Shown: in pieces, positions 1 to 62,145 of the stretch
How the letters are laid out: each line of letters opens with the position of its first letter
Position numbering within the stretch: position 1 is the first letter of the stretch
DNA from: an uncultured bacterium
Lineage (GTDB): Bacteria > CAYUVA01
Direction: 5' to 3'
DNA: 62,145 nucleotides
Assembly (NCBI GenBank): GCA_964448115.1
Contig: CAYUVA010000023.1
Location: forward strand, 1 to 62,145
The notes under the pieces: model-generated
The model's input: the letters and a program-made list of their open reading frames with translations, nothing else
What the model was told of the DNA's origin: nothing
The model's database searches: none
Translations under genes and position numbers: made by a program

Positions 1-1
1 T

Positions 2-211
2 ATCAAGACGGATGCTTCGGGGAATATGCTCTGGCAGAAGACCTTCGGGGGAAGTAGTAGTGATGGAGGCTACAGCATCGCCCAGACCACGGATGGGGGA
101 TATATTATCGCTGGTTATACAGAGTCTTATGGCGCAGGTTATTATGATGTATATCTAATCAAGACCGATGCGCAAGGCAACACCGGTCCCCCACCGCCGG
201 AGAAGAAGTGA
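2..211 (+). CDS. 3' end of a protein with IKTDxxGNxxWxKTFGG...GGYII repeats (beta-propeller-like, probably secreted); partial at left edge
   Basis: Frame open from position 2: [60 protein letters not shown]; IKTDxxGN recurs, defining a ~50-aa repeat. Confidence 0.75.
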
Positions 212-215
212 TAAA

Positions 216-242
216 GGCTTATTCAACCACCAAGGCACGAAG
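216..242 (+). repeat. Dispersed intergenic repeat, AACCAC(A/C)AAGGCAC(A/G)AAG family, copy 1
   Basis: GGCTTATTCAACCACCAAGGCACGAAG matches the reverse complement of 51265-51290 (GGCTTTTTAACCACAAAGGCACAAAG); both lie just after a stop codon. Confidence 0.6.
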
Positions 243-442
243 AGAAAGAGAAGTTGTGATAAAGAAAGGAAAATGTTCCAACTAAGAGCCTCTAGAGGGT
301 CGATGGTGTCCGTAATAGTCTGGAAAAAAACCTCAAGCAATATGATTCATCTGGCAATTTCTATAACAATCGGTTTTACAGTCTTGCAATTTCTATTTAC
401 TCGGTATATATAGCTGTATATTTGGTGGCTAAAAATAGCGAC

Positions 443-471
443 TTGCCGTTAAAGTAAATCATCGCTAATAT
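443..471 (+). promoter_or_regulatory. Sigma70-type promoter for the rplS operon
   Basis: TTGCCG-N17-TAATAT, followed by an AAGGAG RBS before ATG 520. Confidence 0.5.
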
Positions 472-519
472 GTATTGCTGTATGAGCCGAACTTATGAAA
501 GATAAGGAGTAAATTAGAT

Positions 520-870
520 ATGGACCTGATAAACTATGTCGAGAAGGCACACTTGAAGAATGATATCCCCCAGTTCCGCCCTGGAGATCGGGTACGGGTG
601 CATGTGAAGATCAAGGAAGGCGAGAAAGAAAGGATACAGGTCTTCGAGGGCGATGTTATAGGCAGGCACAACGCAGGCGTGGGCTCCACATTCACCGTGC
701 GCAAGGTCTCGTTTGGCATAGGCGTGGAGAGGGTATTCCCGTTGCACTCGCCGGTGGTCGATAAGATAGAGGTTACTCGCCGTGGCAAGGTGCGCAGGGC
801 AAAGCTCTATTATCTGCGCAAGCTGAGAGGTAAGGCTGCCAGGATCAAAGAACGATCACTAAAAAGGTAA
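520..870 (+). CDS. rplS: 50S ribosomal protein L19
   Basis: [29 protein letters not shown]...[11 protein letters not shown]...[13 protein letters not shown] signature. Confidence 0.99.
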
Positions 871-871
871 T

Positions 872-1531
872 ATGCTTCGAGATCCCTTTGCCAAACTTAC
901 CAGGGATTCCAGGGGTAAGTATGACTATGAGAGTTGCCTTTTTGGCTGCGGTTACTCCGCAATAGCTGGAGTTGACGAGGTAGGAAGGGGACCGTTAGCC
1001 GGTCCCGTAGTCGCTGCTGCGGTGATACTGCCTGTAGAGCACAAGTTGGTTGAATTGGACGACTCAAAGGCATTATCTATCTCCCAGAGGGAGCGATTGT
1101 ACAACCTTATTCTTCAGGAAGCTGTAGCTATCGGGACTGGATCGGTTGATAATCATAGGATCGATCAGGTCAATATCCTTAATGCTACGAAGCTGTCCAT
1201 GATGCAGGCAGTGGAATCTTTGTCGATCCAAGCCGATTTCTTGTTGATAGATGGCATGGTACTTGAGGGATTGGACATCCCGCAAAAAGCTATTATCAAG
1301 GGGGATGCGCTTTGTTACTCCATCGCCGCCGCCTCAATAATAGCAAAGGTTACCAGGGATCGCCTCATGGAAGAATATCATAAGGAATATCCGCAATACG
1401 ACTTTCATAGCAACAAGGGCTATCCCACACCAGCCCACAAGCAAGCCTTAGAAAGAATAGGTCCCTGCCCCTTGCATCGGATGACCTTCAGCGGGGTGAA
1501 CACGCATGGCAGACGACCAGCCATTAAATAG
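872..1531 (+). CDS. rnhB: Ribonuclease HII
   Basis: GVDEVGRGPLAGPVVAAAV, DSK, KGDA..SIAAASIIAKVTRD; usual position after rplS. Confidence 0.97.
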   Translation: MLRDPFAKLTRDSRGKYDYESCLFGCGYSAIAGVDEVGRGPLAGPVVAAAVILPVEHKLVELDDSKALSISQRERLYNLILQEAVAIGTGSVDNHRIDQVNILNATKLSMMQAVESLSIQADFLLIDGMVLEGLDIPQKAIIKGDALCYSIAAASIIAKVTRDRLMEEYHKEYPQYDFHSNKGYPTPAHKQALERIGPCPLHRMTFSGVNTHGRRPAIK

Positions 1532-1543
1532 TGCGCTTTAGCG

Positions 1544-1924
1544 ATGAGCTACCGCATTAAAACCGGCAGGCTTGGTGAAAGGGAGGCTGCCGCATATCTC
1601 GAAGCCGCGGGCTATACGATAAGGGAAAGGCGTTATCACACCAGGAACGGAGAGATCGATATCATCGCCCAAAAGGATAATTTAATCGTCTTCGTTGAGG
1701 TCAAGGCGAGGAGGAACCTCAAGTATGGCGCCCCCTTCGAGGCGGTAAGAGGAAGCAAATCTCAAAGGATGCTCAAGGTTGCCAAGGAGTATATCTATCG
1801 GAAACGGCTTAATGAAATGGGCTTCAGGTTCGATGTGATCTCTATTATGCTGAACGACAAGGATCAGGTTCAATCGCTGGAGCATTTTACCAACACTATC
1901 ACCGAAGTCCCGAAGTATGACTAG
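1544..1924 (+). CDS. yraN: YraN/UPF0102 family putative endonuclease
   Basis: GRLGEREAAAYL...GEIDIIA...VFVEVKAR...RFDVI; usual position after rnhB. Confidence 0.93.
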   Translation: MSYRIKTGRLGEREAAAYLEAAGYTIRERRYHTRNGEIDIIAQKDNLIVFVEVKARRNLKYGAPFEAVRGSKSQRMLKVAKEYIYRKRLNEMGFRFDVISIMLNDKDQVQSLEHFTNTITEVPKYD

Positions 1925-2399
1925 GATGCGGATCATTATATTTATTTATTCGATTATGATCGCGTATCTCATTGCCTGCCAGCCTGTGCAGGGAAATGGA
2001 CTAGAGGATCCCTGGCATTTCGACAAGGGAGCATCAAAGAGCGCAGCCCAAATGAATTATAAGCATAATATCGATAATCGCTATGTAGCTAATGTCCTGC
2101 GCAGCTTCTTTTCATTTTATCAGCACCATATCTCGCCGATGGATGGACCCAAGTGCCCCTTCTACCCGACCTGTAGCGCTTATGCCCAGCAGGCGCTCAA
2201 ACGATACGGGGCACTGTGGGGTACTCTGATGATGGCAGATCGGCTCATCCGCGAGTATCCTGGAATGGAGAGGGCAAATCGATATGATATGATTTTTAAG
2301 GGTATCTGGCGCTACTATGATCCGATTCATCACGAGTATATCTTCAGCCCACATCTGGAGAGCATAATAAAGGTCGAAAACGAAGGCGAGACGGAATGA
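1917..2399 (+). CDS. YidD-like (membrane protein insertion efficiency factor) protein with an N-terminal hydrophobic/signal extension
   Basis: FYQHHISPMDGPKCPFYPTCSAYAQQALKRYG..G.LM..DRL YidD core; hydrophobic N-terminus. Confidence 0.8.
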   Translation: MTRMRIIIFIYSIMIAYLIACQPVQGNGLEDPWHFDKGASKSAAQMNYKHNIDNRYVANVLRSFFSFYQHHISPMDGPKCPFYPTCSAYAQQALKRYGALWGTLMMADRLIREYPGMERANRYDMIFKGIWRYYDPIHHEYIFSPHLESIIKVENEGETE

Positions 2400-3310
2400 T
2401 GGATAAATATATTGTCCTTGCCGGCGCTGTTTTGTGCGTCTTTATTGCAGCCTCAGGTCATTGCCAAGGCACCCTGGTCAGCGAATCCTTGTTCAGTGCT
2501 GACCTCAACCTGGTCTTTGCTTACGGGATCGAGCTTATGGAACAAGGGGACTACTACCGCGCCATATCTGCCTTCAAGTGGGTGCGTTTTGTTGTTAAGG
2601 AAGGCAGACTGGCACAGGAGGCGCTTCTCAACATCGCCCGATGCTACAGGGAAAGCAAGCATTACGATCAAGCGGTGGAGACATATCTTCGCTTCAACTA
2701 CTACTACCCCTCCAGCCCTCATGTGGAGCGAGCCAGCTTCGATGCTGCCATACTGCAAAAGGAGGCGGGTGAGCTGGAGTTCGCCGCTGCCAGCCTGGAT
2801 GGTTTTATCTCCGACTACCCGCAGAGCAGTCTGGTACCCAGGGCAAGGTTTCACAAGGCTATGTGCCGCTTCAATCTCGGCTACATCGAGCAGGCTTGCC
2901 GAATGATGGAGTCAATAGCAAGGGATTATCCAGGTGATACTGTAGGTATTACCGCTGCTAATTTATCAGAGCAGATAAGGCGGGGATTGGAGCTGCCCAA
3001 GAAAAGCCCGACCCTGGCAGGGATCCTATGCATAGTCCCCGGCTTGGGTCAGTTTTACTGCGGTTATTACGGCGAGGGAGTGATGGCGATCGTATTTAAC
3101 GGGATCTTTGGATACCTGACCTACGATGCGATAAGGAAGGGGAAGCAGGTAGATGACTATGGTTATGCCACCGCTGGGGCATGGGGATTCATTGAGCTTA
3201 TCTTCTATAGTGGAAATATCTACAACGGCATAATGTCAGCCAAGAAGTTCAATCACAGGGCTGAAGAGCGCTTCCTGCGGGAGATCAACGCGCAGGGGTA
3301 CCTGCCGTGA
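2396..3310 (+). CDS. Exported TPR (BamD/YfiO-like) protein with a C-terminal TM2-like membrane segment
   Basis: Signal peptide; TPR helices with YPSS/YPQS turns; KKSPTLAGILCIVPGLGQFYCG motif; overlaps the upstream gene (ATGA). Confidence 0.75.
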   Translation: MMDKYIVLAGAVLCVFIAASGHCQGTLVSESLFSADLNLVFAYGIELMEQGDYYRAISAFKWVRFVVKEGRLAQEALLNIARCYRESKHYDQAVETYLRFNYYYPSSPHVERASFDAAILQKEAGELEFAAASLDGFISDYPQSSLVPRARFHKAMCRFNLGYIEQACRMMESIARDYPGDTVGITAANLSEQIRRGLELPKKSPTLAGILCIVPGLGQFYCGYYGEGVMAIVFNGIFGYLTYDAIRKGKQVDDYGYATAGAWGFIELIFYSGNIYNGIMSAKKFNHRAEERFLREINAQGYLP

Positions 3311-3313
3311 GAA

Positions 3314-3358
3314 GTAGCTCCATCCCACGATTAAAGAGCGTCGCTACCCGGTCGCTAC
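3314..3358. repeat. GTAG-type REP-like remnant between convergent genes
   Basis: GTAGC at 3314 and two GTCGCTAC copies (3340-3347, 3351-3358); the parA-like stop codon lies within it. Confidence 0.35.
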
Positions 3359-4347
3359 AAGCCTATCCTTCTGCCGATTTCTAGTCCCAATGCCTTGAAG
3401 TCATCTTTAGCGGCTTGTGCAGCGCTCTGATGCGCACCGATAGCTCCATCAGCAGGTAATAGCTTGAATATCGGTTTTCTCGCCTCGTGAGCCATCGGCA
3501 TCAAGCTTCGATAGTGCTTGATAGTTGCTAGGCAATTTGGATCCGAACCATCTATATGCTCATTTTGATCGCCTTGTTGCGAGATAAATTTAGCATAGTA
3601 ATCCGGTATCTTATCAGCCCATCTTTCATAAGCCTGGGTCAGTTGACCACCCCTTATTGCATGTTGCATAAGTATATATCCAATAGGCTTGATACCTCCA
3701 CTAGGTAAGGGATCTTGAATCTTGCCTTTTAATTCTTTATCATATTCTATTAACCTATTCCGCCAGTCACCTCTCCACTTCATCATTCGAGGTCCAAGGC
3801 TCCTCAGCCCAAGTAATGAGAACAGGTCGGGCGCCATTGGAATGACAAAGTAGTCTGAGCTTATGATCGCCGAGCGAGTTATTGCACCCAGATTGGGACC
3901 GACATCGATAAGAACTAGCTCTGCTCTGGTTTTCCTACAAGCCTTGTACATTAGGAGATAAAAGGATGCTATTACTCTGAAAGAGCGGATATTGCCACCC
4001 ATACATGATGGCCATTCCTTGCTTAGATCGTCCTCAAAAAAGCTGAGTGAAAGATCACCTGGAACGATGGAGAGATGATCATCAATAGTTATAATATCAG
4101 GTTCCTGTATATCCCCAGTCCCTTCAACCAATGGAAGAATTGCTCCCCATATTGACTTGGGTGGCTCTGTTGTCCAGATATCCTCGAGCGATTCCGCAGA
4201 AAGTATCACCGAGGTCAGGTTGGCTTGGGGATCAAGGTCGAATAATACGACATCAATGCCCATATCAGCATATATCCAAGCCAGATGATAAACCAAGGTC
4301 GTCTTTCCGACTCCACCTTTGTTGTTGAAAAATGCCAAGGTCTTCAT
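3355..4347 (-). CDS. Orphan ParA/Soj-family ATPase
   Basis: Deviant Walker A FFNNKGGVGKTT, DLDPQANLT, LIDVGPNLG; no parB nearby. Confidence 0.9.
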   Translation of the reverse strand: MKTLAFFNNKGGVGKTTLVYHLAWIYADMGIDVVLFDLDPQANLTSVILSAESLEDIWTTEPPKSIWGAILPLVEGTGDIQEPDIITIDDHLSIVPGDLSLSFFEDDLSKEWPSCMGGNIRSFRVIASFYLLMYKACRKTRAELVLIDVGPNLGAITRSAIISSDYFVIPMAPDLFSLLGLRSLGPRMMKWRGDWRNRLIEYDKELKGKIQDPLPSGGIKPIGYILMQHAIRGGQLTQAYERWADKIPDYYAKFISQQGDQNEHIDGSDPNCLATIKHYRSLMPMAHEARKPIFKLLPADGAIGAHQSAAQAAKDDFKALGLEIGRRIGL

Positions 4348-5549
4348 TTATTACTCCTGCTACGAAGGATGACTAACACTTGGCTATCGTATACTTCCCA
4401 TTCAAGCGGTGGATTTCCATTTTTCTCCATCTGTTTTTTAGCCTCGGGTATTCCCAAGCCGAACTTCTGCACATAGCCGAGCACCTTCATCACCTCGGCT
4501 ATTTGCGGATTGCGATAATCGGTCAAGCCGGTGCCGAAATTATCAACATTTACCCTGCCATAGGGACCGCCGGGGCTACTTATCTCAACGCGATCCTCAA
4601 ACCAGTAAAACTTTATAGGAGCATTCGTAGTTTCATAATTTCTATGCATAATCGCATTTTTCACGATCTCAAGTAAAGCGACCTTGGGGTAGTCGGGAGT
4701 TCTTAATTCTCTTACAGTCTCTCCTATAGTGGTTTGGACTTGGATATTTATCTTAATTAGCTCCTCGATCTCTTTCATAATCTGGAACAAGTTACCCTCG
4801 ATGACTTTTTGATCCTTGACTGGATCGGTAATTTCCAGCCCATCGAAACGGGCAAACTGGATGTAGGTACCTGGAAGCCATCGGCGCGGATCTTTGCCAA
4901 AGACAAGGATACCTGCGGCGGTGCAGCAATTCGCCCTGCCATCAAAGAATCTCAAGGTATCGAGCTGTTTTTCAATACTTCTATCGTTTTTATCAAGAAC
5001 CTTTTCATCAAATGCCAAAGGAAGATAATTTGTTCTGAAAAGATCGAGATCGAGATCCTCCAAGCTAGTGCCGTAAAACGGTTTGGTATCATAGGGTAAT
5101 TGAGCTGATCTCCTTCTTTCGGTCAAGATTCTAATCTCATCCTCAGAGGCGACCTTCGGAAGGGGACCGACTCGTATCCAGACATTGTCTTTGTATCTAA
5201 CTGGCGGACTTTTCGTTGGCTCGACTATAATCGCTGCCATCTGGCAGTCATCAATGGTTATTCGTTTCACATCTATTGCGGGGAGTGGGAGAATCTGCCC
5301 GTCTGATCTTAGCTGCGCCAGTTGGGTAAGCAATTCCTCGTTGATATCCAAATCATAGCAAGTACCATCATTCTTTACACCGATAAATATAACGCCTGGC
5401 TGCTTGTTGCCCGGCATATCGTTGGAGAAGGCACAGATAGCCTTGCGAACTTCATCAGCTTTGCCCTTGAATTCCGCCTTGAACTCAACTCGGTTGCTTA
5501 TCTCACCCTGTCGAAACAGGTTTTCCAGTTCCATGTTGTTCAACGACAT
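4344..5549 (-). CDS. Schlafen/AlbA_2 domain + HATPase_c_4 (RecG-C-like, GHKL-fold) protein
   Basis: N-term GEISNRVEFK...ICAFSN...GVIFIGVKNDG (AlbA_2); C-term YPKVALLEIVKNAIMHRNY...FEDRVEISSPGG...YRNPQIAE...GYVQKFGLGI. Confidence 0.88.
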   Translation of the reverse strand: MSLNNMELENLFRQGEISNRVEFKAEFKGKADEVRKAICAFSNDMPGNKQPGVIFIGVKNDGTCYDLDINEELLTQLAQLRSDGQILPLPAIDVKRITIDDCQMAAIIVEPTKSPPVRYKDNVWIRVGPLPKVASEDEIRILTERRRSAQLPYDTKPFYGTSLEDLDLDLFRTNYLPLAFDEKVLDKNDRSIEKQLDTLRFFDGRANCCTAAGILVFGKDPRRWLPGTYIQFARFDGLEITDPVKDQKVIEGNLFQIMKEIEELIKINIQVQTTIGETVRELRTPDYPKVALLEIVKNAIMHRNYETTNAPIKFYWFEDRVEISSPGGPYGRVNVDNFGTGLTDYRNPQIAEVMKVLGYVQKFGLGIPEAKKQMEKNGNPPLEWEVYDSQVLVILRSRSNK

Positions 5550-5550
5550 C

Positions 5551-7698
5551 TTATATACTCCAGTACATAGCGGAGAGTCGTCTCTTTACATCGAGGTCCC
5601 AGGTCGCTTCTTCCCAGTTTACCAGCTTCTGCTCGCTTAGGCGCTCCAGGTTCAATTTAGCTCCTGTGAAATCTGCGCCCTTGATATCAGCATTGTTCAG
5701 GTTGACATTCTGAAGGTCAGCCTCCAGGAAGTCGGCTCCTTTAAGATCAGCGCCATGAAAGCTAGCACCGAACAGGTTGCTCCCCCTAAAACTACAATTT
5801 CTTGCCACTGCCATATTAAAGATTATTCCCGATAGTTGGCAGCGGCTCATGTCGGCATCCTTGAGGTTGACGCCACTTAGGTTGCTTTGTTTGATCTGAG
5901 CACCCCAGAGATCGCAACCGGTTAGGTCGGCATTTTCCAGGTTGCAGCTATCTATTATGCACTCACGCAGTCTGCTGTTGGACAAATCGACCCTGCCCAA
6001 TAACGCACGCTCGAAGATGGTTTGATGGAAGGAACACTCGGTGAATGCGGAAAAACCGAGATGGCATTTTCTGAAGGTTGCCTTATCGAACTTGGTATTT
6101 TTTACAGTTGCTCGTCGTATATCGCAACCGATGAACTTGCTATCGATAAAATCGGCATTGTTGATCAAGCTATTCTTGAAGTCGCACTCCCTGAAATCCC
6201 CTCCCCTTGATGTTGTATTGGTCATCTGAGCTCGCTTGAAGTCGCACTTGCGGGCTAAAGCCTCGCTGAAATCGCAGTAGCTCAAGATCGCCTCGAAGAA
6301 CCCGCATTCGAGCAATCTGGTAGCAATAAGGTCGGAGCGGATGAGATCGCACTGGATGAAAAGGACGCGTATCAGGTCGGCGATGCTCAGCGATGCCTCG
6401 CGCAACGAGCTTCCCTTAAAGTTAATGTTATTGAATCTAACCCTCTCGAACTTGGCTCTATCCAGGTTTATTTGATTCAAATCAAGATCCTTAAGGACGA
6501 TTCCCTCAAGATATTCTCCACTTTTAACCATCTTGATTAGCTTTGGCTTAACTTTATCCACGGATTTGGAGATATCCGGATCGTGCCAGAAACAGAGTTT
6601 CTGTTTTGAGTTGTCGTCCTTAGGCTCCTGGCAGGTGGGATGGATAGCTTCCTCGCCGACGAACTGGTACTCGCAGGTGATCCTTTTTACTGGCTTGTCC
6701 AGCTCAATATCGACTATCTGCGTTCTTTCAGCCTGCTCCTGTTGGGGGATAGGTAGGTCATCCTTTGCTATCATTACGGTTCTAAGTTCAAAGGAACCGC
6801 TTTCCCTTTTGCGCTCCTGTCTTCTTTTCATTATGGCGCTGGAGAGCTTATAGACATCCCTGAAGTCGCGGGCGAATTCCTCAATACTCTGGTATCGTTT
6901 ATCCGGGTCTTTTGCCATTGCCTTTTCGAGCACAAAGTCAAGCCCTTTAGGAAGCTCATGGTTCATATTGGAGGCTCTTGGCGGATTTTTTTGCAGTATG
7001 GCGGTCAGTATCGTATAAATAGAATCTCCATCAAAGGGCGCCTCGCCGGTTAAAAGCTCATAATTCATCACTCCTGTTGCATAAATATCAACTCGGTGAT
7101 CTACCTTCTGTCCTTTTACCTGCTCGGGAGCCATATATTTAGGAGTTCCGACCAGCAATCCTGTGGAGGTGAGATCTTTCTCAGCTCCAAGCACAAACTT
7201 TGCTAGCCCAAAATCCATAACCTTGATGAGTCCATTGGGGAGCATCATTATGTTCGCCGGCTTGATGTCGCGGTGGATGACTCCCTGGTCGTGAGCCATT
7301 TGAAGCGCACTGCACACCGCATCGTTTATCGGCACCATCTCCTTATATGGTATAGCTCCTTTTTGCTGATATATCTCCAGCAGGGTCTGCCCTTGTACGA
7401 ACTCCATCACTATGTAGGCGTAATCTTCTCCATCCAGCCCGTAATCGTATATGGTAACGATATTGGGATGGGTCATGCGGGCTGGGGTTTGGGCTTCCCT
7501 GAGCACGCGGCGAGACATCGACTCCTTGTCCTCGGCATCGGTGCTTACCAGGTGGACAACCTTGATTGCGACCGTTCTATCCAGGCGCTCATCCTTGCCG
7601 AGGTAAACCACGCCCATATTCCCCTTGCCGAGAAGCTTCCCTATCACGAAGCGTTTTTCCAGGGTGTATCCAGGTTTGAATTTATCGTAAGGATTCAT
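5551..7698 (-). CDS. Hanks-type Ser/Thr protein kinase fused to a C-terminal pentapeptide-repeat domain
   Basis: LGKGNMGVVY, VAIK, HRDIKPAN, DFGLAK, GTPKYMAPE; C-terminal ~300 aa of A(D/N)Lxx/ADFxx pentapeptides; no TM segment seen. Confidence 0.93.
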   Translation of the reverse strand: MNPYDKFKPGYTLEKRFVIGKLLGKGNMGVVYLGKDERLDRTVAIKVVHLVSTDAEDKESMSRRVLREAQTPARMTHPNIVTIYDYGLDGEDYAYIVMEFVQGQTLLEIYQQKGAIPYKEMVPINDAVCSALQMAHDQGVIHRDIKPANIMMLPNGLIKVMDFGLAKFVLGAEKDLTSTGLLVGTPKYMAPEQVKGQKVDHRVDIYATGVMNYELLTGEAPFDGDSIYTILTAILQKNPPRASNMNHELPKGLDFVLEKAMAKDPDKRYQSIEEFARDFRDVYKLSSAIMKRRQERKRESGSFELRTVMIAKDDLPIPQQEQAERTQIVDIELDKPVKRITCEYQFVGEEAIHPTCQEPKDDNSKQKLCFWHDPDISKSVDKVKPKLIKMVKSGEYLEGIVLKDLDLNQINLDRAKFERVRFNNINFKGSSLREASLSIADLIRVLFIQCDLIRSDLIATRLLECGFFEAILSYCDFSEALARKCDFKRAQMTNTTSRGGDFRECDFKNSLINNADFIDSKFIGCDIRRATVKNTKFDKATFRKCHLGFSAFTECSFHQTIFERALLGRVDLSNSRLRECIIDSCNLENADLTGCDLWGAQIKQSNLSGVNLKDADMSRCQLSGIIFNMAVARNCSFRGSNLFGASFHGADLKGADFLEADLQNVNLNNADIKGADFTGAKLNLERLSEQKLVNWEEATWDLDVKRRLSAMYWSI

Positions 7699-7728
7699 AA
7701 ATTAACCTTATATCAATTGCCAATTAAT

Positions 7729-7756
7729 ATGTTATTGTATTGCTCCTTATTGTCAA
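7729..7756 (-). promoter_or_regulatory. Possible sigma70 promoter for the kinase-AlbA_2-parA operon
   Basis: Minus strand TTGACA-N16-TAACAT in the AT-rich gap between priA and the kinase. Confidence 0.4.
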
Positions 7757-7804
7757 CAATGTTAGGAGAATCCAATGGAACTGCCGTGATGGTTGCAAAG
7801 CCTC

Positions 7805-10279
7805 TCACATCACATCCACGGGATCGATATCAAAGCGAGCATCGATAGCTTGCTTGTTTGCAAAAGCCCTGGCTCTGCCGAGCAGATTGTGCAGCGATGA
7901 GACCTGTTTGCTCTTGATGAACATCTGCCAGCGATACTTGCCGCGCAGCTTTGCTAATGGCGCCGGCGCCGGTCCGAGGATCTCCATATCAGCCGACTTG
8001 CCTGCATCCAAAAATCGTCTGATCTTGATGATATCACCGAAACATTCTCTAGGATCGGCATGTGATACTACTATGTTAGCCATCCTGGTAAAAGGTGGAT
8101 AGCCAAGTCTCTCCCTGAAGACTATCTCGTTGGCATAGAAAGCGTCGTAGTCGTGCTCCTTTGTATGCTGCAAGGCATAATGTGTGGGCGAGTATGTCTG
8201 AATGAGCACATTTCCAGCCATATCCCCGCGCCCGGCTCGTCCGGCGACCTGGGTCAGTGTCTGGAATGCCCTCTCGGCAGCCCGGAAGTCAGGCAGGTTA
8301 AGCAAATCGTCTGCATTGAGCACGCAGACAAGCGTTACGCCAGGCAGATCATGCCCCTTGGTAATCATCTGGGTGCCGACCAGGATATCGATCGCCCTGG
8401 TCTCCATCTCCTTTATGATAACATCGTGGCTTCTTTTCCTGGTTACCGCATCGGAGTCCATACGCACTATCCTGGCACCCTTGAAAAGCTCTTTCAGTTC
8501 CTGTTCGATGCGCTGGGTGCCGAAGCCTCTATAATCCAATGGATTGCCGCATTCGGGACAAAGCTCCACCATCTTGCTCTTGTAACCGCAATAATGGCAG
8601 CGCAATGCCTGCATCTTTTGATGATACTTCAGGGCAACCGAGCAATCCGGGCAACGTAGCACATTGCCGCAGTGCTGGCATATCGCCGAGGTATGAAAGG
8701 CGCGCTTATTTTTGAAGATCAAAGTCTGGTTGCCCTTGATAAGGTTTTTGGTAATCTGTTCGATCATGAGCATGGAGAACTCGCCGACTATATTCCCTCG
8801 CCTGTAGTGCTTGCGCATGTCTATGATATGCACCTTGGGCATTGGGCGGTCATCTATGCGCTTGGGGATACGATGCAGGCGATACTTTCCGATCTGAGTG
8901 TTATAGAAGCTCTCCACCGATGGGGTGGCGCTGCCTAGTATCACGGGACACGAGGCGAGCTTACCGCGATAGACAGCTACATCTCTGCCATGGTACATGG
9001 GAACCTCATCCTGTTTATAGGAGCTGTCATGTTCCTCGTCGCATACGATAAGCCCCAGGTTCTCAAAAGGAGCAAAGATAGCGGATCGTGCGCCGATAGC
9101 TATATTCAGCTCTGAGCGCTTTATCTTGCTGAACTGGTCGTACCTCTCGGCAGCGGAAACCTTTGAATGAAGAATAGCTATGGTATCCCCGTATCTGCCG
9201 CGAAATCTCTTGACCAACTGGGGAGTAAGGCTTATCTCTGGAACCAGAACGATTGCCTGCATATCATTCTGTAATACCTTATCAATGGCTTGCAGATATA
9301 CTTCGGTCTTACCGCTGCCGGTAACCCCATAGACCAGGTGAACCTGGAATCGTTTTGCTTCAATGTCATCAATTACTTGTTCAAGAATACTCCTTTGGCT
9401 TTCGGTGAGCTGCCGTGGCTTGGGATAATCGTCAACCGGCTCCTCCAGTGGCGAGCGATATACCCTCTCGCGCTCGATGACTATCAGTCCCTTTTCCTCA
9501 AGCGCCTTAGCTATGGTATAGACATCGCCGAACTCATCCTTGAGATCGGATAACAGGCAATCTCCCCCCTTGCGGGCTATGGATAGCAAAAATTCTCTTC
9601 TTTTTGGAGTAAGCTTGCCCTGTTCTTCCAGAACTTGATCGATCTCATCGATAAAGAAGTTCAATCGCACCGCCTTCTGGAACTTAGGCTGCACTAGCGG
9701 TTTCGAGATCTCCTTTTTAAGTGTGATCAATCCATCCTTTTCCAGTATCCGAAGTGCGGAAAATATGTCCTTGCCAGGGAAAGCGTTGGCTAATGATTCA
9801 ATATCGACCTGTTGATGGTCAAGGATATATCTAAGCACTGCGCGACGGGTGGTCGCTCTGGCAGGCACGAAAGCGAGAGCCATGTCCTTGTTGATATTGG
9901 TTGCGGGTACTACCTTGCTTATGCTGCCGACATTTATGCCCCCTGGAAGTGCTGCTTTCAAGGTCAGGCCAAGGGGGCTTATATAGTATCGTGATATCCA
10001 ACGAGCCAGCTCTATTATCTGCCCGGATAGGATAGGCTTTTCATCGAGTAACTGGAGCACCTCCTTGAGCTTGGGATACTCGGAGGACTCCTTGAGGCTG
10101 ATCACATACCCGGTTGTATATCGATTGCGCAAGGGAACCACGACCCGGTGTCCGATCTCGATATTCTCCCTAAGATCCAGAGGCACTAGGTAATCAAGCG
10201 GTTCGTCTAGACTTTCTTGCACCGCGACAACCGCTACCTTTTTAGATCCCGTGTCCATTGTACGATCATTAAACATCAT
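7805..10279 (-). CDS. priA: Primosomal protein N' (replication restart helicase)
   Basis: GVTGSGKTEVY, LVPEISLTPQ, DEEH, GSATPS, four CxxC pairs, QVAGRAGR. Confidence 0.98.
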   Translation of the reverse strand: MMFNDRTMDTGSKKVAVVAVQESLDEPLDYLVPLDLRENIEIGHRVVVPLRNRYTTGYVISLKESSEYPKLKEVLQLLDEKPILSGQIIELARWISRYYISPLGLTLKAALPGGINVGSISKVVPATNINKDMALAFVPARATTRRAVLRYILDHQQVDIESLANAFPGKDIFSALRILEKDGLITLKKEISKPLVQPKFQKAVRLNFFIDEIDQVLEEQGKLTPKRREFLLSIARKGGDCLLSDLKDEFGDVYTIAKALEEKGLIVIERERVYRSPLEEPVDDYPKPRQLTESQRSILEQVIDDIEAKRFQVHLVYGVTGSGKTEVYLQAIDKVLQNDMQAIVLVPEISLTPQLVKRFRGRYGDTIAILHSKVSAAERYDQFSKIKRSELNIAIGARSAIFAPFENLGLIVCDEEHDSSYKQDEVPMYHGRDVAVYRGKLASCPVILGSATPSVESFYNTQIGKYRLHRIPKRIDDRPMPKVHIIDMRKHYRRGNIVGEFSMLMIEQITKNLIKGNQTLIFKNKRAFHTSAICQHCGNVLRCPDCSVALKYHQKMQALRCHYCGYKSKMVELCPECGNPLDYRGFGTQRIEQELKELFKGARIVRMDSDAVTRKRSHDVIIKEMETRAIDILVGTQMITKGHDLPGVTLVCVLNADDLLNLPDFRAAERAFQTLTQVAGRAGRGDMAGNVLIQTYSPTHYALQHTKEHDYDAFYANEIVFRERLGYPPFTRMANIVVSHADPRECFGDIIKIRRFLDAGKSADMEILGPAPAPLAKLRGKYRWQMFIKSKQVSSLHNLLGRARAFANKQAIDARFDIDPVDVM

Positions 10280-10384
10280 TTGCGGCTAGCGCCATGCTCA
10301 TTGGCAAGGAAAATTCACCTCTCCCCAGCCATTTCTCGAAGGGAGTAAGCGATCCTGTTCCCTATTCACTGAAAGAGGACTTTA

Positions 10385-12103
10385 TTAACACCGCGCAATG
10401 TCCTTAATAATAAATTGAATCCTCTCAATACCCCTGAAAGTATTGAATTCCGGTGAGTAAGCCATGGAAAACTTCTCTCCCGGCTTGGGGAGCTTGCTCC
10501 TGATATCCCCCACCGACCACCAAAGGGCATCGAAGCTGGCGCCGGAGTTATGAGGACGCACATTCAGCTTGATATGTTTATCCTTGAGCAAACTGGGCGC
10601 AACGGTCAGTACAAGATTCCGAGAATAAAATACTGGCTGTGGATTTCCGGCTCCAAACGGTTCACACTGGTTTATCTCCAGTAACAACCTTTTTTTAAGT
10701 TTGTTAGCATCGATCTGTGCATCGATATCCAAGTAAGGTATGCGCAAGTCAGAGGTGAAGAGATGTTTGTTAAGCTGATTCAGCCTGATCCTCAACTCCT
10801 CGATTTTGTCTTTGTGAATGCTAAAGCCGATCGCTCCCTCGTGTCCACCCCACCCCTCGAAGAGATCAGCCAAAGGAGCGATAGCCTTCACCAGGTTGAA
10901 CCCAGCAATGCTTCTTCCCGAGGCGCGCCCCTGATCGCCTTCCAGCGCGATGAGGATTGTTGGTTTGTTGAGCTGTTCCTTGACCTTGGAGGCAACGATG
11001 CCGATGACTCCCTGATGCCAGCCCTCCCTTGCAAGTACGAGTATATTATCTTGGCACATCGGGTGTCTTTGAGCCATTTCCATTGCCTCTTTGAATATCT
11101 TCTCCTGTATGCGTTGTCGGCGACTGTTCTCTCGATTCAAGGTTATGGCAAGCTGCATTACCTTTTGTGGGTCTTCCTCCAACAGCAATTGTAGGCTCTT
11201 ATTTGCATGTTCCAGCCTTCCCATGACATTTAGTCGGGGGGCGATGATAAAGCCGACATCAGTAGCGGTAATTGGTCGGTCGTTTATGCCAGCCAGGCTG
11301 CACAACGCCTTTAGTCCCGGATTGAAGATATTGGATAATGCCCTTAGTCCGAAAAATGAGATGATTCGATTCTCACCGATAAGTAGGGAGACATCAGCGA
11401 TGGCACCTATGCAAGACAGACTCAGCGCCGAATGCATTGCTAGCGGGGGATTTATCCTTTTTTTCAATGCTTGGTATATCTTGAAGGCGACCACGCTGCC
11501 AGAGATATTTTTATCCGTATATGGGCAGTCTATGCGGTTCGGATTTACCACTGCAAGCGCTTGTGGAAGTTCATCCCCTCGCGGCTGGTGGTGATCGGTT
11601 ATTATCAAGTCCATGCCAAGTTCACTTGCTAGCGTAGCCTCCTCGAAGTCCGTAATGCCGCAATCGACGGAGATGATCAGGCTGCACCCTAACCTATGGG
11701 CATATTCAATTCCTCGTCTGCTCAAGCCAAAGCCATCCTGGAAACGGCAAGGGAGGTAGCAATGGACATCAACCCCTAGAGGCTTAAATAATTTATACAA
11801 AAGCGCAGTGCCAGTGATGCCATCCACATCGTAATCACCATGTATAAGGATGCGCTCTTTTTGTTTTATTGCCCGCAGGATGCGTTCTATTGCAGGCTCC
11901 ATATCCTTCATGCTGTAAGGATCGGGGAGAGTCGAGAGGTTGGGGTACAAGAATTCAAGCGCTGCCTCTTTTGTATGATAGCCTCTTTTCAAAAGTAGTT
12001 CCGTGAGGGTTACCGAGACATCGAGTTGTTTGGCTAGATCTAAAAGGTTCCTTCCTTGCTTCTCTGGTAAGTTCCATCTATAAAAAATACCCTTGACCTT
12101 CAT
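10385..12103 (-). CDS. recJ: Single-stranded DNA exonuclease RecJ
   Basis: HGDYDVDG, VDCG, ITDHH, APRLNVMGRL, GWHQGVIGIVAS, GGH, EPFGAGNPQP. Confidence 0.97.
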   Translation of the reverse strand: MKVKGIFYRWNLPEKQGRNLLDLAKQLDVSVTLTELLLKRGYHTKEAALEFLYPNLSTLPDPYSMKDMEPAIERILRAIKQKERILIHGDYDVDGITGTALLYKLFKPLGVDVHCYLPCRFQDGFGLSRRGIEYAHRLGCSLIISVDCGITDFEEATLASELGMDLIITDHHQPRGDELPQALAVVNPNRIDCPYTDKNISGSVVAFKIYQALKKRINPPLAMHSALSLSCIGAIADVSLLIGENRIISFFGLRALSNIFNPGLKALCSLAGINDRPITATDVGFIIAPRLNVMGRLEHANKSLQLLLEEDPQKVMQLAITLNRENSRRQRIQEKIFKEAMEMAQRHPMCQDNILVLAREGWHQGVIGIVASKVKEQLNKPTILIALEGDQGRASGRSIAGFNLVKAIAPLADLFEGWGGHEGAIGFSIHKDKIEELRIRLNQLNKHLFTSDLRIPYLDIDAQIDANKLKKRLLLEINQCEPFGAGNPQPVFYSRNLVLTVAPSLLKDKHIKLNVRPHNSGASFDALWWSVGDIRSKLPKPGEKFSMAYSPEFNTFRGIERIQFIIKDIARC

Positions 12104-12105
12104 GA

Positions 12106-13260
12106 TTATATTATCCCCTTTTCCTGGATTATGCGATAATAAAATTCGATTATGGGTTCAGTTCTATTCTGCTCGCTGAAATGTTCCTTAATTCTTTGAT
12201 GGGCAGCCTTGCCCAGACTCTTTCGCAACCCATTATCATTGATCAAGGCAACTATATGCTCAGCTAGTTGTTGATGGCTCTGGTAGTCAGCGATCAAACC
12301 GCTCTTATTGTGCTCTATTATCTCTGGTATTGCACCTAGATTGCATCCAACGGTCGGCTTCCCACAAGCCATCATCTGGAGCAATGCCCTGCATGTCCCA
12401 TCAGAGCCTTCGGCAATGTAAATCCCGATATCCAGTGCTGCAATGAGGAAAGGGTAGTCGTCCCTGAAGCCGGTAATCGCTGTCTTATTCTCAATCCCTT
12501 TCTTCTCTAGGAGTCGGCGTAGCTTCTTCTCCAGTGGACCTCGCCCTATGAGCAGAAGACGAGCATTTGGAGCACGGTTGGATACAAGCTGGAACGCCTC
12601 AAGCAATACAAGATGCTGTCGTTTCTTGACCAGCCTGGCTGGATATCCGATCAATATATCCTCTCCATCTCGCAAGAACTCACTGCGTATGTCATCGGCA
12701 CTCATCCCAGGATTGTATTCTTGCAGCTTTACAGCTCCTGGCACGGTGATAATGCGATCATTCGCCATGCTGAGCCTTTTTAAGTCAAGCTGCCTGGTGG
12801 TTTCAGCCACCTCGATTATGCCGTCGGTAAGCTGGGCATTTATCCTTTTGCTTATGGGATCGATGCGCAGCGGCTTGGAGCGATGATTGCTCCTTATCAG
12901 GATACACGGCAGGTTGTTTCTTGTTAGTGCCAAAGCGGCGATCGTGTGATCGGTGCTGCTATGGCAGTGCACTACATCGATATTCCACCTTCTTAGGTTT
13001 GCTTGCAATCTTGAGATATCATACAGCGGGTCTATGAGTGCCAGCTTTCTGTTAAGGCGCAGTGATGTATCGGGCATCAATCCCCGTTTCTTTGCCATGA
13101 CCTCGAGCGAGAGCGGCTTGCTTTGATCAGCCTGGCAGCCAAAGTACACCGTATGCCCAAGTTCCCTTTGTTTCAGGCAGACATCGAGCACCGGCTCGGC
13201 GACCCCGGTATATTTATTGCTAGCTACTATGTGGTAGATATTGAGTATCCTTCGGCGCAT
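12106..13260 (-). CDS. Glycosyltransferase family 4
   Basis: GT-B motifs: DVVHCH, ARLVKKRQH, MACGKPTV...GAIPEIIEHNKSGL; start may be TTG 13281. Confidence 0.88.
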   Translation of the reverse strand: MRRRILNIYHIVASNKYTGVAEPVLDVCLKQRELGHTVYFGCQADQSKPLSLEVMAKKRGLMPDTSLRLNRKLALIDPLYDISRLQANLRRWNIDVVHCHSSTDHTIAALALTRNNLPCILIRSNHRSKPLRIDPISKRINAQLTDGIIEVAETTRQLDLKRLSMANDRIITVPGAVKLQEYNPGMSADDIRSEFLRDGEDILIGYPARLVKKRQHLVLLEAFQLVSNRAPNARLLLIGRGPLEKKLRRLLEKKGIENKTAITGFRDDYPFLIAALDIGIYIAEGSDGTCRALLQMMACGKPTVGCNLGAIPEIIEHNKSGLIADYQSHQQLAEHIVALINDNGLRKSLGKAAHQRIKEHFSEQNRTEPIIEFYYRIIQEKGII

Positions 13261-13301
13261 TTTCCTAAGAAAGTATAGCAAACTAGACTCTTTTTAACTA
13301 A

Positions 13302-13330
13302 TTGACAGCTTTGATTGTATTTCTTAAGAT
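13302..13330 (+). promoter_or_regulatory. Sigma70 promoter for the TPR lipoprotein gene
   Basis: TTGACA-N17-TAAGAT. Confidence 0.55.
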
Positions 13331-13372
13331 CCAACATCGAAATGGATAGTTAACTAGAAAAACGGGGAAGTC

Positions 13373-14473
13373 ATGAGAACACTTAGGTCGATGATAAGCA
13401 TAGCTTTGATCCTCATTGCAGCCATTGTCCTGGTCGATTGCAAGGGAAAAGGCAAGGACGAGGCTGGTGAAAGAAGCATCGAGGATGCCTATACGTTATA
13501 TACCTGGGGACTGGAGCTGATTGATCGGGATAAGCCGGATGAGGCTTTTGAGAAATTCCAACGAGCTATCGAGTTAGATCCGACAAACTCGGAGGTTTAC
13601 CACCAGCTTGGCAACTACTACTATCGTTATAAGCGCGATTTCAACAAGGCTATCGAGAATTATAAAAAGGCTGTCGAGTATAACGAGGAGTACTGGCAAT
13701 CCTGGAATAACCTGGGCAGCATCTATTACAAGATGGGAGAGGCTGAAAAGGCGATCCAGGCATGGGAACGAGCCATCGAGGTGAATCCCAACTCCTATTT
13801 TGCAATGGAGAACCTCGGCTTAGCTTACACTCATAAGGGCGATTTCGACACTGCGCTACGATATTACAGGGAGTGTATCAACATAGATCCCAATATCAAG
13901 TCGGTCTATTACCATCTGGCTCAGATGTACGCCAAGGCAGGCGACTTTCCTATGGCAAAACAGGCGGCAAACGAGATACTTAAAAATAATCCTTACGACC
14001 CCTTTGCCAAGAACATTATGGGCGATATTTACTTCGCTGAAGGTAAGTATGACAAGGCGCTAAAGGAATACCGGGATGTCATCAAGATCAGACCGAATAA
14101 TGCTCGACCATATATAACCGCTGCTTTTTTGATCTCGGAGACAGGTGGGGATCTCAAGGAAGCGGAGAAGATGCTGCTAAAAGCTAAGGGAATGACGCCT
14201 TCGCTCGACTACCTGGTCGATAACAAGCTCGGATGGGTTTACTACAAGATGGGCAAGTATGAGCAGGCACTGGAATTGTTCGATATAAGCCTGCAAAAGA
14301 CGCCCCAGGGTGATATCCTGACCCAAAGCGAAATCTATTATCACAAGGGGATGGCTCTTTTGAAATTGAGTAAGATTCCAGAAGCGAAAGAGTCATTCAA
14401 CCTGGCAATAGAGAAACTGCCCCAGGGAGAATTTGCTCAGGAGGCAAGGCAAGAGCTTGGAAAACTTAACTAA
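13373..14473 (+). CDS. TPR-repeat protein, probable lipoprotein
   Basis: Signal peptide ending LVDC; ~9 TPR units (e.g. WNNLGSIYYKMGEAEKAIQAWERAIEVNP). Confidence 0.88.
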   Translation: MRTLRSMISIALILIAAIVLVDCKGKGKDEAGERSIEDAYTLYTWGLELIDRDKPDEAFEKFQRAIELDPTNSEVYHQLGNYYYRYKRDFNKAIENYKKAVEYNEEYWQSWNNLGSIYYKMGEAEKAIQAWERAIEVNPNSYFAMENLGLAYTHKGDFDTALRYYRECINIDPNIKSVYYHLAQMYAKAGDFPMAKQAANEILKNNPYDPFAKNIMGDIYFAEGKYDKALKEYRDVIKIRPNNARPYITAAFLISETGGDLKEAEKMLLKAKGMTPSLDYLVDNKLGWVYYKMGKYEQALELFDISLQKTPQGDILTQSEIYYHKGMALLKLSKIPEAKESFNLAIEKLPQGEFAQEARQELGKLN

Positions 14474-14514
14474 TTTAGGTTTGAAACATATTGTAAAATT
14501 ATTGGAAAAATCAC

Positions 14515-15465
14515 TTGGATATAGATAAACCTAAAATAGATGTCAAGCTCGACCTTTCCATAATCATACCAGTCTTCAACGAGGCGTCCACGCTCGAGGA
14601 GTTGCATAGAAGGCTAGTAACAGTCCTTGACCAATTGGACAAAACTTATGAGATCATCTTTATCGATGATGGCAGCACCGATGACAGCCTCCAGGTGCTA
14701 AAAGCCCTTCAGCAGGCTGATAAACGCCTCAGGATCATCAGCTTCATGCGCAACTTCGGTCAGCATCCTGCCATAATCGCCGGCTTTACCCACTGTCGCT
14801 CAGAGGTGGCGATAAGTATGGACGCAGACCTGCAGAATCCACCCGAGGAGATACCGAAGATACTGGCAAAGATCGACCAGGGCTACGAGCATGTCGGTGG
14901 CTGGCGGCAGGGCAGGAGCGACAGTTTTTTTCGGCGACTTACCAGCAAACTGGCAAACCGGATGATCGCGCGCTTTACCGGCGTTGAGCTAAACGACTAT
15001 GGCTGCGCGCTGAGAGCATATACTCGCAATGTGATAGAGAGCTTGGTGGGGCTAAAGGAGCGCACGATACACATCTCGGCCATGGCTTGCTGGATGGGAT
15101 TTAACTCCACAGAAGTGCCCATTGAACATGAGGTCAGAAAGGTTGGAAAAAGCAGCTATAACCTGCGCAAGCTGCTCAGGATGGTTTTCGACCTTGTAAC
15201 CGGTTATTCCAGCTTTCCGATGGAGCTGATGAGCTTCATCGGATTCATTTTCGCCTTTCTCGGTTTCTTGCTCGGCGGATATCTGCTTATGCTAAGACTA
15301 ATATATGGCGTTGTTTCTGGATTTCGTACAGTAGTAGCTCTCGGATTCATATTCATGGGCATACAGTTGTTATCCCTTGGTATCATCGGTCAGTACCTAG
15401 TGCGCAACTATAACCAGACGCAGGATCGCCCCTTGTATATAATAAGAGAGATAATCGACGATTAG
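14515..15465 (+). CDS. GT2 polyprenol-phosphate glycosyltransferase (ArnC/GtrB-like)
   Basis: SIIIPVFNE, IDDGSTD, RNFGQHPA, MDADLQNPPEEIP, two C-terminal TM helices. Confidence 0.9.
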   Translation: MDIDKPKIDVKLDLSIIIPVFNEASTLEELHRRLVTVLDQLDKTYEIIFIDDGSTDDSLQVLKALQQADKRLRIISFMRNFGQHPAIIAGFTHCRSEVAISMDADLQNPPEEIPKILAKIDQGYEHVGGWRQGRSDSFFRRLTSKLANRMIARFTGVELNDYGCALRAYTRNVIESLVGLKERTIHISAMACWMGFNSTEVPIEHEVRKVGKSSYNLRKLLRMVFDLVTGYSSFPMELMSFIGFIFAFLGFLLGGYLLMLRLIYGVVSGFRTVVALGFIFMGIQLLSLGIIGQYLVRNYNQTQDRPLYIIREIIDD

Positions 15466-15470
15466 ATCTG

Positions 15471-16208
15471 CTAGTCCAGATAGACCTCCAGGATTCCATC
15501 TATCGAGTTCAACCTCCTGACCATATTGACCTGGTCTGTCTTGTGGGGGATGACAATGGTCATCTCGAACTCGATCCCTTTGGCTCTGCGATTCAAGGAG
15601 AAATTGGAGACCTTTACATTGCTCTTATCAAGCACCTCCATAATCTGGGTAAAGAGTCTGGGGGTCTCCTCGCCGGTTACAGTCAATATCCTGCGCACTG
15701 ATTTGCCACCTAGTAGCGTCTCCAGGGTCTCGAAAAAGGACAAGGACAATAGCAAGAAGAATGTGGTCATGATAGCTGCAATATAATATCCGCTTCCCAC
15801 GGCAAGCCCAATTCCGGCGGTTGCCCAAAGAGTTGCTGCGGTAGTCAATCCCTTTACCGATGCTCCCATGCGAAGTATGGCTCCTGCGCCCAGGAAACCG
15901 ATCCCGCTTACCACCTGAGCAGCAATTCTGCCAGGATCAGCATTGGGGCATTTGGCGAGATCGATTGCGACATGTATGGAGACGACCATTATCAGAGCTG
16001 AGCCAATGCAAAGCACTATATGGGTACGAAATCCAGCCGGCAGCGCCTTGCGTTCACGCTCCATGCCGATGAGACTCCCCAACACAAGCGCCAGGAAAAG
16101 GCGTTTCAGGATCACAATGTCGTGAGAGCCTAAAACCTGGCTAAGCCATTGTCCTATAGATTCCATGATTACTATTATTATATGTTTGAATCCTAACAGA
16201 AACGACAT
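15471..16208 (-). CDS. MgtC/SapB family membrane protein with a C-terminal ACT-like domain
   Basis: IGMERE...AGFRTH...DPGRIAAQVVSGIGFLGAGAI...GLTTAATLW; real start may be ATG 16166. Confidence 0.93.
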   Translation of the reverse strand: MSFLLGFKHIIIVIMESIGQWLSQVLGSHDIVILKRLFLALVLGSLIGMERERKALPAGFRTHIVLCIGSALIMVVSIHVAIDLAKCPNADPGRIAAQVVSGIGFLGAGAILRMGASVKGLTTAATLWATAGIGLAVGSGYYIAAIMTTFFLLLSLSFFETLETLLGGKSVRRILTVTGEETPRLFTQIMEVLDKSNVKVSNFSLNRRAKGIEFEMTIVIPHKTDQVNMVRRLNSIDGILEVYLD

Positions 16209-16239
16209 TTAGAGTAAATAAGTCCGCGGATTTTGTTAT

Positions 16240-16339
16240 CTTTGTGCCTTTGTGATTTAATAATCATCGCATTTCGCACTCTTTCTTCTTTTTTGGGTCC
16301 TTGCCTCTTTGCGCCTTTGCGAGGGCAGGCTTTGCGTGA
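16240..16339 (-). repeat. Cluster of CTTTG(T/C)GCCTTTG(T/C)G repeats (same dispersed family)
   Basis: CTTTGTGCCTTTGTGATTTAA at 16240-16260 and CTTTGCGCCTTTGCGAG...CTTTGCGTGA at 16307-16339. Confidence 0.55.
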
Positions 16340-16576
16340 TCCTCTTTTCCTCCTAAAGCCAAAGGTCCAAAGACTAGAGACTTTTCTAATTTGGTTGTGG
16401 CTATGTTGCCATAATTTTTAGTGTCCGTAAATCGCTTTCAGCAGCTCATCGAGATGTTAAGAGACCGAGGGATGAGTGATGCCGAACCTGGAGTCCCCGA
16501 AGTTGTGTTTGACGATGGGGGGAGGGTCGAAGGGTAGCTCGAAGGTGCTATCCTCTGTAATAATGTGGTTTGGGGC

Positions 16577-17875
16577 TTACTTATTGTCCAGGATCGTATT
16601 TTTTAGATTTGTCCTATCGAAGATAGCGCCCTCGATGTTTGCGCCGGACAGATTTGCATTCTCAAGGTTGGCGCCGGTGAAATCAGCCCCGCTCAAGACC
16701 GCACCCTCCAGATTAGACTCTGAGAGATCGGAGCCAGAGAAATCGGTATTGCTGTAATTTGCTCCCATAAGGTCGCAGCCAATCATAATGCACTCGGTAA
16801 TCTCGCTGTTCATTCCCTCGGCGAAAGTGAGTCTTACATCCTTCATTATCGATCCCTTGAAGAGGACGCTATTCATCTGGGAGCCTGTAAAATCAGAGTG
16901 TTCCAGGTTAGAGTTTATGAACTGTGCCTTGTTGGTTATTGCTCCGGTGAAATTGCAGCCAGTGAAATTGCAGTTATCGAATATCGCTGAGTCCAGATTA
17001 GACCCCTCGAAGCTGGTCAGCTTGAAGTTTGCTCCGCTCGCCTTTGCATCCTTTAATTTACTGTTACGGATTGTCGCCTTGGGTAGGTTGGCATTAGAGA
17101 AATCTACACCTACTAATGTAGCATTGACAAATAAGGCTTTTTCGAGGTCCGCATTGAAGAACTTTGCCCCGATCAGGTTAGCCTTGGTGAAATCAACCTC
17201 GTGCAGATGTGCTTCCTTCAAGCTAGCCCCCATTGCCAGGACACCTCTGAATCTCGCCTTACCTGCCTCGATCCCATCGAGTATGGCGCCAATCAACCTG
17301 CTGTTATCCAGGGCGCATCGCTCCATAACACAAAGCTCCATGTGCGCTGATGTGAGGTTGCATTCCTTGAAGATCGCTCGCTTCATAGTAGCTCCGCGCA
17401 GCTTGCATGCCTCCATATCGACATCATCGAACCTGCCCTCATTCAAGTCGGAAAGCACAAGCAACACCCCCCGCAGGTTGGAGCTTCTAACCTTTACGCT
17501 ATGCAGGTCAGCCTCGCTAACATCAATGTCCTCGATCTGAGCCTTATCGAATATGGCACCAACTAGAGATGATCTCTTCAAGGAGGTCTTTCTGAATTTG
17601 GTGTGGGTAAAATCAGCTCCATTCATATTCGCTGATTCCAGGAACACCTCATCGAGGGTGGTAAAAGAGAACTTGCTGTATTCGAGATTTGCCCCCGAGA
17701 AATTGACCCGCTTGAGCTTGGCGCCGGTGAAAATCGCACCCACCAGGTCAGAGCGTGAGAAGTTGATGCTCGATATGATAAGCCCCATGAAATCGGCGCC
17801 AGTAAGATCAAGCTCGGAGAAATCGTCCCGCCTCTTGAGCTTCTCGACGATCTCGCTGTTTGAAAATACGCTCAT
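16577..17875 (-). CDS. Pentapeptide-repeat protein (almost entirely repeats)
   Basis: Continuous (A/S)(D/N)(L/F)xx pentapeptides over ~410 aa. Confidence 0.92.
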   Translation of the reverse strand: MSVFSNSEIVEKLKRRDDFSELDLTGADFMGLIISSINFSRSDLVGAIFTGAKLKRVNFSGANLEYSKFSFTTLDEVFLESANMNGADFTHTKFRKTSLKRSSLVGAIFDKAQIEDIDVSEADLHSVKVRSSNLRGVLLVLSDLNEGRFDDVDMEACKLRGATMKRAIFKECNLTSAHMELCVMERCALDNSRLIGAILDGIEAGKARFRGVLAMGASLKEAHLHEVDFTKANLIGAKFFNADLEKALFVNATLVGVDFSNANLPKATIRNSKLKDAKASGANFKLTSFEGSNLDSAIFDNCNFTGCNFTGAITNKAQFINSNLEHSDFTGSQMNSVLFKGSIMKDVRLTFAEGMNSEITECIMIGCDLMGANYSNTDFSGSDLSESNLEGAVLSGADFTGANLENANLSGANIEGAIFDRTNLKNTILDNK

Positions 17876-17958
17876 CGTAACCTACTGGCTAATGTCCGTC
17901 TTCTTTATCGTAATCTTAAACATCTAATTTCACTCGTAGTTACAATTAGATTTCATGG

Positions 17959-18567
17959 TCAAATCGCTCCAGAGACCTCGCTTGTACCATCCTCTTTGCC
18001 CAGGTCATCCTTATTTTTCATATCCATCGTCTTGTAAAATATAAACACCAGACCGGCTATGAACACTGCGCCGGCTAGAATCAGAAAACCGGTGAATCCT
18101 AGAAGATTTTTACCCTGGTAAAATAAAGGGCTAGTGCCTGTAAGATACTGCTCAAAGGTGCCGACATGAATCAATCGATCAAATCCCCATACCAGTATGG
18201 TTACGAGATCGAAAATAGCAAGGGCGAGGATCACCCAGAATATAAGCATCCGTTCTAGCTTCACCAGGCACCATCCGATCGTATATCCGATCGCTGCTGC
18301 CACGAAATAGAAGTAAAAAAGCCAAATCGGCAGCCATCGAAAGCTATCGGCTGTATTCAGCGTGTACATCATGGACCAATCAGGATACCTTATCCACAGG
18401 TAAACACCGAGCGGAACGAATATGATCGCCTCAAAGAGCATTAGCAAGCCGAACCTTTTATTCAGATACATCCTATCGGATTTGACGATCTGTCTTCGTC
18501 CGGCAATGGTTAATCCCATACCGACTATAAGGCTAAGATATAGGTCAAGAGGTACTGTAGTCCTCAC
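17959..18567 (-). CDS. Hypothetical polytopic membrane protein
   Basis: About 5 hydrophobic segments; GTG start preceded by AAGGGG. Confidence 0.7.
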   Translation of the reverse strand: MRTTVPLDLYLSLIVGMGLTIAGRRQIVKSDRMYLNKRFGLLMLFEAIIFVPLGVYLWIRYPDWSMMYTLNTADSFRWLPIWLFYFYFVAAAIGYTIGWCLVKLERMLIFWVILALAIFDLVTILVWGFDRLIHVGTFEQYLTGTSPLFYQGKNLLGFTGFLILAGAVFIAGLVFIFYKTMDMKNKDDLGKEDGTSEVSGAI

Positions 18568-18662
18568 CCCCTTGCTGAATCGATATTAGCAATACATATT
18601 GTCATACCTTGACTATATTTGTTACCAAACAATCAAGCCTAACCATTTTTATCCTTAATTTA

Positions 18663-18691
18663 AATATAAGTATATGGGCAAGTTAAGTCAA
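18663..18691 (-). promoter_or_regulatory. Sigma70 promoter upstream of the membrane protein and pentapeptide genes
   Basis: Minus strand TTGACT-N17-TATATT. Confidence 0.5.
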
Positions 18692-18746
18692 CAGAAAAAC
18701 AGGAATAGATAACTTACTCCCATTAAAAATTGTAAACCAGCTCCAC

Positions 18747-18941
18747 TCAGCCGGCTGCTTTTTGGATCTTACCTGCCTTGATACACTTGGTGCATACATA
18801 AATCCTTCTAGTGCCGCCGTTATCGCGAACTCGCACCCGTTGAAGATTCACATTGAATCTTCTTTTAGTAACATTATGAGCATGGCTGATGTTATGTCCA
18901 TACATGGGTCTTTTTCCACATACATGGCAAACCTTTGACAT
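18747..18941 (-). CDS. rpmB: 50S ribosomal protein L28 (Zn-binding form)
   Basis: [30 protein letters not shown]...[18 protein letters not shown]. Confidence 0.97.
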
Positions 18942-19141
18942 ATCTATATCATCCTTTCGTCCGCTATGTTATTTTCATTACAGCAAGCTAAGAGTATTGC
19001 GTAATTCTTATAAAAAAGCAAGCCTTTTATCAGTTAAATTTTAATTCCGACATAAGAGATGAAAAAATGCATAGCAGGTTAGCTAAAAGCGAGAATTACA
19101 CGGAAGAATCGCAGACTCAACTGATAAGCTTTAAACCCTAC

Positions 19142-19191
19142 TGTCATGCCAGCAAAGCCTGTCCTCGCCAAGGTAAGGAGCGGGCATCCAG
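19142..19191. repeat. GTCAT..GC...GCGGG.ATCCAG REP-like palindromic half-element
   Basis: TGTCATGCCAGCAAAGCCTGTCCTCGCCAAGGTAAGGAGCGGGCATCCAG; begins like the element at 33648. Confidence 0.4.
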
Positions 19192-19235
19192 CCTTAAAAT
19201 GCTTAAGTGAATAGCATTAGCCTAAAGCACCAAGC

Positions 19236-21845
19236 CTACTTTGCCAGCTCTGGCTTGGAGGTAATGATGACCATTGTATAATTATTAAGGTACTTCTTGG
19301 CTGCCTGCATGACATCCTTTGCCTCCAGCGAGTTGATCCTTTTCTCCAGGTCATCGAAGTTCTTGTAACCAAGCCCGAACAGCTCATCGGTGGCGCGTTT
19401 CTCTGCCTGATCGCCATTGGTCTGACTTCCATAGACCATCTTGGCAGTGAGAACCATGTTTTTCCCCCGCTGAAGCTCATCATCGGGGACTGGCTCCGAT
19501 TTTATTCTTTCTAGCTCTTCGAGGATAATATCTCGAGTTTTGAGTATCTCCTCCGGGGCAGAGGCAGCGTATATGCCGAAATACCCTTTATCATTCAAAG
19601 GTGCATCATAGGCATGGATTGCATATACGAGCTGGCTGTTGCGAAGCCTATCATGCAGCCTTCCGCCTGGCATATACATGCCTGAAAGAACAGCATCCAA
19701 CAGCATCAGGTCATAGCGATCCTTCTCTTTCCGATTGATGCCCTCGAAGCCGAAGAATATGAAAGCCTGCGCCTTATCGAGTTTCTCAATGAATACCTCG
19801 TTCTTGGTATGGTGAATTGATCGGTTGAAGCGAGGTGGCTTGAAGTTGATAGCCTTAAAGTCGGCGAATTCATTATCAACCAGCTTTTTCATGTCTCTTT
19901 CATTGATATCCCCGAAGATAGCCATGACCATGTTATCAGGCACACAGTACTTGCTATGGAATCCAAACAGCGCGCTTTGGTCTATTCGTTTAATGCCCTT
20001 CTCGGTTCCAAGTTTAATCCTTGAATAGGGATGACCCTTCTTGAAGTTCTTTTCCAGGAATATGCTGAAGGCTGCACCCCAAGGATCATCGAGGTATCTT
20101 TGGATCTCGTTTAGCACCACTTTCTTTTCCTTCTCGATCTCATCCAGCGAGAAAGCAGGGTACATTATGATATCAGCAAGCAGATCCATCATTATCTCGC
20201 TGTCCTCAGCCAGGAAACTGGCATGGACTCCGAAGCTGTCGTATCCACCTTCGGTCCAGAGCTTGGCGCCTAGGGAATCGACCAGAGATGCTATATCCTG
20301 CGCGGTGCGGCTAGTTGTACCTTTCTTGAGCATCCTTGCCATGAAGTTGTTGATACCGGCTACCTTCTCATCCTCGACACGCAAGCCGGCATTGAAATAG
20401 ATTCGAACTTCAACGGTCGGTGCAATCGAATTCTCCTTTGTTAACAAGGTAATGCCATTGGAGAGCCTGTGGCGGGAAACATCTGAGATACTTGATTTCT
20501 TTGCCTGGTAGGTCTCCTTCTCCAACTTTTGCGCCATCTCTTTTGGAACCAAGGCGGTAGTGGTCATATTATCTTCTTTAAGGTATTTCTTGGCAACTCG
20601 CAGGATATCCTCGGCAGTAACCCTGTTTATGTTCTCGACATAGACCTTAGAATAATCGGGATCTCCCATTGCCATTACATCATATCCGATGCTTCTTGCC
20701 TGATCCTCAACCCTCTGGTTTTGGAAGTAGTAATCGCTCAGCTTCTGTTTCTTTGCCACCTCCAGCTCCTGCTCGGTTACCAGCGTATTGGTTACCAGCT
20801 CTAATTCTTCCATTATTGCCTTTTCGGCAAGCTCGAAGAATTCGGGTTTCATCTCTGCATAGACGAGGAATATACCCCCATCATAGTTGGGTGTGTAGCT
20901 GCTGGTACTGATTGCGCTTACCAGCCCGCGCTGGTCTTTTATCTTCTTGACCAGTCGGCTGCTGTCCCCATTGGAGAGGATATAAGAGAGCACATCCAGC
21001 GGATAAAGATCCGGGTGTTGATAAGGCACGGTATGAAATCCCTTGTACAGATAAACCAGCTTCGTATCCCAACCCTTGATAGCTCTCCTGGGCGCATTTT
21101 GTGGCGGTTCGGTAGGGATGGTTACGGGGAGAAGGGTACGGCGGGGGAACTGCTCGCACATCTGCTCGATAGTCTCCATTGCCCTCTGTGCATCAACATC
21201 ACCAACCACTACCAGGACTGTATTTTCTGGCACATATCTTTTCTGGTAGTATTTTAATATATCATCTCGGGTCAAACCCTTGAATAGCTCCTCGTACCCG
21301 ATCACAGGATATCGAGTAGGATGCACCAAGAACATGGTCTCATATAGAAAATTCCATCCTGCATGTTGGATATCGTCATAGGTATGCCTGATCTCGTTTA
21401 ATATTATGCCCCTTTGTGTCTCCACCTCTTCTTCTGGAAAGGTGGCATTGAATACGCCATCGAGGGTGAGATCGAGTGCCTTCTCGAAGTTCTGCGCTGC
21501 CGTGGTGCGGTAGTAGCCGGTTACATTCTTGGAGGTATAGGCATTTGCTGCATTGCCCAGTTCCTCATCGATGCGTTCTATCTCCTGTTTGGTGCGGGTC
21601 TTGGTGCCGTCTCCTGCCAGGTGCTCGAAGTAATGGCTGATCCCGGCACCGAGATATTCCTCCTCGTGTATGCTGCCGGTCTTGACAAAGACATGGATGG
21701 TTACGATAGGTGCATTGTGGTTTTCCTTGACCACGGCGATCATGCCGTTGTCCAAGGTCTTCATTAGCGGCGGTTGTGCATAGCTCATTGTTACCGTTCC
21801 TACCAGGATGGTTAACATTAATAGTTTAATTATCGGATTCTTCAT
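19236..21845 (-). CDS. Secreted M16-family zinc peptidase (PqqL/pitrilysin-like)
   Basis: Signal peptide; inverted zinc motif HYFEH; ANAYTS; second M16 half lacks HxxEH. Confidence 0.93.
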   Translation of the reverse strand: MKNPIIKLLMLTILVGTVTMSYAQPPLMKTLDNGMIAVVKENHNAPIVTIHVFVKTGSIHEEEYLGAGISHYFEHLAGDGTKTRTKQEIERIDEELGNAANAYTSKNVTGYYRTTAAQNFEKALDLTLDGVFNATFPEEEVETQRGIILNEIRHTYDDIQHAGWNFLYETMFLVHPTRYPVIGYEELFKGLTRDDILKYYQKRYVPENTVLVVVGDVDAQRAMETIEQMCEQFPRRTLLPVTIPTEPPQNAPRRAIKGWDTKLVYLYKGFHTVPYQHPDLYPLDVLSYILSNGDSSRLVKKIKDQRGLVSAISTSSYTPNYDGGIFLVYAEMKPEFFELAEKAIMEELELVTNTLVTEQELEVAKKQKLSDYYFQNQRVEDQARSIGYDVMAMGDPDYSKVYVENINRVTAEDILRVAKKYLKEDNMTTTALVPKEMAQKLEKETYQAKKSSISDVSRHRLSNGITLLTKENSIAPTVEVRIYFNAGLRVEDEKVAGINNFMARMLKKGTTSRTAQDIASLVDSLGAKLWTEGGYDSFGVHASFLAEDSEIMMDLLADIIMYPAFSLDEIEKEKKVVLNEIQRYLDDPWGAAFSIFLEKNFKKGHPYSRIKLGTEKGIKRIDQSALFGFHSKYCVPDNMVMAIFGDINERDMKKLVDNEFADFKAINFKPPRFNRSIHHTKNEVFIEKLDKAQAFIFFGFEGINRKEKDRYDLMLLDAVLSGMYMPGGRLHDRLRNSQLVYAIHAYDAPLNDKGYFGIYAASAPEEILKTRDIILEELERIKSEPVPDDELQRGKNMVLTAKMVYGSQTNGDQAEKRATDELFGLGYKNFDDLEKRINSLEAKDVMQAAKKYLNNYTMVIITSKPELAK

Positions 21846-21895
21846 TTATCGACTCCTTTATGATTATAGGTCTTTGCAATTTAAAAAAAGTTACA

Positions 21896-22900
21896 TTAGC
21901 TATTACTCCTGAGCAATCCCATCGCCTCCTTGACCGTTTCCATAGTCTGGTTGGCGACCTGGTTGGCTTTCTTACTACCCTCTTTAAGCACATCCATCAC
22001 ATAGTTTTTATTTGTTAAAAGCTCCTTGCGTCTTTGTTGGTGTGGCTCCAGGTATTTCACCAGGTTGTCAGCGAGCATCTTCTTGTCCTCAACGCAGCCG
22101 ATGCCAGCCTTACGGCATTCTTCATTGACCATCTCGCACTGCTCCTTGCTGGAGAAGAACTTGTGGTACGAGTAAACATTGCAAATCTCAGGATTGCCGG
22201 GGTCTTTCTTCGTTTTCCTGGCTGGATCGGTGATCATCTGCATCACTTTCTGCCTTATAAACTCCGGGGAATCACTGAGCAAAATGGAGTTGTTGTAGCT
22301 CTTGCTCATCTTTCTATTATCAATGCCAAGCAGCTTGGGAAACTCGGTGAGCTTAGCCTGTGGTTCTGGCAGGATTTCCTTCCCGTATAGGTGATTGAAT
22401 CTCCGCGCCACCTCCCTGGTAAGCTCTATATGAAAAAGCTGATCCTCTCCGACTGGCACCAGGTTAGCCCGGTATATCAGTATGTCCGCTGCCTGCATCA
22501 ATGGATACTGCAAGAAGCCGATGGTGGTAAGGTCCTTACCCTCGATCTCGGCGATCTGCTGCTTGTAGGTGGGTACCCTCTCCAGCCAGGGGATTGGGGT
22601 AATGAAGCTGAACAACAGGGTTAACTCGGCATGAGCCGGCACCCAGGACTGAATGAAGATGGTCGCCTTCTCTGGCGAGATGCCCGCAGCCATAAGATCG
22701 ACCATGTTATCGAATGTCCACTCTCGAATCAGGCTAGGATCGCTATATTCGGTGGTCAGGGCGTGGTTGTCAGCCGAGAAGTAGAAGCAATCATACTGAT
22801 CCTGCATTGCCCGGAAGTTATCCAGCGCACCGAGCAGGTTGCCCAGGTGCAGCTTTCCCGATGGTCGAAGACCGCTTAATACTCGTAGCTTTTGGGTCAT
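21896..22900 (-). CDS. trpS: Tryptophan-tRNA ligase
   Basis: SGLRPSGKLHLGN, YPLMQAADIL, VPVGEDQ, KMSKS. Confidence 0.98.
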   Translation of the reverse strand: MTQKLRVLSGLRPSGKLHLGNLLGALDNFRAMQDQYDCFYFSADNHALTTEYSDPSLIREWTFDNMVDLMAAGISPEKATIFIQSWVPAHAELTLLFSFITPIPWLERVPTYKQQIAEIEGKDLTTIGFLQYPLMQAADILIYRANLVPVGEDQLFHIELTREVARRFNHLYGKEILPEPQAKLTEFPKLLGIDNRKMSKSYNNSILLSDSPEFIRQKVMQMITDPARKTKKDPGNPEICNVYSYHKFFSSKEQCEMVNEECRKAGIGCVEDKKMLADNLVKYLEPHQQRRKELLTNKNYVMDVLKEGSKKANQVANQTMETVKEAMGLLRSNS

Positions 22901-22915
22901 CCTTTTAATTACTCT

Positions 22916-23545
22916 TTAGGCAAGTGGAAAGTTTAACAACAAGGAGCTAATGAAGCCTATTATCGGTCGGATTATGCCATATAGGATGCCGCTTAGCATC
23001 AATAGCACAAGGATCAACATTCCATAAGGCTCCAGCTTGTATATGAACATTGCCTGCTCCCTGGGGAGAATCGCTGCCAGGACACGACTACCGTCAAGCG
23101 GAGGCACCGGGAGTATATTGAACACGGCAAGGACGATATTAAGAATCACACCGTAGAAAAACATCATCATAATCGGCTCAGCTATTGATGCAGATAACCC
23201 ACTCAAAGCAAGCAACCTTAGAAGCAAGGAAAATATCACCGCATTCACCAGGTTTATCACCGGTCCAGCAGCAGCCACTATGCCCATATCGCGCACCGGA
23301 TTCTTGAAGTACCTGGGATCAACCGGAACGGGTTTTGCCCAGCCGAAGTAAAAGATAAACATCATCATAGTCCCAATCACATCGAGGTGTTTTATCGGGT
23401 TAAGGGTAAGCCTGCCTTGCATATCCGCAGTCGGATCGCCTAATCGCTTGGCAACATAGCCATGCATATACTCGTGCACGGTCAGCGCCCATAGAACCAT
23501 CGGTATCATTAGCAGTATCCGCTGCGGATCAAGCCCTGAAAACAT
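22916..23545 (-). CDS. Site-2 protease (M50, YwhC-like)
   Basis: HEYMH, GRLTLNP, FGWAKPVPV, AAAGP, FNILPVPPLDG. Confidence 0.95.
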   Translation of the reverse strand: MFSGLDPQRILLMIPMVLWALTVHEYMHGYVAKRLGDPTADMQGRLTLNPIKHLDVIGTMMMFIFYFGWAKPVPVDPRYFKNPVRDMGIVAAAGPVINLVNAVIFSLLLRLLALSGLSASIAEPIMMMFFYGVILNIVLAVFNILPVPPLDGSRVLAAILPREQAMFIYKLEPYGMLILVLLMLSGILYGIIRPIIGFISSLLLNFPLA

Positions 23546-23619
23546 TATACCTAGCTCCTTATTCGCCTTTGCATGTCTTCAATTCCATATAACCTTTAGA
23601 TTATGACCCATATTCCTCA

Positions 23620-25686
23620 TTAAGGCAAGTGGTAGGTATTGGAGACATAGGTGCTCATGCCGGTGCCATCGCTCACCACCTGATGCTTTCCATCAGGGAA
23701 TGCCCTGACTAAGGCTAAAAGGACGCTAAGTCGCTGCCATGCCTTGACTCCGCTGGTTATCACAAAAGTACATGGGGTATTGAGTTCGCCTGAATCGAGG
23801 CCTTCGGCGATCTGCTCGGTGCATAAGAATCTGAGCCTTTCTCCCAGCCCAAATCCGCGAACTCTCAGGTCCATCAATATCTCCTCGCTGCAGTTACCGG
23901 ATATCCAGTATATGGTATGGTTTCCGGGTGCTTGCTGGGCAGCCTTCATATCAATGTTTGCCGGCTTATAGCGGTAGTTGGCAGGGACGAACAGATAATG
24001 ATGATAAAGATTTGCTGCAAGTACTATCGGCAGGATCGCTGTAACGGAAAGCAATGTCCTTTTATCGAAGCCATCATGCCCGATGTGCAAGCTCTTGATC
24101 AACTCACTTGCAGCCACCCCGGCAAACAGTGCCCAGAAGACCCAAAGGATATGCAGCCTAGTGATGTTGTAAACTGCCCGATCCTGGTTGATTACAGCCA
24201 CGAATGCTAATGTAACCAGATATAACAAGGCTATAATAAGCCCTATCGGCTCCCGATGAGCCTTGAATAACAAGGAGAAGAAGCCGAGAATGACCAGGCA
24301 GCCACTGATCGCATCGAGAATATCACCCGCCTCATAATGACCACAAGCGCGAAATGAGATCGGTATCCTCAGGGCGCTCAGTATCTTGGCAGTGGTCATA
24401 TTCCTGCTCACCTTAAGTTCCAGCTTTTGGGGCGCATTATCCCAGTCTGGGCGGAAGACCGGGGCATCGATTAGATTAAGCGGTACCAGAAGATTAACTA
24501 TAAATCCCTTTGTATTGCTTTGGGCTAAAAGGGGCATGAATGCCACCATAAAGCCGATAATAATGACAAACAACATGATTGTCGAGCGCCGCGGAGAATT
24601 GAACAAATAGAATAATGTTATGGCTATGATATAAAAAATCACTATACGCGAGGGATGGTATATATAATAGCCAAGCCCAGCCACCAATCCGGACCAGAAT
24701 GCTAAGACATAATTGCCATCCCTAAGCGCCCATAGAGCCAAAAACAACCCCAAGGCTGCCGGGAAGATAACCATCGCATTGTCATATCCGATGTGAGAAA
24801 AGGAGATATTATAATGAGCAAAGGCGTAGATGCAGACCCCTATGATCGCTGCGGTCATCCCTGCCAGCAGCCTTACCAGGAGATATATCGGCAGTATCGA
24901 TGCCAGGGTTATTATCACCGAGCTAGCCTTCCAGCTAAAGATCCCACAACCGAGAACCTTCATTATCGCCGCCATGATGATGTAAACCAGATCCGGATGG
25001 TAGCTGTAGCCTCCACCGAAATAATTCAAGTCAAGAAGTATGAATGAAAACGGTTTGTTACAATTGACCGAGCCGGTCTCGTAAAAGCCCCATTCATCCC
25101 CGATACTCGAGAATCTCCATGACAGTAGGTCATTGGTGTAGATAAGATAGCAGCCGATTATTAGACAACCCAAGAAGATAACCTCTTTGTAGCCTATCGG
25201 CGACCTGAGCCGCTTCATCTGCGCAAGCTCATAGAGCGCAAAGCCGATGCTGATGATTGCTATACTGCAAAGCCAAAGATATAGATGCCATCTCTTGTAA
25301 TTGCTTCCATGAAGCGAGACCGACTGGTAGCTGACCATGGTCAAGCCGATAATGATGAGAAATGCTGACACGATTCTGCGCTGTTTGCCGCCTTCTATCT
25401 TGGGCATTGATAGCTCCAGGCGGCGATGTGAATTGGCTACTCCGAAGATTAACCCGCCTAGCACCACAAGCATCAAACCTAAAGAATACAGGCTGCCAAA
25501 CCGTTTTATGGAGATGATAAACAATGCCAATTCCCTTATCTTGTGCACCAGACCTTCAAACCAGGGGAAGGTCCTTACAAAGCAAACCTGGTCTGAATAC
25601 TCGGTAAAGGTTAGAAGCAGCAGCTTACCGAGTATTGCGAGTGCTATGGCTGTAACTACAAGATATATTTGGAGTTTTTTAGGCAT
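23620..25686 (-). CDS. ArnT/PMT-like (GT-C) membrane glycosyltransferase
   Basis: Many TM helices; loop 'SIGDEWGF' DE motif; GLGYYIYHPSR motif; C-terminal soluble domain. Confidence 0.7.
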   Translation of the reverse strand: MPKKLQIYLVVTAIALAILGKLLLLTFTEYSDQVCFVRTFPWFEGLVHKIRELALFIISIKRFGSLYSLGLMLVVLGGLIFGVANSHRRLELSMPKIEGGKQRRIVSAFLIIIGLTMVSYQSVSLHGSNYKRWHLYLWLCSIAIISIGFALYELAQMKRLRSPIGYKEVIFLGCLIIGCYLIYTNDLLSWRFSSIGDEWGFYETGSVNCNKPFSFILLDLNYFGGGYSYHPDLVYIIMAAIMKVLGCGIFSWKASSVIITLASILPIYLLVRLLAGMTAAIIGVCIYAFAHYNISFSHIGYDNAMVIFPAALGLFLALWALRDGNYVLAFWSGLVAGLGYYIYHPSRIVIFYIIAITLFYLFNSPRRSTIMLFVIIIGFMVAFMPLLAQSNTKGFIVNLLVPLNLIDAPVFRPDWDNAPQKLELKVSRNMTTAKILSALRIPISFRACGHYEAGDILDAISGCLVILGFFSLLFKAHREPIGLIIALLYLVTLAFVAVINQDRAVYNITRLHILWVFWALFAGVAASELIKSLHIGHDGFDKRTLLSVTAILPIVLAANLYHHYLFVPANYRYKPANIDMKAAQQAPGNHTIYWISGNCSEEILMDLRVRGFGLGERLRFLCTEQIAEGLDSGELNTPCTFVITSGVKAWQRLSVLLALVRAFPDGKHQVVSDGTGMSTYVSNTYHLP

Positions 25687-25773
25687 TTCTTAGGATTTCC
25701 ATCATAGTATATATGTTATTGCGATATTGTTTCTGTTTTCTTTGCGTTTGTTGCACCTCGCATGATTTACTTT

Positions 25774-25799
25774 CTTTGTGCCTTTGTGCCCTAGTGTTT
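25774..25799 (-). repeat. Dispersed repeat copy (CTTTGTGCCTTTGTG family)
   Basis: CTTTGTGCCTTTGTGCCCTAGTGTTT, ~30 nt downstream of the peptidase MA stop. Confidence 0.55.
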
Positions 25800-25828
25800 A
25801 GAGAGCTTGCAACTGAGACTGCCATCGA

Positions 25829-26827
25829 TCAATGGTATCCCCAATAACCGCCGTCTTCGAGCATCTCTTCCCATTCCATCTGTTTCAGCCTTTTCTTGTC
25901 ATGGCGCTTTTTACGAAAATAAATATACAGGAAAAGTATGGTCAATCCTCCCCAAAGTGTGCCGACGCTTGTAACTACTGGTATCCATCCGTATTTTATC
26001 TTGATTAGTCGCAGCCAGCTCTCCTCGACCATGTAGAATGGGACACCGCCGGTCGCCTGCCGAAATGCGGTGTGGAACGAGGCGCCCTGGCTAAGCCCTT
26101 GCAGTATCCTTCCGACCGCCTCTTTGCCGTACTTTTTGATGAAGTAGGACACAAAATGGAGGCTTTGCGTGTAGGCAATCCTGGCTTGGCGCTCTGTTGC
26201 GGGAAATGAATCTGTTAGGTCGGGGAATGGAATAAGCTGCTTGCCGAGATAAAACGATGATAACAGGGCGGACTGGCTCAAGTCCCAGTCCTTGGCGAAA
26301 TACTGTGCCAGACCTTCATTGAGCCATACCGGTATCTGATCGTAATACCTGCCCAAGCGCATGAAGATCAGGACATGACAAAGCTCGTGAGCCAAGGTGC
26401 CACCGTACATTATGGGGCCGCCTTTGGGGGCTTGGGGACCTCGCAGGGCGATGATGTTGGTAACCGGGTGGGCTGTTGCAGCCACGAAATCGGCTATGTA
26501 GCCGCCATGAAGGTAGGCGAAGTCATCATCAGTATAAGCTAAAAAGATGATGATCTGGTCTCTGGGCAAATAACCGAGCACCCCTGACATCTGCTGTAGG
26601 GTCTTCTCTGCCAGATGGAGCAGCTTGCTGGCAGCCTTTTCATCATCAGGGTGGTATCGAATGATGAAGTGCTCCGATTGGCGCGAACGCGGAAAACGCT
26701 TTCTTAGTTCCTTGGGATCCAACGCGGTGTGGGCAGCCTGAAATGCTCCTAGTAAAAGGATGGCTGACACTGCCAGAAAAGCCAGCGACCATGGATTAAG
26801 AAATCTTCTATTGGTGCCCGTTATCAA
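25829..26827 (-). CDS. Peptidase MA-like zinc metallopeptidase, membrane anchored
   Basis: Signal peptide; LAHELCH...IPVWLNEGLAQY; AYTQSLHFV; C-terminal TM helix plus basic tail. Confidence 0.85.
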   Translation of the reverse strand: MITGTNRRFLNPWSLAFLAVSAILLLGAFQAAHTALDPKELRKRFPRSRQSEHFIIRYHPDDEKAASKLLHLAEKTLQQMSGVLGYLPRDQIIIFLAYTDDDFAYLHGGYIADFVAATAHPVTNIIALRGPQAPKGGPIMYGGTLAHELCHVLIFMRLGRYYDQIPVWLNEGLAQYFAKDWDLSQSALLSSFYLGKQLIPFPDLTDSFPATERQARIAYTQSLHFVSYFIKKYGKEAVGRILQGLSQGASFHTAFRQATGGVPFYMVEESWLRLIKIKYGWIPVVTSVGTLWGGLTILFLYIYFRKKRHDKKRLKQMEWEEMLEDGGYWGYH

Positions 26828-28356
26828 AGCTTCGAGAGGTCAACCTTGCCGTTTTTCTTCATCTCCAGGTATTTTTGCAGCTTGTCCTGGTCGGTTATTA
26901 TGCGGTAAGCCTTTTTCAGTGCCTGCCTGATTTTTTCTATCTCGCCCTTGCTGAGCATGTTTTTGAGGTTATCATAATTCTCCATTGAGTAAATGGAGAT
27001 CAGTCGATTGAAGTTTTTCTCTATTGTTGACGGCGAGCTGGCTCGACTGACATTCAAGATGCCATAAACATCGTTGTCTTGTATATAGCTTCGCATTAGG
27101 CTTAATTGAGCTTGGCTAACTTTTTTCTCACTTTCGAGGTTCTTGATTGGTGCAGGTTTTTTAAGCTTTTTTTGTTTTGCCTTTTTGGGTGATTGCAGGC
27201 GGATGAAATTCTCCTGGAGGAGTTTTGCGATCATCCGTTTTGTCTGTGCTAGTGTCATGCCGCTAACCACCGACAATCCCTTGAGGTTGGTTACTCCATC
27301 GATTCGACTAAGCAGATATCCCTCTTTTTCGCTTAAATTAACATTGCTTAAAAACTCGGATGTCAAAGATATATTAAGCACAGGTATTACATTCTCGTCA
27401 TCGAGCATTTCAATGGAATCCATTCTCAATGGTGCTGTATCATTCACCTCGGCAGGTGGTTTACTGGCAGTTTCAATTCTCTTTATCCCGTTTTGAATAT
27501 CCGAGGTGGTTTTATTTTTAGCCTTGGCAGTTCGATTCTCCAAGCCAATGGCAGAGATTTTCTCCTTTCTTCTTGCCTCTTGACTTAAGAAATTGCGATG
27601 TTCTTCCGAAGCGCCTTGTTTGCGCTCCGATGCGGGTATAACCGGTTCATCTTTCTGAATGTTCAAGATCCCGAGGTCGAGAAGCTTAACAATCGAGCTA
27701 CAAACCTCATAGTCATCGGCGGTAAGTGCGTCCATGCCATCGATTATACGCATTGCTGACTCGAATTTTTTTATAACAGCTCGATCCATGGCCTCCAGAG
27801 ACTCTTGTTCAGTCCCATCGAGGGCTTTACGGTCAACAACCAATACGGTCTCCGCCTCGGGGAGTTTCTCAATGAACTCTTGCCACTTGGCGATCCTTTT
27901 TCTTGATGAGAGGACTAGCTCCTGGAAATCGATCCTAAAGACGAGATCTCCAGCAACCAGGTCAGATTTCTCCCTGAACTTGAATCTTCCATGGTGATAC
28001 ACAAATAGCCGTTGTAGTAGTGTTTCAGCGTTCTTCTGATAGTACTTTGCCAACTGCTGATTATCTATTTTTGCCTGCTGGGCAATGCAAGAAATCAGAT
28101 CGCTTTTTTTCTTTTTATGCTCTTGTAGTGCCTTTCTAAGGCATTCTGCATCGATTACGTGGCTGCGAAGCAAGTATTGGCCGATATGATCCTTGAGCCT
28201 GGTGGATCGAAAATGAATTATCTTTCCTTCTGAGAAATAAAACTTATAGACCTCTTTCCCGATAAAAATCTCCAGTACGCCCGATAGCTCCCACAGATTC
28301 AAGTACTGCAGGATATCGGGAAGAGGCATGGTCTTGAGGTCTCCTCCGAATCCCAT
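26824..28356 (-). CDS. DUF4388/PatA-N domain protein with a C-terminal J-like domain lacking HPD
   Basis: MGFGGDLKTMPLPDILQYL...SGVL...YFSEGKI; LSEKEGYLLSRIDG module; DVYGILNV...AYRIITD. Confidence 0.75.
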   Translation of the reverse strand: MGFGGDLKTMPLPDILQYLNLWELSGVLEIFIGKEVYKFYFSEGKIIHFRSTRLKDHIGQYLLRSHVIDAECLRKALQEHKKKKSDLISCIAQQAKIDNQQLAKYYQKNAETLLQRLFVYHHGRFKFREKSDLVAGDLVFRIDFQELVLSSRKRIAKWQEFIEKLPEAETVLVVDRKALDGTEQESLEAMDRAVIKKFESAMRIIDGMDALTADDYEVCSSIVKLLDLGILNIQKDEPVIPASERKQGASEEHRNFLSQEARRKEKISAIGLENRTAKAKNKTTSDIQNGIKRIETASKPPAEVNDTAPLRMDSIEMLDDENVIPVLNISLTSEFLSNVNLSEKEGYLLSRIDGVTNLKGLSVVSGMTLAQTKRMIAKLLQENFIRLQSPKKAKQKKLKKPAPIKNLESEKKVSQAQLSLMRSYIQDNDVYGILNVSRASSPSTIEKNFNRLISIYSMENYDNLKNMLSKGEIEKIRQALKKAYRIITDQDKLQKYLEMKKNGKVDLSKL

Positions 28357-28551
28357 CAGTTTCCCAATTTTATCATAGATCTTTCCATTATTTTATCACT
28401 AACACGCTTAAATCTCCAAGAGAAATGAAGATACCTATAAATTATGCTCAAAGCAAGTAAATATTAATCGTCATAAACACCTTCTTGGCTATTGTTAAAA
28501 ATTCCTTTTATTGTTACTATCCAACTTAAGGATAACTCAAGGAGAGAAGAT

Positions 28552-29280
28552 ATGGCAGTAACCAGGAAAACATTAAGGGTGCTGATGCAGACAGTTCTCA
28601 TAATAATAGTCGTCGTGCTTATTTTAGCCGTAGGCTTTGATTTCTCGAAGACCTCCAACATTACCGGGCTGGTGGCGGATACAAATACATCCTTGCCAGT
28701 GCCTGATGCCATCGTTTGGATAAAGTACAACGGAAAGACCTCCTTTTCAAAAACGATATATCCCGGTAGCTATGGAGAGCAGTTCGCAGTAACCGATGCG
28801 AACGGCAAATATATTCTGGAGGGTATCCGTCCCTACTTATGTAGCAAACTGATTAAATATCTCCAAGGGGCAACCCTGACCGTATGTCACCCTCAATACC
28901 ATGCCGTAACCGATAATATCGATTATACAAAACCGATCCTGGGATTTCCGGTGAGCGGTTCAGGCAATGACCTTGGTTCCCACAAGACGATCATCAAAGA
29001 TATTGCCCTAGACCCAGCAGGTAGTCTTATTAAGGATGTTACCGATCTGGAAAGATATTACCGCCAGATCCATCACTGCTTCTCACCACTTGGCGGAAGC
29101 ATAATATCCTCGGCATTTAACGCCGGCATCAGGGTGCGCTATCGAGGCAGTAAGGTGATCGAGACCTGGCAGAATGTCTTTGATCTTTTTCCCGACTCCA
29201 AGACCAGCCGACTCCGCTGGCCGGCTCTTAAATACCAGGTTGAGACCTCGCTACGAACCGACCGAAGATTGTATTACTAG
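28552..29280 (+). CDS. Membrane-anchored protein with a carboxypeptidase-regulatory-like (transthyretin-fold) domain
   Basis: N-terminal TM; ITGLVADTNTSLPVPDAIV...TDANGKYILEGI; AGGAG RBS before ATG 28552. Confidence 0.65.
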   Translation: MAVTRKTLRVLMQTVLIIIVVVLILAVGFDFSKTSNITGLVADTNTSLPVPDAIVWIKYNGKTSFSKTIYPGSYGEQFAVTDANGKYILEGIRPYLCSKLIKYLQGATLTVCHPQYHAVTDNIDYTKPILGFPVSGSGNDLGSHKTIIKDIALDPAGSLIKDVTDLERYYRQIHHCFSPLGGSIISSAFNAGIRVRYRGSKVIETWQNVFDLFPDSKTSRLRWPALKYQVETSLRTDRRLYY

Positions 29281-29488
29281 AACATCCTGTATTGCTCGAA
29301 GGAAACGAAGGATTGCAGCGAAATCAAGGTGGCAAGCTGCATAGCGGGAGGCTTGAGGGGAATTTATCTTTTTTATTATTTTTTAGTATAAAAAGGGGAT
29401 CCAACTTATCTACTTAGCCTGATACTGCTTGACAAATGGAGGGGATATGAACACCATTATCAGGGAATTTTTTGCAATGTGTTAGATT

Positions 29489-30292
29489 ATGATTGCCATG
29501 TTTAAAAACTTGATCAGGCTAAGGGAGCATGGCGAGCTAATACAAACTCTGGTCTCCAGGGAGTTAAAAGCTCGTTATAGAGGCTCTTTTCTAGGATTCT
29601 TTTGGTCTTTTTTAAATCCACTACTCCTTATGTTGGTTTATTCTGCTGTGTTTCAGTATTACATGCGCTTCCAGTGGAGTCATAAGTACCCTTATGGGAT
29701 ATTCCTCTTCTGCGGTCTATTGCCCTGGAGCTGGTTTCTGTCATCGTTGGCAGAGGGTGCAGGTTCGCTTTTAGCTGGAGGATCTCTTATCAAAAGCATC
29801 ACCTTCCCATCCGAGGTGCTCCCTATCGTATCGGTGTTATCCAACCTGGTGCACTTCATACTTGGATTGCCGATACTGTTTATTTTTTTCATCGCCTTCA
29901 AGGTAAAAGTAAGCTGGTTGATCCTTTTTTTGCCTGTAATCATGCTTATTCAACTAGTTCTTTCCCTAGGATTTGCCTTGATGCTTGCCGGCTTAACGGT
30001 TCATTTTAGGGATATTCAGCAGATCTTGGGCAACCTTTTGCTGCTGTGGTTTTTCCTTTGTCCGATCATCTACGAGGTTCGCATGTTGGAGAGCCTGCCT
30101 GGTGCATTGAAATGGACATATTTCTTGAATCCGATGGCTCATATCATCGTGGCTTATCAGGATATCCTCTACTTCTCACGGATGCCAAACTGGCATGCGC
30201 TCGGTGGTGTGGCAGGGTTCTCATTAGCCTGGTTTCTTATCGGATACTGGGTATTTGATCGTCTGCGTAAAACCTATGCGGAGGGGATCTGA
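29489..30292 (+). CDS. wzm: ABC-2 polysaccharide export permease (Wzm)
   Basis: RELKARYRGSFLGFFWSFLNPL, GLLPW, FRDIQQI, PIIY, LNPM. Confidence 0.93.
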   Translation: MIAMFKNLIRLREHGELIQTLVSRELKARYRGSFLGFFWSFLNPLLLMLVYSAVFQYYMRFQWSHKYPYGIFLFCGLLPWSWFLSSLAEGAGSLLAGGSLIKSITFPSEVLPIVSVLSNLVHFILGLPILFIFFIAFKVKVSWLILFLPVIMLIQLVLSLGFALMLAGLTVHFRDIQQILGNLLLLWFFLCPIIYEVRMLESLPGALKWTYFLNPMAHIIVAYQDILYFSRMPNWHALGGVAGFSLAWFLIGYWVFDRLRKTYAEGI

Positions 30293-31716
30293 TGGAAGGC
30301 ATTGCTATCAAGGCTGACAATATCTGGAAGATCTACCGCAAGCACCGTCGCATCAATAAGTACGAGACCCTCAAGGGCATGTTGCTGGGCAGGATGTCCT
30401 ACAAGCGTTCGCCGGATGAATATATTCATGCACTCAAGCATGTCTCATTCAAGGTAAGAAAAGGTGAATCGGTCGCCATCATCGGGTCTAATGGCTCCGG
30501 TAAAAGCACCCTGCTCAAGATAGTGGCTAGCATCTGCCTTCCAAGCGCCGGCATCGTCGAGGTCAACGGAAAGGTATCAGCATTGATCGAGCTTGGCGCT
30601 GGATTCCACCCGGAGATAAGCGGCCGGGAGAACATCTTCATAAACGGCATTATGCTGGGGCTAACCAAGGCTCAAGTAAAGGAAAGATTCGATAGTATCG
30701 TCAATTTTGCAGAGCTTTGGGAGTCCATCGATAACCCGGTAAAGACTTACTCGTCGGGGATGTACATGCGACTTGGCTTCAGCGTGGCAATCCATGTCGA
30801 TCCCCAGATACTGCTCATCGACGAGGTACTGGCTGTGGGGGACGAGGCTTTTGTGCACAAGTGTATTGACAAGATCTATCAATTCAGGCGACAAGGCAAG
30901 ACGATACTGCTGGTTACACACGGACTGGAGGCGGTAAAGCGGCTCTGCGACCGAGCTATCTGGCTGGAGAAGGGAACTATCCAGATCGATGCAGAGCCGA
31001 ATAAGGTGATCGGACACTACCTGCATCATGTGCACCAGAAGGAGGAGGAGCGCTACGCCTCTCTGCAAGCAAAATCGCAGCAGATCATCGACTCTGGCAT
31101 CGAATACAAGCCATCGGAAAGGAAAAAGGATACATCCGAACAGCAAGCCCAAGAGCAGACCGAGGAGAAAGTAAAGGAGCCTAAGTGCATCTTAGATGAT
31201 GATGGAAATGTCCGCATCGAGGGCTTGGAGGTTGAACGGTGGGGTTCAAGGGAGATCGAGCTTTGCGAGATAAGGATGCTTGATGATAAGGACAAGCAGA
31301 GGAATATCTATAACTCTGGCGATAAAATCACCATAGAGATGCATTTCCTTGCCCACAAGCAGATCAATGACCCGGTCTTTGGAGTGGGCATCTATACAGC
31401 ATCCGGAACTTGGTGCTATGGCACCAACACCGCCATTGAAGGATACAAGATCGCCACTATCAAAAAAGGAAGCGGGGTTATAAAGTTCGTCATCGAGCGC
31501 CTCGACCTGGTAGAAGGCTCATACTACCTGGACTTCGCGGTGCACTCACGGGACGGCTTCCCCTATGACTATCAAAGCAAGCTACATGTGATCTCGGTGC
31601 GCAGCGAAATAAAGGACTTCGGGGTATTCAGACCACCGCATAGATGGACATTTCCAAAGGGACTGCGTGTCGAGTCCAAGGGAAACCATAAGGCAAAGAA
31701 TAATGAATCGGACTAA
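30292..31716 (+). CDS. wzt: Polysaccharide ABC exporter ATPase with a C-terminal Wzt carbohydrate-binding domain
   Basis: GSNGSGKST, YSSGMYMRLGFS, IDEVLAVGDEAF; C-terminal RWGS...DPVFGVGI...GSYYLDFAVH. Confidence 0.93.
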   Translation: MEGIAIKADNIWKIYRKHRRINKYETLKGMLLGRMSYKRSPDEYIHALKHVSFKVRKGESVAIIGSNGSGKSTLLKIVASICLPSAGIVEVNGKVSALIELGAGFHPEISGRENIFINGIMLGLTKAQVKERFDSIVNFAELWESIDNPVKTYSSGMYMRLGFSVAIHVDPQILLIDEVLAVGDEAFVHKCIDKIYQFRRQGKTILLVTHGLEAVKRLCDRAIWLEKGTIQIDAEPNKVIGHYLHHVHQKEEERYASLQAKSQQIIDSGIEYKPSERKKDTSEQQAQEQTEEKVKEPKCILDDDGNVRIEGLEVERWGSREIELCEIRMLDDKDKQRNIYNSGDKITIEMHFLAHKQINDPVFGVGIYTASGTWCYGTNTAIEGYKIATIKKGSGVIKFVIERLDLVEGSYYLDFAVHSRDGFPYDYQSKLHVISVRSEIKDFGVFRPPHRWTFPKGLRVESKGNHKAKNNESD

Positions 31717-33587
31717 TCCTGCGTCCCATACTTGCCCATCAGGTCGAGGTCGAAGTTCTGTAGCCACTGATAGGCATTCCCTTTTAAGATAAGGTTATAC
31801 CTTCCAGGTTTAGCTCGAATAGGACGCAATATGCGGTCTATCTCACCAGGCTGGGCGCTCTGCATGAAATACGGATAATATGACTTGCCCCAGGTGAAAA
31901 GATAGGCACATCTTAGATAATCGAAAATTACTATATTCTTGAACACTCGCTCCGAGTTATTGTCGAACTTGACAAAGAATTCGCTGTTTTCGATAAAATC
32001 AGCAGCATGATGTAACATGGGACTCTTGGGATCCTCCAAAGTACGCTCATAGCCAGAAAAGGCAACCATTGGAGCCCCTTTGCCCGAAGTCAAGCCGGTA
32101 TTTGCCGCAAGCAGGCTCTCCAAAAAGACCTCTCGTTTTGCCAGGACACTATATGCGCCCCATAATATAAGTATCTTGTAAATTAGATTGCTATAGAATC
32201 CGGGATGGAGCATCTCGATCTGCCTTTTACTAAGCTCCCTGGTCATTTTCTTGGCTTTGACATAGACCTCGGTCAGCATCTCACGATTCTCTTTATTGAA
32301 GCTGAAGCTATGCAGCCTGATCAACTGGTACATGATCCCCTCATCGGGATCGGTACAGTCCTTCAGCTCCAGCGTCGTATGATCGATCAGTCTCGCTCCA
32401 AGCCCAGCGAAATGGAGCGTTCGGGAGATTATCTTCTCTATTATCTCCAGGTTCTTCTTTATCTCGAAGGGGATGAACCTCGCCTCCATGAAGATGTTAT
32501 CCACCGCCTCCTTGAGGGTATCGATGATATATAGCTTCCTTCCTGTTTTGAGATATTCCATGAAGCGCTTTTGAATCTCCAGAGGGCTGGTCTGCTTTGG
32601 AGGCGGGGAGATCTTCCCTGGTTCTTGTTTTGAAGGTCTCTGCAAAGGCTCCGATTCCTCGACCAAATCCTCCTCTGGCATCTGTTTTGTCTCAGTGTTT
32701 ATCGGCTTTCTATTCGGCGTTGAGATCCTCACCGTAGCCATGGCTTCCTGGGTTGGCGGTATCTTGCCCAATTGCTTGACTGCAAAGCTATGCTGTAGCT
32801 GTTCGAAAAGCTGGCCAGCATCATTAAAGCGTTGCTCTGGACTCTTGCTCAAGCAACGAAGGATAACCTTCTCCAGGCGCGGAGTTATCATTGGATTGAG
32901 CGCTCTGGGTGATACTGGGGCAGTGTTCAGATGCTTGTGAATGATATCGTAAACCTCCCCTTTGAAAGGGACGGTGCCGGTGAACATCTCATATAGCATC
33001 ACTCCGATGGAATAAATATCGGCTCGAAAATCGATATTCGGCGAACCCTTGATCTGCTCTGGAGAGATATAATATGGCGTTCCCAGGGCGGTGCCGGTCT
33101 GGGTAAGTTTGGCTCCGCTTTTTAGTTTAGCCAAGCCGAAGTCCATCAAATAGATATGCCCGAAGCGATCAACCATGATGTTTGATGGCTTGAGATCCCG
33201 ATGCACAATGCCCATGGAATGGATATAAGAGACAGCGCCAATAAATGGCTTCAGGAATGTTAAGCCCCTCTTCAGGCTCATCTTACCCTCGCGGTTCATG
33301 ATCTCATCGAGGTTCTCTCCATCGATGTACTTCATAATCATGTAGGTCAAATCTTCCTCGAAGCCGATCCAATAAATATCGATGATGTTAGGATGATTGA
33401 GCCTGGCTAGCGTGCCCGCCTCGTGGATAAAGCGATCTCTTAGGTCGGGATCGATCAGAACCTTGATAGCTATCTCTTTCTCGATACCGAGGATTATCCC
33501 CTTATAAACCTGGCACATGCCACCTTTGCCGATCGGTTGCAGGATCTTGTATTTCCCCGCCAGAACCTTGTCTTTAAGATCGATCAT
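31713..33587 (-). CDS. Hanks-type Ser/Thr kinase with an uncharacterised C-terminal domain
   Basis: IGKGGMCQVY, IAIK, HRDLKPSN, DFGLAK, GTPYYISPEQ; Pro/Gln-rich linker, then a ~285-aa unknown region. Confidence 0.92.
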   Translation of the reverse strand: MIDLKDKVLAGKYKILQPIGKGGMCQVYKGIILGIEKEIAIKVLIDPDLRDRFIHEAGTLARLNHPNIIDIYWIGFEEDLTYMIMKYIDGENLDEIMNREGKMSLKRGLTFLKPFIGAVSYIHSMGIVHRDLKPSNIMVDRFGHIYLMDFGLAKLKSGAKLTQTGTALGTPYYISPEQIKGSPNIDFRADIYSIGVMLYEMFTGTVPFKGEVYDIIHKHLNTAPVSPRALNPMITPRLEKVILRCLSKSPEQRFNDAGQLFEQLQHSFAVKQLGKIPPTQEAMATVRISTPNRKPINTETKQMPEEDLVEESEPLQRPSKQEPGKISPPPKQTSPLEIQKRFMEYLKTGRKLYIIDTLKEAVDNIFMEARFIPFEIKKNLEIIEKIISRTLHFAGLGARLIDHTTLELKDCTDPDEGIMYQLIRLHSFSFNKENREMLTEVYVKAKKMTRELSKRQIEMLHPGFYSNLIYKILILWGAYSVLAKREVFLESLLAANTGLTSGKGAPMVAFSGYERTLEDPKSPMLHHAADFIENSEFFVKFDNNSERVFKNIVIFDYLRCAYLFTWGKSYYPYFMQSAQPGEIDRILRPIRAKPGRYNLILKGNAYQWLQNFDLDLMGKYGTQD

Positions 33588-33647
33588 GTTAGATTACTTC
33601 CCTGAAAACATGCACCATTTAGCGCGTCGTAATTTTTATACCAAAAC

Positions 33648-33784
33648 TGTCATTCCTAGCGAGCTTGTCCCGATATTTTATAGAACAAGCGAGTCGATGA
33701 AGCCATTTATCATCAATGACTTACAAGGATCCCTCGCCTTGGTCCCGAATTCCAGAAAAAATCGGGACTCCGCTCGGGAAGACA
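33648..33784. repeat. Nested palindromic REP/MITE-like element
   Basis: Imperfect terminal IR TGTCATTCCTAGCG / CGCTCGGGAAGACA enclosing hairpins GCTTGT...ACAAGC and GTCCCGA...TCGGGAC. Confidence 0.55.
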
Positions 33785-33838
33785 GGGGGTAATGGTTGCG
33801 GCTACGCTGCGCCAGTTTTTTGGTCTGAATATACATAA

Positions 33839-34921
33839 TCAAAGATCAATTGGTAAGGAGAAATAAAATGTACTTCCCTGTCCGGGGGCACTCTCCAGCC
33901 ATATTTCCCCTTGATGCGCTTGAATGATAAGCCTGCTGATAACAAGCCCTAGCCCGGTTCCCCTCTTAGACCTGGCTGATTCCTGGGCATGAGCATATTT
34001 CTCGAAGATTAGCTGGTGATCTCTGGCATCTATCCCGCAGCCGGTATCTCGAACCCAAAATATAACCCGGTTCTCTTGAACTATCTGTCCGATGGCTATT
34101 TCACCTCCCTGGGGAGTAAACTTGAAGGCATTATCGATAAGATTTGAGAAGACCTGCTCGATCATCTCAGCATCCGCTTTGACCATTATGTCTGGATCAT
34201 CAGCCTGGAATTCCACCTTGATATCGTGCTTTCCTCGGTACTTATCAGTCAATTTCCGAGCGGCTTCAAGCAGGTTACTCGACTTCACCTGCGCTAATTG
34301 AATATCCAGCCTTCCAGCTTCGATCTTGGATAGATCGAGGATATCATTGACCAGCCTGATCAGCTTCTTCCCCTGGTCAAGCGCATCGGATAGTGCCTCA
34401 TTTTGTGCTTCATTTATGCTCCCTAGCATACCGGATGTTACCGTCTCCAGGTTACCGAGAATGGCAGTCAGCGGATTCTTCAGATCGTGCACGATCATGG
34501 ATGTGAAGTCCTGTTGCAGCCTTAATAGCTCCTCCCTTTGTCGCTTAAGCCGAATTAAAGCCTGGATGCGCGCAAGAAGCTCGGCTTCGTTGGGCGGCTT
34601 GGTGATGAAATAGTCTGCGCCTGCCTTGACCGCATCTACCCGATCCTTGACTGCATCGAGAAAGGTAACCACGATAACCGGTAAAAACCGTGTCCGCTCT
34701 TGGGATCTTATCCAACGACATACCTGGAAGCCATCGATTCCCGGCATCATAAGGTCTAGTATGGCAAGATCGAAGTCCTCGGTTTCGAGCAACCGCATCG
34801 CTTCCCTACCGCTTTGAGCAACCACTGCCTGGTATCCTCCCTTTTGCAGATAATAGCGAACCAGCTCGACGCTGGAGGGATTATCATCGATCACCAGTAT
34901 TCTTTGCCCATCATTACCCAT
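33839..34921 (-). CDS. Hybrid response regulator-histidine kinase (REC-HisKA-HATPase)
   Basis: ILVIDD, LDLMMPGIDG, ITKP; VHDLKNPL; NLIDNAFKF, DTGCGI, GTGLGL. Confidence 0.95.
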   Translation of the reverse strand: MGNDGQRILVIDDNPSSVELVRYYLQKGGYQAVVAQSGREAMRLLETEDFDLAILDLMMPGIDGFQVCRWIRSQERTRFLPVIVVTFLDAVKDRVDAVKAGADYFITKPPNEAELLARIQALIRLKRQREELLRLQQDFTSMIVHDLKNPLTAILGNLETVTSGMLGSINEAQNEALSDALDQGKKLIRLVNDILDLSKIEAGRLDIQLAQVKSSNLLEAARKLTDKYRGKHDIKVEFQADDPDIMVKADAEMIEQVFSNLIDNAFKFTPQGGEIAIGQIVQENRVIFWVRDTGCGIDARDHQLIFEKYAHAQESARSKRGTGLGLVISRLIIQAHQGEIWLESAPGQGSTFYFSLPIDL

Positions 34922-35122
34922 AACATGCCACTGTTTCTATAGATAATAACACAAAATGAAGCCTCATTGCTATTAATGATGTTTGAGATCGCACCTGATC
35001 CTATAACAGATAAAGACGCGCCAAAAGGTAGATACTCCTCTTGAATGATCGGATAAAGTATGATAAATTGGAACATCAAAAAGTTGATCGAAACAAAATG
35101 ACCTGAAAGGAGATAACCTTTT

Positions 35123-36121
35123 ATGATGAAAGTAGGCATAAATGGCTTTGGAAGAATAGGTCGGCTAGTTGCCCGTGAGATCCTCAGATATGATGACATG
35201 GAGTTGGTGGCGGTCAATGACCTGTTCCCTACAGACATACTCTCACATCTTTTCAAGTATGACTCCGCACACGGCATCTATCCCGGCGAGGTCAGCTTCG
35301 AGGAAAAAGCTATAATAATCGATGGTAAGAAGATTGAATGCTTTGCCGAGAAAGATCCTGCTAATCTTAAATGGGGATCGTTGGGTGTCAAAGTTGTCCT
35401 GGAATGCACTGGTAAATTCCGAGTAAGGGACAAGGCAGCAAGGCACCTCGATGCCGGAGCTAAGAAGGTCATCATCTCTGCCCCGGGGAAGCAGGTAGAT
35501 GGCACCTTCGTGATCGGCGTCAATGAAAAGATCTATGATCCCACAAAGCATCATGTCATCTCTAATGCCTCATGTACCACCAACTGCCTGGCACCGCTTG
35601 TGAAGGTGCTTAACGATAATCTCGGCATAGTGAGTGGCTTCATGACCACAACCCATTCCTATACGGCAGATCAAAGGTTGCAGGATGCTCCCCACAAGGA
35701 CTTCCGCCGAGCACGCGCTGCCGCCGAGTCGATCATTCCGACAACTACCGGTGCTGCCAAGACAGTTGGCAAGGTCATTTGCGAGCTTGAAGGCAAGCTC
35801 GATGGCATAGCCCTTCGCGTGCCAACTATAAATGTCTCCCTGGTCGATTTCGTCTGCACGGTGAAGATTTCAACCACCATTGAACAAGTAAACCAGATGT
35901 TCAAGAGAGCAGCCGAGGGCGAACTCAATGGCATCTTGGGATATTCCGAGGTACCCTTGGTCTCCAAGGACTACAATAGCAATCGGCTCTCATCCATCCT
36001 CGATGCCGAGCTTACCAATGTACTAAACGGTACATTGGTAAAGGTGGTCGCCTGGTACGACAACGAGATGGGCTACTCGGCGAGAACAGTGGAATTAGCC
36101 AGAATAGTCTATCCTGGATAG
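35123..36121 (+). CDS. gap: Glyceraldehyde-3-phosphate dehydrogenase, type I
   Basis: GINGFGRIGR, SNASCTTNCLAP, WYDNEMGYS. Confidence 0.99.
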   Translation: MMKVGINGFGRIGRLVAREILRYDDMELVAVNDLFPTDILSHLFKYDSAHGIYPGEVSFEEKAIIIDGKKIECFAEKDPANLKWGSLGVKVVLECTGKFRVRDKAARHLDAGAKKVIISAPGKQVDGTFVIGVNEKIYDPTKHHVISNASCTTNCLAPLVKVLNDNLGIVSGFMTTTHSYTADQRLQDAPHKDFRRARAAAESIIPTTTGAAKTVGKVICELEGKLDGIALRVPTINVSLVDFVCTVKISTTIEQVNQMFKRAAEGELNGILGYSEVPLVSKDYNSNRLSSILDAELTNVLNGTLVKVVAWYDNEMGYSARTVELARIVYPG

Positions 36122-36171
36122 AAGATCTATAAATACAAGAATCGATAAATAATAACCAAAGGCGTCATATT

Positions 36172-36936
36172 ATGTCTGACCGCATTCCGATAATCGCTGG
36201 CAACTGGAAGATGAACCTGACGGAAGATGATGCAATTAGCTTAGCTGGCTCGCTAATCGATAGATACACCGTGTTCGATAAAGCGAAGATTATCATATTT
36301 CCTCCCTATATCTATCTGAAAGAGATAATCGCTCTTGTCAAAGGATCAGTGCTCAGAGTCGGTGCGCAGAACATGCACTTTGAGGATGGGGGCGCGTACA
36401 CCGGCGAGATCAGCGCCCCTATGCTAAAAAGCATTGATTGCAACTATGTCATCATCGGACATAGCGAACGCCGGCGGTACTTCGGCGAGAGCGACCGTTT
36501 GGTAAACAGCAAACTAAAGGCAGCATTCAAACACCGCCTTTCGCCTATTATGTGCATCGGAGAGACCTTGCAACAACGAGAGGATAAGCAGACCTTCGAT
36601 GTCCTTGAACAGCAAATAAAAGTAGGCTTAGATGGTGTCAAGCTCAGCCATGCAAACGAGCTGATCATCGCTTATGAACCGGTGTGGGCGATCGGCACCG
36701 GGCGAACCGCGACTCCGCGGATCGCCCAGGAAGCGCATCAATTCATCCGTGAGCTGCTATCATCGCTGTATGGCAACCAGGTTTCTGATGCAATGATCAT
36801 CCAGTATGGCGGCAGTGTCAAGCCGGACAATATAGCTCAGCTTATGGCTCAACCTGATATAGATGGAGCGCTTGTCGGTGGAGCGAGCCTTAAGTATGGC
36901 GACTTTGTCAAGATCATAGAATACGAGCGATCCTAG
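36172..36936 (+). CDS. tpiA: Triosephosphate isomerase
   Basis: AGNWKMN, GHSERR, AYEPVWAIGTG, YGGSVKP, GALVGGASL. Confidence 0.99.
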   Translation: MSDRIPIIAGNWKMNLTEDDAISLAGSLIDRYTVFDKAKIIIFPPYIYLKEIIALVKGSVLRVGAQNMHFEDGGAYTGEISAPMLKSIDCNYVIIGHSERRRYFGESDRLVNSKLKAAFKHRLSPIMCIGETLQQREDKQTFDVLEQQIKVGLDGVKLSHANELIIAYEPVWAIGTGRTATPRIAQEAHQFIRELLSSLYGNQVSDAMIIQYGGSVKPDNIAQLMAQPDIDGALVGGASLKYGDFVKIIEYERS

Positions 36937-37082
36937 AGAATCTCACGAGGAACTAGTATCGATTCCCTCTTTCTTTCCCTCAACTTAGTAACAAATATCA
37001 ATCATTTTCTGGGAGGTTTTTGATTCCTCACTTTGGCTGATATCTTCTGAGCAGATAATCTAAATTATTTAACAAAAAAGAC

Positions 37083-37111
37083 TTGACAAAATACGACTAA
37101 GGTATTATATT
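37083..37111 (+). promoter_or_regulatory. Sigma70 promoter for hsp20
   Basis: TTGACA-N17-TATATT. Confidence 0.65.
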
Positions 37112-37176
37112 ATAGGTAGTGAAGATAACAGGACTCGAAAGAGTCAGAACTAACCAAAAACACAGGAGGTGTTGAT

Positions 37177-37623
37177 ATGAGCTTAGTAAGATGGAAGCCG
37201 TTCAGAGACATCATGAGAAGGGACTTCGGTTGGGATCCCTTTGAGGAAGGAATGCTCAGGAGATTCTTTGATGAAGAGGATACCAGAACCTGCGATTGGT
37301 CACCAGCAGTCGATATCCTCGAAAAGGACAAGGAGATAATCATCAAGGCAGAGATCCCCGGCGTAGAGAAAAAGGATATCGATATCAGCGTGCAGAAGAA
37401 TACCTTGGTCATCAAGGGCGAGAAAAAGTACGAGGAAGAGCGCAAGGAGCAGAACTATCACCGAGTCGAGAGATGCTACGGAACCTTCCAGAGGTCCTTC
37501 GTGCTGCCGGAGTATGTCGAGGCTGAGAAGATCAAGGCTACATTCAAGGATGGAGTGCTCACCCTGACCCTTCCCAAGAAGCCCGAAGTCCTGCCTAAGA
37601 GCATCGACATAAAGGTCGAATAA
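37177..37623 (+). CDS. Small heat-shock protein, Hsp20/alpha-crystallin family
   Basis: WSPAVDI.E...AEIPGV...ER.YG.F.RSF.LP...A.FKDGVL.LTLPK...I.IKV. Confidence 0.96.
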   Translation: MSLVRWKPFRDIMRRDFGWDPFEEGMLRRFFDEEDTRTCDWSPAVDILEKDKEIIIKAEIPGVEKKDIDISVQKNTLVIKGEKKYEEERKEQNYHRVERCYGTFQRSFVLPEYVEAEKIKATFKDGVLTLTLPKKPEVLPKSIDIKVE

Positions 37624-37660
37624 GAGACCAAGAACTCAAACAGGCTGTAAATCCAACAAC

Positions 37661-37688
37661 GGGGAGCGATCCCAAGCTCCCCATTTTT
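37661..37688 (+). terminator. Intrinsic terminator after hsp20
   Basis: GGGGAGC-N8-GCTCCCC stem followed by ATTTTT. Confidence 0.75.
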
Positions 37689-37721
37689 CATATCTCGTTC
37701 AATAACCATCAGCCTAACAAT

Positions 37722-37750
37722 TTGACACCACTACCAGTGGATAATAATAT
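37722..37750 (+). promoter_or_regulatory. Sigma70 promoter for glyQS
   Basis: TTGACA-N17-TAATAT, with a CCACT-N3-AGTGG inverted repeat in the spacer. Confidence 0.55.
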
Positions 37751-37798
37751 AGCTATTTTGAACTGATGATTTGAAAGGATAACTACGAGGTATCGAGC

Positions 37799-38683
37799 TT
37801 GTATTTTCAGGACATCATACAACATCTTTCGAGTTTCTGGGCAAAAAAGGGCTGCATTATAGCCCAGCCTTACGATATCGAGGTCGGCGCTGGAACATTC
37901 AGCCCGCATACATTTCTGCGCGCCTTAGGACCGGAACCATGGAAGGTCGCTTATGTGGAGCCATCTCGCAGACCGACCGACGGAAGGTATGGCGAAAATC
38001 CCAACCGATTGCAGCATTACTATCAATTCCAGGTGATATTGAAGCCTCCACCAGAGGATGCACAGGGATTGTACCTGGATAGTTTGCGCAGCCTGGGCAT
38101 TGATCCCTTGAGACACGATATCCGCTTTGTAGAGGATGACTGGGAGTCCCCTACCTTAGGAGCCTGGGGCTTGGGATGGGAGATCTGGCTCGATGGAATG
38201 GAGATCACCCAGTTTACCTACATGCAGCAGGTAGGTGGCATTGATCTCGATCCCATCTCGGTGGAGCTTACCTATGGATTGGAGCGGATCGCCATGTATC
38301 TGCAGAACATCCATAATGTCTTCGAGGTCAAATGGAATGAAGCCCTATGTTACGGAGACATTCACCTTTCCACAGAACAACAATTTTCCAGATACAACTT
38401 CGAGGCTGCAAATGTGCGCATGCTTTTCAAGCTGTTCGATATGTACGAGGCTGAGGCTTATAAAGTAATTGGCATTGGTCTTTTCTTACCTGCTTATGAT
38501 TACACCTTAAAGACCAGTCATATCTTCAACCTTCTCGATGCCAGGGGAGCGATCAGCGTAACCGAACGGGTTGGCTTTATTGCACGGGTGCGCAGGCTAG
38601 CCAAGCTGTGTGCCGAGGGATATCTAGCCGACAGGGAGGCGCTCGGATACCCGCTGCTTAAGGAGGTAAAAGAAGATGCCTAA
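37799..38683 (+). CDS. glyQ: Glycine-tRNA ligase alpha subunit
   Basis: [53 protein letters not shown] start. Confidence 0.98.
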
Positions 38684-40778
38684 GGAGCTTCTATTCGAGA
38701 TCGGCTTCGAGGAGTATCCCTATACATTCCTTACCGAGACTACAAATGAATTCAAGAGGATATCCATAAGCATCTTTGAGAGGTATCGCTTACAATATAA
38801 GAAACTGGAGACATTCAGCACCCCCAGGCGACTTACCCTTATCATCAGCGGGTTAATGGAGCGCCAGGAGGACACAATAGAAAAGGTTATTGGTCCAAGC
38901 ATAAATATTGCCTACGACAAGGATATGGAGCCGACAAAAGCTTTAATTGGCTTCGTTAGGTCCAAAGGCGCACGGGTAGATGATGTAAAGGTCATGGATA
39001 CATCTAAGGGAAAGCGAATCTATCTTGAAAAACGACTCAAGGGAGAACTTACTTATGATTTACTGCCAACCATGCTTGATCAGATAATAGGGAGCCTAAG
39101 TTTTCCAAAGAGCATGATTTGGCTGCCGGGGAATAAGGTGAGATTCCCTCGCCCCATAAGATGGATTACTGCAATATATGGCAAGAGGGTTATCCCCTTG
39201 AGCTACGCCAACCTAAGCTCCTCCAATATCTCTTATGGACATCGATTCATGGCTCCAGGAGCGTTCAAAGTGGATGATATAGCCAGTTATCATGATGAGC
39301 TTGAGCAACGATTCGTTATTTTGGACCCAGAGGCTAGAAGGAGATTGATCTCAAGGGTGGTGAAAACCCAGGCGAGCAGGAAAAATCTGATTCCTCTGCT
39401 GGATGATCAACTTTTGCAGATCCTGGTAAATCTGGTCGAACATCCAGTAGTCCTGCCGGGAGAGTTTGATGAGAGATTCCTCAGCCTCCCTAGGGAGGTG
39501 CTGATCACGCCGATGAAGGACTACCAGGACTATATACCGGTTGTGGACGAGCAAGGCAACCTGAAACCGATATTCTTTTTCGTCTCCAATATCAGGGTTT
39601 CAAATCCATCTGCGATCATCGCTGGCAACGAGATGGTGCTGCGCGCAAGGCTCGAGGATGCTATGTTCTTTTATAACTCGGATCGTAAGGTGAAACTTGC
39701 CGATCGCATCAATTCTCTAAACAACATTGTTTACCACGAGGAGCTAGGCTCTGTCTTTGACAAGACGCAAAGGATAATCAAGCTGTGCGAGTCCATTATG
39801 GGCGATTTGAAGAATAATGGATATGAAATAGATGGTATCTGTGATGATGTCCTAAGGGCTGCCTTGTTGTGTAAGGCTGATCTGACAACCGACATGGTGA
39901 AGGAATTCCCCTCTCTGCAAGGTTATATGGGTTCTATATATGCAATCGATTCCGGGGAGTCCCGGGCGGTTGCTGACTGCATTCAAGAGCATTATCTTCC
40001 ACGATTTTCAGAGGATAAACTGCCAGGGTCGCTTGCCGGATGCATTCTATCGATCGCCGACAAGATCGATAACATCATGGGCATGTTCATACTCGGCAAG
40101 CAGCCGACAGGGACCATGGATGCCTATGGAGTCCGCAGACAGGCTATCGGCATTATCAGGATACTTCTGGACAAGAAGATTAGACTGGATCTGAGGAATC
40201 CCTTGCGTTGCTCGCTCAAGTTATTCTCCGAGCTTTTCTTGGAGGATAAAAAAGAGCTTATACAACATCTTATCGATTTCTTCTTCGCCAGGCTGAAGAA
40301 CCACTTTGCAAATCTTGATTACAGGGCTGACTTCATAGATGCGGTGCTGTCTTCAAATGTGCTGGATCCGGTGGACCTGCACGATCGTATAGACAAGCTG
40401 ACCCGCTTTTTCACCCGCCGGGACTTTGTACCGCTGGCTATTGCCTTTAAGAGGGTGCAGCGGATACTGCCCCTTGGTAAGACCTTCAATGAGCCTTCGA
40501 TTAGGCTTTTGGAGGAAAAAGCCGAGACCAGGCTATATGATCGCTTTGTAAGCGCTAAAAGAGCTTGCGATGATTTTCTCGAAAAGAGGGCTTATATAAG
40601 CTACCTGGAGGAGGTTGCGCGACTTAGACCGTTCATCGATGATTTCTTCGATGATGTCATGGTGATGGTCGATGATGAGGCGTTGCGTGAGAACCGATTG
40701 GCTTTACTTTTCGCCATTGCCAATAACTTTATGAAATTTGCGGATTTCACAAGGCTACAGGTCTCGCTTGAGGAATAA
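38676..40778 (+). CDS. glyS: Glycine-tRNA ligase beta subunit
   Basis: [45 protein letters not shown]; follows glyQ. Confidence 0.96.
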
Positions 40779-40859
40779 TTGAAATATATCGATTTGGAGC
40801 ATTGTTTTCGAGTGATACGAGATGAAAATGGATAAGTTAGAAAAGGAGGATTACTCTCA

Positions 40860-43670
40860 ATGAGCAAGAGTTATGTCTATACTTTTAGTGTGAATAATGC
40901 ACAGGGAAACGCCAAGATGAGGGATCTTCTCGGCGGAAAGGGGGCTAATCTAGCTGAAATGGCTAACCTGGGCATGAATGTCCCGCCGGGATTCACCATA
41001 ACAACCGAGGCATGCATTGATTACTTCAGAAACGATAAAAAATTGCCTGAGTCGCTCTGGGAACAGGTGCTAAAGGGCATTGCTGATACAGAGAAGGTTG
41101 TGGGCAGGAAATTTGGCGACAAGGAAAATCCTCTGCTATTCTCGGTTCGTTCCGGTGCCAAGTTCTCCATGCCCGGCATGATGGATACCATCCTTAACAT
41201 CGGATTGAACGATGAGAATATGGGGGGATTTATCAGGTACGCAGGCAACGAACGAACTCCCTGGGACTGTTATCGCCGCTTGATAACCATGTTCGGCGAT
41301 GTGGCTTGCGGGGTTGATCGGAAACTTTTCGAGAAAGCCCTTGAGGAAAAGAAGAAGGCAAATGAGGTCAAATACGATGCCGAACTTGGCGCAGAAGCTC
41401 TTAGGGAACTGGTCGATGAGTACAAGAATATCTTCAAGGAGCAGACCGGATACGAGTTTCCGCAAGATCCATACGAGCAGCTTCAGAAGGCTATCGATGC
41501 TGTATTTGACTCCTGGAATAACCCGCGAGCGGTGAAATATCGCCGTATTCATGGACTCCCGGATGACATGGGCACCGCGGTCAATGTTCAGACCATGGTG
41601 TTCGGCAACCTGGATTATCGCTCTGGAACCGGGGTCGCCTTCACGCGCAATCCATCGACCGGGGAGAACAAATTCTATGGCGAATTCTTAATCAATGCCC
41701 AGGGAGAGGATGTTGTCGCAGGTATCAGAACACCGCAGCCGATCGAGGCGCTCAAGGAGATCCTCCCCGAACCTTATGAACAGCTTGTCAGCATCCATAA
41801 GAGGCTGGAACAACACTATAAGGATATGCAGGATATGGAGTTCAGCATCGAGAAGGGAGTGCTTTATATCTTGCAGACCAGAAACGGTAAGCGGACCGGC
41901 TTGGCTGCGATTAAGATTGCCCTTGATATGCTCGATGAGGGGCTTATTGACGAGAAGACAGCCTTTACCAGGATCCATGGCGACCATCTAAATATGATCC
42001 TGCATGACATCTTTCCCCCGGTTGATATTATCAAAAATAAGCTGAATTCAGGGGCTGATCCTGAGAAGATAGCTGCCGAGTTTCGCTTGGATCTACCTGA
42101 TCTAATCTCCAAGTATAATATGAGTCCTACCGATTTGGTGGAAACCATCTACCGGGCTAAAAAGATAGCAAAAGGTTTGCCGGCAAGCCCCGGCGCTGCC
42201 TCAGGAAAGGTCGTTTTCACCGCTGATCAAGCCGAGGCAGCCAAAAAGCGTGGAGAAAAGGTGATTCTGGTTCGCCATGAGACCTCAGCCGAGGATATGG
42301 GTGGAATGCACGCTGCTGTTGGAATTCTTACCGCGAGGGGGGGAATGACCTCTCATGCAGCGGTGGTTGCCAGGGGAATGGGAAAATGTTGCGTGGCTGG
42401 AAGCCAGGATATTATCATCGATAACAAGGGCAAGACATTCTTGGCCAGGGGAGAAACGGTTAAAGAGGGAGATTATATCTCTCTGGATGGCAATACTGGT
42501 GAGGTTTACCTTGGATTTCTGCCTGCTGTCGAGTCAGAGGTTCCCCAGGTGCTCGGCGGCATAAAAAATGAGGAGGATTCCGAGATATACCGCTTGTACA
42601 AAAGGGTGATGGAATGGGCAGATAAGAACAAGAGACTGGGAGTCAGAACCAATGCCGAAACGCCTAGAGATACCGAGATGGCTCTTAAATTCGGCGCTGA
42701 AGGGATAGGGCTTTGCAGAACAGAGCACATGTTCTTTGGTCCCGAGGAGGAGCGCATCCTCCATTTTAGAGAGATGATCCTATCGAATGACACCCAGGAG
42801 AGAATCAAAGCACTTGAAAAACTCAAGCCATATCAAAAATCGGACTTCAAGAAGCTGTTTCGCATAATGAAAGGACTGCCGGTAACCATCAGGCTGTTGG
42901 ATCCACCGCTGCACGAGTTCGTCCCCATCGATGATGGATCGATCAAAGAGCTTGCAGACTATCTCAAGATCGACCAGGAAGCTATTCGCAAAAAATTAAC
43001 CGCACTGGAGGAATCGAACCCGATGATGGGACATCGAGGTTGCCGATTAACCATTTCCTATCCTGAGATCCTGGATATGCAGGCAAGTGCAATACTAGAG
43101 GCAGCCATAGAGCTTGCTGATGAAGGCATCAAGGTATTGCCAGAGATAATGATTCCGCTTGTGGGCATAAAAAGCGAGATGGTTACACTCAAGGACAGGG
43201 TCGATAAGGTTGCAAAAGATCTCTTTCAACGCTATGGTAAAAGTGTAGATTACACAGTGGGAGCTATGATGGAGCTGCCTAGGGCATGCCTGGTCGCTGA
43301 TGATATAGCTGAGGTCGCCGAATTCTTCTCCTTCGGAACGAATGACCTGACACAGATGACCTTTGGATTCAGCAGGGACGATGCAGGGGTATTCCTCGAT
43401 AATTACCTGGAGGAGGGGCTTTTGCAATATAGCCCCTTCGAGACCCTGGATACCACTGGAGTTGGACAGCTTATCAAGATAGGGATAGAGAAGGGAAGAG
43501 AAGTAAAGCCAAGGCTAAAGATAGGGATCTGCGGTGAACATGGCGGTGATCCGAAATCAGTGGAATTTTGTCATAGCGTTAACATGGATTATGTGAGCTG
43601 TTCGCCATATCGCATCCCCATAGCCAGGCTGCACGCAGCCATAGCAAATGTTAGGGAGAAAGACGAATAA
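40860..43670 (+). CDS. ppdK: Pyruvate, phosphate dikinase
   Basis: LLGGKGANLAEM, SMPGMMDT, GGMTSHAAVVARG (phospho-His), FSFGTNDLTQ, GICGEHGGDP. Confidence 0.98.
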   Translation: MSKSYVYTFSVNNAQGNAKMRDLLGGKGANLAEMANLGMNVPPGFTITTEACIDYFRNDKKLPESLWEQVLKGIADTEKVVGRKFGDKENPLLFSVRSGAKFSMPGMMDTILNIGLNDENMGGFIRYAGNERTPWDCYRRLITMFGDVACGVDRKLFEKALEEKKKANEVKYDAELGAEALRELVDEYKNIFKEQTGYEFPQDPYEQLQKAIDAVFDSWNNPRAVKYRRIHGLPDDMGTAVNVQTMVFGNLDYRSGTGVAFTRNPSTGENKFYGEFLINAQGEDVVAGIRTPQPIEALKEILPEPYEQLVSIHKRLEQHYKDMQDMEFSIEKGVLYILQTRNGKRTGLAAIKIALDMLDEGLIDEKTAFTRIHGDHLNMILHDIFPPVDIIKNKLNSGADPEKIAAEFRLDLPDLISKYNMSPTDLVETIYRAKKIAKGLPASPGAASGKVVFTADQAEAAKKRGEKVILVRHETSAEDMGGMHAAVGILTARGGMTSHAAVVARGMGKCCVAGSQDIIIDNKGKTFLARGETVKEGDYISLDGNTGEVYLGFLPAVESEVPQVLGGIKNEEDSEIYRLYKRVMEWADKNKRLGVRTNAETPRDTEMALKFGAEGIGLCRTEHMFFGPEEERILHFREMILSNDTQERIKALEKLKPYQKSDFKKLFRIMKGLPVTIRLLDPPLHEFVPIDDGSIKELADYLKIDQEAIRKKLTALEESNPMMGHRGCRLTISYPEILDMQASAILEAAIELADEGIKVLPEIMIPLVGIKSEMVTLKDRVDKVAKDLFQRYGKSVDYTVGAMMELPRACLVADDIAEVAEFFSFGTNDLTQMTFGFSRDDAGVFLDNYLEEGLLQYSPFETLDTTGVGQLIKIGIEKGREVKPRLKIGICGEHGGDPKSVEFCHSVNMDYVSCSPYRIPIARLHAAIANVREKDE

Positions 43671-43885
43671 AGGAGCTTACCACAGTCTTTGGTGAACTTG
43701 AGATGGTCGTCTTGAGGGCTTTTTTACAAAGCCATGGCATCACCATTCATAGGCAAGGAAGCCTTGTGCAGTCAGTACATCCGATTAGCATCAACGGACT
43801 AGGCAAGATTAAGATCTTTGTCGATGATGATGACTACGAAAAGGCAAAAGAACTCCTCAAGGAGTATGAGCATGGAGAACGATAG
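43667..43885 (+). CDS. DUF2007 (PII-like putative signal transducing) protein, probably with an AUA start
   Basis: IKELTTVFGELEMVVLRAFLQSHGI...GLGKIKIFVDDDDYEKAKELL; in-frame TAG at 43652; first ATG at 43703. Confidence 0.65.
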   Translation: MKELTTVFGELEMVVLRAFLQSHGITIHRQGSLVQSVHPISINGLGKIKIFVDDDDYEKAKELLKEYEHGER

Positions 43886-44795
43886 ACGATCTGATAATTT
43901 ATTCAATGAGCCAACAACCGCCACCGAATCTCCAGAAGCCTCCATAGCCAAACTAACCTATGAGGGATTAGAGCAATTCAAGAACAACCAGGTGCAGGCA
44001 TCGTTGAACACCTGGAAGCGTGTCATCAAGATAGACCAGTTCAACCAGGAGGCTTTGTTTTACATTAGAGAAGGCTTTGCCGAGGCTGAGAAACGAAGCA
44101 TGATCGCCAAGCTGCTCGGGATCAGCAGCACCGCAATCGAAGAGGAAAAACCGCTCAAGGCACTGGTCTATGCACTGATGGTGCGCGGACTGGACAGGAA
44201 AAGCGTGCTCGCCAATAGAAATATCCTTATGGCAATGGATATGCTCAAGGGAGAAGTCAAGGACAAGCTTTATTACCAAAACAAGGCAGAAGATTACAAT
44301 CCTAACCTTGAGCGAGATAGGGGCGAAAAGGATGGCGAAATGGTGGACTCCCAGGCTGGAATTCCACTGTTAAATCCTGATGATATAGACATTGAAAAAG
44401 TGAGGGAATTGGAGGAAAAAGGCATGTTGGAAAGCGCACATGCTGCTTGTCAAATATTGGCTGAAAAAAAGCCCCAAGACCTGTTGATAAAAGATAAGCT
44501 CAATAAGCTCAAGGAAAGGCTCGAAGAAAAATACTTAAACAGACTAGGTGGCTTATTAAAATACCCGGTAAAAAAGGATATCGATAAGTTCGAGATCTTC
44601 AAACATAATCTCCCCATCGAGGAAAAATATATATACTCGATGATCAATGGAAGGAAAAAGGTAAAATCGATCATCAAGGCAAGCAGCCTGGCGGAGATCG
44701 ATATTCTTAAAATACTGGATAGGTTTGCAAGAAAAGGATTCATAGAGATGCGTGATGAAAAACAACCAAAGGAGCAAGGAGACGATGGTAAATAA
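43872..44795 (+). CDS. Hypothetical TPR-like protein with a C-terminal wHTH-like module
   Basis: Helical TPR-like N-terminus (WKRVIKIDQFNQEA); C-terminal LPIEEKYIYSMINGRKKVKSII...KGFI; AAGGAG RBS. Confidence 0.65.
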   Translation: MENDRRSDNLFNEPTTATESPEASIAKLTYEGLEQFKNNQVQASLNTWKRVIKIDQFNQEALFYIREGFAEAEKRSMIAKLLGISSTAIEEEKPLKALVYALMVRGLDRKSVLANRNILMAMDMLKGEVKDKLYYQNKAEDYNPNLERDRGEKDGEMVDSQAGIPLLNPDDIDIEKVRELEEKGMLESAHAACQILAEKKPQDLLIKDKLNKLKERLEEKYLNRLGGLLKYPVKKDIDKFEIFKHNLPIEEKYIYSMINGRKKVKSIIKASSLAEIDILKILDRFARKGFIEMRDEKQPKEQGDDGK

Positions 44796-45387
44796 ACTCT
44801 CAAAGATAATTATACTCGTCTTAGCCATACCAATCTTATGTATAGGAGACAATGCAGAGTATGCCTATGCCCAAGATGAAAAGCCATCTGATGAGAAACT
44901 CAAGGAGATAAATGGCTATATCGATACAATGATTCAAGCCATTGAGCAGAATAACACCCCGATGAGAAATCGCATGTTCATCAAGCTCCGAGTGGTCGGT
45001 AACCAAGCTGTACCAGCGCTGCTTGAGCGATTGGAGGAAAAGCAAAAACCAGGCGTAAAGGAATACATCGCATTTACCCTCGGCTGGCTTAATGACCCCA
45101 AGGCGCAACCAGCTTTAATCAAGATGCTCAAAGAGGGTAACAACACGGAGATTATAGCTGCTGCCAAGGCACTGGGACAGATGCAAGCCACCCAAGCGAC
45201 AGATTTATTGATAGATAAGCTGCAACATAAAGATCCCAAGATCCGAAGAGAGATGGCTTACGCACTCGGCTTGATGCGGGACAAGAAAGCGTTCGAGCCT
45301 CTTAAAAAACTTATACAAGGGGATGAGGATGAGCTTGTGCGCTTCTTCGCAAAGGATGCAATCGAGCGCATCGAGACCGGCTGGTAA
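44785..45387 (+). CDS. Exported HEAT/PBS-lyase repeat protein
   Basis: Signal peptide (..AYA-Q); AVPALLERL, AAAKALG, IRREMAYALG, VRFFAKDAIERI repeats. Confidence 0.85.
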   Translation: MVNKLSKIIILVLAIPILCIGDNAEYAYAQDEKPSDEKLKEINGYIDTMIQAIEQNNTPMRNRMFIKLRVVGNQAVPALLERLEEKQKPGVKEYIAFTLGWLNDPKAQPALIKMLKEGNNTEIIAAAKALGQMQATQATDLLIDKLQHKDPKIRREMAYALGLMRDKKAFEPLKKLIQGDEDELVRFFAKDAIERIETGW

Positions 45388-45472
45388 CCGTTTGACCGTA
45401 TTATTGCAGGTTCAACTTGGAGAAGATATGGCATGAATCATGTAAAAAGATATCCTTTACAACAGCAACGAG

Positions 45473-46594
45473 TTACCTGGTTTTATTTAATATGCCTTCA
45501 AAAATCTCTTCTGCTATCATTATGTGCCCCTGACGATTGGGGTGCACATCATCCAGCAAAATCGACTCCAACCGATTCTTAGTCCCTGTTTCAACAGGGC
45601 TTAGGCGATCGAGCAGTTCACTCCGAAGGTCGATATAGATACCGTCGAAGCTGCGGTTTATCTCTGAAAATAAAGGATTGATGTAATTGTAGATACCATC
45701 ATGGAAGCAAATATTACAGATGACGGTCTCCTTACCTTTTGCCTTCATGTCGGATGCGATCTCCAGGTGCCCCCTAACGAACTCTTCAGCCGAGGTTCGT
45801 AGAGGAAGCTCATTGGGGTTCGAGGCTGCACGGTTGCTATGCAAGCCCCCTTTTATTCGCAATAGCAGGTATTTTAACAGCTTGTAGCACTCAAATCTCC
45901 CAAGCGTAAAGGTCAATCCCCCAATTATCGTGCTGTTATAGCGCATTATCTGGTCATCCGAGCGCCCCATGGCGTACCAGTCATTGTCTCCGAAGGCTAG
46001 AATCACCATATCAGGCTCAAAGGATCGAGCTACCCTGCGATAGAACTCCAAGCCCTGGCGCAGGCTGTATCCAGGCACACCGCAATTGATGACCTCGTAA
46101 TGTCCTGACTCCCTTTGGTTGAGCATCTGTTCCAATCGTTGCGGAAAGGGATCGATGCGCCTGATGTTGTATCCGAAGCCGAAGGTGCAGGAATCCCCCA
46201 GGCACATTATCCGATAGATGCCCTCTGGTTTGCTGCGAGTGATCTCCTTGTTGCGAAAGCCATGAGAGTTGGTCTTCACATCATGAACTGGGCTTTTTAC
46301 CGACTTTGGCATCGGGGGCAGGCGATAGTTCTCCTTGAGCCGCCAAAGAAGAAATCGATCCGGCTTGAAGATGAAATATGCCTTTTTGCTTGGATGCACA
46401 AAGAGATTAGCGCCCATGACGCTGCCGGAGATGAACTCATCGCTTGCCCTCAGATCGCCCCTAAAAGGGACTTGTTGATAAAAGCCGAGATACACCAGGC
46501 GAAGAGCAACTTCGAGCACGACTAGGCATACAACCACTATGAGAATGCCTGCCAACGAGGAGGTGATTTTTAGAGTATGACCAGATGGTAGCAA
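45473..46594 (-). CDS. Membrane-anchored SGNH/GDSL hydrolase
   Basis: N-terminal TM; TNSHGFR, CLGDSCTFG, INCGVPGYS, FGDND, DDVHPNRQGH. Confidence 0.9.
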   Translation of the reverse strand: MLPSGHTLKITSSLAGILIVVVCLVVLEVALRLVYLGFYQQVPFRGDLRASDEFISGSVMGANLFVHPSKKAYFIFKPDRFLLWRLKENYRLPPMPKSVKSPVHDVKTNSHGFRNKEITRSKPEGIYRIMCLGDSCTFGFGYNIRRIDPFPQRLEQMLNQRESGHYEVINCGVPGYSLRQGLEFYRRVARSFEPDMVILAFGDNDWYAMGRSDDQIMRYNSTIIGGLTFTLGRFECYKLLKYLLLRIKGGLHSNRAASNPNELPLRTSAEEFVRGHLEIASDMKAKGKETVICNICFHDGIYNYINPLFSEINRSFDGIYIDLRSELLDRLSPVETGTKNRLESILLDDVHPNRQGHIMIAEEIFEGILNKTR

Positions 46595-46612
46595 TTTTAT
46601 GTTGCGAGGTAG

Positions 46613-47044
46613 TTATGCCTTGATCTTTTCAGGTTTTTTGGATGTTTTCTTGGTCTTTTTCTTCTTTGGTTGCCTTGTATCAGAGTTTGTTCCCTTAATA
46701 TGACCTAGTGCATAAGAGATTAGCGAAACCAGTAACTGGTTGAGGCTCACCTCCTGTAGCTCGGCCAGGTAGGCACAATCTCTATGCAGCCAGGTCGGCA
46801 TCCTAAGCACCAGTTTCCCAGAGTATTCTGGCGATAGCACCGTCGGCTTGGGGAGCTCCTTGCCCAGCTTTTCCAGAGCACCAAGATAAGAGCCTAGAGC
46901 ATCATCGATGTTTCCTATTGCCTCCTCAAGCGTATCACCGTGCGTATTACAACCCGGCAGGTCAGGCCAGATAATGTGATATCCATCTTCATCCATTACA
47001 ACGATGAATGGATACTCGTGATTCCTATTCATATCTTCTTTCAT
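46613..47044 (-). CDS. hicB: HicB antitoxin
   Basis: WPDLPGCNTHGDTLEEAI...LPKP + YSGKLVLRMPTWLH...VSLNQL (RHH domain). Confidence 0.93.
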   Translation of the reverse strand: MKEDMNRNHEYPFIVVMDEDGYHIIWPDLPGCNTHGDTLEEAIGNIDDALGSYLGALEKLGKELPKPTVLSPEYSGKLVLRMPTWLHRDCAYLAELQEVSLNQLLVSLISYALGHIKGTNSDTRQPKKKKTKKTSKKPEKIKA

Positions 47045-47045
47045 A

Positions 47046-47300
47046 TCATTTTTCCTGTTGGAGATTATCAATAATTACAGCGATTTTTTTAGCATCCCAG
47101 CGATTTATCGAAGAATCTTTTCTATGCTGCTTGACCACTGTGATCTCGACTCTATGAATCGCGTTGTAAAAGGTATAATGACTACCTCTGATATTGACGC
47201 ACGCAAAACCATAGTAATCAAGTATCGCCATCACCTCGCTCCATTGTAGCGTCTGCGGGCGATCCTTCAGCTTCTTTACCAGCTTTTCAATCCGGCTCAT
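47046..47300 (-). CDS. hicA: HicA mRNA-interferase toxin
   Basis: MSRIEKLV...W.EV..IL..YGF...RGSHYTF; directly upstream of hicB. Confidence 0.9.
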   Translation of the reverse strand: MSRIEKLVKKLKDRPQTLQWSEVMAILDYYGFACVNIRGSHYTFYNAIHRVEITVVKQHRKDSSINRWDAKKIAVIIDNLQQEK

Positions 47301-47314
47301 TTGCCTTGCATGAT

Positions 47315-47347
47315 ATTATATATAGTACTATTTAACTACTTTGTCAA
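47315..47347 (-). promoter_or_regulatory. hicAB promoter with a palindromic operator candidate
   Basis: Minus-strand TTGACA (47342-47347), AT-rich -10 region, perfect palindrome ATAGTACTAT at 47322-47331. Confidence 0.45.
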
Positions 47348-47376
47348 GTGCCAATTTGCATTTTTGTAAGCTTTTT

Positions 47377-48411
47377 TTAAGCATCAAGTAACTCCATCAG
47401 ATTCTCAGCCAACTCCAGGCCGGTAAATGACTCCCGGCAATCGGGCTTTTCGCAGGTGCGCTTGTAGCAGGGGCTGCAACCAGGATTTTTATATATGACC
47501 CGATGCTGCTCTCCCCAAGGACCATTCCAGAGCGGGGATGATGGACCAAATAGCGCCAAGCAAGGCACCCCTAAAGCCGAGGCTATGTGCATCGGACCCG
47601 TATCTGGGGCGATAAAGACATCGAACCTGCGTATCAGCGAATAAAGCTGGCTCAAAGATGTGCGCGGGGAGAGGACAGCCCTTCTACCTAATAGATCGTT
47701 CAGCCTCTCCACCCTGGCTCTTTCTGGTGGCGTCCAAAGCAATACCGGCACGATTTTTTCGCTGATAACCTCACGCAGGGCTGCTGCATAAGTCTCCACC
47801 GGTATGAGCTTTGTCTCCCAGGCAGCGGCTGCTTGCACGCCGATGACACGCTTGCCGACAAGCCCCTCCTTCTTCCAGAAGCTCTCCGTCGATGCCTCAG
47901 CCAACGGATCCACGGGGATATCGAAGCAGACGTTCGGCGAGACGATGCCAAGCGGGCTCAGCAAACGAAGGTTCTTCTCGATGACATGGCTATCTCGTGG
48001 CGGATAGACATGGTAGTTGTTCAGGTGGCAGCTTACGGCTTCTCGGCACGAGTCCCGCTCAAATCCGATGCGTAGCCTTGCCCCGCTGAGCCATGCAATG
48101 GATGCGCTTTTGATTAAACCCTGGGGATCGATTGTTATATCAGGATTGAAATCACGCAATACACGAACCGATGCGCCAATATCCTTGATGACTGGCAATA
48201 GTTTTCTTTTCTTTAGATCATAGCGCCATTGTTTAGTATCCAGGGCGATCACACGGTCGATGTTCTTATGTCCTCGAATTAACGGCTCAAAGCGTTTTTC
48301 CACCGCCCAGGCTATCTTTGCATCAGAAAAGCCCCGGCGCAGCGGATGCAACAAGGGCAATGACAGGATGATATCCCCAAGTGAAGAAAGCCTGACTATG
48401 AGAATGTTCAA
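47377..48411 (-). CDS. waaC: LPS heptosyltransferase I (GT9)
   Basis: ILIVRLSSLGDII, IDPQGLIKSA, DTGPMHIASALGVP..ALFGP. Confidence 0.85.
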   Translation of the reverse strand: MNILIVRLSSLGDIILSLPLLHPLRRGFSDAKIAWAVEKRFEPLIRGHKNIDRVIALDTKQWRYDLKKRKLLPVIKDIGASVRVLRDFNPDITIDPQGLIKSASIAWLSGARLRIGFERDSCREAVSCHLNNYHVYPPRDSHVIEKNLRLLSPLGIVSPNVCFDIPVDPLAEASTESFWKKEGLVGKRVIGVQAAAAWETKLIPVETYAAALREVISEKIVPVLLWTPPERARVERLNDLLGRRAVLSPRTSLSQLYSLIRRFDVFIAPDTGPMHIASALGVPCLALFGPSSPLWNGPWGEQHRVIYKNPGCSPCYKRTCEKPDCRESFTGLELAENLMELLDA

Positions 48412-48893
48412 GAACTGTTCCCCCGGCTCTCGGATAATCTTAATACTCGCTGCCTGGCAAGTAGCTCATTTAAATGGTTTTTTACTTTATAAAGGCTGAT
48501 TGATTTTTCCCCAAGAGCCAAAGCCAACCCGCCCGGATCATTACCTGGAAGGCGCACAGTGATATCTTGCATGGCAGATAGCTTATCCAAGTGCTTCAGT
48601 TCATCTAAAAGCACTGCCATATCGACAACCTCAAGGTAGCCTACCAGCTCCATGCGATCTGCCTCTGATAAGATCGGTTCATAGCCATCAAGCAGCGATC
48701 TTCCCAGCTTGGAGCTATACACGAGGACGAACAGGTAGTCCCCAAGCGCCTTGCATTCTTCGAGGTATTCCAGATGGGTAATGTTGAGTATATCGAATGC
48801 GCCAAGTGCTATGCAGACTTTGCTGCCTTGCTGCGCTAGTTGGCTTACCTGTTCGAGTGCTTGTTCTATCGATTTAGTTTTTTGTTCGGACAA
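48408..48893 (-). CDS. Degenerate RfaE/HldE-type adenylyltransferase (cytidylyltransferase-like fold)
   Basis: GAFDILNITHLEYLEECKALGDYLFVLVYS...PILSEADRMELVGYLEVVD; HxGH reads NITH; overlaps waaC. Confidence 0.65.
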   Translation of the reverse strand: MSEQKTKSIEQALEQVSQLAQQGSKVCIALGAFDILNITHLEYLEECKALGDYLFVLVYSSKLGRSLLDGYEPILSEADRMELVGYLEVVDMAVLLDELKHLDKLSAMQDITVRLPGNDPGGLALALGEKSISLYKVKNHLNELLARQRVLRLSESRGNSS

Positions 48894-48910
48894 AGGGCTT
48901 GCTCGCGAGA

Positions 48911-50602
48911 TTAGATTTCCGGTGGGATTTTGACACCTTTTTGCGCAGCGACCCTTCTAGCTAGTTCGTACCCGGCATCCGCGTGTCGAGCTATGCCCAT
49001 TCCTGGGTCTGTAGTGAGCACCCTCCTGAGCCTTTCTTCGCGCTTGTTGGTGCCGTCTGCGACGATGACCACCCCGGCGTGAAGCGCATTGCCGATGCCG
49101 ACTCCGCCGCCATTGTGGAAGCTGACCCAGCTAGCGCCGTTCACCGCATTTACCGCGAAGTTGAGCAGCGGCCAGTCAGCCACAGCATCGGAGCCATCGA
49201 GCATCCCCTCGGTCTCCCGGTTGGGCGATGCCACGGAGCCGGTGTCGAGATGATCCCTGCCGATGACGATTGGTGCTTTGACCTTGCCTTGAGCAATAAG
49301 CCTGTTTATCTCCATGCCGAATTTCGCCCTATCGCCGTATCCGAGCCAGCAGACCCTGGTCGGCAAGCCAATAAACGGCACTCGTTCGCTGGCAAGCCTT
49401 ATCCAGCGCGCTAATGCCTCATCCTGTGGAAATACCTCGAGCAATCTTTTATCAATGGTGTGGATATCAGCAGGATCGCCAGACAGTGCAGCCCAGCGAA
49501 ATGGTCCCTTGCCCCGGCAGAAAAGGGGACGGATGTAGGCAGGGACGAAGCCGGGGAACCTGAACTGACCATCATCCCTGCGGACATTCAATCCACCAAG
49601 CTCCGCTTGTGCTCGTATATTATTGCCGTAATCGAAGACCACAGCTCCCTTTTGCTGCATGGCTTGCATAGCATCGACATGTTTGACTATCGACTCCAGG
49701 GAGAGCTTTTTATATTGCTCTATATCCTTTTCTCGCAGCCCATCCAGCCAATTAAGGTCGCCGATAGGCACATAGCTCGACAGGTCGTGCGCCGAGGTCT
49801 GATCGGTAACGATATCAGGTATCCTGTCCATCTTGACCAGGGCGGGGTATATCTCGGCGGCGTTTCCGACCAGCCCGACGCTCAATCCGACCTTGCGTTT
49901 AGTGGCATCATCTATCCAGCGCAGAGCCTCATCGAGCTTATATGTCATCTTGTCGCAGAAACCCTCGTCAACCTTGCGTTTGATCCGTTCGGGTCTCACC
50001 TCTACCACCAGTATGGCAGCATCGTTCATAGCGCCCGCCATTGGTTGCGCTCCGCTCATGGCGCCCATGCCGGCGGTTAGGATGAACTTGCCGGCAAGCG
50101 AGCTGGTTGCAAAGTCCTTCTTTCCGACGGCGGCGAATGTCTCATAAGTGCCCTGCAAGATCCCTTGCGTGCCTATGTATATCCAGCTTCCTGCGGTCAT
50201 CTGCCCGTACATCATCAGCCCCTGTCGGTCAAGCTCATCGAAGTAATCCTGGGTTGACCATTTGGGCACCAGGTTGGAGTTGGCAATGATAACGCGCGGG
50301 GCTTCGGGGTGGGTGGGGGCGATATAGACCGGTTTTCCCGACTGTACGCAGAGGGTCTCGTCCTCGCTGAGGGACTTTAGCGCATCCAGAATCCGACGGT
50401 ATTCCTTCCAGTTGCGCGCAGCCCTGCCGCTTCCGCCGTAAACGATAAGCTCATCAGCATTCAGCGCTACATCGGGATCTAGGTTGTTCATCAGCATCCG
50501 CATGGCAGCCTCGGCATCCCAGTTCTTGCAAGCGGTCAGCGAGCTGCCCACCGGCGACTTGATCGACTCCTTTGGCTTGTATTCGTAGTACATCGGTCGC
50601 AT
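48911..50602 (-). CDS. hutU: Urocanate hydratase
   Basis: [62 protein letters not shown]. Confidence 0.98.
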
Positions 50603-50608
50603 ATCGTA

Positions 50609-50959
50609 TTACCTCGCATCTTTTTCTAGCTTTAATAGTATTTCTTGTATTTTAGGTCTTATCTCGGGAAGATTTATCGTTATAGCATCCCAGATCATAT
50701 TATCGTCGATACCCCAATAAAAATGAATGATTCTATCCCTCATACCAGCTATTTTTTTCCAGGGGATGTCTTGGTAATTGTCCTTAAATTCTTTGGGAAT
50801 TTTCTTAATTGCCTCTCCAATGATTTCTAAATTGAAATATATGGATTGCTTAGTCTTTAGATCATTTTTAAACTCTTCCTTATCCATTCCTTTGATAAAT
50901 TCCTGTACAGTGTCAATAGCCAAAAGTATATCCTTAAAGTAGATTTTAATATTTCTCAC
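50609..50959 (-). CDS. HEPN (DUF86/HepT-like) toxin
   Basis: LEIIGEAIKKI...IPWKKIAGMRDRIIHFYW (Rx4HxY); visibly AT-rich. Confidence 0.93.
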   Translation of the reverse strand: MRNIKIYFKDILLAIDTVQEFIKGMDKEEFKNDLKTKQSIYFNLEIIGEAIKKIPKEFKDNYQDIPWKKIAGMRDRIIHFYWGIDDNMIWDAITINLPEIRPKIQEILLKLEKDAR

Positions 50960-51255
50960 AAGTATAATGCCTCGCTAAGGATATTTTCTTTAAGCTCTTC
51001 TCGTATATTCTTTTGAGGAATTACATCGACCTTGCAGCCGAAGTGTTCCTCCAGGTCCGCGGCTATTCCGCAAAGATCGAACAAGCTAGCGCCTTGGTGG
51101 ATCTCTATCAGCACATCGAGGTCGCTCTGCTTGCTTTGCTCTCCACGCACAACCGAACCGAAGACGCCGAGTATGCTTATCTTGTATTTTTCCTTAGCGT
51201 CCTTGTTGAACTCCCGCAGCTCATCAAGGATCTGTTCTAAAGACATCCTCAGCAT
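50956..51255 (-). CDS. Minimal nucleotidyltransferase (MNT/MntA-like) antitoxin
   Basis: GVFGSVVRGEQSKQSDLDVL (GS-x10-DxD)...LEEHFGCKVDV; overlaps the HEPN gene. Confidence 0.93.
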   Translation of the reverse strand: MLRMSLEQILDELREFNKDAKEKYKISILGVFGSVVRGEQSKQSDLDVLIEIHQGASLFDLCGIAADLEEHFGCKVDVIPQKNIREELKENILSEALYL

Positions 51256-51264
51256 CGATTTGTT

Positions 51265-51290
51265 CTTTGTGCCTTTGTGGTTAAAAAGCC
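51265..51290 (-). repeat. Dispersed repeat copy between the giant gene and MNT-HEPN
   Basis: Minus strand GGCTTTTTAACCACAAAGGCACAAAG. Confidence 0.6.
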
Positions 51291-51296
51291 TCAAGC

Positions 51297-54200
51297 CTAT
51301 TGCACAATTGTCAGGTATGGCCAGATGAGGCTCGAGTTGCCGCTATGATCCACCGCCTCTAGCTCGAGCAGGTATGTGCCGGCTGTGCCCTCCAAGCCCC
51401 CAGCGGGCAGATCGATCTTCAAGCCGAACACGCAGTCGCCAGCGCCGAAATCATTGTTCATCCCATTATCTAATAGCCTCAAGCCAGTATCCATCTGCCC
51501 GAACAGAACTCGAACCTCCTTGACATCGCTACAGCCATCCGCATCGGTGATATAAGCCAGCAATGTGAATGTGCCGCCGGTAAGCTCATATATCTCGGTG
51601 AAGTAATAACCACCCAGGGCGACTGCCGGGATGCCGGAGCCTTTGGAATAGCCATGAATCAACATCCTGCTAAGTAACCGCCAGTCGTCAATGGTATCCT
51701 CGGCGGGCAGAGAATAAGTCGTGTAAGCCTCCTCTTCGCCACTTAGGATGCTGAGGTATGGCCAAAGGGTGCTTTGGTCGTTAGCCTCGTTGAATGCTTT
51801 AAGCTCGAGCAGATACTGTCCAGGGGGCGCGCCAGAGCCTATGTCGGCATCGAAGGTAAATATCCCGACCACCGGATCAGTCCTGGTCAAGGTGATGCCA
51901 GTCGGAGCGCCGCTAAAGTACATATCGACCTTGTCGATGCGGTATCCCTTCAGATCAGATGCCCAGGCGAGCATGGACAGGTGTCCCCCAGTGGAGGTGC
52001 TAATCTGGGTGTTCATATAACCAGCTAGCAGAATAAATGGCTTGCCGAAGGGCGTACTAGTCGGAGTCTCGGTCGGAGTCGGCGATCGGGTAATGGTCGA
52101 TGTCGGGGTGGCGGTCTCGGTCTTTGTAGGAGTCGAGGTGGGCACTGTGGGGGTGCTAGACGGAGTAAAGGTCGCCGTGGATGTAGGCACGATGGTCGGG
52201 GTTGAGGTGCTGGTCGGGGTTGCCGACGGTAGGCTGGTCGGGGTCCTGGTCGGGGTGGCGGTCGGCAATCCAGTCGGGGTGTTGGTCGGAGTCGGTCGAT
52301 AGATTATCATCGCATCCGGCACAGCCGGCGGAGATTCCTCGTTGCCTACATTATCGTAGCCTAGGGAGTAAAACTCGTAGGTGCCATAATTGCTGTGATC
52401 ATCAACATAAAATGTTACCGGGCTTACCGTGTAGATGCCTGGATAGGCGACCCAATACGAGGCTGCGTAGTTGTAGTAAACCTTGATATGGCTGAAGCCG
52501 GAGCCTTCCTCGCTCCACTGGAAGGGAAGCTCGATCACCGGTTCATAAGTATATTCGGGCAGGCTCGATATACTGGTATCGGGCGCGCTGGCATCCTGAG
52601 TGGAGCTTACGATATTGGACCAATCACTTCGAGCATCCGAGGCGTTGCGAGCCTTGACCCTGGCATAATATGTGCCTCCGTCGCTTAGTCCGCAGAATTG
52701 ATGATAGACCTGGGCAATCCAGCCACTGTCATCGAAAATGACCGTGAAGTTTGAATCAAAGGCGGTCTGCACAAGATACTCTACCGCTCCGCTTTCGCTC
52801 TCATCGCTCCAGTAGAATGTATTGCAGATACCCTTAGTGAATGGAGGTTCATCTTGCATCACCGGTATGTTCGGTGCGGTCGGGGTGCTGGTGGGGGTCA
52901 TGCTAGGGGTGGTGGTAAGAGTTGCGGTCGGAGTGGTCGATGGTGTTGATGATGGCGTCGCCGTAGCGGTTGGAGTCATGGTTGGAGTCATGGTGGCAGT
53001 GGGGGTCTGAGTCGCTGTCTGCGATGGGGTTAGGGTTGGTGTCATGCTCGGTGTCGGCGTGCTAGTTGGGATGACGGTCGGTGAGGCTGTTGCGGTGCAT
53101 GTCGGCGTCCTGGTCGGTGTCGGTGTCCTGGTAGGGGACCCGGTGCAGGTCGAGGTCGGCAGCATGGTGGCGGTTCCTGTCGGGGTGAGCGTTGCGGTTG
53201 ATGTTGGCAAAGGAGTATGCGTCGATGTCGGCGAGTAGGTCGGCGTGTTGCTCGGAGATGCGGTTGCGGTCGTGGTCGGGCTGAAGGTCGGCGTATTGGT
53301 AGCCGTTGGAGTACGAGTTACCGTCGGCGTATTGGTGGGCACAATGGTAGGTGTATTGGTAGGCGTGCGGCTCGGCTTTATAGTAGGAGTGGAGGTCGGC
53401 GTGGTGGTTGGCGTATCGGTCGGGGTGTGGGTTGCGGTCGGCGTGGCAGTCAGCTCCAGCACCTGCACATCATAATAAACATCATGCCCCCAGGAACCAT
53501 CCTGCGACTCAACCAACAGGTAGTAAGTGCCACTGATGGGGGCGAAATGGCTCACCTTGGAGGATTTATCTCCAGCCATAACATCGTTGTTATCAGCAAC
53601 TAAGACCATGCCTGGATTATAAAGATAAAGATGCGTGTCTGTAATCGGGCTTAAGCCGGAGGTCCAGACATCATATACCTTTCTTGATATCCCATCGAAG
53701 TAGTGCCAATCCTTATCCGGCTCGGCGCCTATTGGTGGGCAGAAGTAATGATGCGCCAAGGTGCCATCGGTCGATATCCATTTAGCAGTCTGGAATGTAT
53801 TATCCAATTCCCAGGTATCATCGTTGGAGCAAGGAGTACCAGTCGGTGTTACCGTTGGTGTAAAAGTAGGTGTAGTAGTCGGGGTGTTGGTCGGGGTATC
53901 GGTCCATGTCGATGTCGGTGTTTGGGTTATTGTCGGTGTTTTGGTGCTCGAAGGCGTCATGGATGGGGTTGAGGTCTCCGTAGCGGTTGGCGTTGCTGAT
54001 GGAGTGCTGCTCGGGGTGGTAGTCGGCGTGCTCGATGGTGCTGCGGTCGCTGTGCTGGTTGGTGTGTTGGTTGCGGTTGGGGTTTTGGTTATTGTCATGG
54101 TCGGTGTCAGGCTAGGGGTAAGGGTGGGGCTGCTGGTTGCAATGTCGGTCGGGGTAGAGCTAGGTGTCAAGGTCGGTGTGTTGGTGGTTGTTGGGGTATT

Positions 54201-56210
54201 AGTGGCAGTTGGGGTGCTGGTCGGAGACCATTGTACCACTGTAAAGTTATAGTAAGCTGTATGCCCCCACCTCAAGTTCATCGAGGTTATCATCACATGA
54301 TAGAAATCGGTGCTGCTGAAGGTGTACTCCAGATATGATGCGGCAGGCTCACCAGGGATCTCACCGTTGTTATTGTTGTTATAGCCAAGCGGGGTTGCCT
54401 CCAGGTAAGGTGTGGGAGCGCCAGGTATATGGTACAAGAAAATTGCGGTATCGACCTGCGGACCCAGCTTATCTGTCCACATCGCGTAGGTGTAGTCCGC
54501 ATAGCCCAAAAACTTATGCCAGTCTTCCTCCCTTGCCTCGCAGAGGTAATGGTGTTTTGGATCCGGTTGATTCTCGAAGAATATGTTGCTCGCCTCCCAG
54601 TAGAAATCATCCGGCTCCCATTCATCATCGAAATAACAAGGTGTCGGGGTAGGTGTGCTGGTCGGGGTAGTAGTCGGTGTGCTGGTCGAAGTCGGCGTGT
54701 TGGTCGGGGTTACGCTCGGCCAGTTGGTCGGTGTGCTGGTCGGCGTGTTGGTTGCGGTGCCGGTTGGTGTGCCGGTCGGGGTATCGGTGCTGGTGCCGGT
54801 CGGCGTTGAGCTTGGCAAGGCTGTAGATGTGTGAGTCGGCGTATTGGTCTTGGTCGGGGTGCCGGTCGGTATCATGGTCAGGGTATGGGTGGGAGTCGTG
54901 GTCGGTGTGCTGGTCTCGGTGTGGGTCGGGGTACTGGTCGGGGTTTGTGTATCCGTGTTGGTCGGCGTTAAGGTCGGAGTATGGGTAGGTGTACGGGTCG
55001 AGGTAGGTGAATAGGTTGGAGTCCTGGTTGGAGTATCCGAGGGTGTCCTAGTTGGGGTACCGCTGGGGGTAAAAGTCGGGGTGTCTGTAAAGGTCGGGGT
55101 GCTGGTTGGACTATCAGTGGGAGAGGCGGTATTTGTGTTGGTTGGAGAACGGGTTGGTGTCCTGGTCGGCGTGTCGGTCGGTGTTGAGGTGGGGGTTTGG
55201 GAAGGCGTATCCGATGGGGTCGCTGTGGGAGTGCTGGTAGGCAATGCGGTAAATGTCGCTGTCATAGTTGGCGTATAGGTGGGGCTATTGGTCGGAGTCC
55301 TGGTCGGCGTGTTCGATGCTGTTGAGGTCGGCGTGCTGGTTGGACTCGAAGTAGGTAAACTGGTGGCTGTATCGGTCGGTGTGCTTGTCGGAGTGCTGGT
55401 AGGTGAATTTGTGGCAGTGTTGGTCGGTGAGTTGGTCGGGGTTGTGGTGGGGGTTGTAGTCGGCGTGCCAGTGATAAGTACACACTGTAAATCATAATAC
55501 GATTGCGGTCCCCAGTTGGTTTCTCCATTTTTCGCCCAAATCTTCAAATAATAAGTACCAGCCTCGACAAAACAATACTCCAATAGCGATGCCCTAAGCT
55601 CCACCAGTGGATATGCATCATCGTTCTGCGCCAGCCATAACAAAGGTGGATCGCCACCAACATACTTCCAATAGGTAAATATGGTATCGCTCTTCGGACC
55701 AAGATTGGATGACCATGACTTCCAAGTAGAGTGCTTATTTGCTTCGGTTACATTAATGAACAGCCAATCGTTGTCCGTGGAATGGCAGAAATAATGAAGC
55801 TCCACGCTTCCATCCGGATCCAGGTAGTTCATAACCCCGACCCAGTCATCATCATAACCGGTTGGGTATTCATAAACATCAACCGCATCACAGGGAGTCC
55901 AGCTTGCCGTGGGAGTCAGAGTTGGTGTATTTGTGGGTGTTGTAGTCGGTATAGTTGTATTCGTTGGAGTCGAACTTGGCAGTATGGTGGGATCTGTCTC
56001 CTTGGCGAGTGGAATGCTCCAACCGGTCCCATCCGGTCCCTTTGCTATCTCGGCATAGACCTTCTGCTCTACATCGCTGAAAATGAGATAACCGAAGACT
56101 ACAAGAGCTAACGAGAATGAAAGTGCATAGGCTAATAGTTTGGTTCCTACTGAATTGCCCTTATCATCAGCGAGCTTCATTAACTTACTCTTTCTGTATT
56201 CATCCAACAA
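51297..56210 (-). CDS. Giant surface protein: N-terminal TM/signal, 3 PPC-like beta domains, FN3-like and Ig-like domains, five Pro/Thr/Ser linkers, two C-terminal 'WPYL' domains
   Basis: 1637-aa ORF; repeated PC..D.(Y/W)E.D...HY.C...DW...DT...N(D/N)...S...YY...WG...YY domains; (T/S)PTxT runs; tandem C-terminal ...LLELxA...WPYL. Confidence 0.85.
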
Positions 56211-56279
56211 TAAACTATATCAGTATAGTACAAAAAGCAATCATCTTGTTAAGGTAGCTTTTATATATAACATTCATTC

Positions 56280-56618
56280 TCAGTTGCCGGAGTTTACTCG
56301 GTTGCTCAAGAATTCCAAGTATGACAGGGCGTTTTTTCGCTCCTCCTCGCTAAGTTGCCTGAATTTTTTCAAGAACTCCAGGATCTCCCTGTCCAAAAGG
56401 AAATCCTGCACACCGATATCCTCGCTGAGTCCTAGCAGGTAATCAGTGCTCACATTCAGGGTCTGTGCCAGGGTTGCTAGTGCCTTTGATGTCGGCGTTC
56501 TCACCCCGCTCTCGAACTGGGAGATGGCTGCCGGGGTAACCTTCAGCGCCCTGGCAAGCTGAGCCTGACTCATCTTCTGCCTCATTCTCAGCTTTCTGAT
56601 CCTTTTGCCGATATCCAT
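56280..56618 (-). CDS. XRE-family HTH transcriptional regulator
   Basis: IGKRIRKLR...MSQAQLARAL.VTPAAISQFESG.RTP...LA.TLNVSTDYLLG; GGAGG RBS before ATG 56618. Confidence 0.95.
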   Translation of the reverse strand: MDIGKRIRKLRMRQKMSQAQLARALKVTPAAISQFESGVRTPTSKALATLAQTLNVSTDYLLGLSEDIGVQDFLLDREILEFLKKFRQLSEEERKNALSYLEFLSNRVNSGN

Positions 56619-56826
56619 AGCTAACACCTCCATGGAATTTTATTTAGGGTTATTGCTCCTTTGACAGATCTATGCTGCCTTCTTTTTCACATTTTGTAAT
56701 AAAAACTCGCCGCCAGGTAGTTATCGCATCTGTCCAGGGGGGAACGCTTTCTTTCTCGTTTAATACCGTTGTCAATTACATCCTCTCCTACAATCGGGAT
56801 CCGCTTCAATCAACTCTTACAATAGT

Positions 56827-56855
56827 AATATATAACCTTTTGTTAGTTTTGTCAA
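56827..56855 (-). promoter_or_regulatory. Promoter of the XRE gene, with an operator-like site in the spacer
   Basis: Minus strand TTGACA-N17-TATATT; TAAC-N5-GTTA at 56833-56845. Confidence 0.65.
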
Positions 56856-56897
56856 GACCAAACTTACATTAAATACAAGTAAACACTGAACATGCTA

Positions 56898-56956
56898 TTG
56901 ACAGGAAGTTAACAAAGTGTTATATTAAAGGTAGAGGGGTTAACATAAAGTTAACC
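56898..56956 (+). promoter_or_regulatory. Promoter of the prkA operon, with two operator-like sites
   Basis: TTGACA(56898)-N17-TATATT(56921); GTTAAC-N5-GTTATA at 56908-56924; perfect IR GGTTAAC-N5-GTTAACC at 56938-56956. Confidence 0.7.
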
Positions 56957-56980
56957 TTAGAAACAGGGAGGTGAGCAGCT

Positions 56981-59020
<2,040 letters not shown>

Positions 59021-59056
59021 GGATGCTTTGAATCATGAAGCAAGGAGGTGATCTCT

Positions 59057-60160
59057 ATGACAATGAAGATAGAACAAGACCATCAGCGCTTCCGCCAGAT
59101 AGTAAAGGGTCAGATCAAGAAGGAGTTGGCAAAGTATATCACCAAGTCGGAGCTTATCGGCAAGCAGGGCAAGAACCTGGTCAGCATTCCCATCCCCTTC
59201 ATAGAGATCCCTCATTTTAGATACGGACACAAACAGACCGGCGGCGTTGGACAGGGCAAGGGCGAGCCGGGAGATCCACTCGCTAAGGGTGATGAAGAGC
59301 AAGGCATTGGCAAGGCTGGCGATCTGCCCGGAGAGCATATCTTGGAGGTGGAGCTGACCATCGACGAGCTGGCAGCCATCCTCGGCGAGACACTGGAGCT
59401 GCCCAACATCCACCCCAAGGGCAAGAAGAACATCACCACCATCAAGTACAAGTACAACACCATCCGCACCACCGGTCCCGAATCCCTGCGCCACTTCAAG
59501 CGAACCTACAAGGAAGCGCTCAAGCGACAGATCATGACCGGCGCCTATTTTTACGAGAGACCAAGGGTCACCCCGGTCAAGGAGGACAAACGCTATCGCT
59601 CATTCAGCGAGCTTCCTATTCCGGAGGCGAGCGCGGTAATATTCTACATAATGGATGTCAGCGGCTCTATGGGGGATGAGCAGAAGGAGCTGGTGCGCAT
59701 CGAGAGCTTCTGGATCGATACCTGGCTTCGCTCCCAGTACAAGAACATCGAGATCCGCTACCTAGTGCACGATGCAGCCGCCAAGGAGGTTGATCGCGAC
59801 ACCTTCTATCACCTTCGCGAATCCGGCGGAACGCGCATAAGCAGCGCTTACGAGCTTTGCTACAAGATCATAGACCATTATTACCCTGTTTCGCAGTGGA
59901 ATATCTACGCCTTCCAGTTCAGCGACGGGGACAACTGGGGTGATGACAACAAAAGCTGCACCAATCTATTGACTCAATACTTGCTCCCCTTACTTAACAT
60001 GCTCGGCTACGGACAGGTGAAGAGCCACTTTGGCAGCGGCGATTTCATCAAGCTCCTCGAACCTTTGGCTGAGAAGCATACAAACCTGTTGCTGAGCAAG
60101 ATTGACTCCAAGGAACAGATTATCGACAGCATCAAGACATTTCTCTCCAAGGGGCTGTAG
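59057..60160 (+). CDS. yeaH: YeaH/YhbH (DUF444) vWA-domain protein
   Basis: [38 protein letters not shown]; follows prkA. Confidence 0.94.
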
Positions 60161-60340
60161 CTATGGGCATGACTACATATACAGCTCGATACCTCCTTTC
60201 AAGCCATGATGCGGGTGGAGCGCCACACCTCCTCCCTGAAGACTATTTCAACACCGCTTCACCCGCATCGAACAAAGGTTGTGTCTCTGATAATAAGTGG
60301 TGGTGGCTCCTTATGCTCTACCTGAGAAGAATTCTTTGCT

Positions 60341-60404
60341 CTCTGTGCCATTGTGGCTTTATGGTAAAAAAACCTCCAACCCTCAACCCTCAAGACTCAA
60401 GCCT
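60341..60404. repeat. Degenerate dispersed repeat plus tandem heptamers
   Basis: CTCTGTGCCATTGTGGCTTTATGGTAAAA, then CAACCCT CAACCCT CAAGACT CAAGCCT (60377-60404). Confidence 0.5.
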
Positions 60405-60421
60405 AACAAGGGGGTGATGAG

Positions 60422-61924
60422 ATGACACTTAGCATGGAATTGGAAAAGGCAAGGAAAAAAATAGAGCGTTATGCAAATGATTATGGACTGGATTTCTATC
60501 CTGTCATCTTCGAGGTTATCACCTACAAACAGATGAACGCCATAGCCAGCTACTCTGGATTCCCCACCCGCTATCCGCACTGGCGCTTCGGCATGGAATA
60601 CGAGCGGATGCATAAGGGTTATGCCTACGGGCTGCACAAGATATACGAGATGGTGATCAACAACAATCCCTGCTATGCGTACCTGCTTGAGAGCAATAAC
60701 CTGGTGGATCAGAAGCTGGTCATGGCGCATGTCTATGCCCACTGCGACTTTTTCAAGAACAACCTTTACTTCAGCCATACAAACAGGAAGATGCTCGACC
60801 AGATGGCTAACCATGGAGCGCAGATACGGCGCTATATCCATCGCCTGGGTAGGGATAAGGTGGAACACTTCATCGACAAGGCTCTCTCCATAGAGAATCT
60901 CATCGATATAATGTCCCCCTTTATACAGCGAGGATACGATAAAAGGGCAAGGTACGATGAAAAAGACGATGATGAAGAGAAGTCCGAAGCGATGCGCTTC
61001 GATGCCAAGGATTATATGGATCGCTTCATAAATCCTAAAAAGCCTAGGGTTACAACTAAGCAAGGGGCTGATGATGAAGATAATAGCCCTGATCCACCAT
61101 CTCGATTCCCTTCCGAACCTGCCAGGGATGTCCTGCTATTTCTTATAAACTATGCGCCGCTAGCCAACTGGGAGCGACATATCCTATCCATCATCCGCGA
61201 GGAGAGCTATTACTTTGCGCCGCAAGGGCAGACCAAGATAATGAACGAGGGGTGGGCGACCTTCTGGCACTCCAAGATAATGACCGAACGAGCCTTGACC
61301 GATGCTGAGATAATCGACTATGCGGATCATCACTCCGGCACCGTAGCCACCGCGCCTGGAAGGCTGAATCCCTATAAATTGGGGCTTGAGCTGTTTCGGG
61401 ATATCGAGGATCGCTGGAACAAGGGGAAATTCGGGCTTGATTACGAACGCTGTGAGGATATGAAGACCAAGAAAGCCTGGGATAAAGGGCTGGGGCTTGG
61501 CATCAGTAAGATCTTCGAGGTGAGAAGGATACACAACGATGTTACCTTTCTCGATGAGTTCCTCACCGAGGAGTTCATAAGGGATCAGATGCTTTTCACT
61601 TACAAATATGACAGCAAGCAGAATCTATGGGTGATAGACTCGAGAGAATTCGCCAAAGTGAAGAAGAAGCTGCTTTTCAGCCTTACCAATGCAGGGCGTC
61701 CTGAGATAGTGGTCGAGGATGGAAACTACCACAACCGCGGCGAGCTTTACCTGCGCCATATAAACGCCGAGTATAGCCTTGATATACCAAAGGCGATGGA
61801 CACGCTGCGCAATGTCGAGTTCTTCTGGCGCCGCCCCGTGCACCTGGAGACCCTGGTCGATGGCAACACGACCCTGTTTAGCTGTAACAAAGGTGAGATA
61901 GAGGAGCAAAGTATCCAGACATAA
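60422..61924 (+). CDS. spoVR: SpoVR/YcgB family protein
   Basis: GFPTRYPHWRFG, IYEMVINNNPCYAYL, AHVYAHCDFFKNN, YFAPQGQTKIMNEGWATFWH, NPYKLG. Confidence 0.96.
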   Translation: MTLSMELEKARKKIERYANDYGLDFYPVIFEVITYKQMNAIASYSGFPTRYPHWRFGMEYERMHKGYAYGLHKIYEMVINNNPCYAYLLESNNLVDQKLVMAHVYAHCDFFKNNLYFSHTNRKMLDQMANHGAQIRRYIHRLGRDKVEHFIDKALSIENLIDIMSPFIQRGYDKRARYDEKDDDEEKSEAMRFDAKDYMDRFINPKKPRVTTKQGADDEDNSPDPPSRFPSEPARDVLLFLINYAPLANWERHILSIIREESYYFAPQGQTKIMNEGWATFWHSKIMTERALTDAEIIDYADHHSGTVATAPGRLNPYKLGLELFRDIEDRWNKGKFGLDYERCEDMKTKKAWDKGLGLGISKIFEVRRIHNDVTFLDEFLTEEFIRDQMLFTYKYDSKQNLWVIDSREFAKVKKKLLFSLTNAGRPEIVVEDGNYHNRGELYLRHINAEYSLDIPKAMDTLRNVEFFWRRPVHLETLVDGNTTLFSCNKGEIEEQSIQT

Positions 61925-62044
61925 GTCTGAGCGAATAATCATACTCCATACCGAGTTCCTCACTGGCTTGCGCCAGGCTCACAAGTAATGACATCTTCAC
62001 CCTCTCCATAACCCTAGTTGCCATAAACGACATAGATAACTCTA

Positions 62045-62145
62045 CTACTCTAGGATGTTCAGGTATGGCCAGAGAAGGCTATCTCTGCCACAAATATCAT
62101 GAGCCACTAGCTCGAAAAGAAAAACCCCCGGCAGCACAGTAAAAT
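62045..62145 (-). CDS. 3' end of a gene ending in the 'WPYL' domain; partial at right edge, not in the ORF track
   Basis: Manual translation from 62143: FTVLPGVFLFELVAHDICGRDSLLWPYLNILE* (TAG TAG), matching the C-terminus of the 1637-aa protein. Confidence 0.8.
   Translation of the reverse strand, partial: FTVLPGVFLFELVAHDICGRDSLLWPYLNILE

Follow-up and report, generated by a model that had tools for sequence, protein, structure and literature searches.

The window (the whole stretch of DNA analyzed, 62,145 nucleotides) encodes on its minus strand a giant exported protein of 1637 amino acids as translated from a TTG codon (51297-56210), with an ATG at 56178-56180 as the likelier start. Near its N-terminus, sequence reading and a hydrophobicity scan point to a hydrophobic segment, a signal peptide or signal anchor (56079-56138, minus strand). 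The protein is composed of PT-rich linkers, three PPC-like modules, an FN3-like region, and a tandem C-terminal tail, and a Pfam scan of its entire length returned no family. The three modules (55476-55928, 54111-54650, and 53331-53831, all on the minus strand) follow the pattern D.W..F...Y...G.YY. Modules 1 and 2 had no Pfam match, and the resemblance of module 1 to the other two is by eye only, while module 3 matched PPC (PF04151, pre-peptidase C-terminal domain) weakly (25.2 bits against a cut-off of 25.9, E 3e-5). The FN3-like stretch, together with another beta-rich stretch, occupies positions 52176-52823 (minus strand) and also had no Pfam match; the FN3-like motif upstream of the tail is present in many paralogues as well, and those give fn3 or Pur_ac_phosph_N matches.

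The initial annotation described two tandem homologous units at the C-terminus of this protein. Both are real (51300-52046, minus strand), the residue strings quoted for them are found in the reading frame, and both belong to a domain family of about 105 amino acids. Scored with a profile trained on the tail copies of this genome, copy 1 (51744-52046, minus strand) matched at 4e-30 and copy 2 (51300-51638, minus strand) at 2e-29, and the two are 34% identical (alignment A1). The predicted strands of copy 1 lie at residues 4-101 of the didomain model m890215308e06. Between the copies there is a linker of about 39 amino acids (51639-51743, minus strand) that has a conserved Trp and, at model residues 115-132, a helix predicted with pLDDT 60-77; in the 33 two-copy proteins of the genome the linker is 24-72 amino acids long, and in many of them it has a W followed by an amphipathic stretch. 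Copy 2 terminates in WPYLTIVQ, directly before the stop codon at 51297-51299. At the right edge of the window lies the C-terminal end of a second carrier gene, which is cut by the contig edge (62048-62145, minus strand, stop codon at 62045-62047). Its frame at 62048-62143 translates to FTVLPGVFLFELVAHDICGRDSLLWPYLNILE, followed by the stop, and this 32-aa fragment matched the genome-trained profile at 1.2e-4; thus the edge gene carries the same tail, and, as had been noted, WPYL stands four residues before the stop in both genes. The likeness among the tail copies of the window is far beyond chance.

An optional acidic loop is found in copy 2 (51396-51479, minus strand), and the corresponding DDG..GD..AGD loop is absent from copy 1. 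The initial annotation compared it to choice-of-anchor X domains; the likeness is real, as both have the acidic L.DDG..D..AGD motif, but the match of copy 2 to NF041940 (17.4 bits, E 0.0027) falls under the curated cut-off of 25. The scores were 15.8 bits for the whole tail and 13.8 for the whole protein, and copy 1 had no match to NF041940. This 37-position model covers the optional loop alone, and the remainder of the tail lies outside it. On the strength of this resemblance the tail might be regarded as a lectin-like anchor that attaches, partly via the Ca-type loop, to a glycan of the envelope (LPS O-antigen or exopolysaccharide), in the way that other bacteria use cell-surface-binding modules. 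The avidity would rise with tandem copies, and envelope-glycan genes are very abundant in the genome (by rough BLAST families, 143 TPR-rich proteins, one scanned member of which has a Wzy_C O-antigen-ligase domain, 71 glycosyltransferases, and 28 PMT_2/DUF2298 proteins). However, a regular-expression count found the loop in just 81 of 198 copies, so that a shared function cannot rest on it; the top-conserved residues are on the edge strands and not in the loop, and no carbohydrate-binding family of Pfam or NCBIfam matched the tail. We therefore consider a glycan anchor very improbable.

No match of the tail to Pfam, NCBIfam, or PDB sequences passed the threshold, in agreement with the initial failure to recognize a named family. 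The AF2 model of a single tail (copy 2, model m4037898b7bb2, pLDDT 95.3) is a sandwich of 7-8 strands, and the fold is predicted to be a generic Ig/FN3 beta-sandwich. Foldseek comparison of this model gave only generic Ig/FN3 likeness, the best match being the dimerisation Ig domain of sulfite dehydrogenase SorT (E 3.5e-3, TM 0.44). The best VIA match was the FN3 domain of chitinase A1 (Z 7.6, rmsd 2.5 A, 81 aligned), and the Mo-co oxidoreductase dimerisation domain (PF03404; Z 6.9, rmsd 3.0 A, 88 aligned) did not stand above other Ig/FN3 rows. At the sequence level there were weak matches to Big_13 (PF19077) and DUF4625 (PF15418), with 12.4 bits, 27.2 and 24.2 bits on a paralogue, and 21.9 bits on a small tail-only protein; they span about 25 residues, and their best stretches fail the E-value limit by themselves. 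The ESM Atlas feature score for this likeness (0.83) is a lead only. Both families share the last-strand motif Y.L.V.A.D..GN with the tail, but they are without its AGY first strand and WPYL last strand. A distant common origin of the tail within the Ig-like domains is likely.

A profile built from just the two window copies retrieved 147 ORFs with 180 copies in the genome, and the iterated search converged at 166 ORFs with 202 copies in 3.98 Mb. The tail is thus numerous, far from a family of one or two full-length paralogues: one copy is present in 132 carriers, two in 33, and four in one. By rough gene calls it occurs on 161 of 3029 genes (~5%) and on 57 of the 118 proteins of at least 1000 amino acids, and the carrier ORFs make up 11.5% of the genome. 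As anticipated in the initial annotation, the placement is mostly C-terminal, with the tail ending no more than three residues from the stop in 140 of the 166 carriers (84%) and no more than ten in 146. The non-terminal tails (20 of 166; six N-terminal and 14 internal) sit directly after the signal peptide or internally with a PT linker behind them. Among 125 library representatives from other genomes, 32 have the tail more than ten residues from the protein end, and 8-13 partial internal copies per protein are found in long proteins from elsewhere (P0037, P0076, and P0118). The tails finish with the strand WPYL.I and 1-5 mostly polar residues, with no terminal helix. We rejected a PEP-CTERM/exosortase or LPXTG/sortase tag, as the tail has no short motif with a hydrophobic helix and a basic tail and ends in a strand.

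The carriers are exported rather than cytoplasmic proteins according to their N-termini. Hydrophobic signal-like segments were found in 148 of 164 carriers, compared to 564 of 1105 other ORFs of at least 400 amino acids, by a lenient rule that was identical for both sets. Their N-terminal parts are varied, as the initial annotation had expected. Pfam families were present in 26 of 40 carriers sampled at random from the 166 and were very diverse, the passengers including C25, M14, and S8 peptidases, phosphatases, PLD, esterases, beta-helices, and propellers; at least five of the six C25 peptidases of the genome have the tail. The only Pfam matches to the tail domain itself in this sample were sub-threshold ones to Big_13, DUF4625, and Big_3_4, all to copy 1 of L017. 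Tails are preceded by PT linkers or FN3. A PT-rich linker is present in 124 of 161 carriers, and these are 124 of the 154 PT-linker genes of the genome. No conserved cleavage motif was seen upstream of the tail.

The studied genome is the sole representative of its phylum in the genome collection searched. Of a second phylum, 11 of the 14 genomes had strong tail matches, as did all seven of a third, and only four of 300 other sampled genomes matched at E<=1e-25, all within the second and third phyla. Outside this genome, strong matches are thus confined to two small uncultured phyla, which bears out the suspected phylum restriction. A small, well conserved protein consisting of a signal peptide, one tail, and little else gave the best match in 8 of the 11 second-phylum genomes that were positive.

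The closest known parallel is the type A CTD of the type IX secretion system (T9SS) of Bacteroidota (Por_Secre_tail, TIGR04183/PF18962), a terminal Ig-like sandwich of about 70-110 amino acids. The tail, with its fold as predicted, is likewise an Ig-like sandwich at the extreme C-terminus of Sec-exported cargo; both are present on many diverse exported enzymes and adhesins, including C25 peptidases, and both have conserved last strands. The RgpB CTD is described in PMC4804311 as a 7-strand Ig-like sandwich that dimerises by a C-terminal strand swap, for which the authors propose a role in recognition; the C-terminal-strand pairing solved there for RgpB is predicted for the tail. In contrast to these parallels, the T9SS CTD has no sequence match to the tail, whereas the tail also occurs in N-terminal, internal, and tandem arrangements. 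The T9SS core was not detected in the studied genome (94.45% complete): SprA (TIGR04189) had no matches, PorV (NF033710) reached at best 16.8 bits against a cut-off of 250, and PorU (NF033707) at best 84.6 bits, which reflects generic C25 likeness, being far under the cut-off of 420. SprA was also absent from five other carrier genomes, and thus from all six searched, while 38 of 121 genomes searched in this way had it (29 over the cut-off), which provides a positive control. TIGR04183 gave no matches genome-wide (seven candidates scored, none passed), a search in which the 14 control genomes also gave none, so that it has no positive control, and choice-of-anchor X was the sole NCBIfam hit on the tail. 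We therefore regard the tail as resembling the T9SS CTD in its likely function but not as a member of that family.

The search for other machinery gave no partner, receptor, translocon, processing enzyme, or sortase-like enzyme for the tail in this analysis. Neither dockerin (PF00404) nor cohesin (PF00963) was among the Pfam matches of the giant protein or its tail with E values as high as 10, and the 40 carriers of the random sample had none at an E limit of 1e-3. A scaffold bearing repeats of a receptor module was likewise not found, and no gene families adjoining carrier genes were convincingly enriched. The genome has a complete type II secretion (T2SS) cluster (GspE, F, G, H-like, PilM/N, GspM, and GspD at C40:4378-17167), with a carrier gene 2.6 kb downstream, and six secretins. 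It also contains a single exosortase-family ORF (C2:147941-148192).

These data allow a reading in which the tail is a true outer-membrane export signal in the manner of the T9SS CTD, its last strands being read by the T2SS or another translocon, with possible cleavage and surface attachment of the cargo. The terminal position, the last strand as the most conserved one, the T9SS-like cargo, and the likeness to RgpB all agree with it, as does the lack of SprA in the carrier genomes, which fits a replacement system, and the T2SS cluster with its neighboring carrier gene could provide a route. The N-terminal and internal carriers, the second, internal copy in 33 proteins, and the failure to find a dedicated translocon, a sortase-like gene, or a cleavage motif argue against it. 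T2SS substrates are not known to carry a common tag, which also counts against this reading. On balance we regard an export signal as unlikely.

Modeling of the tail as a homodimer gave an ipSAE of 0.74, compared to 0.00 for the best control; in three runs at least 87% of contacts agreed and the partner pLDDT was at least 83. In the calibration of the method, 20 of 30 solved homodimers reached the mark applied, as did one of 23 proteins solved as single chains; these counts are only approximate here because a custom alignment was used. The predicted interface (residues 6-19, 24, 27, 29, 82, 85-91, and 105-113) brings together the AGY and WPYLxI strands, which are conserved more strongly than any others. 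Conservation is higher in the interface columns than elsewhere (2.05 vs 1.49 bits; p about 0.01 by permutation), and of the 20 top-conserved columns 11 fall within the interface. The two-copy tail was modeled with a pLDDT of 90.7 and a pTM of 0.88, and this confidence suggests a fixed mutual arrangement of the copies. The strand pairing is predicted, as judged by model confidence. Ig-like domains frequently form dimers in predictions and crystals, and the homodimer result may owe something to resemblance to solved Ig dimers. The same result also fits a view of the tail as an ordinary structural or dimerising Ig-like domain without a sorting role, which dimerises or spaces exo-enzymes and multiplied through shuffling of domains in a lineage with many modular exoproteins. 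The generic fold, with its chitinase A1 and SorT matches, the sub-threshold Big_13 and DUF4625 matches, and the partial internal copies in long proteins are consistent with such a domain. However, one would not expect a spacer or dimeriser to occupy the final position in 84% of 166 unrelated proteins or to occur on most PT-linker proteins of the genome, and the conserved protein made of a signal peptide and a tail also speaks against it. An ordinary Ig-like domain is in our estimate improbable.

We favor, with a probability of roughly 45%, the interpretation that the tail is a lineage-specific docking or sorting module that acts by edge-strand pairing and keeps exoproteins at the cell envelope or surface. 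Position-free placement and tandem copies are typical of docking and anchoring modules, and the N-terminal or internal tails of 20 carriers are easier to reconcile with such a module than with an export signal that is strictly C-terminal; the strong bias toward the extreme C-terminus is not needed for mere docking and suits an export signal equally. Dockerins offer a functional analogy, being small, mostly C-terminal, position-free modules on PT-linked, varied exo-enzymes whose place in a surface assembly they determine, the role proposed here for the tail. The dockerin itself is a Ca-binding, EF-hand-like helix pair; this fold differs from the beta-sandwich of the tail, and the predicted pairing of the tail is of like with like.

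The initial suggestion of a terminal tag on multiple exported proteins, perhaps cargo of an uncharacterised secretion or attachment pathway, is thus supported, and we infer the role of the tag as follows. The module would mark most large Sec-exported proteins of this bacterium, with PT-rich or FN3-like spacers joining it to unrelated passengers (peptidases, phosphatases, lipase- or esterase-like enzymes, glycosidases, and adhesin-like beta-helix or propeller parts), and would usually form their last residues as a single copy or a rigid pair. The pairing edges would be those of the first (..P.I..AGY.DT) and last (WPYL.I) strands. Pairing of these edges may occur in cis within a tandem tail, while the partner of a single tail in trans may be a second tail or a receptor offering a like edge. 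In this way, exported enzymes and adhesins would be kept together at the cell surface or envelope; the conjectural parts of this scheme are retention at the surface, the identity of the partner, and how carriers get across the outer membrane.

A bolder possibility, which we put forward as doubtful, is that the three rare uncultured phyla run an undescribed pathway of surface display or outer-membrane export whose cargo tag is the Ig-like tail read by AGY and WPYL strand pairing. Such a pathway would have arrived at the logic of the T9SS CTD independently and would have a dedicated translocon or receptor. If true, this pathway would handle about 5% of the genes and about half of the giant proteins in this genome, and the conserved small tail-only protein may be one of its core parts. 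The discovery of tag-reading machines has repeatedly started from families of terminal sorting tags (T9SS CTD, PEP-CTERM, LPXTG, dockerin). In the present case, a single unnamed module is present on some 160 exported proteins covering more than a tenth of a genome and recurs only in two other little-known phyla. Given its breadth, its narrow range, and the absence of SprA from the six carrier genomes searched, the tail therefore defines the secretome of these organisms. Its profile could annotate about 1500 unnamed proteins in public data, and it poses a concrete question, namely what reads the tag.

A compact domain family of about 105 aa, without a match in the family libraries searched, is carried by most large exported proteins of the uncultured bacterium CAYUVA01 (genome G000), mostly as their last residues. 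Below we refer to this domain as the tail, and to the genes or frames that include it as carriers. The window, which is one entire contig (C23) of this 3.98 Mb, 94.45% complete genome of 86 contigs, contains two carriers. The giant protein (51297-56210, minus strand; 1637 aa) has a hydrophobic N-terminal segment, long PT-rich linkers, an FN3-like stretch and a tandem tail end; three of its modules share one pattern, the third falling barely under the PPC cut-off (25.2 vs 25.9 bits). The initial annotation had described two homologous units at the end of this protein, and the units, their residue strings and coordinates proved correct: copy 1 spans 51744-52046 and copy 2 spans 51300-51638 (both minus strand), with 34% identity between them. 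It was also right about a second gene, truncated at the right edge of the window, that shares this ending (...LLWPYLNILE, then a stop), with four residues after WPYL in both genes. The proposed likeness of a loop in copy 2 to choice-of-anchor X domains held in part, as the choice_anch_X model of NCBIfam does match but stays below its threshold (17.4 vs 25 bits).

Other genes of the window include bacterial L19, a BamD-like protein and an LPS heptosyltransferase, which together indicate that the host is a diderm bacterium. Directly 3' of the giant gene, at 50612-51294 on the minus strand, there is a pair of genes whose products resemble the RNase toxin HepT (116 aa) and the antitoxin MntA (112 aa); their scores, 42.2 and 48.3 bits respectively, are below the NCBIfam cut-off of 60. 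On its other side are an XRE/RstR-like repressor (56283-56633, minus strand) and, in series on the plus strand (56981-61921), a PrkA-family kinase, a YhbH-like protein and a SpoVR-family protein, which form a conserved stress/sporulation-associated triad. At 5554-7698, 16580-17875 and 31716-33587 (minus strand), the window encodes two Ser/Thr kinases, of which one has pentapeptide repeats fused to it, and a pentapeptide-repeat protein of 432 aa. Over the giant gene (52001-56000), GC skew reaches +0.26 to +0.31 at a GC content of 0.54-0.55; this jump is the footprint of hundreds of minus-strand Thr/Pro codons, not a foreign island.

We searched the 70,724 stop-to-stop frames of at least 30 aa in G000 with a profile built from the two window copies alone, which gave 180 copies in 147 frames. 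Two more profile rounds led to convergence at 202 copies in 166 frames, numbers that take in contig-end fragments and a few short frames that are probably broken. One copy is present in 132 frames, two in 33, and four in a single frame. The distance from the tail to the stop is at most three residues in 140 of the 166 frames and at most ten in 146, leaving 20 with a non-terminal tail; thus the numerous, C-terminal matches anticipated from the window were indeed found. Of the 3029 genes of at least 70 aa in a rough gene call, 161 (5.3%) are carriers; the corresponding counts are 138 of 788 genes of at least 500 aa, 57 of 118 (at least 1000 aa) and 21 of 34 (at least 1500 aa). Altogether, 11.5% of G000 bases lie in carrier frames. 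The WP[YFW] motif occurs in 91 of the 146 terminal tails, the other 55 having variants such as FPYL, WPAL and WPNL, and the tryptophan stands eight residues from the protein end in 49 tails, seven in 27 and nine in eight. A division of first and second copies into separate subtypes was considered and dropped, the difference being only mild (87-97 bits across profiles vs 106-118 with the own profile).

Non-terminal tails are either located directly behind the signal peptide, as in a GH31 protein (G000:C4:101031-103145) and a 1346-aa FG-GAP/sulfatase-modifying protein, or internal, with a PT linker and further domains downstream. A search of 1.84 billion representative public proteins gave 1549 matches at E<=1e-3, 695 at E<=1e-10 and 201 at E<=1e-30. 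Among the best 150 of the 1549, a set skewed to two-copy proteins because it is ranked by total score, 25 came from G000; the tail ends at most three residues from the C-terminus in 89 of the other 125, and is followed by more than ten residues in 32. The tail module is therefore mostly, not obligatorily, terminal.

At the N-terminus, 148 of 164 carriers have a strongly hydrophobic segment close to a possible start, compared with 564 of 1105 other frames of at least 400 aa; the rule applied to both sets is lenient, as it keeps whichever candidate start scores best. The carrier N-termini that we examined look like classical signal peptides. In a random sample of 40 of the 166 carriers, Pfam families were assigned to 26 and none to 14. 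These families are very varied, including Peptidase_C25 with propeptide (2), purple acid phosphatase, PLD, PETase/dienelactone-hydrolase-like proteins (2), a prenyltransferase-type toroid, FGE-sulfatase, LVIVD and Big_7/Big_13 arrays, together with many beta-helix, FG-GAP, PQQ-type and NHL propeller proteins. Hence the diverse N-termini foreseen in the initial annotation were observed, as were, under the lenient rule, signal-like N-terminal segments. Over the tail itself, no Pfam family was found in the 40 sampled carriers, save for Ig-family matches of 25-35 residues, all below threshold, in the first copy of a single protein. Further carriers include an M14 carboxypeptidase, BNR_2 proteins and a GH31 glycosidase, as well as an S8 subtilase in a related MAG. 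In 93 of 159 carriers, Pro, Thr and Ser make up at least half of the 30 residues ahead of the tail, and many of the remaining carriers have an FN3-like motif at this place. A PT-rich linker occurs somewhere in 124 of 161 carriers, and these 124 make up most of the 154 PT-linker genes of G000. Lipoprotein anchoring of carriers was rejected, since a lipobox-like motif is not enriched (11 of 161 carriers vs 99 of 1612 other genes).

Rough BLAST clustering of G000 genes also revealed large paralogous families, each named from one scanned representative (e.g., C37:28799-34483, C1:26942-29998 and C28:49448-55642): 143 TPR-rich proteins, the scanned member of which has a Wzy_C O-antigen-ligase domain, 74 sensor kinases/response regulators, 71 glycosyltransferases, 48 and 42 radical-SAM proteins, and 28 PMT_2/DUF2298 membrane glycosyltransferase-like proteins. 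The PMT_2 expansion together with the 154 PT-linker proteins suggests a putative O-glycosylation of the linkers.

The tail is confined to three small uncultured phyla. G000 is the sole member of its GTDB phylum among 199,900 species genomes, and the 40 relatives available for comparison are all merely same-domain kin; real tail matches were found in one of them (G022, 25 matches), and four others had one or two marginal matches (E 2e-6 to 1e-3). In the phylum of G022 (hereafter the second phylum), 11 of 14 genomes had 4 to 49 matches each at E<=1e-8, and the three genomes without a match at this threshold come from three other families. Four of 300 other genomes were positive at E<=1e-25, two from the second phylum and two from a third lineage; only 15 candidates were scored per genome in this wider sample, so that its copy counts are lower bounds. 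All seven genomes of the third phylum had 16-24 matches at E<=1e-20, chiefly tandem pairs. The phylum-restricted range that had been predicted was thus confirmed, with strong matches outside G000 in two other small phyla. Records of related loci are labelled as candidate division CSSED10-310 and 'Candidatus Coatesbacteria' MAGs; CSSED10-310 is a rare, uncultured phylum of Gram-negative type (PMC8248873), and that account has no mention of such a domain. Three public proteins of 1907-4692 aa (P0037, P0076 and P0118) contain 8-13 tandem partial copies that cover profile positions from about 17 to 97 and are without the first and last strands. These are probably ordinary Ig-repeat relatives of the tail, and the missing strands suggest descent from ordinary Ig-like repeats.

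Pfam and NCBIfam scans of the giant protein and its tail gave nothing over threshold, and the best match to PDB sequences had E = 1.4; the initial annotation had not recognised a named family either. A description of the tail was likewise absent from the 2025 copy of Pfam, NCBIfam 20.0, PDB sequences and the full-text literature covered. AlphaFold2 predicted the single tail as a 7-strand beta-sandwich (52-row alignment, pLDDT 95.3, pTM 0.87). In the model of the whole 249-aa two-copy tail (25-row alignment, pLDDT 90.7, pTM 0.88), the WPYL.I stretch ending each copy forms a strand, a helix lies within the 39-aa linker (residues 115-132, pLDDT 60-77), and the two-domain pTM suggests a fixed mutual arrangement of the copies. 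The structural comparison proposed in the initial annotation yielded a generic Ig/FN3 likeness: Foldseek against PDB found nothing at E<=1e-3 for the single tail, its best match being the dimerisation Ig domain of sulfite dehydrogenase SorT (E 3.5e-3, TM 0.44), and the two-domain model retrieved solely generic tandem Ig/FN3 proteins (TM 0.2-0.3). The best VIA match over 48,161 chains was FN3 of chitinase A1 (Z 7.6, a range that the tool describes as common; rmsd 2.5 A, 81 aligned). In ESM Atlas, unnamed clusters scored 0.94, and clusters of DUF4625 and Big_13 scored 0.83; the recognition value did not reach the mark of the tool. The tail is thus predicted to be a generic Ig/FN3-like sandwich. 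A specific fold match was discarded, as the VIA rows were generic Ig/FN3 with no T9SS CTD, cohesin or lectin row prominent. That the tail is a glycan-binding anchor seems to us the least probable of the readings considered.

A homodimer of two tail copies, modelled with the alignment of tail copies (A1), reached ipSAE values of 0.74, 0.75 and 0.72 in three runs, vs 0.00 in all three controls, with at least 87% of contacts shared between runs and a partner pLDDT of at least 83. In the calibration of the tool, 20 of 30 solved homodimers attained this mark, as did one of 23 solved single-chain proteins, counts that are only rough here given the custom alignment; moreover, Ig-like domains may pass the test through likeness to solved dimers. 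The predicted interface (copy 2 residues 6-19, 24, 27, 29, 82, 85-91 and 105-113) comprises the AGY-bearing first strand and the WPYL last strand, the latter set in the model against the preceding strand of the other subunit. Among 198 aligned copies, the 31 interface columns have a higher information content than the 74 others (2.05 vs 1.49 bits, permutation p ~0.01), and 11 of the 20 most conserved columns fall in the interface, including W106, Y11, P107, G10, Y108, Ile 6, Val 111, T14 and L109. A symmetric pairing surface is therefore predicted at the most conserved edges of the tail. Such a surface would also fit a domain with a purely structural or dimerising role, an explanation that we regard as unlikely.

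We infer that the tail is a docking or sorting tag, and favour docking or assembly by strand pairing (probability about 0.45), because it also occurs at N-terminal and internal positions, often forms a rigid pair, and is most conserved on the predicted pairing surface. The main rival, somewhat unlikely in our estimation, is that the tail acts as the T9SS CTD does, as an export signal proper. In its favour, the CTD of RgpB is also an Ig-like sandwich of seven strands, which forms dimers by exchange of the last strand, an arrangement put forward by the authors of that study as part of recognition (PMC4804311). On the machinery side, T9SS was not detected. SprA had no match in G000 nor in five other carrier genomes, whereas the same search found it in 38 of 121 searched genomes (29 over the cut-off), which supplied the positive control that the built-in controls were without. 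About one third of the G000 relatives searched have SprA. In G000, the best PorV score was 16.8 bits (cut-off 250), the PorU model showed at most generic C25 likeness (84.6 vs 420 bits), and Por_Secre_tail had no match. We tried C25 peptidases as a marker of a PorU-like sortase and rejected them; they occur in 15 of the 41 genomes searched, counting G000, and in all 14 second-phylum genomes, three of which lack the tail, so that they give no phylogenetic-profile signal. In a conserved C25 peptidase of ~1030 aa from the second phylum, a partial tail copy (profile positions 2-102, lacking WPYL) lies immediately behind the catalytic domain (G042:C40:29687-31138, G022:C20:115354-116805 and similar loci; L070, L071). 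The IgSF domain of the RgpB gingipain sits at the matching place (PMC4804311).

G000 has six secretin genes (on C1, C6, C14, C15 and C40), which include that of a complete T2SS at G000:C40:4378-17167 (GspE, GspF, GspG, a GspH-like pseudopilin, PilM/N, GspM, and GspD with N0 and Secretin_N). A carrier gene lies 2.6 kb downstream of this cluster, an adjacency that alone weighs little because 161 carriers are scattered over the genome. There is one exosortase-family ORF in G000, and none of the tails has a PEP-CTERM-like helix. All-against-all BLAST of the 3029 rough genes showed no family clearly enriched within two genes of carriers on either side. Of the nine FadL/TodX-family outer-membrane proteins (G000:C22:40230-41573 and eight paralogues), five lie within two genes of carriers, namely M14 peptidase, BNR_2, FG-GAP and beta-helix proteins; this candidate partner was dropped (p 0.012, uncorrected), two of the five cases being a duplicated, non-independent BNR_2 and FadL pair.

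In 8 of the 11 positive second-phylum genomes, the best match is a small protein (170-264 aa) made up of a signal peptide, a short and conserved stretch of helix-like character, and a single tail. Its G000 representative (186 aa; G000:C4:99847-100407, plus strand, or 9847-10407 of locus L041) has the conserved stretch ..AYIASI..PF.KLAQQFIW. A search of 5.8 billion clusters gave only 12 homologues in this size range, none with a functional name; the protein itself and a fragment of the giant protein of the window are among the 12. Synteny was discarded as a clue, since the neighbours (TPR, KH, an unknown protein, and PMT_2 with TPR) are kept in the second phylum and not in G000. This small protein may be a core part of the system that reads the tails.

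The tail would be similar to the T9SS CTD and to dockerins in its working, and is a member of neither family, as the defining features tested for each were absent. We tentatively place it among the terminal sorting or docking tags, and it may, with a fair chance short of even odds, mark a pathway of its own.
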